A stretch of DNA of 18,465 nucleotides. Origin: a virus. Taxonomy: Duplodnaviria > Heunggongvirae > Uroviricota > Caudoviricetes. The DNA is taken from the IMG/VR virus record IMGVR_UViG_2731957841_000006, positions 1-18,465 of that record; one strand, written 5' to 3'. The translations under genes were made by a program, and so were the position numbers. Under the pieces are notes generated by a model. It was not told the DNA's origin and ran no database searches. It saw only the letters and a program-made list of their open reading frames with translations. Positions within the stretch are counted from its first letter, which is position 1, and the number at the start of each line of letters is the position of its first letter. This document shows, piece by piece, positions 1 to 18,465 of this stretch.

Positions 1-1254
1 ATGCTGGAACAAATGGGCATTGCCGCGAAGCAAGCCTCGTATAAATTAGCGCAACTCTCCAGCCGCGAAAAAAATCGCGTGCTGGAAAAAATCGCCGATG
101 AACTGGAAGCACAAAGCGAAATCATCCTCAACGCTAACGCCCAGGATGTTGCTGACGCGCGAGCCAATGGCCTTAGCGAAGCGATGCTTGACCGTCTGGC
201 ACTGACGCCCGCACGGCTGAAAGGCATTGCCGACGATGTACGTCAGGTGTGCAACCTCGCCGATCCGGTGGGGCAGGTAATCGATGGCGGCGTACTGGAC
301 AGCGGCCTGCGTCTTGAGCGTCGTCGCGTACCGCTGGGGGTTATTGGCGTGATTTATGAAGCGCGCCCGAACGTGACGGTTGATGTCGCTTCGCTGTGCC
401 TGAAAACCGGTAATGCGGTGATCCTGCGCGGTGGCAAAGAAACGTGTCGCACTAACGCTGCAACGGTGGCGGTGATTCAGGACGCCCTGAAATCCTGCGG
501 CTTACCGGCGGGTGCCGTGCAGGCGATTGATAATCCTGACCGTGCGCTGGTCAGTGAAATGCTGCGTATGGATAAATACATCGACATGCTGATCCCGCGT
601 GGTGGCGCTGGTTTGCATAAACTGTGCCGTGAACAGTCGACAATCCCGGTGATCACAGGTGGTATAGGCGTATGCCATATTTACGTTGATGAAAGTGTAG
701 AGATCGCTGAAGCATTAAAAGTGATCGTCAACGCGAAAACTCAGCGTCCGAGCACATGTAATACGGTTGAAACGTTGCTGGTGAATAAAAACATCGCCGA
801 TAGCTTCCTGCCCGCATTAAGCAAACAAATGGCGGAAAGCGGCGTGACATTACACGCAGATGCAGCTGCACTGGCGCAGTTGCAGGCAGGCCCTGCGAAG
901 GTGGTTGCTGTTAAAGCCGAAGAGTATGACGATGAGTTTCTGTCATTAGATTTGAACGTCAAAATCGTCAGCGATCTTGACGATGCCATCGCCCATATTC
1001 GTGAACACGGCACACAACACTCCGATGCGATCCTGACCCGCGATATGCGCAACGCCCAGCGTTTTGTTAACGAAGTGGATTCGTCCGCTGTTTACGTTAA
1101 CGCCTCTACGCGTTTTACCGACGGCGGCCAGTTTGGTCTGGGTGCGGAAGTGGCGGTAAGCACACAAAAACTCCACGCGCGTGGCCCAATGGGGCTGGAA
1201 GCACTGACCACTTACAAGTGGATCGGCATTGGTGATTACACCATTCGTGCGTAA
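1..1254 (+). CDS. proA: Gamma-glutamyl phosphate reductase (glutamate-5-semialdehyde dehydrogenase), full length 417 aa
   Basis: Translation matches the enterobacterial ProA sequence as I recall it end to end ([16 protein letters not shown]...GDYTIRA); the window begins at the start codon. Confidence 0.95.
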
Positions 1255-1368
1255 ATAAAACCGGGTGATGCAAAAGTAGCCATTTGATTCACAAGGCCAT
1301 TGACGCATCGCCCGGTTAGTTTTAACCTTGTCCACCGTGATTCACGTTCGTGAACATGTCCTTTCAGG

Positions 1369-1444
1369 GCCGATATAGCTCAGTTGGTAGAGCAGCGCAT
1401 TCGTAATGCGAAGGTCGTAGGTTCGACTCCTATTATCGGCACCA
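1369..1444 (+). tRNA. thrW: tRNA-Thr (anticodon CGT), 76 nt with encoded CCA
   Basis: GCCGATATAGCTCAGTTGGTAGAGCAGCGCATTCGTAATGCGAAGGTCGTAGGTTCGACTCCTATTATCGGCACCA folds as a cloverleaf: 7-bp acceptor stem GCCGATA/TATCGGC, anticodon loop TTCGTAA, T-loop GGTTCGACTCC. Sits directly after proA and directly before the integrase gene. Confidence 0.9.
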
Positions 1445-1458
1445 TTAAAATCAATAAG

Positions 1459-2622
1459 TTACACATCATTAGTACCTTCCTTATTTTTTGACTGGGACAA
1501 ATTTGGGACCGATGGGTTCAGGATCGAGTCTATTTGCCGTGCGTGTTCGGTAAGGTGATTAGGTGCAAGGTGAGCATATCGACGAACCATTTCGATAGAC
1601 TCCCAGCCTCCCATTTCCTGTAACACTGACAACGGGACTCCGGCTTGAACCAGCCAACTTGCCCAGGTGTGTCTCAAGTCGTGAAATCTGAAATCATCAA
1701 TACCAGCCCGTCTCAGCGCCGCTTTCCAGGCTGTGTTTGCGTCATACCGCATCTTCCTTACTGTTGGCGCTTTCGTTCCGTCTGGTTTGGTACAGCTTTC
1801 CTTGTACACAAATACCCAACGGTGATGATTCCCGATTTGTTTTTTCAATACGCGACATGCAGTATCATTCAGCGCAACGCCAATTGCGCGGTTTGATTTA
1901 CTCTCTTCCGGGTTTATCCATGCCACCCGGCGCTGCATATCTATTTGTTGCCATTCAAGGTTGATGATGTTCGAGCGTCTTAAGCCTGTTGCCAGTGCAA
2001 ATTCAACAACAGACTTTAATGGCTCCGGACATTCATCAATCAGCCTTTGTGCTTCATGGGGCTCCAGCCAGCGGATCCGTTTATTCTTTGGTTGAGGCAC
2101 TTTAATAATTGGTGCCTTATCCAGCATTTTCCATTCACGCTCTGCGGCTCTTAGTAGGGCCTTTATAAATGAAAGATGCGTAGCCTTCGTTGCAACGGAC
2201 GCTGGTTTTGGCGTGTATTCTGGAACAGGTTTCCCTTTTTTTCTGCATGCTTCTGCCCTGAGTTTCCAGTTTTCCTCATGACGCCGGTTCGTCATTTTCT
2301 GCATTGCTGAATAAATTTTTGATTCAGTAATGTCTCTTAGTTGCATTCCTGCGAAATGTTGAAGCCAGAATCCGATCCGGCTTTTGTCATCGTCCAGTGA
2401 TTTTTTATGTGCTTTCTCTTCAAGCCACCTGACACAAGCTTCCTCGAACGTTATATCAGGTATTTCACCAAGTTTGCTGACCCGCCATGCTTCAGCCTTT
2501 AGCTTGTCATGGAGTTCTGTCGCCTGCCTTTTGTCCTTTGTTCCAAGAGACTGTTTAAATCTTTTACCGTTCGGCAATGTGAAACTGGCGTACCATATTT
2601 CACCTCTGCGGAAGAGTGACAT
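1459..2622 (-). CDS. int: Phage integrase, tyrosine recombinase (P22-type, thrW-specific), 387 aa
   Basis: 387-aa ORF with C-terminal tyrosine-recombinase signature ([10 protein letters not shown]...VRRYAHL); N-terminus [22 protein letters not shown] resembles P22 Int; ATG preceded by AGAGGA; lies next to the tRNA 3' end. Confidence 0.92.
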
Positions 2623-2849
2623 TTTCTTTCCTCTGTTATGCCATCACCCGCGCTCACCTGGACAGTATGCAGCGGAGACTGAAGAGCCGCAATGCAGGCT
2701 TGTCGTGTTGTGAGGTAAGGAGATTTATTCTTAGTGGGATCTTTGCGTGTTGCCTGAAGACGCCCTGTGCGTATCCAGTTAATGGCAGTCGGTCTGGATA
2801 TCTTGAGAAAATGACAGGCCTCATCGAGTGTGAGGCTGTATGGCTCCAT
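2499..2849 (-). CDS. xis: Excisionase (Xis), 116 aa; 3' end overlaps the int start
   Basis: Internal ATG of the 2499..2933 ORF ([31 protein letters not shown], winged-helix/excisionase-like) preceded by GAGGTG at good spacing; size and position match P22-type Xis. Confidence 0.7.
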
Positions 2850-3154
2850 TATTTCACCTCTTGTTGTGACATTGTTGAAAAATGGATACCAGCTCGTTGC
2901 TGCCAGACGATCCAACCGAGAGTCATATCCCATGCCATGTATTCGTTATCGCCGTTTTTTGCTCTCCGACGATCTACTAAGTCACCGAAACGCTTTTCCA
3001 TGAATAATTCATAAGCTTCGCGTTCATCTGGTTCTACTTCCAGAGATAGGAGTGCGATTTCATAAGCACGGCGCTCAATATCGTCTCGCACGTCAAGGCT
3101 GCTGATACGCTCTTTAATTTCTTTAATCAGTTCTTTGTCGGTAAAAGTGGTCAT
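2849..3154 (-). CDS. Hypothetical prophage early protein, 101 aa
   Basis: ORF with GGAG upstream of the ATG; its stop overlaps the xis start (TAATG) and its start overlaps the stop of the upstream gene, indicating translational coupling in a leftward operon. Confidence 0.6.
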   Translation of the reverse strand: MTTFTDKELIKEIKERISSLDVRDDIERRAYEIALLSLEVEPDEREAYELFMEKRFGDLVDRRRAKNGDNEYMAWDMTLGWIVWQQRAGIHFSTMSQQEVK

Positions 3155-3516
3155 TATGCTCCAGCCTCCGGTGCTTTTGGCATTACTGCCCAGTGAGTGA
3201 TATTGACGTTTTCAAGGTCCCCGACCTGAAATGTCCACTGCCATTCTCCGGTTTCTTTTTGTCCCCAGGTGTACCAGAGAGAACGCCAGCCAATTAGCCA
3301 GCCTTCTCCGTTAGCATCGAATAACAAAACACTTTCATTTGCTGGTGGCAGTTCAGTTGACACTGGTATTACTTTGTTTTCCTGTGCTGCACATTTAGCT
3401 TCAAGCGCATCGAATTTACGCACCAGGTATTCAGCATCCGTTTCATTCACTTTCAGATCTCGCGGTACACATCTCCCACGAAGAAACCCTTCCATTTCGA
3501 AAACATTCATGCGCAT
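3154..3516 (-). CDS. Hypothetical prophage early protein, 120 aa (alternative start at 3510)
   Basis: ORF in the same leftward operon; GGAG 8 nt upstream of the ATG at 3516; ATG at 3510 overlaps the upstream stop (ATGA). Confidence 0.6.
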   Translation of the reverse strand: MRMNVFEMEGFLRGRCVPRDLKVNETDAEYLVRKFDALEAKCAAQENKVIPVSTELPPANESVLLFDANGEGWLIGWRSLWYTWGQKETGEWQWTFQVGDLENVNITHWAVMPKAPEAGA

Positions 3517-4043
3517 TTGCGTAACTCCGATAATTCGTTAAAGCGTTCCATAAACATCCCGTAGGCATGGCCTGGAGCCAGTGGAATCACGTTGAACATC
3601 TCTGTTGCCGGGATACCTTCCAGCACAGGCCAGAAAGAGCCATCATCAAGCCCGAGATCGCGGCGTTCGGTTGCCAGCATAATGAGATCGGCATATTTCA
3701 CTGGCGTGCTCATAACAGGAGGTAACCCGTATTTCTCACGGATTACGGCGTCTATTTTTTCTTCCATCCGTTTATAGTCAGGAAGAAGTCGTTTCAGTGG
3801 TGCGGGGATGTCCTGGCAATATGCTTCTGTTGCATCATGCATTAAAGCTTCAAAAGCAAATTCCTGCGGCACCAGCTGGCTGCAAAGCACCGCATGTTGG
3901 GCGACACTGTAGAAGTGTGAAAGATGTCCTGCAAAGCGACAGATATTTGAAAGGGAAACCGCGATATCGTTAATAACGATGTCGTCTTTATTTATCCTGT
4001 CATAATAAAAATGCTTCCCGGAAAAAGTTTTAATAAATGACAT
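3507..4043 (-). CDS. HD-domain metal-dependent phosphohydrolase (YfdR-like, nucleotidase family), 178 aa
   Basis: HD motifs visible in translation (RFAGH...H...MHDATEAY); ATG at 4043 preceded by GGAGAA (the ORF track begins at a GTG 27 nt upstream); resembles prophage CPS-53 YfdR as recalled. Confidence 0.8.
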   Translation of the reverse strand: MSFIKTFSGKHFYYDRINKDDIVINDIAVSLSNICRFAGHLSHFYSVAQHAVLCSQLVPQEFAFEALMHDATEAYCQDIPAPLKRLLPDYKRMEEKIDAVIREKYGLPPVMSTPVKYADLIMLATERRDLGLDDGSFWPVLEGIPATEMFNVIPLAPGHAYGMFMERFNELSELRKCA

Positions 4044-4094
4044 TTTGTTCTCCACGTATATGCGCTGCACCGCGCTGAATTCCGGTAAAAGGAA

Positions 4095-4515
4095 GCCCTC
4101 ACCGTCCGGCGATTATTGAGTCAATTACATTTCCATAAATGCCCCCGTAGGGGCGGTTAGTTTCTCCACAAAACAGAGAAGAACACCTGCGGTGGCAGCC
4201 GCCCGGATGGATTGGGTTATGAGCCCGTCGTCCGGTGATGCTCTTCTCTGTTTTGTAAAAAGGACGGTACCAGCCGGAAGCAAGGGTACAAGCTGGTACC
4301 GCCAAGACTACACACAGCATAAAGTTGTGGTGCCGGGTGCCTCCCGGTGCCTGGCGAAGGTTGCACACCAGGCGGGTGGGTATCCACAGAAGGTCGACTG
4401 TCAGCCTCAACCTTAACCCGCGTGCGCTGAGCCGCATTCACCACAACGCTAAGGATTCTCTCTGGTTGAAAATACTTAGCTGTTATGTGCCTGCTTTTAG
4501 CCACATCAGGCGAGG
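4095..4515. other. GC-rich, highly structured non-coding island (candidate structured RNA or element remnant), class unknown
   Basis: About 400 bp much more GC-rich than its flanks; open in several frames on both strands but no translation looks protein-like; nested inverted repeats (e.g. ACAAAACAGAGAAGA ... TCTTCTCTGTTTTGT enclosing ~50 nt; GGTACCAGC ... GCTGGTACC). Confidence 0.3.
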
Positions 4516-4523
4516 TGGACCTA

Positions 4524-4573
4524 GTTATTCCCCAACAACAAGGATTCGGTTAATCTGGTTATCCCCAACAACG
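4524..4573 (+). repeat. Two direct repeats GTTAT(T)CCCCAACAAC about 34 bp apart, just upstream of the 144-aa ORF
   Basis: Seen directly: GTTATTCCCCAACAACA and GTTATCCCCAACAACG; candidate regulator binding sites. Confidence 0.4.
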
Positions 4574-4587
4574 CAAAAGGAAAAGAA

Positions 4588-5022
4588 ATGTCCGGTAATA
4601 TCTATACGCTGTACAAATCCCACTGTGAAAATGTTGGAAAGTATCGGGGCATTGAAATCAGTGGGGTAGTGTCATCAGTCGAAATAAGCAAAGTTGAATC
4701 AAGGGCAACATTACTTACTCTTTTGGACCTTGTCTTACATGAGCACCGGAAGAAATTCGGCACTCCCTATAATCAGTTGAATGGGAAAAAGGCTCTGGTT
4801 CACCTTATTCTGATGAAGCATCACTGGATGCCAAAACAGATTAATGAGATGAAATTTGATGAACTTCTTCTTTCAATTCAGGATGAACTCACACTTGATA
4901 AAATAAGCGTAACCGCCCAGAAATTTTTAGATTATCGAGACTGGAGATCACAAATTCATCACTTTGATGATTTTGACGAAAATGAATGGGATCCTAATTT
5001 GTCTGCACAATATCTAAAGTAA
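4588..5022 (+). CDS. Hypothetical protein, 144 aa (immunity-region moron candidate)
   Basis: 435-nt ORF in AT-rich DNA with AGGA 6 nt upstream of the ATG; no comparable ORF on the opposite strand; no domain recognised by me. Confidence 0.55.
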   Translation: MSGNIYTLYKSHCENVGKYRGIEISGVVSSVEISKVESRATLLTLLDLVLHEHRKKFGTPYNQLNGKKALVHLILMKHHWMPKQINEMKFDELLLSIQDELTLDKISVTAQKFLDYRDWRSQIHHFDDFDENEWDPNLSAQYLK

Positions 5023-5200
5023 CATCCTGTGATAAAACCGTGATTTCCTGATCCAGTTTTTTTAAGGAGTCTATTGTTTCCTGTCGATAAGACAGCACTT
5101 CACGAAGCTGGTTTATAGCTGCCAGCTTCTTTGTCATCCACTCATAAATTTCCTCATCTGTGTAGCCAGGCGCGACGATTTTGGGTTCTGTTTTGTGCAT
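4994..5200 (-). CDS. Hypothetical protein, 68 aa; first gene downstream of the predicted PL promoter
   Basis: ATG at 5200 preceded by GAGGAG at ~7 nt; 3' end overlaps the convergent 144-aa ORF by ~29 nt; not arginine-rich, so not an obvious N homologue. Confidence 0.5.
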   Translation of the reverse strand: MHKTEPKIVAPGYTDEEIYEWMTKKLAAINQLREVLSYRQETIDSLKKLDQEITVLSQDVTLDIVQTN

Positions 5201-5244
5201 TTCACATCTCCTCAAGTTATCAGTTACTTGTTGATGGGGACCAG

Positions 5245-5257
5245 ATTGTTAAAGAGC
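5245..5257 (-). promoter_or_regulatory. boxA-like antitermination element in the PL leader
   Basis: Leftward transcript reads GCUCUUUAACAAU, identical over 13 nt to the rrn boxA core as I recall it; a 5-bp stem-loop (CAAGU...ACUUG) follows before the RBS of the 68-aa gene. Confidence 0.45.
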
Positions 5258-5259
5258 TA

Positions 5260-5283
5260 AGCGTCCTGTAGGGCGCTTTTTTG
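5260..5283 (+). terminator. Candidate intrinsic terminator on the + strand
   Basis: AGCGUCC-UGUA-GGGCGCU stem-loop (one G.U pair) followed by UUUUUUGUUG on the + strand. Confidence 0.4.
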
Positions 5284-5367
5284 TTGCTAACGAATCATCC
5301 TGGACTTCATATGCCCCAGGCGGCTACTTCGTGGGCGTCCTGCCTGTTCGTTGTTTCGCTTGGGTAC

Positions 5368-5395
5368 ATTATGTATCTTAAAGGTACATTGTCAA
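5368..5395 (-). promoter_or_regulatory. PL-like early-left promoter with overlapping operator half-sites
   Basis: On the minus strand: TTGACA, 16-nt spacer, CATAAT; flanked by GGTACA/TGTACC motifs of the same type as the OR palindromes. Confidence 0.5.
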
Positions 5396-5398
5396 GTA

Positions 5399-5422
5399 TA
5401 AAAAAACCTGCCGAAGCAGGTT
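5399..5422 (-). terminator. Intrinsic terminator of the cI transcript
   Basis: Minus-strand RNA ACCUGC-UUCG-GCAGGU followed by UUUUUUUAUA, immediately downstream of the cI stop. Confidence 0.6.
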
Positions 5423-5434
5423 CATAAACATTGA

Positions 5435-6109
5435 TTAGGCTTTGATTTTGTATCTTCTTGGTTTTCCTGAGAAAATCACTGTACCAATTATAGAGCAATT
5501 ACCGTTGATCTTAATGTAAGGCTCAGGCCAGTTTGGGTTTAACGCTTTGAGATAACGCTGTGTCCCATCTTCTATCAACCTTTTGAAGGTGGTTTCACCT
5601 GTATCGTGCATCAATGCAATAACGTCGTCACCGTGGCAGGCAGGTACTTCAGGATCGACAAAAATCATGTCTCCCGGGCGGTACTCATCAATCATTGAAT
5701 CACCTATCACCCGCAAGATATAAGTCATTTCCCCACAGGGTACAGGGCAGGGATACGTTTCTGCTGTGCTCAAATCAACCTCAGAATATCCAACTTCTTT
5801 CCATGCTCCGGCCTGTACCCATGATATGACAGGGACTAATGTGATTTGTTTATTAGTGATTGAAACATCAGGTTTTTTTGTGATGTTCGTTGTCTGGTGT
5901 TCTTGATCGAGCCATCCGACAGGCAGGTCGAAACATTTTTCGATGTGTCGTGCCATGCTGTCACCGATATTTTTAGTAGCACCATCTCCCATAAACCTGC
6001 TGGTCTGGGTTGGCTCGCGATCAATCATAGTGGCAAAGGAAGAATTCCCGCCAACACCATCTCTCAGTTTTCTGGCGTTAGACCGCCGGATGTCATGGAT
6101 TGTTTTCAT
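5435..6109 (-). CDS. cI: CI-like prophage repressor, LexA/S24 peptidase family, 224 aa
   Basis: N-terminal HTH region plus C-terminal S24 autopeptidase signature (GDSM ... K); divergent from the cro-like gene across an operator-rich region; no SD upstream of the ATG (probably leaderless). Confidence 0.88.
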   Translation of the reverse strand: MKTIHDIRRSNARKLRDGVGGNSSFATMIDREPTQTSRFMGDGATKNIGDSMARHIEKCFDLPVGWLDQEHQTTNITKKPDVSITNKQITLVPVISWVQAGAWKEVGYSEVDLSTAETYPCPVPCGEMTYILRVIGDSMIDEYRPGDMIFVDPEVPACHGDDVIALMHDTGETTFKRLIEDGTQRYLKALNPNWPEPYIKINGNCSIIGTVIFSGKPRRYKIKA

Positions 6110-6123
6110 AACGAAATTAAAAC

Positions 6124-6192
6124 CCTTGTACCGTTAAGGTACAAGTATCTTGAAGGTTCATTTCAATCATGTAATATGTACACCGGAGGTAC
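6124..6192. promoter_or_regulatory. OR/PR region: operator palindromes and rightward promoter
   Basis: Perfect 21-bp palindrome CTTGTACCGTTAAGGTACAAG; second site TGTACACCGGAGGTACA overlapping the cro RBS; candidate PR TTGAAG, 16-nt spacer, TAATAT at ~6149-6176. Confidence 0.55.
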
Positions 6193-6199
6193 ATATTGT

Positions 6200-6400
6200 A
6201 TGAAAGCGTATTGGGACTCTTTAACCAAAGAACAGCAGGGCGAGTTGGCCGGAAAAGTTGGCTCAACACCTGGCTACTTACGGCTGGTTTTCAATGGCTA
6301 TAAAAAAGCCAGTTTTGTGCTGGCTAAAAAACTTGAGCAATGCACGTCAGGTGCAATTACGAAATCTGACTTAAGACCGGATATCTATCCGAAAGATTAG
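6200..6400 (+). CDS. Cro-like DNA-binding regulator (YdaS-like), 66 aa
   Basis: ATG with GGAGG ~10 nt upstream; small HTH-type protein (MKAYWDSLTKEQQGELAGKVGSTPGYLRLV...) divergent from cI. Confidence 0.8.
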   Translation: MKAYWDSLTKEQQGELAGKVGSTPGYLRLVFNGYKKASFVLAKKLEQCTSGAITKSDLRPDIYPKD

Positions 6401-6431
6401 CAGAACACTTTCAATTTTTAACCACAGAACG

Positions 6432-6995
6432 ATGAGGCTAATCGTGGGTAAGCATCACTGGAAAATAGAAAAACAGCCTGAGTGGTACGTGAAAGCTGTC
6501 AGAAAAACTATCGCGGCGTTGCCGGGTGGTTACGCTGAAGCGGCTGACTGGCTCGATGTAACAGAAAACGCTTTATTCAACCGCCTTCGTGCAGATGGCG
6601 ATCAGATTTTCCCGCTGGGATGGGCAATGGTTTTACAGCGTGCTGGTGGCACTCACTTCATTGCTGATGCTGTGGCGCAGTCTGCAAATGGCGTCTTTGT
6701 GTCTCTTCCTGACGTCGAGGATGTGGACAACGCCGATATCAACCAACGCCTGCTGGAGGTCATTGAACAGATCGGCAGTTATTCAAAACAGATTCGTTCA
6801 GCAATTGAAGACGGTGTAGTGGAACCGCATGAGAAGACAGCAATTAACGACGAGTTGTACCTCTCAATTTCGAAGCTGCAGGAGCATGCAGCACTGGTCT
6901 ACAAAATTTTTTGCATTTCAGAAAGTAATGACGCCCGCGAGTGTGCAGCTCCGGGCGCCGTGGCGTGTCGTGACTGTGGAGAAACTAACGCATGA
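6432..6995 (+). CDS. YdaT-like prophage regulatory protein (CII/CP76-like family), 187 aa
   Basis: ORF immediately after the cro-like gene, as in the Rac ydaS-ydaT arrangement; family assignment from memory. Confidence 0.65.
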
Positions 6996-7330
6996 ACAGT
7001 TTAACAACACACTACCGTCGCTCGCAACTGATTGCGCTTCCTGTACCGGGTGGAAAAGCGAAGGTGGAGTATTGCTATGCAGTGAATGTACCAGGTGACA
7101 GGGAAATTGTAACCCACAGCTTTGCAGAGTGGGCTGTGGGGGATTTCAACCGGCAGAAGGAGGCAGTCCTTTGCGACAAGTTAACCGCTGGTTCAAAGAT
7201 CACTACGGAGTGCCCGTCAGAGTCATTCGTTGGGAGCCGGAAACACAACGGGTTATCTACCTCCGTGAAGGCTATGAGCATGAGTGCTTCAGCCCGCTCG
7301 AACAGTTTCGTCGTAAATTCAGGGAAATAG
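6992..7330 (+). CDS. Hypothetical protein, 112 aa (frame uncertain, see findings)
   Basis: ATG overlaps the YdaT-like stop (ATGA); stop lies 9 nt before the replication-gene start; C-terminal half is low-complexity. Confidence 0.4.
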
Positions 7331-7350
7331 AGGTCGGTCATGAGCACTAA
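7171..7350 (+). CDS. Candidate small protein, ~59 aa, in the alternative frame (TTG start)
   Basis: AGGAGG 7 nt upstream of an in-frame TTG; protein-like translation (...[55 protein letters not shown]); its stop overlaps the next gene's start. Confidence 0.3.
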
Positions 7351-8293
7351 ATTAACCGGCTATGTATGGGATGGTTGCGCAGCGTCAGGCATGAAATTAT
7401 CCAGCGTGGCAATTATGGCCCGCCTGGCTGATTTCAGTAATGACGAAGGTGTGTGCTGGCCATCAATTGAAACCATTGCCCGCCAGATTGGCGCGGGGAT
7501 GAGTACCGTCAGAACGGCTATCGCACGGCTGGAAGCAGAAGGCTGGTTAACGCGTAAGGCGCGTCGCCAGGGTAACCGCAATGCGTCGAATGTTTATCAG
7601 CTTAACGTTGCGAAGCTTCAGGCAGCGGCATTTTCTCAACTGTCAGATTCTGACCCGTCAAAATCTGACGTATCAAAATCTGACCCGTCAAAATTTGATG
7701 CGTCGAAATCTGGCAAAAAAGCGGGTTTTCACCCGTCAGAATCTGGCGGGGATCCGTCAGTAAAATCAAAACATGATCCGTCAGATAAAAAACCTTCTCG
7801 TCCGGACGCTTCGCAACCGGACACGCAGACGGCTGAACAGGATTTTTTAACTCGCCATCCTGATGCGGTTGTATTCAGCCCTAAAAAGCGCCAGTGGGGA
7901 ACGCAGGATGATTTGACCTGCGCACAGTGGCTCTGGAAAAAAATCATTGCCCTGTACGAGCAGGCCGCCGAATGTGACGGCGAGGTGGTTCGTCCCAAAG
8001 AACCGAACTGGACAGCATGGGCAAACGAAATTCGCCTGATGTGTGTGCAGGATGGTCGTACTCACAAACAAATCTGCGAGATGTACAGCCGCGTCAGCCG
8101 CGATCCGTTCTGGTGCCGTAACGTGCTCAGCCCGTCGAAGTTGCGGGAAAAATGGGATGAGCTTTCCCTGCGCTTATCGCCGTCCGTCAGCACGCACACA
8201 GAAAAACGTGAAGAGCGGTGCTTACGGAAAAGCAGCAAGCGCGCTGTATCGGGTGATGAATGGTATCTGTCAGGGAATTACGTGGGGGCTTAA
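7340..8293 (+). CDS. Phage replication initiation protein (O-like, N-terminal winged-helix DNA-binding domain), 317 aa
   Basis: AGAGG 6 nt upstream of the ATG; N-terminal HTH-like region; DNA iterons inside the gene as in lambdoid O genes. Confidence 0.75.
7643..7790 (+). repeat. Iteron array (candidate ori) inside the replication gene
   Basis: Five tandem 15-bp units (TCAAAATCTGACCCG-like) at 7643-7717 encoding SDPSK-type peptide repeats, then an A-rich tract and three further CCGTCAG motifs. Confidence 0.6.
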
Positions 8294-8403
8294 TGACGAC
8301 GTTAACTCAGTGTCAGCAGCAGGTGCTGGATATGCTGATTTCTTATCAGAAAGAACGTGGCTTCCCGCCAACCAATCAGGAGGTGGCAACCATGCTGGGA
8401 TAA
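8293..8403 (+). pseudogene. 36-codon remnant of a gene with a LexA-like N-terminal DNA-binding domain, truncated at the deletion junction
   Basis: ATG overlaps the replication-gene stop; [36 protein letters not shown] aligns with the LexA N-terminus (LTARQQEVFDLI...GMPPTRAEIAQRLG) as recalled, then stops where tail-fibre homology begins. Confidence 0.4.
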
Positions 8404-8405
8404 CC

Positions 8406-11051
8406 CATGCGACTGATGCTGCAGGCTCAGCGCGTGCAGCCAGCACGTCAGCCGGACAGGCCGCGACGTCGGCTCAGGAGGCGTCTTCCAGCGCAGGAAC
8501 GGCATCAACAAAGGCCACTGAAGCATCAAAAAGTGCTGCCGCTGCAGAGTCCTCAAAAAGCGCGGCGGCCACCAGTGCCGGTGCGGCGAAAACGTCAGAA
8601 ACGAATGCCGCAGCGTCACAACAATCAGCAGCCACTTCTGCATCCACTGCGACGACGAAAGCGTCAGAAGCCGCCACTTCAGCCCGGGATGCGGCGGCCT
8701 CCAAAGAGGCGGCAAAATCATCAGAAACGAACGCCTCCACAAGCGCCAGCAGTGCAGCCTCCTCGGCAACGGCGGCAGGAAATTCCGTGAAGGCGGCAAA
8801 AACGTCCGAGACGAATGCTAAGTCTTCTGAAACGGCAGCGGAACAGAGCGCCTCAGCTGCGGCAGACTCTGAGACAGCAGCTGCATCATCGGCCCGTGAG
8901 GCGTCCATTAAGGCAGAGGAGGCAGCAGTCAGTGCCACCGCCGCCGGAAAATCGGCAGAAAGCGCCGCATCATCCGCTTCAACAGCCACAACGAAGGCTG
9001 GCGAAGCCACTGAACAGGCCAGCGCAGCAGCGAGGTCTGCTTCCGCAGCGAAGACATCCGAAACGAACGCGAAAGCGTCGGAAACCAGCGCAGAATCCTC
9101 AAAAACGGCTGCCGCATCGTCCGCCAGTTCGGCGGCGTCATCGGCATCATCGGCGTCTGCTTCAAAAGATGAGGCGACCAGACAGGCGTCAGCAGCGAGG
9201 GGCAGCGCCACGACGGCATCCACGAAGGCGACAGAGGCTGCTGGCAGTGCGGCAGCGGCAGCACAGAGCAAAAGTACGGCAGAATCCGCAGCAACGCGCG
9301 CCGAGACAGCAGCAAAACGGGCAGAGGATATTGCATCCGCCGTGGCGCTTGAGGATGCGAGCACGACGAAAAAGGGGATAGTACAGCTCAGTAGTGCGAC
9401 CAACAGCACTTCCGAGTCACTGGCGGCAACACCAAAAGCCGTTAAGGCCGCGTATGACCTGGCTAACGGGAAATACACCGCACAGGATGCAACGACAGCA
9501 CAGAAAGGGATAATCCAGCTAAGCAGCGCGACCAACAGCACGTCTGAAACGCTTGCCGCGACACCAAAGGCAGTAAAAGCAGCCAATGACAATGCTGAGA
9601 AACGTCTGCAGAAAGATCAGAACGGTGCGGATATCCCTGGCAAAGATACCTTTACGAAAAATATTGGTGCCTGCCGTGCCTTCGGTGGGTCAGTAAGCAC
9701 AACAACAGGAAACTGGACGACTGCACAGTTTATCGAGTGGCTGGATTCTCAGGGAGCATTTAACCATCCATACTGGATGTGCAAGGGTTCCTGGTCTTAT
9801 GGCAATAATAAAATCATTACTGATACTGACTGCGGTAATATTCATCTCGCCGGAGCTGTCATTGAAGTAATGGGGATAAAGTCAGCGATGACGATCCGCA
9901 TTACCACACCGACCACCTCCACTGGTGGTGGAACAACTAACGCCCAGTTTACCTATATTAATCACGGAACAGATTATTCACCTGGCTGGCGAAGGGACTA
10001 TAACTCCAGAAATAAGCCAACGGCATCAGAGATCGGGGCGTTACCGTCAGGTGGAACAGCAGTATCATCAGTTAATCTGGCTTCAAAAGGTCGGGTAACC
10101 GCGCTGACAGACAATACGCAGGGGGCAGCAGGTCTTGAGTTATACGAGGTGTATAACAACGGATATCCAACAGCGTATGGAAATATCATTCACCTGAAAG
10201 GGATGACAGCCGTTGGCGAAGGTGAGTTACTCATCGGCTGGAGTGGTACAAGCGGTGCTCATGCTCCGGCATTTATTCGTTCACGACGGGATACGACCGA
10301 CGCAAACTGGTCGCCGTGGGCGCAGCTTTACACCTCGGCTCATCCTCCTGCAGAGTTTTATCCAGTCGGTGCACCAATCCCGTGGCCATCAGATACCGTT
10401 CCGTCTGGCTATGCCCTGATGCAGGGGCAGACTTTTGACAAATCTGCATACCCGAAACTTGCAGTTGCTTATCCGTCAGGCGTGATCCCTGATATGCGTG
10501 GCTGGACGATTAAGGGCAAGCCCGCCAGTGGTCGGGCCGTATTATCTCAGGAACAGGACGGCATTAAATCGCACACCCACAGCGCCAGCGCATCCAGTAC
10601 GGATTTGGGGACGAAAACCACATCGTCGTTTGATTACGGAACCAAATCCACGAATAACACCGGGGCGCATACCCATAGTATTAGCGGGACCGCAAATAGT
10701 GCCGGTGCGCACCAACACAAGAGTTCCGGTGCATTTGGTGGCACGAACACGAGCATTTTCCCTAATGGTTATACCGCGATTTCAAATCTAAGCGCGGGGA
10801 TTATGAGCACAACAAGCGGTAGTGGCCAGACTCGTAATGCAGGGAAGACATCATCAGATGGTGCTCATACCCACTCGCTGTCCGGCACTGCTGCAAGCGC
10901 AGGCGCACATGCACATACTGTCGGTATTGGTGCTCATACGCACTCCGTTGCGATTGGTTCACATGGACACACCATCACCGTTAACGCTGCTGGTAACGCG
11001 GAAAACACCGTCAAAAACATCGCATTTAACTATATTGTGAGGCTTGCATAA
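8406..11051 (+). pseudogene. stf: Side tail fibre protein (Stf-like), 5'-truncated; lacks the N-terminal tail-attachment region and its own start codon
   Basis: Ala/Ser/Thr-rich repeat region, two copies of the tail-fibre repeat KGI(V/I)[11 protein letters not shown](S/T)[11 protein letters not shown], and His-rich GAHTHS-type C-terminal motifs; similarity to Rac StfR (from memory) begins mid-protein; the ORF's upstream 120 codons overlap the replication gene in another frame. Confidence 0.7.
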
Positions 11052-11635
11052 TGGCATTCAGAATGAGTGAACAACCACGGACCATAAAAATTTATAATCT
11101 GCTGGCCGGAACTAATGAATTTATTGGTGAAGGTGATGCATATATTCCGCCTCATACAGGTCTGCCAGCAAACAGTACCGATATTGCACCGCCAGATATT
11201 CCGGCTGGCTTCGTGGCTGTTTTCAACAGTGATGAGTCATCGTGGCATCTCGTTGAAGATCATCGGGGTAAAACGGTTTATGACGTGGCTTCCGGCGACG
11301 CGTTATTTATTTCTGAACTCGGTCCGTTACCGGAAAATGTTACCTGGTTATCGCCGGAAGGGGAGTTTCAGAAGTGGAACGGCACAGCCTGGGTGAAGGA
11401 TACGGAAGCAGAAAAACTGTTCCGGATCCGGGAGGCGGAAGAAACAAAAAACAACCTGATGCAGGTAGCCAGTGAGCATATTGCGCCGCTTCAGGATGCT
11501 GCAGATCTGGAAATTGCAACGGAGGAAGAAACCTCGTTGCTGGAAGCCTGGAAGAAGTATCGGGTGTTGCTGAACCGTGTTGATACATCAACTGCACCTG
11601 ATATTGAGTGGCCAGAAGAACCAGACACCGTGTAA
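11051..11635 (+). CDS. tfa: Tail fibre assembly protein (Tfa), 194 aa
   Basis: Start overlaps the stf stop (TAATG); typical Tfa size, position and sequence character. Confidence 0.85.
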
Positions 11636-11647
11636 GCAAAAAAGAAA

Positions 11648-11690
11648 AACCGCAGACACGACGTATGCATGACGTGCTGCGGTTTATGCT
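11648..11690 (+). terminator. Candidate terminator hairpin downstream of tfa (copy 1 of a duplicated ~40-bp sequence)
   Basis: CCGCAG(A)CACG ... CGTGCTGCGG stem followed by TTTATGCTT; a near-copy occurs at ~15811-15853. Confidence 0.45.
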
Positions 11691-11751
11691 TATCACTTAA
11701 AGACTCAAAAATTAGGTGAGTAACGGACCGGGGACATAGCTCCTTTTTTTC

Positions 11752-12573
<822 letters not shown>

Positions 12574-12880
12574 CTAATCCTTTGAATTCACATAGTATAA
12601 AAAAGATACTTTTCCTCATAATGTGAGCTAATTTTATGTTTCGTTTGATGATTGGACCGGTCTCGAAAACCGTAGGCACGTAGTATGCGTTAATTTATGA
12701 ACAAACTACTTGTCTGCTGTTTTTCTGTCATTAGTCGTATATAGAATGATTCTCTATGCCTAACAAAGCATCACCAGTGCTAGATTACGTTGTAGTCACT
12801 GTTTAAATATCCAGATAAAATATTTCCTTCTGGGTTGAATGAGTGATAGAGTTTCACCCATTAGACCCGTTGGAGGAATT

Positions 12881-14314
12881 ATGTCTGAATTTGAAGTGTT
12901 GGCACAGCATCTGCTGAAGGAAGCCGAGGCGGAAGAAAAGCTGCGACAGGAAAATGATAAAAAGCTTATCGAGAAAGTGCTGGAAATCTATGATCAGAAG
13001 TATGTAGCTGAATTACTGAGAAAAGTCGGAAAAAATGAGTGGAGCCGTGAAACCATTAACCGCTGGATTAATGGCAAGTGTTTACCAAAATCGTTGACTT
13101 CAGTAGAAGAGTCTCTTCTGCGTAAGATGCTACCAGAACCACCTGCAAACCATCCGGAATATGCTTTCCGCTTCATTGACTTATTTGCTGGAATTGGAGG
13201 GATACGGAAAGGTTTTGAGGCCATTGGAGGCCAGTGTGTTTTTACCAGTGAATGGAATAAAGATGCTGTGCGTACATACAAGGCCAACTGGTTTAACGAT
13301 GAACAGGTGCATAAATTCAATCTCGATATTCGGGAAGTCACGCTGAGTGATAAAACCGATGTATTGGAAACGGATGCTTATGCATATATTGATGAGCATG
13401 TGCCGGATCATGATGTGCTTCTTGCGGGGTTCCCGTGCCAGCCATTTAGCCTTGCTGGTGTTAGTAAGAAAAACTCACTTGGTCGTGCGCATGGTTTTGA
13501 ATGTGAAGCACAAGGAACACTTTTTTTTGACGTGGCACGTATTATACGAGCAAAAAAACCGGCAATTTTTGTGCTGGAAAATGTCAAAAATCTGAAGAGC
13601 CATGATAAGGGTAAAACTTTCAAAGTCATTATGGAGACCCTTGACGAGCTGGGCTACGAAGTTGCCGATGCTGCAGAAATGGGAAAAAACGATCCAAAGA
13701 TTATCGATGGGAAGCATTTTTTGCCTCAGCATCGTGAACGCATTGTTCTGGTCGGATTTAGACGAGATCTGAATATTCACAAGGGGTTTACCTTGCGTGA
13801 TATCAGTCGTTTTTATCCGGAACACCGCCCATCATTTGGTGAATTGCTGGAGCCTGTAGTCGACAGTAAATATATACTTACGCCAAAACTATGGGAGTAC
13901 CTTTATAACTACGCCAAAAAGCATGCAGCCAAGGGGAATGGTTTTGGCTTTGGGTTGGTCAATCCTGAGAATAAGGAAAGCATTGCACGCACACTTTCTG
14001 CCAGATATCACAAAGACGGATCAGAAATTCTTATTGATCGTGGTTGGGATATGGCAACGGGAGAGGCTGACTTTATGAATGAGAGTAACCAGGCTCGTCG
14101 ACCACGCAGGCTGACTCCCCGAGAGTGCGCACGCCTTATGGGGTTTGAAAAACCTGGAGGGAAACCATTCCGTATTCCGGTTTCAGATACTCAGTCATAT
14201 CGGCAGTTCGGTAACTCCGTTGTGGTGCCAGTATTTGAAGCCGTTGCCAGACTTCTGGAACCCTATATCCTCAAAGCTGTTTCTGCTGATGCTGGTAAGA
14301 CTGGGCAGCCTTGA
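12881..14314 (+). CDS. DNA (cytosine-5) methyltransferase, Dcm/M.EcoRII-like (predicted CCWGG), with N-terminal HTH-like extension
   Basis: m5C-MTase motifs: [15 protein letters not shown] (motif I), GFPCQPFS (motif IV), ENV (motif VI), QFGNSV; GGAGG upstream of the ATG at 12881; N-terminus MSEFEVLAQ resembles M.EcoRII as recalled. Confidence 0.88.
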
Positions 14315-14317
14315 GAA

Positions 14318-14346
14318 CACCTCCCGGCCTTTTAAGCCGGGAGTCA
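14318..14346. terminator. Hairpin between the convergent methyltransferase and endonuclease genes
   Basis: CTCCCGGC-CTTTTAA-GCCGGGAG, 8-bp stem. Confidence 0.4.
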
Positions 14347-14348
14347 GC

Positions 14349-15557
14349 CTATGATAGTTCAGCGTAAAGTTCTATCAGCTCAGTAATGAATGCTCCGAGC
14401 GTTATTAATTCTTCTCTAACTGCTTCTGGGTATTTTTTATGTAAAGTTGATGGTACAACGAGTCTGACACCCGCATCTTTCATTTCTCGGTATTGTGCTG
14501 AAGAAACACCTTCTTGCAGCGTAAATAAATGTACCTGATGGATTTTATCTGCTTCATTCAGTATCTGACGCCAGCGATCTTTGCAGGTGGTCTTTACTGC
14601 CAGCATACGTAAGTTTTCTACAGGAAATTCAACGTCATGATATGCCTCTGCTGAAGGAAACAGGAAATCTGGTTTTTTATTACCTTCAGTAACTGCCTGA
14701 GTGGAGAAATGTCGTAGTCCGTGCTCGATAAAAAGCTTCTCTAGGTGAAGTTCAAGTGATTTACCTGCCCTTGATTTACGTCGATTACTGACAGAGTTGG
14801 CTAATGCAATAAACTCATCTACAGAATTGAATCCTTTCTTAATAATATCAAGAACATGTAATTCCTCGACGAGTAGAAAAATATCATACTCGACACGCCG
14901 ACGGTCAATCAGTTGCTCATCTGGATCCTTGGAGTTTTTAGCATAATGGCCAGCAGCATATTGAATAATTTCGTTTCCAGAAGGAAAACGCTTCTTCCAG
15001 TCTTCAGGAATAACATATTTATGATTTACTGGAGTTTGCTGAAGAGACAATCCGCCCAAAATTTGTCCGGCAGGGCCGGAAATTAGGGTTCCAGGTATGA
15101 TTTCGCCAATAGCAGACTCGATGATATCCTCTTCATCGGGATTGACGCAGACCCATATATCTACCTCGGAACAGTCAGTGTTCTGTTCGTTTAACCTGAA
15201 AGCAAGAATTGTGAGGGCTCCTGTATTTTCAGAGTTCTGTAATGGACTTCCTCTCCCCCAGCGCGTAATTCTTTTTTCGTTTCGGGTCTTACCAAAATAA
15301 CGGTTGTTGTAATAAATTGCGCGTGCTTGGGTATCAGGGCAATCATGGGATGATACATGCGCAGTAAGGAAGACTGAAGGGTTCAGTTCGCGAGTATGAT
15401 TGATAGAAGGAAAAAGCTTTTCAACGATATTTGAGGGGATATAAAGTCCGACCTGATGGCCACCTGTTGCGCCTGTGTCGTTTGCAGAAAGGCGTTTGAT
15501 GTAGATAAAGTAATTCCCGCTTGCGATATCAAGCAGCCAGTTATGAAAAACCGACAT
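14349..15557 (-). CDS. Type IIE restriction endonuclease, EcoRII-like, ~402 aa
   Basis: Translation closely resembles EcoRII as I recall it (MSVFHNWLL..., ~404 aa) and is convergent with a Dcm-type methyltransferase, the known EcoRII R-M arrangement. Confidence 0.82.
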   Translation of the reverse strand: MSVFHNWLLDIASGNYFIYIKRLSANDTGATGGHQVGLYIPSNIVEKLFPSINHTRELNPSVFLTAHVSSHDCPDTQARAIYYNNRYFGKTRNEKRITRWGRGSPLQNSENTGALTILAFRLNEQNTDCSEVDIWVCVNPDEEDIIESAIGEIIPGTLISGPAGQILGGLSLQQTPVNHKYVIPEDWKKRFPSGNEIIQYAAGHYAKNSKDPDEQLIDRRRVEYDIFLLVEELHVLDIIKKGFNSVDEFIALANSVSNRRKSRAGKSLELHLEKLFIEHGLRHFSTQAVTEGNKKPDFLFPSAEAYHDVEFPVENLRMLAVKTTCKDRWRQILNEADKIHQVHLFTLQEGVSSAQYREMKDAGVRLVVPSTLHKKYPEAVREELITLGAFITELIELYAELS

Positions 15558-15639
15558 ATACATCCCTTTGTTAACATACAGTCAGGGTTAACATTTTTCC
15601 ATAGTTATAGATAAGCGGCTAGGAACTTAAGGGAAAAAC

Positions 15640-15664
15640 AAAAAGCCCGCATAAGCGGGCTTTT
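15640..15664. terminator. Bidirectional terminator-like hairpin upstream of the restriction gene
   Basis: AAAAAGCCCGC-ATAA-GCGGGCTTTTT: perfect 7-bp stem flanked by A-run and T-run. Confidence 0.45.
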
Positions 15665-16173
15665 GTGTCACTCGAGAGCCGCGGCTCCTTTGCGTATCTT
15701 TTTTGTCTCCTCACCGTCTGGTCGGTGTCCTGCTGAGACTGCTAATTTCCTGTTTTTGTTAGTACTGTCCTAGAACTGTCCAATCATGATTGGTGGGCTG
15801 GCGGAGTTGAAACCGCAGACACGTCGTATGTAAGAACGTGCTGCGGCTGGCTGGCCAGCTTCTGATAGTGCGAATATTGAATGATTTCTATCTGTTATAG
15901 ATTTTACCGTATTTCGGCATGAATGAAACTGAATATCCTCCCACCGATTCTCCATGACTTTACGCCACTGTCTCTAGGGCTGCTATGTGCCAGGAGCAGA
16001 CGTTACTAACATCTATCTGCATCAATCTGTGGGGAGCAGAACCGTGATATGTTAACTGCATCCAAACGGAGTCAACACCAGAAAAAATCCTCCTAGTAGG
16101 ACGGTGCACTAGTATTCATCTTGTTCTAATCTCAATCCACAGCGGTAAAAATTGCGAAGAAAAAGGGATTTAT

Positions 16174-18465
16174 ATGCTTGAAAGAATTCATCAAATTACC
16201 AGCGTGGGTTTATTCCAGGATATCCGTCCTGCTGGTATGTCCTTTAAAAAAATGACCTTTGTCTATGCTGATAATGGGCGTGGTAAATCCACCCTTGCGT
16301 CAATTCTGCGTTCCTACACTGAATTAAATCCAGATATTGTACGGCACAGGAAAACGATTGGGGAAACGACCCCTCAAAATATTCATCTGCAGTTTTCGCA
16401 GGGAAATCGTGCGATTTACGATAACGATACATGGAATGGTAAGTATTCAGATGTGCACGTCTTCGACCTAGATTTTGTTGACCGTAATGTTTACTCAGGT
16501 GGTGAAATCAGCGCTAGCCATAGAAAGCGACTGCTGAGTTTTGCGCTGGGCAGTGATGCGGTAGCCGCGAGGGCTGCTTTTATTGATGCATCAGACAAGG
16601 CAGAGGAGGCCAAGAGAGTTACGAGACTGGCAAGTGAAAAGCTGACAGTAGCCCGGGGGAATGTAACTCTAGCAAAATACATAAAGCCTGTTCAGGAAGA
16701 TAACATTCAGGAAAAAATTGCATTAGTCGAATCAGAACTGGATCTCTGCAAAAGAATAGAGACGATCCGCAACCGTACGGGTTATCTTTCGTTACCTCTT
16801 TACGCTCCTGATTTCAGTTCTTTTTTTTCCACTCTTGCAGCTAGCTATGACAGCCTCAGTGCGGGTGCAGAAGAGGTCGTCTGTGCGCATATTGACCATA
16901 TCAATGTCGAAGGTTTTGAGCGATGGGCGAGCAACGGCCTTGATTATATAAAAGACGAATATTGTCCTTTCTGTACGCAAAGCCTGGAGGGTATTGAACT
17001 GATCCGGTACTACCGGGAGCGGTTTAATCTTGCATACAAAGCCTTACTTAATCAGGTCACAGGCCTAGATAAAGTTGTGGCGACTGCCATGCGCGTTTTC
17101 AATCTGGCCTTACTTGAAAGCAAGATTGAGCAGGCTGGTTTAGTGACTGAAAATTGGAAAGATTGTCTCCAGTTGCCCGTGAGTCTCCCTGATTTAGATA
17201 AAATTAAAGCTAGTTTGGAAGGTCTTCAATCATCGCTGAACCGCTTAACGGAAGCCAAGAAAAACGATCCGCTTGCAAAGACCCAAGGCGACTATGAAAA
17301 AGAAATCGCGGATGCAGTAACTGCAATCAATGATGAGCTTTCTATCTTTAATTCGGGCGTGGAAGCTGCCAATCTGGATATTCAGGCTTATAAAGAGGCG
17401 CTTGAAACCAAAAATGAAGAAACCCTGCGGGTTACATTATCCCAGTATGAAGCAACACGACTTCGTCTATCACCTGAGATAGTAGGTTTTATCTCTGATT
17501 ATCAGACCGCTAAAACTGCTGAAGTGGTTGCCTCTGAACTGAAGGAAACACGGAGGGCTGAACTCAATGCGATCATGGACTCGACCCTTGGAAAGTATCA
17601 ATCCTCCATCAATGATTTATTGATGAAGTTTGGTGCAAGCTTTCGCATCACAGAAATTAATTATAACTATGCTGGCGGCGGTGAGCCTAAGTCTGAATAT
17701 GCAATTGAACTTAGAGGGGAAAAGATTTCGCTAACGGGAGAAGAATCCAGTTTCCGGAGCTCATTGAGTGAAGGGGACAAAAGGACGCTAGCCTTCGCAT
17801 TCTTTATTTCAGTGTTGCTTCATGACGTTGATCTTGAGAGAAAAATTGTAGTGATTGATGATCCGATGTGTAGTCTGGACAATCATCGCAGGAACCACAC
17901 AATCACCATCATTAAACAGATTTACCTTCGCAGCTTGCAGGTAATCATCTTGGCGCACGACCTGTTCTTTATCCGTACCATGCGAGATGAGTTCCTGAAA
18001 ATACCTGCTACTCAAATGCAGGACATTTCAACCTTACGCATTGTCAACATTGCTGGTGATTTCAGTAGCTTGGATAAACTAGATATCGATCTGGAATGTG
18101 AATCTCCCTACTATAAAAATCATCGTCTGGTGAGCGGATTTGCCGATGGTGCTCATCATCAGCTTCACGATACGGCGGTGGCGATCAGACCGCTTCTTGA
18201 AGGGTATCTGCATCGTCGTTTCCCGGGGCAAATTTCACCGGGAAATCTGTTTGGAGAGGTAGTAGCGCAGATTGCACAAGCACAACCGAGCGATCCGTTA
18301 TTCTTCGCTAAATCACTGGTACCTGAGTTGAATGAAATTAACAATTATGCTGGTCGCTATCATCATGACACGAACCCTCAGGCATCATCAGAACCCATCA
18401 CGCCAGGTGAACTGATGTCTTACTCTCGACGGGCTTTGAATGTGATTTATCGCGGAAACATATGA
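16174..18465 (+). CDS. AAA_13-family ABC-type ATPase with CxxC (zinc-hook-like) motif and C-terminal domain; RloC/PrrC-like candidate anticodon nuclease, 763 aa
   Basis: Walker A (ADNGRGKST), central coiled-coil-like region with YCPFCTQ, ABC-signature-like LSEGDKRTLAFAFFIS, Walker B (KIVVIDDPMCSLD), His/Arg-rich C-terminal ~150 aa; AAAGGG 6 nt upstream of the ATG; adjacent to an R-M system. Confidence 0.7.
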   Translation: MLERIHQITSVGLFQDIRPAGMSFKKMTFVYADNGRGKSTLASILRSYTELNPDIVRHRKTIGETTPQNIHLQFSQGNRAIYDNDTWNGKYSDVHVFDLDFVDRNVYSGGEISASHRKRLLSFALGSDAVAARAAFIDASDKAEEAKRVTRLASEKLTVARGNVTLAKYIKPVQEDNIQEKIALVESELDLCKRIETIRNRTGYLSLPLYAPDFSSFFSTLAASYDSLSAGAEEVVCAHIDHINVEGFERWASNGLDYIKDEYCPFCTQSLEGIELIRYYRERFNLAYKALLNQVTGLDKVVATAMRVFNLALLESKIEQAGLVTENWKDCLQLPVSLPDLDKIKASLEGLQSSLNRLTEAKKNDPLAKTQGDYEKEIADAVTAINDELSIFNSGVEAANLDIQAYKEALETKNEETLRVTLSQYEATRLRLSPEIVGFISDYQTAKTAEVVASELKETRRAELNAIMDSTLGKYQSSINDLLMKFGASFRITEINYNYAGGGEPKSEYAIELRGEKISLTGEESSFRSSLSEGDKRTLAFAFFISVLLHDVDLERKIVVIDDPMCSLDNHRRNHTITIIKQIYLRSLQVIILAHDLFFIRTMRDEFLKIPATQMQDISTLRIVNIAGDFSSLDKLDIDLECESPYYKNHRLVSGFADGAHHQLHDTAVAIRPLLEGYLHRRFPGQISPGNLFGEVVAQIAQAQPSDPLFFAKSLVPELNEINNYAGRYHHDTNPQASSEPITPGELMSYSRRALNVIYRGNI

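Follow-up and report, generated by a model that had tools for sequence, protein, structure and literature searches.

The cell-division sRNA DicF, encoded by the Qin prophage of Escherichia coli K-12, is cut from an operon transcript by RNase III, which gives a species of 190 nt, and by RNase E, which gives one of 53 nt; it has no internal promoter (PMC10448788; PMC9438474). Its activity in trans is established (PMC9438474). The stress sRNA RprA is likewise known in a processed form, the last 47 nt, which is regulatory by itself, while the known RprA seed for rpoS, csgD, hdeD and narP spans nt 30–70 (PMC9262595). The canonical copies of the STnc100 and PasD sRNAs are found in the late region of phages, after Q and stx and before nanS-p or holin. 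Here we describe a locus that resembles all of these, found in a window of 18,465 nt (the whole stretch of DNA that was analysed), in which a GC-rich block at 4095–4515 had been picked out beforehand from the letters alone.

The locus, termed the cassette below, belongs to an SfV/CPS-53-like cryptic prophage at thrW, the sole tRNA in the window (1369–1444). It forms the leader of the early-left operon, which is under repressor control, and the genes downstream of it are yfdR-yfdS-yfdT-xis-int. In phages, the cassette site is bounded by the repressor (together with a small ORF) on one side and by the first early-left gene on the other. SfV, SfII, SfIV, ST64B, sal3, phiES15, F1055, mEp460 and Klebsiella phages carry the unit there in the same orientation, and the block therefore behaves as a conserved unit, one of the checks that the original prediction had proposed. 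Part of the cassette was present in 3004 of 5426 complete E. coli genomes. The elements that we recognise are listed in Table 1.

Table 1. Positions in the window of the cassette elements and of the repressor and candidate promoter to their right.
Feature	Position	Strand	Remarks
cI-like repressor	5435–6109		
Candidate PL-type promoter, TTGACA-16-CATAAT	5368..5395	-	11 of 12 consensus positions; just downstream of the cI terminator
5′ leader element	4489..4580	-	Conserved in SfV, sal3, phiES15, F1055 and Kp4866-6
Subdomain I, 18-bp interrupted helix, predicted RNase III site	4442..4487	-	Fold z = -4.2
Core, five-way junction	4324..4447	-	STnc100 match, model R1, pair counts
Unpaired 'seed' UUUAUGCUGUGUGUAGUCUU	4304..4323	-	Unpaired in centroid structures (predicted)
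Intrinsic terminator, 13-bp stem GGCGGUACCAGC...GCUGGUACCGUC, then U5 (4261–4257)	4257..4303	-	-23 kcal/mol
Module B, long hairpin, 25-bp base including the terminator U-tract	4163..4261	-	z = -8.4
Small hairpin GCCCCUACGGGGGC	4141..4154	-	Last element before the first ORF

The transcript that carries the cassette presumably starts at the PL-type promoter. A sigma-70 scan and reading by eye gave no convincing promoter directly upstream of the cassette, and as dicF likewise has none of its own, we do not favour an independent sRNA gene. A convergent 144-aa gene lies between the presumed PL and the cassette. The functional link to this gene that had been suggested is not supported: it is a moron on the opposite strand, inserted upstream, and SfV lacks it.

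A non-coding block with a functional minus strand

The block had been described as a GC-rich, heavily base-paired island in AT-richer flanks, open in several frames on both strands. This description held in each respect, with a GC content of 0.53–0.58 over 4100–4499 against 0.35–0.47 in the flanks, and with the overlapping ORFs present on both strands. When the 421-nt block was folded as the minus strand it gave -183.9 kcal/mol (z = -6.9; 0 of 100 shuffles were as good), and the long hairpin of module B is stable on its own (Table 1); the plus strand gave -162.8 kcal/mol (z = -3.6). A covariance model built here, R1, scored 94 bits on the minus strand compared with 13 bits on the plus strand. 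The helices of the block covary over more than 80 phage copies, with support for P1, P2 and P5 of the core, subdomain I, module B and the last hairpin, so that the covariance check across homologous prophages came out in favour of structure. We conclude that the block is non-coding, that the minus strand is the functional one and that its helices are conserved. The proposal of a structured RNA on the leftward PL transcript, with a regulatory or processing role, is supported by the covarying helices and by the strand preference of the model.

The limits of the block required some adjustment. The unit runs from about 4580 to 4141 on the minus strand, somewhat longer than first described, and positions 4095–4140 of the predicted interval are the yfdR upstream region, outside the unit. 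All three of the inverted repeats named in the original prediction exist, at 4168–4182 and 4243–4257 (ACAAAACAGAGAAGA / TCTTCTCTGTTTTGT), at 4265–4274 and 4292–4301 (CGGTACCAGC / GCTGGTACCG) and at 4141–4154 (GCCCCCGTAGGGGC); however, the perfect 15-nt arms of the first are separated by 60 nt and not by about 50 nt, and this repeat grows to arms of 25 nt.

The 5′ leader element contains GUUGUUGGGGAWAAC twice, as hairpin loops, as well as the motif ACCACC..GCCUGAUGUGGCUAAAAGCAGGC. By reading, the loop GUUGGGGAA is kept among phages while the stems vary, and the element alone folds no better than its shuffles (z = 0.28). In subdomain I, CAUAAC-A-GCUAAG-U-AUUUUC pairs with GAGAAU-C-CUUAGC-GUUGUG, and a helix of 17–21 bp with differing inner sequences was found in more than 20 variants. 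At 18 bp and interrupted at two points, the helix here is short for a substrate of RNase III, which calls for about two turns of near-continuous duplex. For the 190-nt DicF of K-12, the length places the 5′ end that depends on RNase III on the 3′ strand of the helix equivalent to subdomain I.

Relation to STnc100, the dicF region and the lambda late leader

Within the core, P1 pairs GUUGUGGUG (4447–4439) with CACCACAAC (4332–4324) and is followed by AAU, P2 pairs UGCG (4436–4433) with CGCA (4426–4423) and is followed by two or three variable arms, and P5 consists of CCGGG (4347–4343), the loop AGGCA and CCCGG (4337–4333). P1 was 94.8% paired and showed changes on both sides at 6 of its 9 pairs, as P2 did at 4 of 5. 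The pair counts for P5 (61.8% and 58.9% paired) are lowered by MAFFT misalignment between core types, and its stems were therefore read directly: CCGGG, CCUGG, GGUGG and GGGGG all occur with an identical loop. The isolated 195-nt RNA is predicted to fold as the five-helix core, a free segment and the terminator.

When Rfam was searched at gathering thresholds, only thrW and IS009 were returned in the window, and to that extent the block matches no family, as had been anticipated. In E-value mode, however, the minus strand matched STnc100 (RF02076) at 4477–4254 over the full model length, with 43.4 bits (E = 5.3e-8) against a gathering score of 47 bits. Alignment with four canonical copies, together with the pair counts, shows that the closing helix (..UGGUG / CACCA..), the AAU and the first hairpin are shared with STnc100, as is the terminal CCGGG-AGGCA-CCCGG hairpin that abuts the closing helix. 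This RNA and STnc100/PasD have in common the signature ...UGGUG-AAU-hairpin ... CACCGGGAGGCACCCGGCACCA..., after which come a variable unpaired stretch and an intrinsic terminator, and each is about 200 nt long and lies in sense orientation within a phage operon. In contrast to the canonical late copies, this copy is an early-left leader, and its inner arms and 3′ segment are unrelated to those of STnc100/PasD. PasB was also considered as an identity, since its neighbourhood is enriched in IS009, and was rejected because it lies among structural genes.

The layout of the cassette is homologous not only to that of STnc100 but also to that of the dicF region, which in K-12 Qin reads ydfC, RNase III stem plus core, DicF, core, dicB, so that dicF is flanked by two such cores. 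By reading, about 110 nt of the upstream K-12 core are near-identical to the core of L095-type phages, behind which lie a seed cassette and module B. The architecture of the DicF locus recurs in the cassette as an early-left position just after the repressor and small ORFs, a long CAYAAC.../...GUUGUGG helix 5′ of the core, an exposed segment followed by a terminator of the GGCGGUAYCAG type, and a further duplex of RNase III type right after the terminator. The two differ in the exposed segment, which is UUUAUGCUGUGUGUAGUCUU in the cassette and UUUCUGGUGACGUUU in DicF, in the type of core (STnc100-like 'W' in the cassette, unlike that of Qin dicF) and in module B, which replaces the second core of Qin. 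The terminator loop of the cassette also lacks the ACUCCGU sequence of DicF, its ftsZ-pairing site.

The terminator itself was missed by a simple scan, as its loop exceeds 8 nt. At least five unrelated terminator stem sequences occupy this place in homologues, each followed by T5–7; they are unalignable between types and were folded one by one. Rfam DicF (RF00039) gave 19.4 bits (E = 0.15) at 4316–4262, compared with a gathering score of 48 bits and with 76.7 bits for K-12 dicF itself; with this weak match, and as it aligns with K-12 DicF, we regard the terminator as the DicF-like 3′ end. In module B, the apical part CACCGGACGACGGGCUCAUAACCCAAUCCAUCCGGG is highly conserved, and RNAalifold predicted 23 basal pairs, of which 4 show changes on both sides. 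Module B stands alone in Stx2c, cdtI, mEp460, F1055 and Klebsiella phages, and it is a candidate both for a second RNase III site and for an mRNA 5′ structure. The stem of the small hairpin varies between homologues (CGACC/GGUCG, GGCGG/CCGCC, CGCC/GGCG and GCCCC/GGGGC).

A related arrangement is present in the lambda late leader, between tR′ and S, as CACAAC-AG-GUAAGAGCAUU...CAGUGCUCUUUCC-GUUGUG followed by GUUGUGCUG-AAU...CAGCACAAC, that is, the same stem and a short core in sense orientation. The lambda core is much shorter, with 64 nt inside P1; the leader belongs to the late operon and lacks the P5 AGGCA hairpin, the exposed seed and the terminator. RNase III processing sites were reportedly mapped in the lambda late leader by Daniels et al. 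in 1988, in Virology.

[quoted passage not shown] Taking identity alone, we are confident that the block is a structured, sense-strand leader RNA of the DicF/STnc100 type.

The RprA-like segment and the proposed processing

The exposed segment between core and terminator is, at 4319–4304, identical in 16 of 16 nt to RprA nt 62–77, the 5′ end of processed RprA; the chance expectation of a 16-nt identity to K-12 rprA is about 8e-6. Its conservation is at least 90% across 22 diverse phage copies with entirely different terminators, and in the RprA of 66 Enterobacterales species the motif forms the 3′ part. In both RNAs the 16 contiguous nt, UGCUGUGUGUAGUCUU, stand directly 5′ of the terminator, with ACAAC a few nucleotides upstream. 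The layout of processed RprA, a single-stranded AUUGCUGUGUGUAGUCUUU directly 5′ of a terminator hairpin, is also found in the predicted structure of the cassette RNA, and L053-type phage copies share in addition the GCCCAUC...GGUGGGC terminator of RprA. The likeness does not extend to RprA nt 1–55, the region pairing with rpoS, csgD and hdeD, and the Rfam RprA model (RF00034) was absent among matches up to E = 10 in 3900–4700. Moreover, rprA lies at the ydiK-ydiL locus under an Rcs-controlled promoter, whereas this RNA is prophage-encoded and is not driven by that promoter. In sister cassettes, the equivalent position is taken by the first 11 nt of RybB. These RybB-type cassettes were seen in mEp460, cdtI and Stx2c phages.

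From these comparisons we infer the promoter, all of the cleavage sites, the refolding, the binding of Hfq and the regulation in trans in the following scheme. Transcription from the PL-type promoter would run into and through the cassette, where the helix of subdomain I (4487–4442) would form first and be cut by RNase III. The cut would free GUUGUGGUG to pair with CACCACAAC and so close a five-helix core of the STnc100/PasD type. Termination at 4303–4257 would then yield an RNA of about 195 nt, comprising the core, the unpaired segment and the terminator, as the counterpart of the 190-nt DicF, and a cut by RNase E in the AU-rich CAAC/UUUAUG junction would leave an Hfq-type sRNA of about 66 nt. 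This RNA would have the layout of Hfq-dependent sRNAs (a single-stranded region, a terminator and a U-tail), from which its binding of Hfq may be supposed, and its single-stranded 5′ part would include the 16 nt identical to processed RprA. Given that identity, its targets in trans would be expected to be those of processed RprA, whichever these are. On read-through, the U-tract would be folded into the 25-bp hairpin of module B, a second probable RNase III site, and a cut there would set the 5′ end of the yfdR-yfdS-yfdT-xis-int message.

We consider it somewhat probable that the package as a whole is correct, i.e. that the locus is a DicF-type processing cassette releasing an Hfq-type sRNA that mimics RprA. 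Taken as a step by itself, the action of the released RNA in trans as an RprA mimic is possible, though we would stop short of calling it probable. The shared segment at nt 62–77 lies mostly downstream of the known RprA seed, and processed RprA acts on narP without predictable pairing, an effect that appears indirect (PMC9262595); for these reasons the segment might be a recognition module for Hfq or RNase E instead of a seed. No pairing partner for RprA nt 62–77 was found in the literature.

The main alternative is that the cassette acts in cis only. The terminator would then attenuate early-left transcription, the RNase III stems would set the ends and the stability of the mRNA of the downstream genes (yfdR...xis, int), and the released RNA would be a by-product without targets, its RprA-like segment being kept as an RNase E or Hfq site. 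Several features fit this: all early-left genes lie downstream of a strong terminator, module B and the last hairpin are always directly before the first ORF, the related short unit of the lambda late leader has neither seed nor terminator, a terminator-less core lies directly before dicB, and the indirect effect of processed RprA on narP can be read in the same way. However, a segment of 16–20 nt has been kept while terminator stems and cores were swapped, which is more than an RNase E or Hfq site should need, since this calls for AU-richness and not for 16 fixed bases. The alternative cassettes, moreover, bear either the RybB seed, 11 nt from RybB position 1, or the sequence of DicF, for which activity in trans is established (PMC9438474). 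We therefore judge action in cis alone to be unlikely, and retain the processing cassette that releases an RprA-like sRNA as the preferred reading.

The STnc100 and PasD sRNAs, the 190-nt DicF precursor with its RNase III/RNase E processing, and part of the lambda late leader, so far treated as separate subjects, prove to follow a single modular prophage RNA design. Since the exposed segment copies 16 bases of RprA, prophage transcription may tap host regulation, and prophages may express look-alikes of host core sRNAs (processed RprA, RybB) from a repressor-controlled early operon. Were the cassette active, it would be a common, overlooked input into RprA- and RybB-type regulation, since over half of the complete E. 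coli genomes contain part of it, and it would explain strain-to-strain differences in some sRNA phenotypes. In the literature, with the limited coverage that we had, no prior 'RprA-like' or 'RybB-like' prophage sRNA was found, which is weak evidence of novelty. We tentatively suggest, while regarding it as rather doubtful, that lambdoid early-left leaders contain an exchangeable 'seed cassette' behind a common scaffold of RNase III stem and STnc100-type core. It would be loaded with the seeds of host core sRNAs (processed RprA here, RybB in mEp460, cdtI and Stx2c phages, DicF in Qin), so that derepression of the prophage would directly reprogramme the host envelope-stress and outer-membrane regulons, and the 190-nt DicF, STnc100, PasD and this RNA would form one superfamily.

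Other readings of the core and of the block

The core might alternatively be tRNA-like or tRNA-derived, recruiting RNase P or RNase E and thus punctuating the polycistronic transcript. It has a 9-bp closing stem with a U after the seventh pair and a 5-bp hairpin abutting its 3′ strand, such units adjoin real tRNA genes in late regions, and one variant (L051 type) has a perfect T-arm, GCCGGUUCGAUUCCGGC, together with the D-arm-like GCUCAAUGGCGAGC, and matches the tRNA-like domain of tmRNA. These T- and D-arm motifs are nevertheless confined to that variant, while the P5 loop in the window is AGGCA and not a T-loop, and the CCA/discriminator pattern is absent. ARAGORN found no tRNA in eight loci carrying variants, and in the window search neither ARAGORN nor the Rfam tRNA model called a tRNA or tmRNA on the cassette. 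A tRNA origin of the core is thus improbable.

It is also very improbable that the core is a cis-acting antiterminator that modifies RNA polymerase, as HK022 put does, and so passes the terminator in a phage lacking N. Nothing resembling an N gene is apparent (the acidic small ORF after PL has no arginine-rich motif), and the core does lie just upstream of a strong terminator in operons that need read-through. The same core, however, occurs in Q-dependent late operons and, with no terminator, directly before dicB. Neither model R1, with filters off and up to E = 1, nor blastn found a match in HK022, and the two-stem put RNA is unlike this core in size and architecture.

The reading of the block as a protein-coding gene or a decayed fragment of one, either the plus-strand ORF 4192–4416 or the minus-strand 'frameshifted hypothetical protein' of PGAP, can hardly be maintained. 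The plus-strand ORF does match phrog_3651, a family of unknown function, with E = 3e-49, RefSeq has a frameshifted pseudogene at the place corresponding to window 4125–4444, and ORFs of 186–198 aa cover the region in F1055 and Kp4866-6. However, matches of the F1055 ORF to sal3 and Kp4866-6 shift frame, and in the window they cover just the two ends. Compared with ST64B/sal3, substitutions are spread evenly over codon positions in three ORFs (p = 0.5–0.9) and the indels are of 20, 1 and 1 nt, not multiples of three. The translations are low in complexity, rich in Cys, Arg and Pro, and match no Pfam family, and it is the RNA helices that covary. The original prediction that no frame yields a plausible protein is borne out by the lack of codon-position bias, by these indels and by frames that are not conserved between homologues. 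From the coding tests and the covarying helices it is therefore most likely that the phrog_3651 family consists of ORF calls that overlie the RNA, and the PHROG and PGAP 'hypothetical protein' calls over the region are probably spurious.

The suggestion that the block is a defence-associated ncRNA (a retron msr-msd, a type III toxin-antitoxin RNA or similar) or the remnant of a foreign mobile element, for which its GC-richness, its nested inverted repeats and the defence genes further right in the prophage might speak, can practically be dismissed, as every ORF tested in the window lacks a reverse transcriptase domain, no toxin gene adjoins the block, the flanking genes have no PADLOC hit, tandem repeats are absent, the defence genes form a separate island about 7 kb away, and the block has a fixed position in the early-left operon of many functional phages.

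A minor observation concerns the neighbour of the unit on its yfdR side. K-12 CPS-53 was considered as a carrier of the block, upstream of yfdP, and rejected, only the yfdQ-yfdR spacer being found there. Window positions 4154–4040 match this spacer in SfV, mEp460 and K-12, with an overlap of 12 nt with the end of the block, and the small hairpin here doubles as the junction of a yfdP-yfdQ deletion.

A structured, non-coding block on the early-left transcript

The GC-rich, heavily base-paired character of the block is real and beyond chance. Its GC content is 0.53-0.58 against 0.35-0.47 in the flanks, in agreement with the original prediction of a GC-rich island in AT-rich DNA, and the three inverted repeats described there were all found in place. 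The minus strand of the block folds at -183.9 kcal/mol (z = -6.9) and the plus strand at -162.8 kcal/mol (z = -3.6).

Open reading frames cover the block on both strands; one of these (4192-4416, plus strand) matches PHROG 3651, a family of unknown function, and RefSeq annotates a 'frameshifted hypothetical protein' at 4125-4444 on the minus strand. The evidence nevertheless speaks against a protein-coding role. The long F1055 phage ORF changes frame in its matches to relatives; in none of the three candidate frames do the 55-57 substitutions that separate the block from ST64B/sal3 (78% identity) favour a codon position (p = 0.5-0.9); the gaps relative to ST64B and sal3 are of 20, 1 and 1 nt; and no Pfam family was matched by the block ORFs. 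The PHROG and RefSeq assignments look like spurious ORF calls over a structured RNA, and the earlier view that the overlapping ORFs yield no plausible protein is upheld by the lack of codon-position bias and of a Pfam family.

The window starts with proA and thrW, after which comes a cryptic lambdoid prophage of the SfV/CPS-53 type, and it can be seen from the gene order and strands around the block that it lies on the leftward early transcript, as had been proposed. Of 5426 complete E. coli genomes, 3004 contain part of the block, as do about 60 phage records. In every annotated case (SfV, mEp460, ST64B, phiES15, sal3 and F1055) it is oriented like the early-left operon and is flanked by the repressor, often with an additional small ORF, on one side and by the first gene of that operon on the other. 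In the window, the 144-aa gene is a moron inserted on the opposite strand, where it separates the cassette from the small post-PL ORF. It shares 29 nt at its 3' end with the 68-73-aa ORF, its transcription must oppose the early-left transcript, and it gave no match in Pfam or PADLOC. Since the parts of the block differ in distribution, we regard it as a chain of modules, which were defined from alignments A1, A2 and A5 along with 120 IMG/VR loci found by the closing-helix pattern.

Features of the window and of sister cassettes in other phages
Feature	Position	Strand	Remarks
thrW, tRNA-Thr CGU	1369-1444		
int	1459-2622	-	
xis-like	2499-2933	-	
yfdT, yfdS, yfdR	2849-4043	-	
Block	about 4141-4580	-	functional strand
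Exposed segment UUUAUGCUGUGUGUAGUCUU	4323-4304		between core and terminator
ECs1072-family 144-aa gene	4588-5022	+	phrog_5286
68-73-aa ORF	4994-5215	-	
Strong promoter-like site	5395-5368	-	
LexA-type cI	5435-6109	-	
cro / cII-like genes	right of cI	+	
PD-T4-3	11752-12528	-	defence island
C5 methylase, EcoRII-type restriction-modification pair	12839-14314	+	defence island
EcoRII endonuclease, same pair	14349-15563	-	defence island
PDC-S06 / AAA_13 ATPase	16174-18465	+	defence island; continues past window end
GCCACUGCUUU sister cassettes	mEp460 (L004) 3989-4065		after core, before same terminator and module B; also Stx2c, cdtI, 2H10, many IMG/VR loci

An STnc100-related core in a dicF-like layout

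The Rfam comparison suggested in the original prediction did find a family, STnc100, on the minus strand in E-value mode (E = 5e-8), but at 43.4 bits it falls below the gathering score of 47. A covariance model, R1, was built from 28 diverse cores, four canonical STnc100 copies among them; it scored 94 bits on the minus strand of the window versus 13 bits on the plus strand, and found no second core copy in the window. Across 49 distinct sequences, covariation was stronger than in any of 500 shuffles or any slid control. Pairing in the closing helix, P1, is 94.8%, and both-side changes occur at 5-6 of its nine pairs; the first hairpin, P2, has such changes at four of five, so that the covariance among homologues that had been proposed as a check is borne out. 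The terminal hairpin keeps a constant AGGCA loop on stems CCGGG, CCUGG, GGUGG and GGGGG. In isolation, the 195-nt RNA 4451-4257 is predicted to fold into a five-way junction followed by an unpaired stretch and then the terminator.

STnc100 is a prophage sRNA present in multiple copies, with transcripts detected, and is related to PasD (2026 preprint). Its canonical copies lie in the late region whereas the window copy lies in the early-left operon, and the latter is therefore a divergent relative in a different operon. Phage vB_EcoS-640R1 carries two STnc100-type cores (2043-2161 and 2510-2627), about 470 nt apart in a single late region, flanked by Q and the lysis genes. One core variant (the L051 type) ends in a perfect tRNA T-arm, has a D-arm-like hairpin and matches the tmRNA tRNA-like domain at 20 bits. 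Motifs GGUUCGAUUCC stand upstream of some units, and tandem units adjoin real tRNA genes in late regions. The loci concerned are L051 (5799-5936), L063 (953-1091), insertions in L007, L008 and L009, and sequence downstream in L040 and L063. Together these features suggest a tRNA-related origin, or shared processing.

Because the window gave a weak DicF match, we examined E. coli K-12 Qin. There, dicF is flanked by STnc100-like cores (3251-3364 and 3452-3583 of locus L130, K-12 Qin 3160-3600). The first, in the 340 nt before dicF, is by reading near-identical to the phage core type of L095 and L019, and in L095 it precedes module B, the same one that the window has; the second lies in the 175 nt between dicF and dicB (STnc100, 34 bits). 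DicF itself aligns with the window terminator region (UUUGGCGGUAUCAG in DicF, CUUGGCGGUACCAG in the window). DicF is excised from the operon transcript and has no internal promoter, the 5' end of the 190-nt form being made by RNase III and the 53-nt form by RNase E (PMC10448788), while the 72-nt form results from an RNase III cut 3' of the terminator (PMC9438474). Judged from length, the 5' end of the 190-nt form maps to a long helix immediately ahead of the first core, in its 3' strand, and the 72-nt end to the extended closing helix of the second.

In this long helix CACAAC... pairs with ...GUUGUGG. It spans 18 bp in the window (4487-4442, z = -4.2), and in more than 20 variants the inner sequences differ, with 17-21 pairs. 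Because the 5' strand of P1 is formed by this same GUUGUGG, the long helix and P1 cannot form together, and RNase III cleavage of the long helix would switch the fold to P1. In lambda this helix recurs with a short core in the late leader, just after tR' (44790-44945): the helix reads CACAAC-AGGUAAGAGCAUU...CAGUGCUCUUUCC-GUUGUG, and the core, GUUGUGCUG-AAU...CAGCACAAC, has one P1 pair changed on both sides. Neither helix nor core was found in HK022. The covarying helices, the STnc100 match and the dicF-like layout support the initial reading of a structured RNA or processing element. As read from sequence, the element is a DicF-type, STnc100-related prophage leader cassette, its transcription, cleavage sites, Hfq binding and any targets all being putative.

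An exposed segment between core and terminator

In 22 phage copies, whose terminators are unrelated to one another, conservation of the exposed segment reaches at least 90%. When TGCTGTGTGWAGWCTT was scanned in one genome per species it was found at no fewer than 120 loci; among the matches listed, at least 66 were the 3' part of the chromosomal sRNA RprA of Enterobacterales, from Xenorhabdus to Escherichia, about 41 were chance matches and a few were prophage units. Window positions 4319-4304 equal nt 62-77 of K-12 RprA, and some phage copies (the L053 type) have the RprA terminator in common as well. A stable processed species, made up of the final 47 nt of RprA, represses narP by itself, through a route that is probably indirect (PMC9262595). 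This species starts exactly with the segment shared by the window. A segment identical to RprA within a DicF-type cassette was unexpected.

In the same position, cassettes of the mEp460, cdtI and Stx2c type have GCCACUGCUUU. This matches RybB exactly over its first 11 nt, which form the RybB seed. Among the phage loci examined, 38 cassettes were of RprA type, 25 of RybB type and one of DicF type. The alternation of these three types of segment at one position argues that the slot between core and terminator may hold a trans-acting seed.

Flanking modules and the prophage remnant

Two direct repeats of GUUGUUGGGGAWAAC occur at 4577-4524 (minus strand). Other phages have a hairpin in the equivalent place, in which a G-rich loop, GUUGGGGAA, is conserved on stems that vary; ACCACC..GCCUGAUGUGG..AAAAGCAGGC comes next. 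This repeat or G-rich-loop element could be a protein-binding site. Downstream of the terminator, in module B, a 25-bp stem (z = -8.4) is formed by 4192-4163 with the U-tract and the 20 nt that follow it. RNAalifold recovers 23 of these pairs, with both-side changes at four; the apical part of the module hardly varies from E. coli to Klebsiella phages. The stems of the last small hairpin before the first ORF also covary. Homology to the yfdQ-yfdR spacer of SfV, mEp460 and K-12 CPS-53 spans window 4154-4040 and reaches 12 nt into the end of the cassette, inside this last hairpin, GCCCCUACGGGG, which is probably the junction of a yfdP-yfdQ deletion in the window that arose by recombination between two hairpin copies.

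In window 7340-11635 the prophage is truncated. The tail-fibre gene (8043-11051) begins within a replication or HTH gene (7340-8293), with neither lysis nor head genes separating the two, so that the prophage at thrW is a cryptic remnant. A defence island occupies its right end (11752-18465). Rfam also gave a full-length IS009 match (226 bits, 11394-11592, plus strand) within the tail-fibre-assembly gene (11051-11635, Caudo_TAP), this 'RNA family' overlapping coding sequence in the window.

Follow-up and report, generated by a model that had tools for sequence, protein, structure and literature searches.

Beside the repressor gene of a tailed-phage genome, two small genes encoding 144 and 68 amino acids converge and overlap at their 3' ends, which raises the question of what such a pair does there and whether its halves belong together. 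We studied the pair in the window, by which we mean the whole 18,465-nt stretch of IMG/VR record IMGVR_UViG_2731957841_000006. An earlier note on this DNA had recognised neither protein and had suggested a toxin-antitoxin or an antisense-regulated exclusion module. The exact cassette is present in about 8% of complete E. coli genomes, and relatives occur across Enterobacterales prophages, including Sp4 of O157 Sakai and the functional Shigella phage SfIV. Both protein families are named but have no known function, and one of them includes YdfC, the product of a K-12 gene in the much-studied dicBF operon. The convergent overlap, with the genes on opposite life-cycle strands, turns two anonymous ORFs into a two-component hypothesis that is testable genetically.

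The gene pair and the signals around it

Based on the ORF list and its translations, the 144-aa ORF occupies positions 4588-5022 of the plus strand, from an ATG start to a TAA stop at 5020-5022. The minus-strand ORF at 4994-5215 encodes 73 aa when read from a TTG, and the ATG at 5200 gives the 68-aa protein, which ends at a TAG at 4994-4996. The ORF coordinates give a 3' overlap of 29 nt, in agreement with the convergent pair and the overlap of about 29 bp described before. The good ribosome-binding sites claimed for both genes were read directly in the sequence as AAGGA, 6 nt 5' of the ATG at 4588, and GAGGAG, 7 nt 5' of the ATG at 5200 on the minus strand. The features of the locus are listed here by position.

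4486-4518, plus strand: element TGTGCCTG...CCACNTCAGGCGNGGTGG, promoter-like or a hairpin, conserved upstream of the cargo gene on the plus strand, from a nine-phage alignment
4524-4572, plus strand: direct repeats of GTTAT(T)CCCCAACAAC, one at 4524-4539 and one at 4558-4572, in the 5' region of the 144-aa gene, read directly
4588-5022, plus strand: ECs1072-family gene, 144 aa, for a soluble all-alpha protein (NF033230, phrog_5286, AlphaFold, pN/pS)
4994-5022, both strands: stretch of 29 nt in which the coding regions overlap at their 3' ends
4994-5200, minus strand: YdfC-family gene of 68 aa (coordinates include the stop codon), the first to be read from PL (ORF, phrog_1744, BLASTP with YdfC, AlphaFold)
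5057-5063, either strand: T7/A7 homopolymer inside the 68-aa gene, whose length variation gives an 80-aa frameshift form
5104-5129, plus strand: stable hairpin within the 68-aa gene, a possible earlier plus-strand stop (-15.6 kcal/mol, z -4.65; U-tract weak)
5227-5247, minus strand: inverted copy of the GTTAT(T)CCCCAACAAC repeat, within the 5' UTR of the 68-aa gene
5259-5285, plus strand: predicted strand-specific intrinsic terminator for the 144-aa transcript, beyond the whole 68-aa gene (folding energy and U-run)
5285-5358, minus strand: structured leader RNA of the PL transcript, a candidate cis-acting element (conservation and consensus fold)
5368-5395, minus strand: PL-like promoter TTGACA-16-CATAAT (11/12 matches), flanked by repeated GGTACATT operator-like sequences
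5435-6109, minus strand: LexA-family (YmfK-like) repressor gene, with its own terminator at 5404-5423

The pair had been placed between cI and the early-left operon. It does adjoin the repressor gene, but the 68-aa gene itself opens the early-left operon: it is the first to be read from the PL-like promoter (5368-5395). A YdfC-family gene is likewise the first ORF downstream of PL in phage vB_EcoS-569R4, and the promoter sequence is identical in e14. Lying on the plus strand, the 144-aa gene is antisense to the PL transcript, as the earlier note had it. The leader RNA of this transcript is kept from E. coli to Yersinia and Pectobacterium, with compensatory changes at four pairs of the consensus fold; no Rfam family was found for the leader or for the repeats.

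The terminator at 5259-5285 folds with -11.5 kcal/mol and has a U-run on the plus strand; on the minus strand the energy is -7.5 kcal/mol and the U-run is missing. It is common to PhiR29_1, where it lies 3' of a different plus-strand cargo gene, and the direct repeats are also found upstream of that gene. The inverted repeats I1 and I2 match at 93% over 14 nt and 75% over 20 nt, and PhiR29_1 has a matching repeat pair with co-varying bases. No sigma-70 promoter for the 144-aa gene was detected on the plus strand in the window, including in a relaxed scan. At the conserved element upstream of the gene the relatives have TTCTCC-17-TGgTATCTT, and the extended -10 is replaced in the window. We infer that the region upstream of the 144-aa gene drives its transcription in the lysogen.

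Between the same flanks SfV, e14 and PhiR29_1 carry other cargo, so that the slot beside the repressor is variable, and the GC content of the cassette is 39% compared to 47.5% for the window. Both observations bear out the accessory (moron) position that had been proposed. The alternative cargo proteins (SfV orf33, e14 YmfI/YmfJ and the 166-aa protein of PhiR29_1), as well as the 102- and 111-aa cargo proteins of PhiR42_1, gave no Pfam or PADLOC match, which leaves the status of the slot as a defence hotspot unsupported.

Two protein families and their linkage

The 144-aa protein was found to belong to the ECs1072 family: it scored 157.8 bits against NCBIfam NF033230 (curated cut-off 70 bits) and aligned end to end, with residues 4-144 on profile positions 2-142. 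Sakai ECs_5703 and a Yersinia homologue also exceeded this cut-off. The match to phrog_5286 had an E value of 1.5e-90, and 76 cluster representatives of the protein were found among 1.84 billion proteins. AlphaFold returned a confident all-alpha model (pLDDT 94.7, pTM 0.89), and R54, H72 and W134 form a conserved surface. The maximal Kyte-Doolittle mean over 19 residues was 0.84, with a negative GRAVY. Compared with the 72%-identical homologue from E. albertii the gene had a pN/pS of 0.33, and by this measure it is under purifying selection.

The 68-aa protein is similar over its full length to both E. coli K-12 YdfC (b1573; 41% identity over 66 aa, BLASTP E 9e-18) and phrog_1744 (E 6e-35 over residues 1-68), which places it in the YdfC family; neither Pfam nor NCBIfam has a curated model of YdfC. 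Its N terminus is disordered and carries the motif EPxIxxP..T.EE..EWM; a long single helix comes next, over residues 15-67 in the AlphaFold model (pLDDT 86). It has a pI of 4.8, a negative GRAVY and a maximal 19-residue Kyte-Doolittle mean of 0.29. In E. albertii the homopolymer within the gene is T8 instead of T7; P0047 and P0052 are variant forms of the protein.

Both proteins, which the earlier note had not recognised, can thus be assigned to families, and both families are uncharacterised. For NF033230, annotated as an uncharacterised 'hypothetical equivalog', the literature searched described no function, structure or partner gene. With either protein as query, Pfam gave no match at E <= 1 and PADLOC-DB v2 yielded zero families at E <= 1, including RexAB and the other catalogued defences. 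NCBIfam and PHROG returned families of unknown function alone and no functional domain. No Foldseek match to the PDB or to BFVD fell below E = 1, profile searches of PDB sequences gave no match, and the DefensePredictor supplements list neither protein. Structure prediction, one of the checks suggested earlier, yielded a confident model of the 144-aa protein and no structural match, and remote homology searches (Pfam, PHROG, NCBIfam, PADLOC) returned no toxin, antitoxin, SieB, Rex or known defence.

Several specific classes were considered and rejected. Neither protein matched the SieB profile (PF14163) or has a hydrophobic segment, and since neither is hydrophobic, a SieB-like membrane protein and a type I toxin are excluded; against a type I toxin-antitoxin there is also the fact that conserved proteins are encoded on both strands. 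A type II toxin-antitoxin was rejected, as the genes are convergent rather than co-directional, and there was no toxin or antitoxin Pfam domain and no significant fold match. Weak neighbours in the fold search pointed to an HD-domain or HEPN nuclease, but the H...HD...D and Rx4-6H motifs are absent. A classical toxin-antitoxin, as had been suggested, is unlikely because the 68-aa gene lies behind the repressed PL in a lysogen and hundreds of genomes tolerate the 144-aa gene. The other suggestion, an exclusion module under antisense regulation, appears plausible.

The two genes were found in 421 and 424, respectively, of 5426 complete E. coli genomes. Among viral contigs of IMG/VR, all 88 informative ones had a YdfC-like gene on the lytic strand that converges with the ECs1072 gene and overlaps its 3' end, and the overlap was present in all 79 contigs of the window type. 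Homologues of ECs1072 with 22-72% identity were found in prophages of Escherichia, Yersinia, Pectobacterium, Serratia, Proteus, Morganella and Pantoea; a related-locus search with a narrow alignment gave three loci from species genomes. Each of the 22-56% homologues, from Yersinia, Pectobacterium, Serratia, Proteus, Morganella, Pantoea and Sakai Sp4, had a convergent 3'-overlapping ORF, and a single ECs1072 homologue (L009) lacked a partner. The Pantoea homologue resides in a P2-like prophage and that of Sakai Sp4 inside a PR operon. In all cases examined the ECs1072 gene was antisense to the early lytic operon. The cassette is carried by at least two different immunity regions, and the cI of the window was found at only 39 of 80 cassette loci.

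Iterative HMM searches with six-frame ORF segments (3166, then 4804 segments; new matches at E 5e-5 to 9e-4, noise at E >= 0.08) joined the partner ORFs, the 68-aa protein and K-12 YdfC into one family, within which the 68-aa protein and a non-overlapping Proteus homologue are 34% identical. The relative reading phase of the overlapping genes was the same in nine contexts. The conserved core of the partner always lies outside the overlap, so its conservation is not a by-product of the gene on the opposite strand. ECs1072 hardly ever occurs without a YdfC-like gene, and the reverse dependence is absent, since YdfC-like genes also occur alone: Qin, PPompW and PhiR42_1 have YdfC-family genes that retain the N-terminal motif without ECs1072. 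It follows that the partner also functions independently of ECs1072 and is not necessarily a dedicated antidote. Judged by these comparisons between genomes, the pair is a conserved two-gene unit of enterobacterial prophages.

A possible mechanism and competing explanations

We tentatively propose, at a chance well short of even, that the cassette combines a protein made in the lysogen, with an accessory or exclusion role, with an antagonist made in the lytic phase and an antisense shut-off. It would be a portable two-gene accessory module of prophages, one half of it active in the lysogen and the other in the lytic cycle. The ECs1072-family gene, on the lysogeny strand, would be transcribed in the lysogen from about 4520-4575 up to the terminator beyond the partner gene, which ends at 5285. 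In uninduced Sakai, one microarray listing has ECs1072, a distant homologue of the 144-aa protein, among the transcripts that change with growth phase. The YdfC-family gene, being the first behind the repressor-controlled PL, would be expressed only once PL is derepressed, on a transcript predicted to start at about 5361 and to run leftward through both genes. With neither a terminator nor a spacer between the genes, the two transcripts are predicted to be antisense to one another. Expression of the 144-aa gene should be shut down when PL is strongly transcribed, and any 68-aa mRNA that leaks through in the lysogen should be masked by the plus-strand RNA, following the logic of an excludon.

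At the protein level, the 144-aa protein may have a function in the lysogen phase, most likely interference with superinfecting phages, and the single-helix YdfC-like protein may antagonise it at the onset of the phage's own lytic cycle, conferring cognate self-immunity. Both the antagonism and the anti-phage role are conjectures. The E. albertii pair, in which the C terminus of the partner is frameshifted and the ECs1072 gene is intact, counts against an antagonist. Somewhat more doubtful is the wider claim that ECs1072/YdfC-like pairs are a widespread, previously unrecognised prophage immunity module in which ECs1072 blocks superinfection and is switched off by the YdfC-like protein and antisense transcription. 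If true, it would give a first function to two uncharacterised families, one including a K-12 gene; defence together with self-immunity would extend the repertoire of prophage immunity by a new system and by a new fold.

The roles could also be reversed, with the YdfC-like early protein as the active and potentially harmful component, acting in host takeover or against the host, and the ECs1072 protein and its antisense transcript as a safeguard in the lysogen. We consider this unlikely, though it accounts for the asymmetry of the linkage: the YdfC family is the more widespread and stands alone in many lambdoid prophages, and the rarity of ECs1072 without YdfC is what a dependence of ECs1072 on YdfC, and not the reverse, would produce. 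The plus-strand transcript, moreover, should span the whole 68-aa gene including its ribosome-binding site. However, most prophages that carry YdfC lack ECs1072, which argues that YdfC does not generally need an antidote, and in the literature the toxicity of the dicBF operon is ascribed to DicF and DicB, YdfA-C being small proteins of unknown function. The 68-aa protein is also small and acidic. Such proteins are more typical of inhibitors than of toxins. If the reversed roles were true, they would reveal what YdfC-like early proteins do.

It is likewise improbable, in our estimation, that the two proteins are not coupled at all and that ECs1072 is an independent accessory gene kept by descent, with interference in cis or antisense RNA as the only interaction, or with none. 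Behind the first PL gene lies a general accessory hotspot in which e14 (ymfI), PhiR29_1 and PhiR42_1 carry unrelated cargo on the opposite strand. The overlapped tail of the partner varies from 29 to 317 nt and resembles incidental read-through, and in E. albertii a 72%-identical ECs1072 stands with a nearly identical partner core, with no obvious co-variation. Against this, the linkage persists in the PL operon, in the PR operon (Sp4, between cII and O) and in a P2-like early operon, as well as through exchange of the adjacent immunity region. In mosaic phage genomes, linkage across such contexts is hard to explain without selection that keeps the pair together.

A role of the ECs1072-family protein in the lysis-lysogeny decision or induction, through repressor cleavage, PL activity or early expression, seems very unlikely. 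The gene does invariably adjoin the immunity region, antisense to the early operon, and phage switches often use convergent transcription (coliphage 186 pR/pL; PRE/cro, paQ and oop of lambda). On the other hand, Pfam and fold searches found no DNA-binding or known regulatory domain, and the cassette travels with different repressors. The closely related phages SfV, e14 and PhiR29_1 share the repressor and lack the gene, so the switch does not require it.

That the ORFs are spurious or overlap by chance, an outcome for which the earlier note had allowed if they lacked homologues, has next to no probability and is already refuted by the conservation of both: the depositor of SfIV left the 68-aa ORF unannotated and partner ORFs are unannotated or uncalled in Sakai and several other genomes, but homologues of both proteins are conserved across genera, the overlap recurs in every examined lineage except one, both genes have strong ribosome-binding sites and confident structure models, and the conserved homologues, the pN/pS of 0.33 indicating purifying selection on the 144-aa gene and the confident AlphaFold model mark both as genuine genes.

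Comparison with known systems

The proposed lysogen-expressed protein and lytic antagonist have a positional counterpart in sieB of lambda, P22 and Rac, which shows the same position and orientation logic as the 144-aa gene, being convergent with the first PL genes. At one Yersinia locus (L005) a SieB-family gene lies beside an ECs1072 homologue, in the same direction. SieB is a membrane protein. In contrast, the 144-aa protein has no hydrophobic segment and no sequence similarity to PF14163.

In the slot itself, the ymfI/ymfJ genes of e14 in E. coli K-12 lie between the same flanks and are convergent with a 63-nt 3' overlap. Like the 68-aa gene, ymfJ is on the minus strand and first after the same PL; it is reported to respond late to SOS induction, and its product has been detected. 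Both e14 proteins are unrelated in sequence to the 144-aa and 68-aa proteins and are likewise uncharacterised. The pairs ymfI-ymfJ (e14) and sieB-ydaF (Rac) have been called convergent excludons from RNA-seq. In excludons, convergent units with overlapping transcripts lead to mutually exclusive expression. The 144-aa and 68-aa genes converge without an effective terminator between them, with the 29-nt overlap and the plus-strand terminator (5259-5285) beyond the partner, and the overlap of their transcripts is predicted.

The partner has a relative in YdfC of the Qin cryptic prophage (dicBF operon), which shares the EPxIxAPxYTDxExYEWM motif with the 68-aa protein and is also encoded in a repressor-controlled early operon. 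Unlike in the window, ydfC of Qin comes after ydfA and ydfB and before a terminator and dicF, and it has no ECs1072-like gene opposite.

Convergent 3' overlaps are also found at the type I toxin-antitoxin loci txpA/RatA and bsrG/SR4. The pair differs from loci of the txpA/RatA type in that conserved proteins are encoded on both strands, neither of them a small hydrophobic toxin. As conceptual models for the proposed immunity function we consider BstA/aba and TerI/anti-TerI, in which a lysogen-expressed gene beside the repressor is combined with a linked element that spares the phage's own lytic cycle. There is no homology between these systems and the pair of the window; the self-immunity element of BstA is DNA and not protein, whereas here a protein, the YdfC-like partner, may take this part.

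The convergent gene pair and its products

The 144-aa and 68-aa genes were found exactly as the earlier note had drawn them, convergent and overlapping at their 3' ends, both in the ORF map and in the translations. Direct reading of the sequence likewise bore out the good Shine-Dalgarno sequences, at normal spacing, in front of both genes. In the window proA is followed by a tRNA-Thr gene (1369-1441) and then by an integrated SfV/SfIV/e14/CPS-53-like prophage, in which the pair lies beside the repressor gene:

4588-5022, plus strand: 144-aa gene, ORF starting with ATG
4994-5200, minus strand: 68-aa gene, ATG at 5200 and stop codon at 4994-4996
4994-5022, both strands: coding overlap of 29 nt
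5057-5063: T7/A7 homopolymer within the 68-aa gene, of differing length between genomes (T8 in E. albertii)
5368-5395, minus strand: PL-like promoter, near-consensus TTGACA-16-CATAAT, with repeated GGTACATT on its flanks
5404-5423: terminator of the repressor gene
5435-6109, minus strand: LexA-family, YmfK-like repressor

The PL-like promoter and the repressor landmarks make the 68-aa gene the first gene of the early-left operon. The pair had been placed between the repressor and that operon, with the 144-aa gene antisense to it; on the promoter map the antisense orientation stands, and the 68-aa gene is the operon's own first gene. The repressor and PL flanks of e14 are nearly identical to those of the window, and ymfJ, the first PL gene of e14, is a late-induced gene of the SOS response with a protein product that has been detected. 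The induction of ymfJ behind such flanks lends support to the 68-aa gene being an early gene induced on derepression.

Neither protein had been recognised from sequence alone; both belong to named families by NCBIfam, PHROG and BLAST matches and are no orphans. The 144-aa protein scored 157.8 bits, with the cut-off at 70, for NCBIfam NF033230, 'ECs1072 family phage-associated protein', of which it is a full-length member; it matched phrog_5286 in the PHROG search, and it bears the ECs1072-family label in hundreds of genomes in RefSeq. The name-giver of the family in E. coli Sakai, under its current locus tag ECs_5703, also scored above the NF033230 cut-off. When 1.84 billion cluster representatives were searched exhaustively with HMMER, only 76 relatives emerged, nearly all of them single-domain proteins of 145-155 aa, and the named sources were Enterobacterales. 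The 68-aa protein matched phrog_1744 and showed 41% identity over 66 residues (E 9e-18) to YdfC of E. coli K-12, which is the third of the small proteins encoded by the dicBF operon of the Qin prophage. No Pfam, PADLOC or solved-structure relatives were found for either protein. Searching the literature for the name, accession and family id turned up a single item, a microarray table with ECs1072 among the transcripts that shift when uninduced O157 Sakai passes through a growth transition. Both families carry names but are uncharacterised.

AlphaFold2, run on a 47-sequence alignment, gave a very confident all-alpha model of eight helices for the 144-aa protein (pLDDT 94.7, pTM 0.89). Conserved residues in this family are L50, R54, L64, G66, A69 and H72, together with an invariant W134 within an acidic 'EWDP' C-terminal motif. 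The 68-aa protein was predicted to have 14 flexible N-terminal residues, which hold the family motif, followed by a continuous helix over residues 15-67 (pLDDT 86). Both proteins are soluble, with pI values of 6.4 (144 aa) and 4.8 (68 aa).

The prophage itself is a remnant, in which a deletion joins the replication region (~8400) to a tail-fibre gene. The replication-protein gene is truncated and joined to that tail-fibre gene, a 1002-aa ORF (window ~7340-8400 and 8043-11051), and none of the complete E. coli genomes in the collection showed this junction. Separately, a strong Rfam match to IS009 (RF02111, 225.9 bits) was seen at 11394-11592 (plus strand), within the tail-fibre assembly gene region. 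Near it, the counterparts of window ~11752-14314 in other E. coli genomes carry annotations for one GIY-YIG (LEM-3-like) and one DNA cytosine methyltransferase gene.

Conservation of the pair across prophages

Among 5426 complete E. coli genomes the 144-aa gene was present in 421; a query covering the upstream region and 5' two-thirds of the 68-aa gene (5056-5255) was matched in 424. A convergent overlapping partner was found in all 79 window-type and 9 Yersinia-type loci in IMG/VR, many of these 88 being near-identical, with about a dozen independent lineages carrying the pair; the sole locus without a partner is on a contig that ends at the ECs1072 gene. Only 39 of 80 window-type loci have the PL leader, repressor and cro of the window in common, so the cassette rides with at least two immunity types (another type is found in phage vB_EcoS-569R4). 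A copy of the pair with 98% identity is found in the functional Shigella phage SfIV.

The survey of distant ECs1072 homologues (22-72% identity) took in E. albertii, Serratia, several Yersinia, Pectobacterium, Proteus, Morganella, a P2-like Pantoea prophage and locus L009. All lie on the strand opposing the early lytic operon, and minus-strand ORF listing revealed a convergent ORF over the 3' end of each except that in L009, which has no partner.

Length of the 3' overlap between ECs1072-family genes and their convergent partners
This window: 29 nt
Pantoea: 62 nt
E. albertii: 64 nt
Serratia: 74 nt
Yersinia, Pectobacterium: 194 nt
Morganella: 224 nt
Proteus: 227 nt
Sakai Sp4: 317 nt

In Sp4 of E. 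coli O157:H7 Sakai (locus L022) the module sits inside the PR operon, between a cII-like gene and the replication gene, with ECs_5703 antisense. Its partner is an unannotated YdfC-like ORF of 169 aa on the PR strand (19168-19677, plus), between ECs_1071 and the replication gene ECs_1073.

At the N-terminus all partner ORFs share the motif (E)PxI(Y/F)...L...EL..WL, and a helix comes after it. An iterative profile search of 3166 six-frame ORF segments, seeded with the window and Proteus proteins only, added exactly the partner ORFs (E 5e-5 to 9e-4; next noise at E >= 0.08), and the resulting profile also picked up K-12 YdfC (E 3e-12). The conserved core of the partner lies outside the overlap in every case, so opposite-strand conservation cannot account for it. 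The start-to-start distance was a multiple of three in 9/9 contexts, as expected if the coding regions have been directly adjacent, with no spacer, ever since a common ancestor. That the ECs1072 gene and the YdfC-like gene form a conserved two-gene unit, on opposite life-cycle strands and without a spacer, is established and is the principal new finding.

Some variation was observed among the partners. The tail of the E. albertii partner is frameshifted by the homopolymer (T8 as against T7), and several database clusters (P0047, P0052) hold an 80-aa form with a different C-terminus produced by a change in its length; the tract may be slippage-prone, or this may be mere mutation or sequencing error. 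The Proteus and Morganella prophages each have two YdfC-like genes in tandem (L016 4849-5070 and L019 5139-5282, both minus strand). The short copy, which resembles the 68-aa protein of the window closely, is non-overlapping; the long one (196-197 aa) is diverged and overlaps the ECs1072 homologue. The arrangement suggests duplication and specialisation of the partner.

Cassette anatomy and transcription signals

SfV, e14 and PhiR29_1 have the same flanks with other cargo, namely orf33 in SfV, a single plus-strand gene in PhiR29_1 and ymfI/ymfJ in e14. The e14 genes (ymfI plus, ymfJ minus; L021 5498-6085) converge in the same slot with a 63-nt overlap and are unrelated in sequence to the window pair, so that several unrelated cassettes in this slot share a face-to-face overlap. 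The universal flanks end at ~4519 on the left and begin at ~5289 on the right; further blocks (4520-4575 and 5244-5288) are common to the window, E. albertii and PhiR29_1. The following signals were located:

4486-4518, plus strand: copy of a ~45-nt element, -35 half kept, -10 replaced at the cassette junction
4524-4572, plus strand: two direct repeats GTTAT(T)CCCCAACAAC, CA-rich (AATCTGGTTATCCCCAACAAC), before the 144-aa gene in the first shared block
5104-5129: hairpin with a weak U-tract (-15.6 kcal/mol), possible earlier plus-strand stop
5227-5247, minus strand: inverted copy of the CA-rich repeat, in the 5' leader of the 68-aa gene
5259-5285, plus strand: strand-specific intrinsic terminator, in the second shared block
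5285-5358, minus strand: conserved ~70-nt element of the PL-transcript leader (CGAACAGGCAGGACGCC...GGATGATTCG)

With two copies before the 144-aa gene and one inverted before the 68-aa gene, the repeats bracket the cassette. PhiR29_1 has the same bracket with co-varying bases, despite its other cargo, and the repeats are candidates for a shared operator, an RNA element or a recombination site. The terminator at 5259-5285 has -11.5 kcal/mol and a U-run on the plus strand, versus -7.5 kcal/mol and no U-run on the minus strand. As it lies past the entire 68-aa gene, the plus transcript should be antisense to all of that gene, unless the 5104-5129 hairpin stops it sooner. The predicted PL transcript must in turn cross the 144-aa gene in antisense on its way to yfdP/yfdR, xis and int. 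The low GC content of the cassette (39% versus 47.5% for the window) and a transcription unit with its own terminator are together the typical marks of a phage accessory gene that has been acquired (a 'moron').

A weak point is that no sigma-70-like promoter was detectable upstream of the 144-aa gene in the window. In relatives a strikingly conserved ~45-nt element precedes the plus-strand cargo gene, TGTGCCTG-N-TTCTCCACCTCAGGCGGNGGTGGTATCTT including an extended -10, or in fuller form TGTGCCTG-N-TT(C/T)NCCACCTCAGGCGGNGGTGGTAT(C)TT. It contains a CCACC/GGTGG inverted repeat, reads as an extended -10 promoter and occurs across genera with any cargo (loci L003, L004, L006, L012, L014, L016, L020 and L021). 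The PL leader is common to E. coli, Yersinia and Pectobacterium prophages, and its predicted two-helix structure shows compensatory base changes; it had no match in Rfam, and could be a cis-acting RNA such as a put-like antitermination element. In phages of this group terminator-like sites follow the first PL gene, whose product here is acidic, not arginine-rich as in N.

To the left of the cassette the yfdP/yfdQ region (4099-4437) is degraded as well, a call made because yfdQ is missing in comparison with SfIV. At 4326-4445 (minus), inside the universally conserved left flank and on the strand of the PL transcript, Rfam gave a match below threshold to STnc100, a Salmonella sRNA (35.6 bits, gathering score 47, E 8e-6); in RefSeq this stretch is a hypothetical gene with a frameshift.

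Possible functions and known systems

We infer that the two genes are in opposite expression states and engage in mutual antisense or transcriptional interference; K-12 RNA-seq called both ymfI-ymfJ and sieB-ydaF convergent excludons. Antagonism between the two proteins is a conjecture. We tentatively favour a reading in which the ECs1072-family protein would act in the lysogen phase, most likely in exclusion or defence, and the YdfC-like protein would antagonise it in the lytic phase. Exclusion or defence is proposed because sieB holds the same kind of position; in the Yersinia locus L005 a SieB-family gene adjoins the ECs1072 homologue. The lytic-phase antagonist is suggested by analogy with the BstA/aba and TerI/anti-TerI forms of self-immunity.

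YdfC-like genes are also found without an ECs1072-like ORF (Qin, PPompW phages, PhiR42_1), so the dependence is one-sided. This favours the opposite polarity, with the ECs1072 protein as a safeguard against a YdfC-like early effector, which we regard as rather unlikely. It is similarly doubtful that the linkage is purely cis or historical. A role of the pair in regulating the lysis-lysogeny switch is improbable, as the pair is missing from close phage relatives that have the same repressor, and spurious ORFs are excluded by the conservation data.

When family membership was tested, the pair fell outside SieB, Rex, toxin-antitoxin and all catalogued defence families, and the toxin-antitoxin reading of the earlier note found no support. 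No description of the ECs1072/YdfC-like association was found in the literature searched. The pair is a well-defined lead open to genetics rather than a demonstrated system. We rate it as a prophage accessory module or putative excludon, and its architecture resembles that of sieB/N, e14 ymfI/ymfJ, excludons and convergent type I toxin-antitoxin loci.

Follow-up and report, generated by a model that had tools for sequence, protein, structure and literature searches.

A conserved rrn-type boxA in the early leftward leader of an SfIV-like prophage without a recognizable N protein

The window analyzed here, a stretch of 18,465 nucleotides from a Caudoviricetes record (IMGVR_UViG_2731957841_000006), is, judging from its sequence, a deleted SfIV-like prophage at the thrW site (Table 1). 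Beyond proA and a tRNA, the window from ~1399 onward shares 98-99% identity with Shigella phage SfIV (int, xis, yfdT, yfdR, and others), apart from one internal deletion and a break after ~8400. Some ~1.3 kb of SfIV (25953-27254, the yfdQ/yfdP region) is missing at window positions 4151-4154, and at ~8214-8402 the replication module jumps to a 1002-aa tail-fiber-like open reading frame (ORF; 8043-11051). Given these missing segments and this jump, the prophage is considered a deleted, probably defective remnant. A strong Rfam match to IS009 (225.9 bits versus a gathering score of 117) was also observed at 11394-11592 (+), within an ORF (11051-11635) that adjoins the tail-fiber gene. The immunity region comprises a LexA-family repressor, cro, and a CII-like gene; its repressor region was found in 2170 of 5426 complete Escherichia coli genomes.

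Table 1. Features of the window that bear on the early leftward leader and its surroundings
Feature	Position	Strand	Details
proA	1-1254		Encoded in the window
tRNA	1369-1441		
STnc100-like stretch of the PL transcript	4254-4477	-	Ends in a long hairpin, then a U-run
Convergent accessory gene	4588-5022	+	144 aa; PHROG 5286, "ECs1072 family"; antisense to PL transcription
First PL gene	4994-5200	-	68 aa, acidic; PHROG 1744; annotated WP_000549623.1
Weak AU-rich stem	5213-5230	-	CAAGU-N8-ACUUG; five pairs, 8-nt loop
rrn-type boxA	5245-5257	-	DNA GCTCTTTAACAAT; GCUCUUUAACAAU in the PL transcript
Intrinsic terminator	5259-5284	+	AAGCGTCC-TGTA-GGGCGCTT, then TTTTTT; hairpin 5278-5259
Element A, conserved structured RNA	5284-5353	-	First 70 nt of the PL transcript
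PL-type sigma-70 promoter	5368-5395	-	-35 TTGACA (5395-5390), 16-nt spacer, -10 CATAAT (5373-5368)
Intrinsic terminator of cI (ymfK)	5404-5423	-	Directly upstream of PL; putative rho-independent terminator in the SfV annotation
LexA-family repressor ymfK/cI	6109-5435	-	Immunity region
cro/ymfT	6200-6400		Immunity region
CII-like ymfL			Immunity region

The PL-type promoter agrees with the sigma-70 consensus at 11/12 positions and has a predicted start near 5361; GGTACAT operator-like repeats bracket it (5363, 5383) and recur at PR (6138, 6188), and SfV, SfIV, and PhiR29 have this same promoter past their cI gene. The cI terminator immediately upstream, the near-consensus sequence, and the repeats shared with PR together make the assignment as PL, already predicted in the first-pass annotation, a reasonable one. 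The first gene on the predicted transcript was taken to be real because its 68-aa product matches PHROG 1744 over its full length (E = 6e-35) and has a homologue of 36% identity at the equivalent position in another prophage (L032). With 8 K+R against 12 D+E (net charge about -4), the protein is indeed acidic and free of an arginine-rich motif (ARM), as had been noted from the sequence; a PDB sequence search with it was uninformative. The PL transcript is translatable across this ORF only, after which it runs antisense through the convergent accessory gene and then through 4477-4254, before reaching yfdR (start ~4070), xis, and int; the untranslatable stretch amounts to ~900 nt and begins soon after the boxA. 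The segment at 4254-4477 resembles the Rfam sRNA family STnc100 (43.4 bits, below the gathering score of 47; E = 2.7e-7) and is probably a noncoding RNA within the PL operon, since RefSeq marks the ORF there (4099-4437) as a frameshifted pseudogene. The same region overlaps a weak DicF-like match. A C/G scan along the PL RNA for rut-like C-rich, G-poor windows gave no strong signal.

The boxA lies ~105 nt into the predicted PL transcript. The 13/13 match to the rrn boxA that had been noted in the first reading was borne out against a fetched E. coli rrn leader, which reads GCCGCUGAGAAAAAGCGAAGCGGC-AC-U-GCUCUUUAACAAU-UUAUCAG. Within the window, GCTCTTTAACAAT is the sole exact match to the 12-nt core, and GCUCUUUAACA (5257-5247, minus strand) agrees on the transcribed strand with the gammaproteobacterial consensus GYUCUUUAANA. 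As DNA, this consensus (GYTCTTTAANA, taken from PMC5725501) has one match in the window and one in the whole 39.8-kb SfIV genome, in each case the boxA; by a rough estimate, chance would supply ~3e-4 consensus matches per 160-nt leader on one strand. A candidate second boxA downstream of PR was rejected: the 2-mismatch match at 6216 falls inside cro and fails the consensus.

The surroundings of the boxA do not have the anatomy of a nut site. The locus had been read initially as nut-like, with a short stem-loop following the boxA, yet the only stem in that position, probably the one intended, is the weak AU-rich stem of Table 1: shuffles fold at least as well (z = +0.96), the Shine-Dalgarno sequence GAGGAG (5213-5208) overlaps it, and relatives that diverge right after the boxA do not have it. 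Its AU-rich pairing and 8-nt loop also differ from the GC stem and GNRA-like pentaloop that a lambda-type boxB presents 3' of boxA. The convincing hairpin is instead 5' of the boxA, at 5278-5259, outside the interval 5205-5260 with which the first-pass annotation was concerned; the order is hairpin and then boxA, as in rrn. No boxC-like GU-rich element was found 3' of the boxA, where the window has CUGGUCCCCAUCAAC and relatives have CUGGAUAUCC; the fetched rrn leader carries CUGUGUGGGCACUCG further downstream of its boxA. That there is no obvious N protein was upheld: a scan for ARM proteins among the ORFs of the window and of full SfIV gave only spurious ORFs inside other genes, N-type Pfam families had no match among ten proteins scanned from the window and relatives, and no antiterminator was found with Pfam, PADLOC, or PHROGs. 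The SfIV paper names only Q.

The hairpin 5' of the boxA has the properties of an intrinsic terminator on the plus strand, with 8 pairs (including G.U) and a 4-nt loop followed by TTTTTTGTT. In the PL RNA its complement is weakened, the G.U becoming a C.A mismatch and the flanking run consisting of A rather than U, and folding gave -15.6 kcal/mol for a 60-nt plus-strand segment versus -7.5 for a 55-nt PL-strand segment. The PL-RNA hairpin ends at 5259, leaving a single nucleotide (5258) between it and the boxA. Relatives retain the strand asymmetry with varying plus-strand loops (UUCG, GAAA, and others), and the hairpin comes 10-30 nt past the stop codon of a convergent ORF (150-260 aa; PHROG 1244 in most cases) in PhiR29, Klebsiella phage Kp4882-1, and many IMG/VR contigs; asymmetry and position together show that the hairpin terminates a gene read in the direction of PL. 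The fit is looser in the window, where the terminator stands 237 nt past the stop of the convergent gene, with the 68-aa gene between them. A second terminator-like hairpin (5104-5129, plus strand; 9 pairs, weak T-run) was observed inside the 68-aa ORF, which is on the other strand, 80 nt past the stop of the convergent gene; it may be the actual terminator of that gene, with 5259-5284 then a backstop.

Upstream of this module, the PL transcript begins with a conserved structured RNA, here called element A, which in the window scores 94.4 bits with the covariance model. Stem P1 closes the structure, the P2 region is invariant, and P3 is a hairpin that covaries and whose conserved loop reads GGCRUAYGAA; covariation is strong in two stems. 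In alignment A1 (34 distinct sequences), 9/13 predicted pairs had compensatory changes on both sides, and 96.2% of cells were paired versus 72.7% in shuffles (0/500 reached the observed value) and 23-46% in slid controls. Rfam searches (permissive E-values over 3500-7500; gathering thresholds over ten loci) returned no match to element A, to the boxA, or to its hairpin, and none to HK022 put either. Element A follows at least 10 different promoter/operator regions, and 51 phage records contain it, among them SfII, SfV, ST64B, ZF40, and mEp237. It was also found in the T5-like Providencia phage PR1 (70 bits), with a boxA ~10 nt past the closing stem; T5 itself has none. In the window and in SfIV, it is single copy (model R1) and restricted to the PL side, with none downstream of PR; an apparent pair of copies in phage 118970_sal3 was set aside, as that record appears to hold the phage sequence twice. 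Among complete E. coli genomes, 1531 of 5426 (~28%) have the leader, and 937 carry at least 80% of the 141-nt query (leader plus boxA). Since most copies of element A are not accompanied by a boxA, the two are considered separable modules. Two further modules were observed: an element B (GCGCAGCAGGTTTAAACGTTCCGCCAGCCTGGCGACAAGGGCA, with a CGCCAG/CUGGCG hairpin), not in the window, which in many PL leaders without a boxA comes after element A and immediately before the ribosome-binding site of the first gene (loci L130 [2575-2625], L134, L136, L007, and others), and a third, GGCGTATGGCACATGCGTCGTTAGCGGTCTG..., in the leaders of Ayreon, cdtI, and L456. The PL leaders of this phage group look modular.

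Conservation of the boxA was assessed in leaders sampled in ways that did not fix it, by anchoring either on the upstream element A or on the hairpin. The element-A-anchored sample took one genome per species and used a loose degenerate pattern, by which 22 of 120 loci were genuine; a consensus boxA was found 87-133 nt downstream in 6 of the 22, as GCTCTTTAACAAT (E. coli, Xenorhabdus), GCTCTTTAAAAAT (Scandinavium, Enterobacter), or GCTCTTTAACAAC (E. bugandensis). In all module-type leaders sampled, which represent dozens of mosaic contexts from E. coli, Shigella, Klebsiella, Enterobacter, and Scandinavium, the boxA core was invariant, and variation was limited to the -1 base (A/U/C) and the consensus N position (C/A); around this core the flanks, the hairpin loop, the upstream promoters, and the downstream genes all vary. 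The critical positions are thus seen to be under purifying selection across homologues, which supports counting the element as a boxA, and the conservation in related prophages on which its initial reading had been made to depend is present in every module-type leader sampled. Mosaic boundaries delimit the module on both sides: the SfV leader is common up to the base before the hairpin-boxA module and continues without it, and the PhiR29 leader is common to 4 nt beyond the boxA and then differs. A boxA in the same orientation, without a plus-strand terminator or a nearby convergent gene, was found in Xenorhabdus ehlersii (L205), in contig L016, and in the pre-early leader of PR1, all three of which are missing the hairpin; conversely, many phages have a hairpin of this type between unrelated flanks and no boxA. 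None of the 110 leaders listed has a boxA in reverse orientation. Chance as the origin of the boxA is excluded by its conservation, the mosaic boundaries, the terminator-free occurrences, and the orientation. In most relatives (e.g., L005, L022, and L038) the boxA is followed by CTGGATATCC, with the palindrome GGATATCC, kept across otherwise unrelated downstream sequences; the window at 5243-5234 has CTGGTCCCC in its place, and T7 shares CTGG.

Leaders with and without a boxA differ in what lies beyond. Among 113 leaders with distinct downstream sequence, which are not phylogenetically independent, 28 of the 30 with a boxA, versus 4 of the 83 without, had within 300 nt the end of a convergent ORF that was 140 aa or longer (Fisher p = 5e-20). 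Many of the contexts share PHROG 1244 or PHROG 5286 cassettes, and the association is also expected from hitchhiking with the 3' end of a cassette. Typically, a leader without a boxA leads directly to a Shine-Dalgarno sequence and a gene of the same direction; the exceptions are the ST64B, Ayreon, and cdtI leaders, which cross long untranslated stretches or convergent genes without a boxA.

We give about an even chance to the reading that the boxA is a working, protective anti-Rho signal that would be bound by NusB/NusE(S10) in the early leftward transcript of an N-less SfIV-like prophage. From sequence identity, conservation, orientation, context, and the published behavior of rrn boxA, we infer both Nus binding and the anti-Rho effect, and reliance on host NusB/NusE alone, one of the options offered in the first-pass annotation, stands as the best-supported reading. 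Upon loss of the repressor, RNA polymerase would start at PL and transcribe the structured 5' element, then the weakened complement of the convergent terminator, and then the boxA; NusB-S10 would bind the boxA and, with NusA, NusG, and SuhB, hold the RNA in a loop against the polymerase, as happens in rrn operons and in the CRISPR arrays of Salmonella, and elongation would become resistant to Rho. Such resistance would be needed because the PL transcript is untranslatable for ~900 nt, antisense to 4588-5022 and through 4477-4254, before yfdR, xis, and int. Since the terminator abuts the boxA, each on its own strand, an accessory gene entering the operon in the direction opposite to PL would bring or keep its own polarity suppressor. 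Complexes of the rrn type are weak against intrinsic terminators, and a hairpin and U-run at ~4254-4280 remains for PL transcription to pass, which counts against the protective reading, as do the translated 68-aa ORF that begins 44 nt past the boxA in the window, the lack of a strong rut-like signal in the C/G scan, the shared cassettes behind the convergent-gene association, and the boxA-less leaders of ST64B, Ayreon, and cdtI. The rrn-type BoxA binds NusB ~17-fold more tightly than does the nutL boxA, and NusB:NusE binds it at 8 nM (PMC2800207).

Known systems offer partial parallels for such a role. The E. coli rrn leader shares the identical 13-nt boxA, untranslated RNA downstream, a presumed independence of any phage factor, and, arguably, a hairpin immediately 5' of the boxA (a gap of 1-3 nt here, depending on how the stem is drawn, versus 3 nt in rrn). 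In contrast to the rrn leader, there is no boxC-like GU-rich element here, the hairpin is a convergent terminator read in weakened form from the complementary strand, with some relatives lacking it, and the boxA lies ~105 nt past the start of a phage early promoter under repressor control, with another structured RNA before it. The closest functional analogue of the proposed role is the BoxA of CRISPR arrays in Salmonella and others (Stringer et al. 2020, PMC7665894), which is likewise a stand-alone consensus boxA in the leader of a long untranslated RNA from a horizontally acquired locus and which blocks premature Rho termination of that RNA (PMC7665894); protection was shown experimentally there and is proposed by analogy here, where the untranslated stretch is antisense to a convergent gene. 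For the boxA itself, the sequence precedent is the T7 early leader (L478, 813-829), in which the 17-mer GCTCTTTAACAATCTGG is identical to the boxA region of the window and lies 63 nt after the A3 start and before the start codon of gene 0.3 (925). The T7 early operon (promoters A1-A3) is also read by host polymerase and also has no N protein; unlike the prophage, T7 is virulent and lacks a convergent gene, element A, and a terminator beside the boxA. The literature searched contained no functional study of this early-leader boxA of T7.

The boxA might instead be half of a composite site, in which element A acts together with an unrecognized phage or host protein (compare boxB-N) or binds RNA polymerase directly (compare put), so that this partner and not the Nus factors alone gives processive antitermination, intrinsic terminators included; we consider this unlikely, although it deserves to be weighed. 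In its favor, PL leaders of at least 10 immunity types start at +1 with element A, whose structure has covariation support, element A precedes a boxA by 8-133 nt in 6 of 22 species-level loci as well as in a T5-like virulent phage, and a leader RNA in the same place serves HK022, which is also N-less (PMC9378689). However, in one sample of 110 distinct leaders with element A, ~105 were without a boxA, and Kp4882-1, L016, and T7 have a boxA without element A, so neither needs the other; moreover, no candidate protein partner was found. The comparison with HK022, suggested at the outset, yielded a likeness of position and not of sequence. Both are N-less lambdoid phages with a structured RNA from the 5' end of the PL transcript, but put acts without a boxA, and element A has a closing stem (a three-way-junction layout) and no copy past PR in the window or SfIV. 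Homology of element A to put was rejected: putL shares only short bits (ACGAAC, CAGGAUGA), and model R1 finds nothing in the HK022 immunity region, missing both putL and putR. A put-like or stabilizing function of element A may still be kept as a lead, by analogy.

A negative control of the suhB type, in which the Nus complex would block translation of the 68-aa ORF and the resulting uncoupling would lead to Rho termination, so that PL is damped and not protected, seems to us a poor prospect. At suhB, where a consensus boxA also lies <50 nt from a start codon, Nus factors acting from a boxA close upstream of an ORF repress rather than protect: BoxA represses translation and causes Rho termination, working with 100 nt or less between boxA and Shine-Dalgarno sequence (Baniulyte et al. 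2017, PMC5725501). Here the Shine-Dalgarno sequence of the 68-aa gene is 31 nt past the boxA. In the supplementary list of Baniulyte et al., GCTCTTTAACA is given 31 nt upstream of hypothetical genes of E. coli UMN026 and E. fergusonii; 31 nt is also exactly how far the boxA is from an alternative TTG start at 5215. Nevertheless, most homologous contexts, unlike suhB, have no co-directional ORF after the boxA, the next feature being the stop codon of the convergent gene, and a device to repress a single ORF would not persist once that ORF is replaced, as in PhiR29 and Kp4882-1. The context data (convergent genes) thus favor the protective reading over the suhB-type one, which applies at most to leaders with the 68-aa gene.

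It is improbable that the boxA is a mere passenger of the plus-strand terminator, that is, part of the 3' untranslated end of a convergent cassette (stop codon, ~15 nt, hairpin, T-run) with no role in the PL RNA, its identity being fortuitous or serving the plus-strand mRNA. The hairpin is optimized for the plus strand (G.U pairs, UUCG/GAAA loops in relatives, a T-run always there), and the boxA nearly always travels with a convergent gene. Yet a terminator-proximal spacer has no reason to be a 13/13 rrn boxA that varies only at tolerated positions, the hairpin type is also found with unrelated flanks and no boxA in many phages, and in Xenorhabdus, L016, PR1, and T7 a boxA reads in the direction of PL or the early promoter with neither hairpin nor convergent gene beside it. 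That the site is a vestigial lambda-type nutL whose boxB and N gene were lost, an option left standing by the first reading, is scarcely credible: the position before the first gene of a PL leader and the use of boxA with host Nus factors recall the nutL of lambda, P22, and phage 21, and the prophage of the window is itself a deleted remnant, but here there is no boxB after the boxA and no N/ARM protein was found, the boxA is of the high-affinity rrn type and not the weaker lambda type, its core is invariant across genera while flanks, loop, and downstream genes vary, and the same module is carried by the intact inducible phages SfIV, PhiR29, and Kati.

The boxA site of the window is probably that of ECUMN_0866 (31 nt upstream), which appears without comment among 407 putative boxAs (PMC5725501). 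The contexts of boxA named in a 2025 review are limited to rrn, lambda N, suhB, and hisG. In the literature searched, neither a PL boxA in an N-less lambdoid phage, nor the pairing of such a boxA with a convergent terminator, nor element A was found to have been described. The textbook answers to the processivity of lambdoid early operons are the N/nut system of lambda and the put sites of HK022. To our knowledge, phages of the SfV/SfIV/e14 type have neither N/nut nor put, and the question of processivity has not been addressed for them. We tentatively suggest, as a proposal that may well prove wrong, that the early leaders of this large group of N-less enterobacterial temperate phages are sets of exchangeable RNA modules that replace N: element A, and a host-hijacking rrn-type boxA fused to a strand-asymmetric terminator, so that counter-inserted accessory genes cause no polarity. 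The two elements are defined (~13-70 nt each) and open to direct mutation. If the boxA indeed acts as the suggested anti-Rho signal, this would be the first temperate-phage early operon shown to depend on the host rrn-type Nus complex alone; the short list of nonribosomal BoxA targets (suhB, CRISPR arrays) would grow, and the presence of convergent accessory genes inside an early operon whose xis and int are still expressed would be accounted for.

Follow-up and report, generated by a model that had tools for sequence, protein, structure and literature searches.

Genes and features of the thrW element

The DNA analysed here (18,465 nucleotides in all, hereafter the window) lies on contig JTFD01000020.1 of the short-read draft genome of VL2732, an E. 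coli strain from bovine mastitis. It begins with proA, the tRNA gene thrW and an integrase gene, an order also found in the genomes of relatives. In these relatives the thrW site holds an apparently intact prophage, and the tRNA gene and the boundary integrase are likewise present in VL2732 (Table 1). The element has kept the integrase, an excisionase-like gene of the HTH_17 type, a CI-like S24 repressor, cro, ymfL, a chimeric rep gene, the 3' part of a side tail fibre gene followed by its assembly gene (stf'-tfa), and defence cargo. From the tRNA to the window end, neither the open reading frames nor the gene calls include Q or any lysis, terminase, head or tail-shaft gene. The window has no genes for lysis, packaging or virion assembly, as expected for a cryptic lambdoid prophage. 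A helicase loader is missing as well, as had been claimed, but intact relatives do not carry one either, so that its absence is not an effect of deletion. The attR site lies beyond the window, the last codon of which is the stop of the AAA_13 gene.

The defence cassette is also found at the right end of many other prophages. In other strains, a gene 100% identical to its AAA_13 gene sits in the early region of a prophage of another kind, Qin-like, and the element may have been rearranged further beyond the right end of the window.

Table 1. Positions of the features of the window, with the evidence for each
Feature	Position	Strand	Evidence or remark
proA	1-1254		upstream of thrW
thrW, tRNA-Thr(CGU), attachment site (attL side)	1369..1444	+	ARAGORN
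Tyrosine integrase	1459..2622	-	Pfam Phage_integrase; annotation of 99.9%-identical relatives (RefSeq)
Excisionase-like gene	about 2499-2933		Pfam HTH_17; after integrase
CI-type immunity repressor (YmfK-like, S24 peptidase)	5435..6109	-	Peptidase_S24 match; annotation of L004 and L008
ymfT, cro-like	6200-6400		YdaS and Phage_CP76 matches for the ymfT/ymfL region; divergent from repressor
ymfL	6444-6995		annotation of L004 and L008; divergent from repressor
Chimeric replication gene, Rep residues 1-292 joined in frame to the last 25 YfdN/PerC residues	7340..8293	+	base-level and protein comparison
J1, 479-bp deletion scar (3' end of rep and most of yfdN)	8212..8214		AGA common to both parental sites
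36-codon stub of a 108-aa LexA-DNA-binding-domain gene	8293..8403	+	Pfam PF01726, positions 1-36 of 65
J2, 29,364-bp deletion scar	8402..8403		no filler
stf', side tail fibre codons 143-1024, without its own start codon	8403..11051	+	Pfam
tfa, tail fibre assembly gene, intact	11051..11635	+	Caudo_TAP E=1e-44; start overlaps stf stop
PD-T4-3 GIY-YIG gene	11752-12528	-	Pfam, PADLOC
Cytosine methyltransferase (EcoRII-like restriction-modification pair)	12881-14314	+	Pfam, PADLOC
EcoRII-like endonuclease	14349-15563	-	Pfam, PADLOC
AAA_13 / PDC-S06-like ATPase	16174-18465	+	Pfam, PADLOC
L004, strain 210221272 (NZ_CP016404.1); L008, strain NS-NP030 (NZ_AP024126.1).

A LexA-like gene is joined to the middle of stf

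The original prediction described a 36-codon open reading frame of LexA type whose ATG overlaps the preceding stop codon and which ends, at about 8403, where Stf sequence begins in mid-protein. This description holds in each respect. The ATG shares one base with the TAA before it (8291-8293), and the frame matches the Pfam family LexA_DNA_bind with E=9.2e-8 (32.2 bits, for a cut-off of 23.7). Over the 110-191 nt shared, its DNA is 98-100% identical to the start of the 108-aa 'LexA family' gene of related prophages. Alignment to the N-terminal domain of E. coli LexA (1lea) indicates that the stub ends after helix 2, recognition helix 3 and the wing being missing; the part lost corresponds, in the full-length relative, to the stretch aligned with LexA residues about 37-69. 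Homology to the relatives on the left-hand side stops at 8402, which is also where homology to Stf begins, and base-level alignment shows that the stop codon (8401-8403) was made by the junction itself, the TAC codon of Tyr37 having become TAA.

The first full Stf codon is that of Thr143 (8403-8405), in a frame that differs from that of the stub. Intact Stf is 1024 residues long, and its attachment domain (phage_tail_N, PF08400), which occupies residues 1-134 of a relative, is absent from stf'; the Pfam matches found in the fragment are Phage_fiber_2 (E=3.7e-37) and Collar (E=3.7e-11), and nothing else. The fragment has no start of its own preceded by a Shine-Dalgarno sequence. A 1002-aa frame-0 open reading frame (8043-11051) does not qualify as a genuine longer gene, its first ~120 codons being out-of-frame sequence of rep' and the stub. 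Both the stub and stf' are probably non-functional debris.

The join, J2, was left by a deletion of roughly 29 kb, a strain-specific case of ordinary prophage decay. The deletion reading put forward earlier is supported by the position of its endpoints on the NS-NP030 prophage (L008), where they lie 29,364 bp apart, from LexA-like codon 37 to stf codon 142; this length is relative to a prophage that is 99.3% identical on the right, the true parent being absent from the data. Between the breakpoints, L008 carries genes for RusA, KilA-N, DUF968, Q, holin/lysozyme/Rz, terminase, portal, capsid, tail, J and Lom, followed by the 5' end of stf. All late-regulation, lysis and morphogenesis genes have been lost, except for the 3' part of stf and tfa, and the deletion includes cos and the terminase region, that is, the packaging region. 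To the right of J2, window positions 8402-12688 align with L008 38245-42531 at 99.3% identity, while the NS-NP030 cargo past the GIY-YIG gene differs from that of the window. Because of this residual divergence and this different cargo, I can only infer exactly how much was deleted and which of the two deletions described here came first.

A short microhomology had been anticipated at about 8395-8410, and it amounts to a single base, the A at 8402, shared by the two parental sites. Homologous recombination between repeats was rejected as the cause of J2, given that 1 nt is common at the join. A 17-nt imperfect match between the two parental sites, GAGG(T/C)GGCAACC(-/C)ATGC, lies near the join and is unusual (empirical p about 0.003), but the crossover falls outside it. 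Creation of a promoter or a terminator by the junction was also rejected, the counts of promoter-like and terminator-like sites being at shuffle level, and there is no such site on the + strand near 8400.

A second deletion produced a chimeric replication gene

The window carries a second scar, J1, inside the replication gene. Positions 1-8223 align with 20001-28223 of L004, the near-intact thrW prophage of strain 210221272, and positions 8212-8402 with L004 28691-28881. The extra ~479 bp is present in all the matches listed, among E. coli genomes and phages alike. As a result of this deletion, Rep is missing its last 21 residues, nearly all of yfdN/PerC having been removed at the same time. 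The earlier placement of the stub after a replication gene is thus right as to position, but the end of the upstream gene is yfdN sequence owing to the 479-bp deletion; the TAATG overlap is that of the parental yfdN stop codon and the start of the LexA-like gene. The Rep-derived N-terminus of the chimera is HTH_36 and DnaD_N-like, and an iteron-like array of 15-nt units lies at 7649-7712, within the gene.

The alignments overlap by 12 bp at J1, which was rejected as a true repeat since, base by base, AGA alone is common to the two parental sites; CGT also matches, three bases upstream of the AGA. Local similarity around these sites is at chance level (p=0.47). An index of 153 billion genes has the chimeric Rep on no more than two distinct contigs, from three sample entries. 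The element had been described as a defective remnant that retains integration and excision functions, immunity, replication, stf'-tfa and defence genes. This inventory stands with the exception of replication, whose retention is doubtful because the second deletion cost Rep its last 21 residues as well as yfdN.

Intact and decayed relatives

Two prophages at thrW resemble the element most directly. That of NS-NP030, which is apparently intact, is 99.94% identical to the left arm (1-8223) and 99.5% identical to positions 8212-8402, and contains the same stf-tfa-GIY-YIG segment, at 99.3%. The prophage of 210221272 is 99.95% and 100% identical over the same two left-hand intervals, and carries EcoRII-like restriction-modification cargo as in the window. 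Both retain the 479 bp encoding the Rep C-terminus and yfdN, as well as the ~29.4 kb of late genes, whereas the window has neither. The early block (7340-8402) is 97.5-98.5% identical to that of Shigella phages SfII and SfIV and of related Escherichia phages such as vB_EcoS-569R4 and PhiR49_1. In these phages its order is rep-(dam)-yfdN/PerC-LexA-DNA-binding-domain gene; these phages are complete, with full-length Rep, yfdN and a 108-aa LexA-like product, and their tail genes are far from the block.

The decayed prophage CPS-53 (KpLE1) of E. coli K-12 belongs to the same phage family, its yfdT/S/R and rep-yfdN segments being 95.5-98% identical to the window. Its region yfdO-yfdN-yfdM'-'yfdL-yfdK bears an analogous scar, in which a truncated yfdM, the neighbour of yfdN, runs into the tail-fibre pseudogene yfdL, followed by the assembly gene yfdK, the late genes being gone. 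CPS-53 differs in its integrase and its site (argW instead of thrW), in the position of the breakpoint (in a methyltransferase gene instead of the LexA-like gene), in the end at which rep is cut (N-terminus instead of C-terminus) and in its cargo (gtr O-antigen genes instead of restriction and defence genes). Further remnants at thrW and yjjG-prfC, in PSJ-23, Z1323PEC0011 and EC147566, result from independent deletions of related prophages that spared int, immunity and right-end cargo. Their breakpoints are all different, and neither J1 nor J2 occurs in any of them. In EC147566, the 5' end of rusA, just past an intact LexA-like gene, is joined to the middle of lom, ahead of stf-tfa; this rusA'-'lom junction is a singleton.

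The 36-nt sequence of J2 has no exact match in species-representative genomes, and J1 and J2 are both absent from 5,426 complete E. coli genomes and 50,697 phage records. Nor did these two collections contain an intact phage with the same gene order across J2, a finding that would have told against a deletion.

Nature of the element

Taken together, these comparisons indicate that the thrW site of VL2732 very probably carries a defective, cryptic lambdoid prophage descended from a phage of the NS-NP030 type. At least two illegitimate, that is homology-independent, deletions shaped it from a phage like the NS-NP030 thrW prophage. One, at J2, joined LexA-like codon 37 to stf codon 142/143 and took out rusA through lom together with the Stf anchor domain; the other, at J1, cut off the C-terminus of Rep along with nearly all of yfdN/PerC, so that the in-frame Rep-'YfdN chimera was left. 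With 1-3 nt of microhomology at the joins, RecA-independent end joining or replication slippage is the probable route.

The arrangement could instead be functional and under selection, a satellite-like or domesticated mini-prophage that would express the anchor-less Stf fragment and Tfa from an SOS-controlled early operon. There is no terminator-like site on the + strand between rep and stf', so that stf'-tfa is probably co-transcribed with the early genes; moreover, no stop codon interrupts the stf frame upstream as far as 8043, and this stretch contains in-frame ATGs at 8157 and 8256, the defence cargo has been kept, and three independent deletions in the phage family all retain the 3' part of the tail fibre gene together with tfa. 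Against this, the three junctions all differ, and the two tested (VL2732 and EC147566) are strain-specific singletons, which means that the architecture is not conserved. The flanks of the VL2732 element match an apparently intact prophage at 99.3-99.9% identity; this points to a recent event, and with J2 on two contigs there is no sign of the conserved independent lineage by which phage satellites (PICI-like) are recognized. Finally, stf' and the stub are in different frames, stf' lacks both a Shine-Dalgarno-preceded start and the attachment domain, and the cos/terminase packaging region is gone. I therefore regard a selected function as highly improbable. The same low probability applies to the more specific proposal that retention of stf-tfa in VL2732, EC147566 and K-12 CPS-53 reflects selection and not chance, with Stf' (residues 143-1024) made from the 8157 or 8256 start as a free fibre. 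If that proposal were true, induction would lead the cell to produce a free fibre that binds receptors and could block them, or else the stf'-tfa DNA could act as a donor in recombination, through which incoming lambdoid phages would switch host range.

Also highly improbable is an assembly error that linked the early region to tail-fibre sequence from this or a different prophage. In its favour, VL2732 was assembled as a draft from short reads, stf is repetitive and multi-copy in E. coli (a median of 3 matching places per genome), J2 is known from just two contigs and the Logan contig stops 107 nt into stf'. Against it, the NCBI and Logan assemblies, produced by different pipelines although they may share an isolate or even a read set, are identical across J1 and J2 (0 mismatches, through 8510), the left sequence is unique up to the join base, where there is no repeat and 1 nt is in common, and the 84-kb contig extends both ways.

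As a decayed prophage, the element would be unable to lyse the cell or to make particles. It may stay repressed, be derepressed by the SOS response and possibly be excised. The stf' and tfa genes would now belong to the early rightward transcription unit, and the element probably persists as a harmless carrier of immunity and anti-phage cargo.

The VL2732 remnant is another example, of the CPS-53 type, of the already well-known process of prophage decay, and it matters little past annotation. Annotators should mark the 36-aa 'LexA' frame and the 883-aa 'tail protein' call as gene fragments and flag the 317-aa 'replication protein' call as a fusion, and should not list any of them as a functional gene. 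What the locus offers is a base-level record of one thrW prophage disarmed by two clean, microhomology-poor deletions, and of a type of remnant that retains immunity, the 3' part of the tail fibre gene with tfa, and anti-phage cargo.

A deletion of some 29 kb joins a LexA-like gene to a tail fibre gene

The original prediction described a 36-codon ORF whose ATG overlaps the preceding stop codon and whose product bears a LexA-type N-terminal signature. Its limits proved correct to the base (see table; the bases around 8293-8410 read ...GGGGCTTAATGACGACG...), and the signature was recovered with Pfam, the product matching profile positions 1-36 of the 65 in LexA_DNA_bind (E=9.2e-8, score over the gathering cut-off). 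In related prophages, the same DNA forms the 5' start of a 'LexA family' gene of 108 aa, whose product can be aligned with the DNA-binding domain of E. coli LexA (PDB 1lea) over residues 2-69 of the latter (E=7e-16). The Tyr37 codon of this gene, TAC, has become TAA at the join of the large deletion (J2), and the stop codon of the stub was therefore made by the junction. The last stub residue is aligned with LexA Gly36, where helix 2 ends in the known LexA structure. Neither recognition helix nor wing is therefore left, and the stub should be unable to bind DNA.

From 8403, in a frame other than that of the stub, the coding sequence is that of a 1024-aa side tail fibre (Stf) from residue 143 onward; Stf-like sequence thus begins mid-protein where the stub ends, as had been claimed. 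The phage_tail_N domain (Pfam), at residues 1-134 of full-length Stf, is missing from the gene fragment (stf'), which keeps the fibre repeats, the collar and the C-terminal part only and whose product would lack the tail-attachment domain. stf' appears to have neither a start codon of its own nor an in-frame connection to the stub, and the source gene call begins at 8400 with ATA, a non-standard start. The stf frame also contains a 1002-aa ORF (8043-11051), rejected as a gene: it is a chance open frame that reads rep' and the stub out of frame.

Complete E. coli genomes (5,426) and phage records (50,697) were searched with BLAST: left-hand matches all ended at 8402 and Stf matches all started there. 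No record among them crosses 8402, and none is an intact phage with the gene order of the window. Two prophages share the proA-thrW site and resemble the window closely: that of strain 210221272, whose left arm is 99.95-100% identical, and the apparently intact one of NS-NP030, which is 99.94% identical over the left arm and 99.3% over window 8402-12688 (stf-tfa-GIY-YIG). Because both parts match, the NS-NP030 prophage is a good stand-in for the parent, and mapping the proposed deletion junction against it places the breakpoints 29,364 bp apart. Between them lie the remainder of the LexA-like gene, rusA, a KilA-N gene, DUF968 and antiterminator Q; holin, lysozyme, Rz and bor; both terminase subunits, portal, protease, and decoration and major capsid proteins; head-tail and tail genes and the tape measure; and L/K/I/J, lom and stf codons 1-142.

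In the base-level alignment, the join is clean. The parental LexA-like side (...CTGGGATA/CCGTTC, the slash marking the breakpoint) and the parental stf side (...GGCGGCA/ACCCATGCG) give the product ...CTGGGATAACCCATGCG, without filler. The microhomology to be looked for at ~8395-8410 amounts to one shared base, A at 8402, with nothing longer at the join. An imperfect 17-nt match, GAGG(T/C)GGCAACC(-/C)ATGC, is common to both parental sites at most 25 nt from the breakpoints (window 8380-8410; 8859-8875 and 38234-38250 in L008, the NS-NP030 locus) and leaves a short direct repeat flanking J2 in the product (AACCATGC...AACCCATGC). Pairs of sites drawn at random from the same prophage seldom share such a match (empirical p about 0.003, post hoc). 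Because the crossover falls outside it, it is taken only as a possible aid to synapsis.

A second deletion creates a Rep chimera

Relative to the 210221272 and NS-NP030 prophages, 479 bp are absent between 8214 and 8215 (join J1). Lost with it are 21 codons at the Rep C-terminus and 140 codons of yfdN/PerC, which has 164 in all; what remains of Rep (...THTEKRE) is fused in frame to the YfdN tail. The annotated 'replication gene', whose product is listed as a 317-aa 'replication protein', is a chimera of Rep(1-292) and the final 25 YfdN/PerC residues, and is not native. The stub does lie right after it, as predicted, but the TAATG at 8291-8295 is the native overlap of the yfdN stop with the LexA-like start. 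Only AGA (8212-8214) is common to both parental sites of J1; a 12-bp overlap in BLAST was rejected as a repeat, being partly mismatched, with local similarity at chance level. Among the matches listed, every E. coli and phage record that reaches J1 has the additional sequence (yfdN by itself, or dam together with yfdN), and an exact-protein look-up in the gene index placed the chimera on two contigs only.

That replication functions were retained is doubtful: the N-terminal winged-helix part of Rep and an iteron-like array are kept, but the Rep C-terminus is lost. The array, a 15-nt unit (TCTGACCCGTCAAAA) repeated 4.3 times at 7649-7712 inside rep, encodes SDPSKSD repeats and, by analogy with lambda O, probably represents origin iterons. 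A helicase-loader gene is indeed absent, but this says nothing on decay because intact relatives have no separate loader gene either.

Support for the joins and their consequences

Of the two contigs with the chimera, JTFD01000020.1 (assembly GCA_001441325.1) matches the window without a mismatch over 18,293 bases, and the other, from the Logan assembly of SRR2070768, is identical up to window position 8510, spanning J1 and J2. The JTFD00000000 genome belongs to E. coli VL2732, which was isolated from persistent bovine mastitis and falls into phylogroup A/ST10 (PMC4725725). It is unlikely that the joins were made by chimeric assembly: two pipelines agree across both, albeit on data sets that may come from one isolate, and J2, with 1 nt shared, offers no repeat to mislead an assembler. 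With junctional identities of 3 nt (J1) and 1 nt (J2), both deletions would have arisen by RecA-independent illegitimate recombination, through replication slippage or alternative end joining, which are known E. coli routes for such joins.

The element should be incapable of host lysis and of packaging, because the cos/terminase region is deleted. stf' and tfa now appear to belong to the early rightward operon; no terminator-like site was found between this operon and stf'-tfa, and SOS-induced transcription may therefore reach them. That the arrangement is functional and selected, with an expressed anchor-less fibre, is highly improbable.

Composition of the element

Features of the thrW prophage
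Feature	Position	Content	E
thrW side		integrase; HTH_17 excisionase-like gene	
Early-left genes		yfdT/S/R type	
Immunity		CI-type S24 repressor; cro-like and ymfL genes divergent from it	
Next, rightward		DUF4222, Rep chimera, LexA-like stub, stf', tfa	
ORF upstream of stub	7340-8293	stop TAA 8291-8293	
LexA-like stub ORF	8293-8403	36 codons; ATG 8293-8295, TAA 8401-8403	
tfa	11051-11635	intact	
Cargo		PD-T4-3 GIY-YIG protein	5e-128
Cargo		cytosine methyltransferase and EcoRII-like endonuclease	3e-234
Cargo		AAA_13 ATPase; top PADLOC hit is candidate PDC-S06	7e-72

No late-regulation, lysis or morphogenesis genes apart from stf'-tfa were found within the window, where the postulated lack of all morphogenesis and lysis genes thus holds with this one exception. 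The reading as a defective remnant that keeps integrase/excisionase, immunity, stf'-tfa and defence cargo is supported.

The AAA_13 ATPase gene (763 aa) with 190 bp upstream (window 15982-18465) is 100% identical to a Qin-like prophage gene of other E. coli, located there in the early region between DUF977 and hok, with rem, DUF968, Q and lysis genes after it. Homology to the thrW cargo of other strains stops at ~16012, overlapping the Qin-like homology by about 30 bp, and the window ends at the AAA_13 stop codon. Since the Qin-like copy precedes lysis genes, absence of lysis and morphogenesis genes is verified inside the window only.

The PD-T4-3 GIY-YIG and methyltransferase/EcoRII-like cassette (11752-15563) recurs at the right ends of very different prophages (loci L015-L024), whose tails are lambda-like or Mu-like, at the thrW site or adjoining ssrA/smpB; the collection lists the exact methyltransferase protein in 18,633 blocks. 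The cassette behaves like cargo that is mobile and modular, occupying a hotspot at prophage ends. Window 4099-4504, two short overlapping ORFs, matches a 'frameshifted hypothetical protein' annotated in the 210221272 (L004 24125-24444) and NS-NP030 (L008 4125-4444) prophages; this early-left gene appears to be broken already in intact-looking relatives.

Comparison with other remnants

The closest textbook case is the cryptic prophage CPS-53 (KpLE1) of K-12, which shares its yfdT/S/R and rep-yfdN segments with the window at 95.5-98% identity and whose annotation reveals a scar of this type (L028 7545-9247): yfdO (rep fragment), yfdN, yfdM (methyltransferase fragment), the tail-fibre pseudogene yfdL and yfdK (tail fibre assembly). 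In EC147566 (L001 12731-13540, yjjG-prfC locus), another independent case, the LexA-like gene is intact and is followed by a few rusA 5' bases joined to the 3' part of lom, stf and tfa, a rusA'-lom junction found in one genome only. Breakpoints differ again in the thrW remnants of PSJ-23 and Z1323PEC0011. Three independent deletions in related prophages (the window, EC147566 and K-12 CPS-53) keep 'stf/tfa. A satellite lineage is disfavoured because the breakpoints are strain-specific and the arms are 99.3-99.9% identical to an apparently intact prophage. Such remnants are sporadic, strain-specific decay events and not a conserved architecture. The original observation is confirmed and its interpretation, with amendments, supported: J2 is an ordinary, recent, strain-specific scar of prophage decay, of a kind already well known.

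Follow-up and report, generated by a model that had tools for sequence, protein, structure and literature searches.

RloC proteins have a published length of 658–897 aa, roughly twice that of PrrC, and carry the motif Arg-x3-Glu-x36–52-His, in which a Ser often stands before the His (Davidov and Kaufmann, 2008; PMC2610378). The reference proteins of the family are GkaRloC of Geobacillus kaustophilus and AbaRloC of Acinetobacter baylyi (Davidov and Kaufmann, 2008; Klaiman et al., 2012, 2013). RloC reportedly silences itself via an internal switch (PMC3458546), and silencing by a restriction–modification (R-M) partner, as in the case of PrrC, is therefore not expected for it. An 'E. coli APECO1 RloC' has been described (Klaiman et al., 2012; PMC3458546), and the ABC-HEPN proteins of prophages (the APECO1_4465 group and prophage RloC) were predicted to exclude phages independently of R-M systems (Anantharaman et al., 2013; PMC3710099).

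We compared with these systems a 763-aa protein encoded in the window, the stretch of 18,465 nucleotides of viral DNA that was analysed here. Its length lies within the range published for RloC. It resembles RloC also in its ABC ATPase motifs, in a coiled-coil insert with a CxxC at ∼35% of the length, in a C-terminal R-x3-E followed by His, and in being the single cargo of an integrated phage; some of its relatives, like some RloC genes, lie within R-M loci of type I or type III. On the other hand, it belongs to a separate and tightly conserved subfamily with the motifs RP[ML]LEGYLHRRFP and FHHDTNP, and its His comes 53–54 (not 36–52) residues after the Glu with no preceding Ser. The protein is ∼23% identical to a canonical AAA_13 member, and it was set against GkaRloC and AbaRloC by their published descriptions.

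The likeness to PrrC lies in the combination of an ABC ATPase with C-terminal HEPN anticodon-nuclease logic and an R-x3-E...H triad; five distant relatives of the window protein are even located between hsdS and hsdR, as is prrC. However, PrrC (∼340–416 aa) has neither a coiled coil nor a zinc hook, whereas the window protein has an insert of ∼370 residues. PrrC is always linked to a type I R-M system and silenced by it, whereas neither the window nor any other E. coli context of the gene contains hsd genes. Activation by T4 Stp and dTTP, known for PrrC, does not apply to it. The prophage ABC-HEPN proteins share with it the E. coli prophage site and the ABC ATPase with a C-terminal HEPN domain. 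We did not find APECO1 RloC or APECO1_4465 in the 790–889 kb region of APEC O1, and nucleotide searches with the window gene gave no APEC O1 match.

A coiled coil also splits the ATPase head of Rad50/SbcC/SMC, LmuB (Lamassu) and PtuA (Septu, retron Ec83/Eco7), and the CxxC of the window protein resembles the Rad50 zinc hook. These proteins, however, have no fused HEPN domain and act with separate partners (Mre11, SbcD, LmuA, PtuB). PDC-S06 is, like the window gene, a single-gene defence candidate, but it is a computational class that comprises many AAA_13 subfamilies (14 models); in the literature that mentions PDC-S06 we found no experimental test of it.

Family placement and architecture of the protein

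The open reading frame starts at an ATG (16174), stops at 18463–18465 on the + strand and encodes 763 aa, as in the preliminary description of this DNA. A Pfam search, which that description had proposed, gave a strong AAA_13 match (1.9e-38; 133 bits against a cut-off of 36). Among the PADLOC models, PDC-S06 matched residues 1–691 (best model PDLC04895, 7.4e-72), and the PrrC model matched the C-lobe of the ATPase part alone (5e-7). Homologues with 37–83% identity bear the JGI or UniRef name 'wobble nucleotide-excising tRNase'. A full-length hhalign comparison of the window family with the canonical AAA_13 group (probability 100%, E 4e-40, 602 columns) paired the P-loop, CxxC, signature, Walker B and R-x3-E. 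The canonical group, some members of which are named as tRNase, has an invariant triad R644, E648 and H695. The NCBIfam search returned nothing beyond sub-threshold ABC, RecF and Rad50 matches. A PDB sequence search with the whole protein returned Rad50/ABC heads alone, with no solved PrrC or RloC among the matches.

Judged by this homology, which is near full length, the gene belongs to the already described RloC/AAA_13/COG4694 family; the COG4694 link is made through COG-derived names of homologues. The preliminary description had proposed an RloC/PrrC-like candidate linked to restriction. The RloC-family part of this proposal was supported by the AAA_13 and hhalign results, while the restriction link failed on the distribution of the gene (see below). 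The gene product is probably a defence protein of the RloC family that stands alone and is borne as prophage cargo.

Conservation was assessed in two alignments, A1 (32 sequences) and A2 (118 homologues, 36–95% identity). Residues G37, K38, C264, C267, S532, D562, D563, R672, E676, H730 and H731 were invariant in the 118 sequences (Table 1). The AlphaFold2 model (mean pLDDT 85.3) showed an ATPase head split by the helical insert, followed by an all-alpha C-terminal domain. CPFC is located in the least confident, non-helical stretch at the apex of the insert. Foldseek matched the ATPase to the heads of SMC, Rad50, JetC, LmuB and retron PtuA. Motif search, conservation and the model thus agreed with the original observation that an insert carrying CPFC separates the Walker A motif from the signature-like and Walker B motifs.

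Table 1. Positions of the genes, motifs and cassette features, numbered from the first nucleotide of the window
Feature	Position	Strand	Basis or remark
PD-T4-3 (GIY-YIG) defence gene	11752..12528	-	
Dcm-type C5 cytosine methyltransferase	12839..14314	+	strong Pfam/PADLOC matches
EcoRII-type restriction endonuclease	14349..15563	-	divergent from RloC-like gene; strong Pfam/PADLOC matches
Cassette 5' non-coding part	15982..16173	+	homology to Qin-like context starts at 15982
Left terminal inverted repeat TGTGCCAGGAGCAGACGTT	15986..16004	+	
RloC-family gene	16174..18465	+	763 aa; identical to WP_016233232.1 (annotated 'AAA family ATPase')
Walker A / P-loop, G35-R-G-K38-S-T40	16276..16293	+	motif search; G37, K38, T40 invariant
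Helical (coiled-coil-like) insert, residues 114–485, splitting the ABC head as in Rad50/SMC	16513..17628	+	AlphaFold2 secondary structure, Foldseek
C264-P-F-C267, putative zinc hook	16963..16974	+	both Cys invariant (118 sequences); aligned to canonical AAA_13 CxFC
ABC signature-like L531-S-E-G-D535	17764..17778	+	motif search; aligned to Rad50 signature region
Walker B and D-loop, V558-V-I-D-D-P-M-C-S-L-D569	17845..17880	+	motif search, conservation, Rad50 alignment
H-loop (switch) H595	17956..17958	+	invariant in A1; at least 90% in A2
C-terminal HEPN-fold domain, residues 636–763, predicted ribonuclease (anticodon nuclease) module	18079..18462	+	
R672-P-L-L-E676, Arg-x3-Glu of RloC/PrrC triad	18187..18201	+	invariant; aligned to canonical R644-x3-E648
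H730-H731, candidate catalytic His	18361..18366	+	position and invariance alone

The C-terminal domain (∼638–760) is all-helical and its predicted structure, another analysis suggested at the outset, matches HEPN RNase domains. An Arg-Glu-His triad, which could not be placed by eye in the preliminary description, was located as R672-x3-E676 followed by H730-H731 and is invariant across the family. The accompanying idea of a divergent or different toxic effector is unsupported since this R-x3-E...H motif is present. We regard R672, E676 and H730/H731 as the candidate RloC/PrrC-type catalytic triad, with the His assigned by position and invariance. The two His residues stand 53 and 54 residues after E676, are preceded by Phe/Tyr, and exceed the published Glu–His spacing by one or two (x53/x54). 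The hhalign comparison with the canonical AAA_13 group does not extend through the His region; when the C-terminal profile was compared with a single canonical C-terminus, the R-x3-E helix alone was aligned, with low probability.

The family has no conserved canonical HEPN R-x4–6-H; the nearest arrangements are R672-x7-H680 and N723-x6-H730. As PrrC and RloC are described as atypical HEPN proteins regarding this active site (PMC3710099), its lack is no argument against RloC membership. The C-terminal domain alone matched no Pfam or PADLOC model. A PDB match of its profile to GyrB (E 0.002) was taken as chance.

The same architecture might serve a different HEPN function: the protein could cut mRNA, rRNA or another RNA, or cut tRNA without wobble excision, and a signal other than DNA ends, such as a phage protein, could trigger it. 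The HEPN fold is common to mRNases (LsoA, RnlA), Csm6 and others, and the His region is unlike that of canonical RloC (x53 and FHHDTNP versus SH). Moreover, the representatives of the C-terminal profile, ∼1100 in all, make up a closed family tied to the ATPase–insert–HEPN architecture, and 18 of 80 distant relatives have as partner a DUF2130 nuclease-like gene, for which we found no report as a partner of RloC in the literature. However, the homology to the tRNase-annotated group is collinear and full-length, including the R-x3-E helix, and the characterised ABC-HEPN fusions of the clade (PrrC and RloC) are all anticodon nucleases. We consider such a different function unlikely.

Genomic setting and the EcoRII neighbour

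Strong Pfam and PADLOC matches bear out the EcoRII-type endonuclease and Dcm-type methylase that had been named as neighbours, and the genes for tail fibre, tail-fibre assembly, integrase, and cI-like and cII-like proteins in the window agree with the proposed prophage location. The prophage of the window is a deletion remnant. A P2-like hotspot, guessed from PD-T4-3 and the tail-fibre genes, was rejected; the context is lambdoid, with J, lom, stf and tfa in a related strain and cI/cII/O-like genes in the window. Deposited phage genomes gave no nucleotide match and two weak partial tblastn matches only, and hence no sequenced free phage is known to carry the gene.

The gene is located on a discrete 2.65-kb single-gene cassette, which is seen at several positions in prophages, all of them hotspots for defence genes. 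The right copy of the cassette repeat lies 153 bp past the end of the window. Another strain has a PD-T7-1 cassette at the site of the window; in the window, the RloC-gene cassette has replaced it at the same spot.

The boundary repeats are imperfect inverted repeats of 19–27 bp, TGWGCSAGGAGCGGACGTT, often found after GTCCGCT. In enterobacterial prophages and islands, the same repeats delimit dozens of further cassettes, most of them with a single gene, and ∼72-bp palindromic composites of them stand between neighbouring cassettes. The cargo bounded by the repeats is hypervariable, with many defence genes among it (Shedu, PARIS AriAB, Shosta, Septu, PD-T7-1, PD-T4-5, type IV restriction, Abi, RES, Zeta and others). 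The repeat had no match in Rfam and was never annotated in RefSeq; an earlier description was not found in the literature, our coverage of which was incomplete. We do not class it as an integron attC, as its ends AAC...GTT misfit GTTRRRY and the cargo moves together with both repeats. Tentatively, the repeats might belong to an undescribed integron-like or transposon-like system for site-specific exchange of defence cassettes with a putative recombinase.

Next to an EcoRII-type system, the gene could be a restriction-coupled anticodon nuclease, silenced or signalled by EcoRII/Dcm as PrrC is by EcoprrI and firing when a phage disables restriction. The EcoRII and RloC-like genes are adjacent, divergent and 610 bp apart. 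The same EcoRII-ATPase junction is present in the complete chromosome CP134644.1, and for this reason we rejected a chimeric window with the junction as an assembly artefact. Of 80 distant family members, 5 reside within type I and 12 within type III-like R-M loci, and EcoRII cuts would yield DNA ends, a known activator of RloC, so that a synergy in trans is conceivable.

The distribution of the gene, however, largely refutes this coupling. Of 5426 complete E. coli genomes, 8 contain the gene, and none of these eight copies has the R-M block beside it. Among the 10 contexts listed for the identical protein, the block accompanies one; eight are Qin-like and one Rac-like prophages, both kinds without an R-M gene, and in the Qin-like prophages the 100%-identical gene sits between a DUF977 gene and hokD. 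Conversely, the block of PD-T4-3, Dcm and EcoRII occurs without the ATPase gene in 242 complete E. coli genomes. The arrival of the gene as a repeat-bounded cassette in place of PD-T7-1 argues in the same direction, as does the literature, in which RloC is described as silencing itself and as seldom linked to R-M (PMC2610378, PMC3458546) and in which we found no case of PrrC or RloC coupled to a type II enzyme. The functional pairing with EcoRII that had been proposed did not withstand these observations and is now very improbable; the adjacency looks accidental, not functional. The family is restriction-linked, while the window copy is not.

In other phyla, relatives often follow a DUF2130 gene, and the DUF2130–RloC gene pair recurs inside type III-like R-M islands. 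DUF2130 (PD-(D/E)XK) is a possible candidate for an Mre11-like nuclease serving the Rad50-like tRNase.

The gene could also be a decaying, unexpressed passenger of a defective prophage with no present function. The deletion-remnant state of the prophage fits this, as do the lack of a detectable sigma-70 consensus promoter upstream of the gene, one E. coli copy split by IS1, and IS3-family insertions directly upstream of others. Against it, the ORF is intact, its length is like that of homologues across many phyla, every catalytic motif is kept, 991 blocks in the index of the assembly collection contain the identical protein, and RloC genes are typically expressed at a low level (PMC2610378). 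On balance, loss of function is very improbable. The least probable alternative is a Rad50/SbcC-like ATPase for prophage DNA repair or tethering, with a non-toxic C-terminus binding RNA or DNA non-catalytically: among solved structures the ATPase matches Rad50/SMC heads best, and some HEPN domains are non-catalytic (PMC3710099), but no Mre11/SbcD-type partner stands next to the gene in the E. coli contexts, and R672, E676 and H730/H731 do not vary from phylum to phylum. Moreover, the gene occupies defence hotspots, next to PD-T4-3 and R-M and interchangeable with PD-T7-1, and the family figures in PADLOC as a defence candidate.

Proposed mechanism and significance of the subfamily

For the preferred reading, a stand-alone RloC-family defence protein, the steps of a mechanism were taken from the work on Geobacillus and Acinetobacter RloC (PMC2610378, PMC3458546, PMC3874168), and we infer the substrate (tRNA versus other RNA), the trigger and the phage range of the window protein. 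By analogy with published RloC, the zinc hook and the ATPase would hold the nuclease silent at rest. DNA ends or breaks arising from phage infection or genotoxic stress would bind the Rad50-like head, and ATP hydrolysis would then set the HEPN nuclease free. The nuclease would cut tRNA anticodon loops and, as RloC does, remove the wobble nucleotide, leaving the tRNA beyond mending by phage repair enzymes; translation would halt and the infection would abort. The protein would act without a partner protein, and EcoRII/Dcm and PD-T4-3 would be independent defence modules in the same hotspot at the prophage end.

The gene is one more prophage-encoded abortive-infection candidate in E. coli, a rare one, of a family already catalogued by defence-finding tools. 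The analysis corrects a tempting inference, in that adjacency to EcoRII does not imply PrrC-like coupling. Two by-products, the inverted-repeat-bounded cassettes that carry this and many other defence genes from one prophage hotspot to another and the DUF2130–RloC pair, may deserve more attention than the gene itself. The value of the gene is mainly practical, as it represents a compact, well conserved and confidently modelled subfamily from a tractable host. To our knowledge, direct phage protection by RloC has never been shown. The subfamily could serve to test such protection in E. coli, as well as which DNA signal trips the zinc-hook/ATPase switch.

The RloC-like ATPase and its family

The ORF and motifs listed in the preliminary description were confirmed by ORF calling, direct motif search and conservation (Table), and family matches agreed with the EcoRII-type R-M system in a prophage described there, and also identified the Dcm-type methylase and the tail-fibre genes. 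Among 118 homologues (36–95% identity), nearly all residues of the ATPase motifs and CPFC are invariant. A candidate for the Arg-Glu-His triad, which that description could not place, was also found; R672, E676, H730 and H731 are all invariant in the RloC-like family, both in this alignment and in a smaller one of 32 sequences. The gene has a GC content of ∼44–45%, close to that of the adjacent defence genes and below the E. coli mean (∼51%), which is consistent with horizontal acquisition.

Features of the window and of the RloC-like protein (protein motifs by residue number, from direct motif search)
Feature	Position	Strand	Remarks
417-aa ORF	1-1254	+	beside integrase; phrog_13417 (unknown function) end to end, 4e-291; PADLOC without match
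Integrase	1459-2622		early region
cI-like	5435-6109		early region
cII-like	6432-6995		early region
O-like	7340-8293		early region
Tail-fibre and tail-fibre-assembly genes	8043-11635		family matches
PD-T4-3 GIY-YIG defence gene	11752-12528	-	family matches
Dcm-type methylase	12839-14314	+	family matches
EcoRII-type endonuclease	14349-15563	-	EcoRII-N 5e-60, EcoRII-C 1e-71
Terminator-like strong hairpin	15641-15664	-	10-bp stem AAAAGCCCGC...GCGGGCTTTT; between ecoRII and cassette; oriented to stop leftward transcription from the cassette site into ecoRII
Left repeat	15986-16004		TGTGCCAGGAGCAGACGTT; cassette end
RloC-like ORF, 763 aa	ATG 16174 to stop 18463-18465	+	uninterrupted
Right repeat	153 bp beyond window end; L012 12447-12465		TGAGCGAGGAACGGACGTT, as reverse complement
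Walker A	G35-R-G-K38-S-T40
CxxC	C264-P-F-C267
ABC-signature-like	L531-S-E-G-D535
Walker B and D-loop	V558-V-I-D-D-P-M-C-S-L-D569
Switch histidine	H595
Arg-x3-Glu, then His	R672-P-L-L-E676, then H730-H731

The Pfam check on AAA_13 (PF13166) proposed in the preliminary description was positive (133 bits; gathering score 36). In PADLOC, the single-gene candidate class PDC-S06 matched residues 1–691 (7.4e-72), and the match of the PrrC model was confined to the ATPase C-lobe (5e-7). A search among 5.8 billion proteins recovered a tight family of ∼760-aa proteins. In JGI or UniRef, several of these homologues, among them an enterobacterial protein of 83% identity, carry the name 'wobble nucleotide-excising tRNase'.

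As a canonical comparison we used the AAA_13 protein of an E. coli IncX1 plasmid (737 aa; 427 bits, profile positions 1–692 of 713) with 30 aligned relatives, many of them also tRNase-named. C264, C267, R644, E648 and H695 are invariant in this 30-sequence alignment, and correspond exactly to the RloC signature as published, a CxxC hook together with Arg-x3-Glu-x36-52-His with Ser before the His (PMC2610378). Profile–profile comparison joined the window family to this group (probability 100%, E 4e-40, 602 columns) in a collinear alignment from residue 1 to the RFP after R-x3-E, superposing the P-loop, CxxC, signature, Walker B/D-loop and R-x3-E helix. Pairwise BLASTP of the two proteins gave the same picture. 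Because the alignment ends ahead of the histidine, and the window His lies 53–54 residues past the Glu and in FHHDTNP, not SH, H730/H731 are put forward indirectly, by invariance and position only, as the candidate catalytic His.

Compared via the canonical group and published descriptions, the window protein appears to be a rather divergent, new member, RloC being the closest known family. It is ∼23% identical to the canonical protein, and the motif variants RP[ML]LEGYLHRRFP and FHHDTNP are particular to it. PrrC differs in size, in having no insert and in its obligatory hsd linkage. Unlike Rad50/SbcC, the window protein has a fused, predicted nuclease domain and no partner in the E. coli contexts. 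The RloC-like family is already flagged by PADLOC, and RloC-like proteins of E. coli prophages have been mentioned earlier (PMC3710099, PMC3458546).

The full-length AlphaFold2 model (mean pLDDT 85.3) consists of an alpha/beta mixed head (residues 1–110 and 486–635), a helical insert (114–485), in which CPFC falls where the model is least confident and not helical, and a C-terminal domain of five helices (638–760; pLDDT ∼90). The structures that Foldseek matched to the head with its coiled coil were those of SMC, Rad50, JetC, Lamassu LmuB and PtuA associated with retrons; the PDB sequence matches of the protein were to Rad50. For the C-terminal domain, the fold search points to a HEPN fold. 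A weak sequence match of the profile of this domain (window 18079-18462), at residues 679–740, to E. coli GyrB (∼598–659; E 0.002–0.01) was deemed chance, as the fold search favours HEPN. Searched against 1.84 billion proteins, the domain profile retrieved 1124 representatives. All of the top 150 were ∼760 aa long or pieces of proteins of that size, and the domain is thus bound to the RloC-like architecture.

Genomic association with restriction–modification genes

The preliminary description had paired the ATPase gene with the EcoRII-type system, and this pairing did not hold in E. coli. The RloC-like gene is present in 8 of 5426 complete E. coli genomes. The copies inspected lie among the early genes of a Qin-like lambdoid prophage, with a DUF977 gene on one side and hokD on the other, and no R-M gene was found near them. 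Ten contexts of the exact protein were listed from public assemblies: eight Qin-like, one Rac-like (also without R-M genes) and one with the window arrangement. As the last is a complete chromosome (CP134644.1), the window junction is real but, at one in ten listed contexts, rare. The block of PD-T4-3, Dcm and EcoRII genes by a tail-fibre assembly gene occurs in 242 complete genomes (at least 80% coverage), and in none of them with the ATPase.

In strain NT1F31 (L003 10718-12067, NZ_CP045190.1), a 449-aa PD-T7-1 gene (PADLOC, 3e-156) occupies the equivalent of window 16009-18465. From pairwise alignments, the 2.65-kb segment that starts at window 15982 and runs 153 bp beyond the window is common to the Qin-like context, and both its flanks are common to NT1F31. 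This shows that single-gene defence cassettes, RloC-like or PD-T7-1, are swapped beside the R-M block. From this distribution and the cassette replacement, the RloC-like gene is a cassette that can be exchanged for others in a defence hotspot at the prophage end. Four lines of evidence agree that it is not linked to the R-M system in E. coli. Its stand-alone status agrees with the published picture of RloC, prophage ABC-HEPN proteins having been predicted to work independently of R-M (PMC3710099).

One of the eight complete-genome copies is split by IS1A (NZ_CP053787.1 2307548-2310615), and other copies have IS3-family insertions just upstream of the ORF, on the near side of the left repeat (L007 8471-9699, L013 8285-9850). 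Selection against a gene that may be toxic could explain these insertions, as could IS activity alone.

Distant relatives (31–48% identity) were surveyed at 80 loci, one genome per species, from many bacterial phyla and two archaea; neighbours were taken from simple ORF calls, and pooled scans covered the commonest families. In 5 of the 80 loci (L025, L032, L044, L049, L077) the gene lies between hsdS and hsdR, the prrC/rloC position, and in 12 it adjoins a type III-like Mod (N6_N4_Mtase) and/or a Res or SNF2 helicase gene. A DUF2130 (PF09903) gene of ∼430 aa lies immediately upstream on the same strand, with a gap of 50–65 bp, in 18 (L016, L020, L024, L026, L028, L034, L035, L041, L052, L054, L055, L057, L059, L062, L065, L082, L085, L092). 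This pair is often within a type III-like island, in the order SNF2, DUF2130, RloC, Mod, Res. DUF2130, whose function is unknown, belongs to the PD-(D/E)XK superfamily (PMC3424549), and its product may be a nuclease partner of the Rad50-like ATPase; we found no report of such a partner for RloC in the searchable literature. The hsd, type III-like and DUF2130 partners are absent from the E. coli contexts, and the name 'restriction-linked ORF' still fits at the family level.

Repeat-bounded cassettes and the prophage remnant

Imperfect inverted repeats of 19–27 bp bound the cassette, the longer form arising at Qin-like and Rac-like sites from an outer GTCCGCTT. The PD-T7-1 cassette found at the window site in NT1F31 (L003 10388-12337) has ends of the same kind. 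The 19-mer, with four two-fold degenerate positions, matched exactly in 93 stretches of viral contigs (L096–L188), and allowing three substitutions yielded 68 bounded cassettes of 0.46–6.5 kb there, mostly single-gene and in either orientation. Most of these sites are not due to chance, since a GTCCGCT flank outside the search pattern is conserved at ∼70–88%. Adjacent cassettes are parted by a composite element of ∼72 bp with two mutually inverted half-sites (23 examples, most with a spacing of exactly 53 nt).

The cargo is hypervariable, with 88 proteins of at least 100 aa falling into 70 clusters, and abounds in defence genes. Among the proteins are Shedu SduA, HEC-08, a type IV restriction enzyme, PARIS AriAB, Shosta ShosA, PD-T7-1, PD-T7-5, PD-T4-5, Septu PtuA/PtuB, several PDC candidates, Abi_alpha, Zeta toxin, RES, RelA_SpoT and HEPN_LA2681. 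Tail-fibre and tail-fibre-assembly genes are the commonest flanks. The composite element is present in 825 of 5426 complete E. coli genomes (at least 80% coverage), in non-prophage islands too, and is annotated in none. The repeat had no match in Rfam and no earlier description in the searchable, incompletely covered literature, and no recombinase for the cassettes was identified. The repeats may constitute a site-specific cassette system, or may merely be conserved linkers for homologous exchange.

The window prophage is a remnant, in which a CPS-53/KplE1-like early region (window 1 to ∼8400) is joined directly to a 5'-truncated tail-fibre gene. As this gene lacks ∼140 N-terminal codons at the junction (∼8293-8402), the 1002-aa ORF at 8043-11051 (GTG 8043) is partly a fortuitous extension. 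The junction was found in no complete RefSeq E. coli genome, CP134644.1 matching the window solely from 8398 on, and it may have arisen in assembly or reflect a genuine deletion that produced a hybrid.

Proposed mode of action

With the domain architecture, the conserved catalytic-type residues, the predicted HEPN fold, tRNase-annotated homologues and a solo cassette in defence hotspots in hand, a mode of action may be proposed after the RloC proteins of Geobacillus and Acinetobacter (PMC2610378, PMC3458546, PMC3874168). At rest, the zinc hook and ATPase would keep the nuclease off. The Rad50-like head would bind DNA termini or double-strand breaks, and ATP hydrolysis would turn the nuclease on. 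It would then cut 3' and subsequently 5' of the wobble nucleotide in certain tRNAs, leaving damage beyond repair by phage Pnk/Rnl, so that translation would halt and the infection abort. Alternatively, the protein may be a HEPN RNase with some target other than tRNA. No direct demonstration that RloC defends against phages was found in the literature consulted, and the main merit of the RloC-like gene would be as a tractable E. coli model for showing such defence directly.
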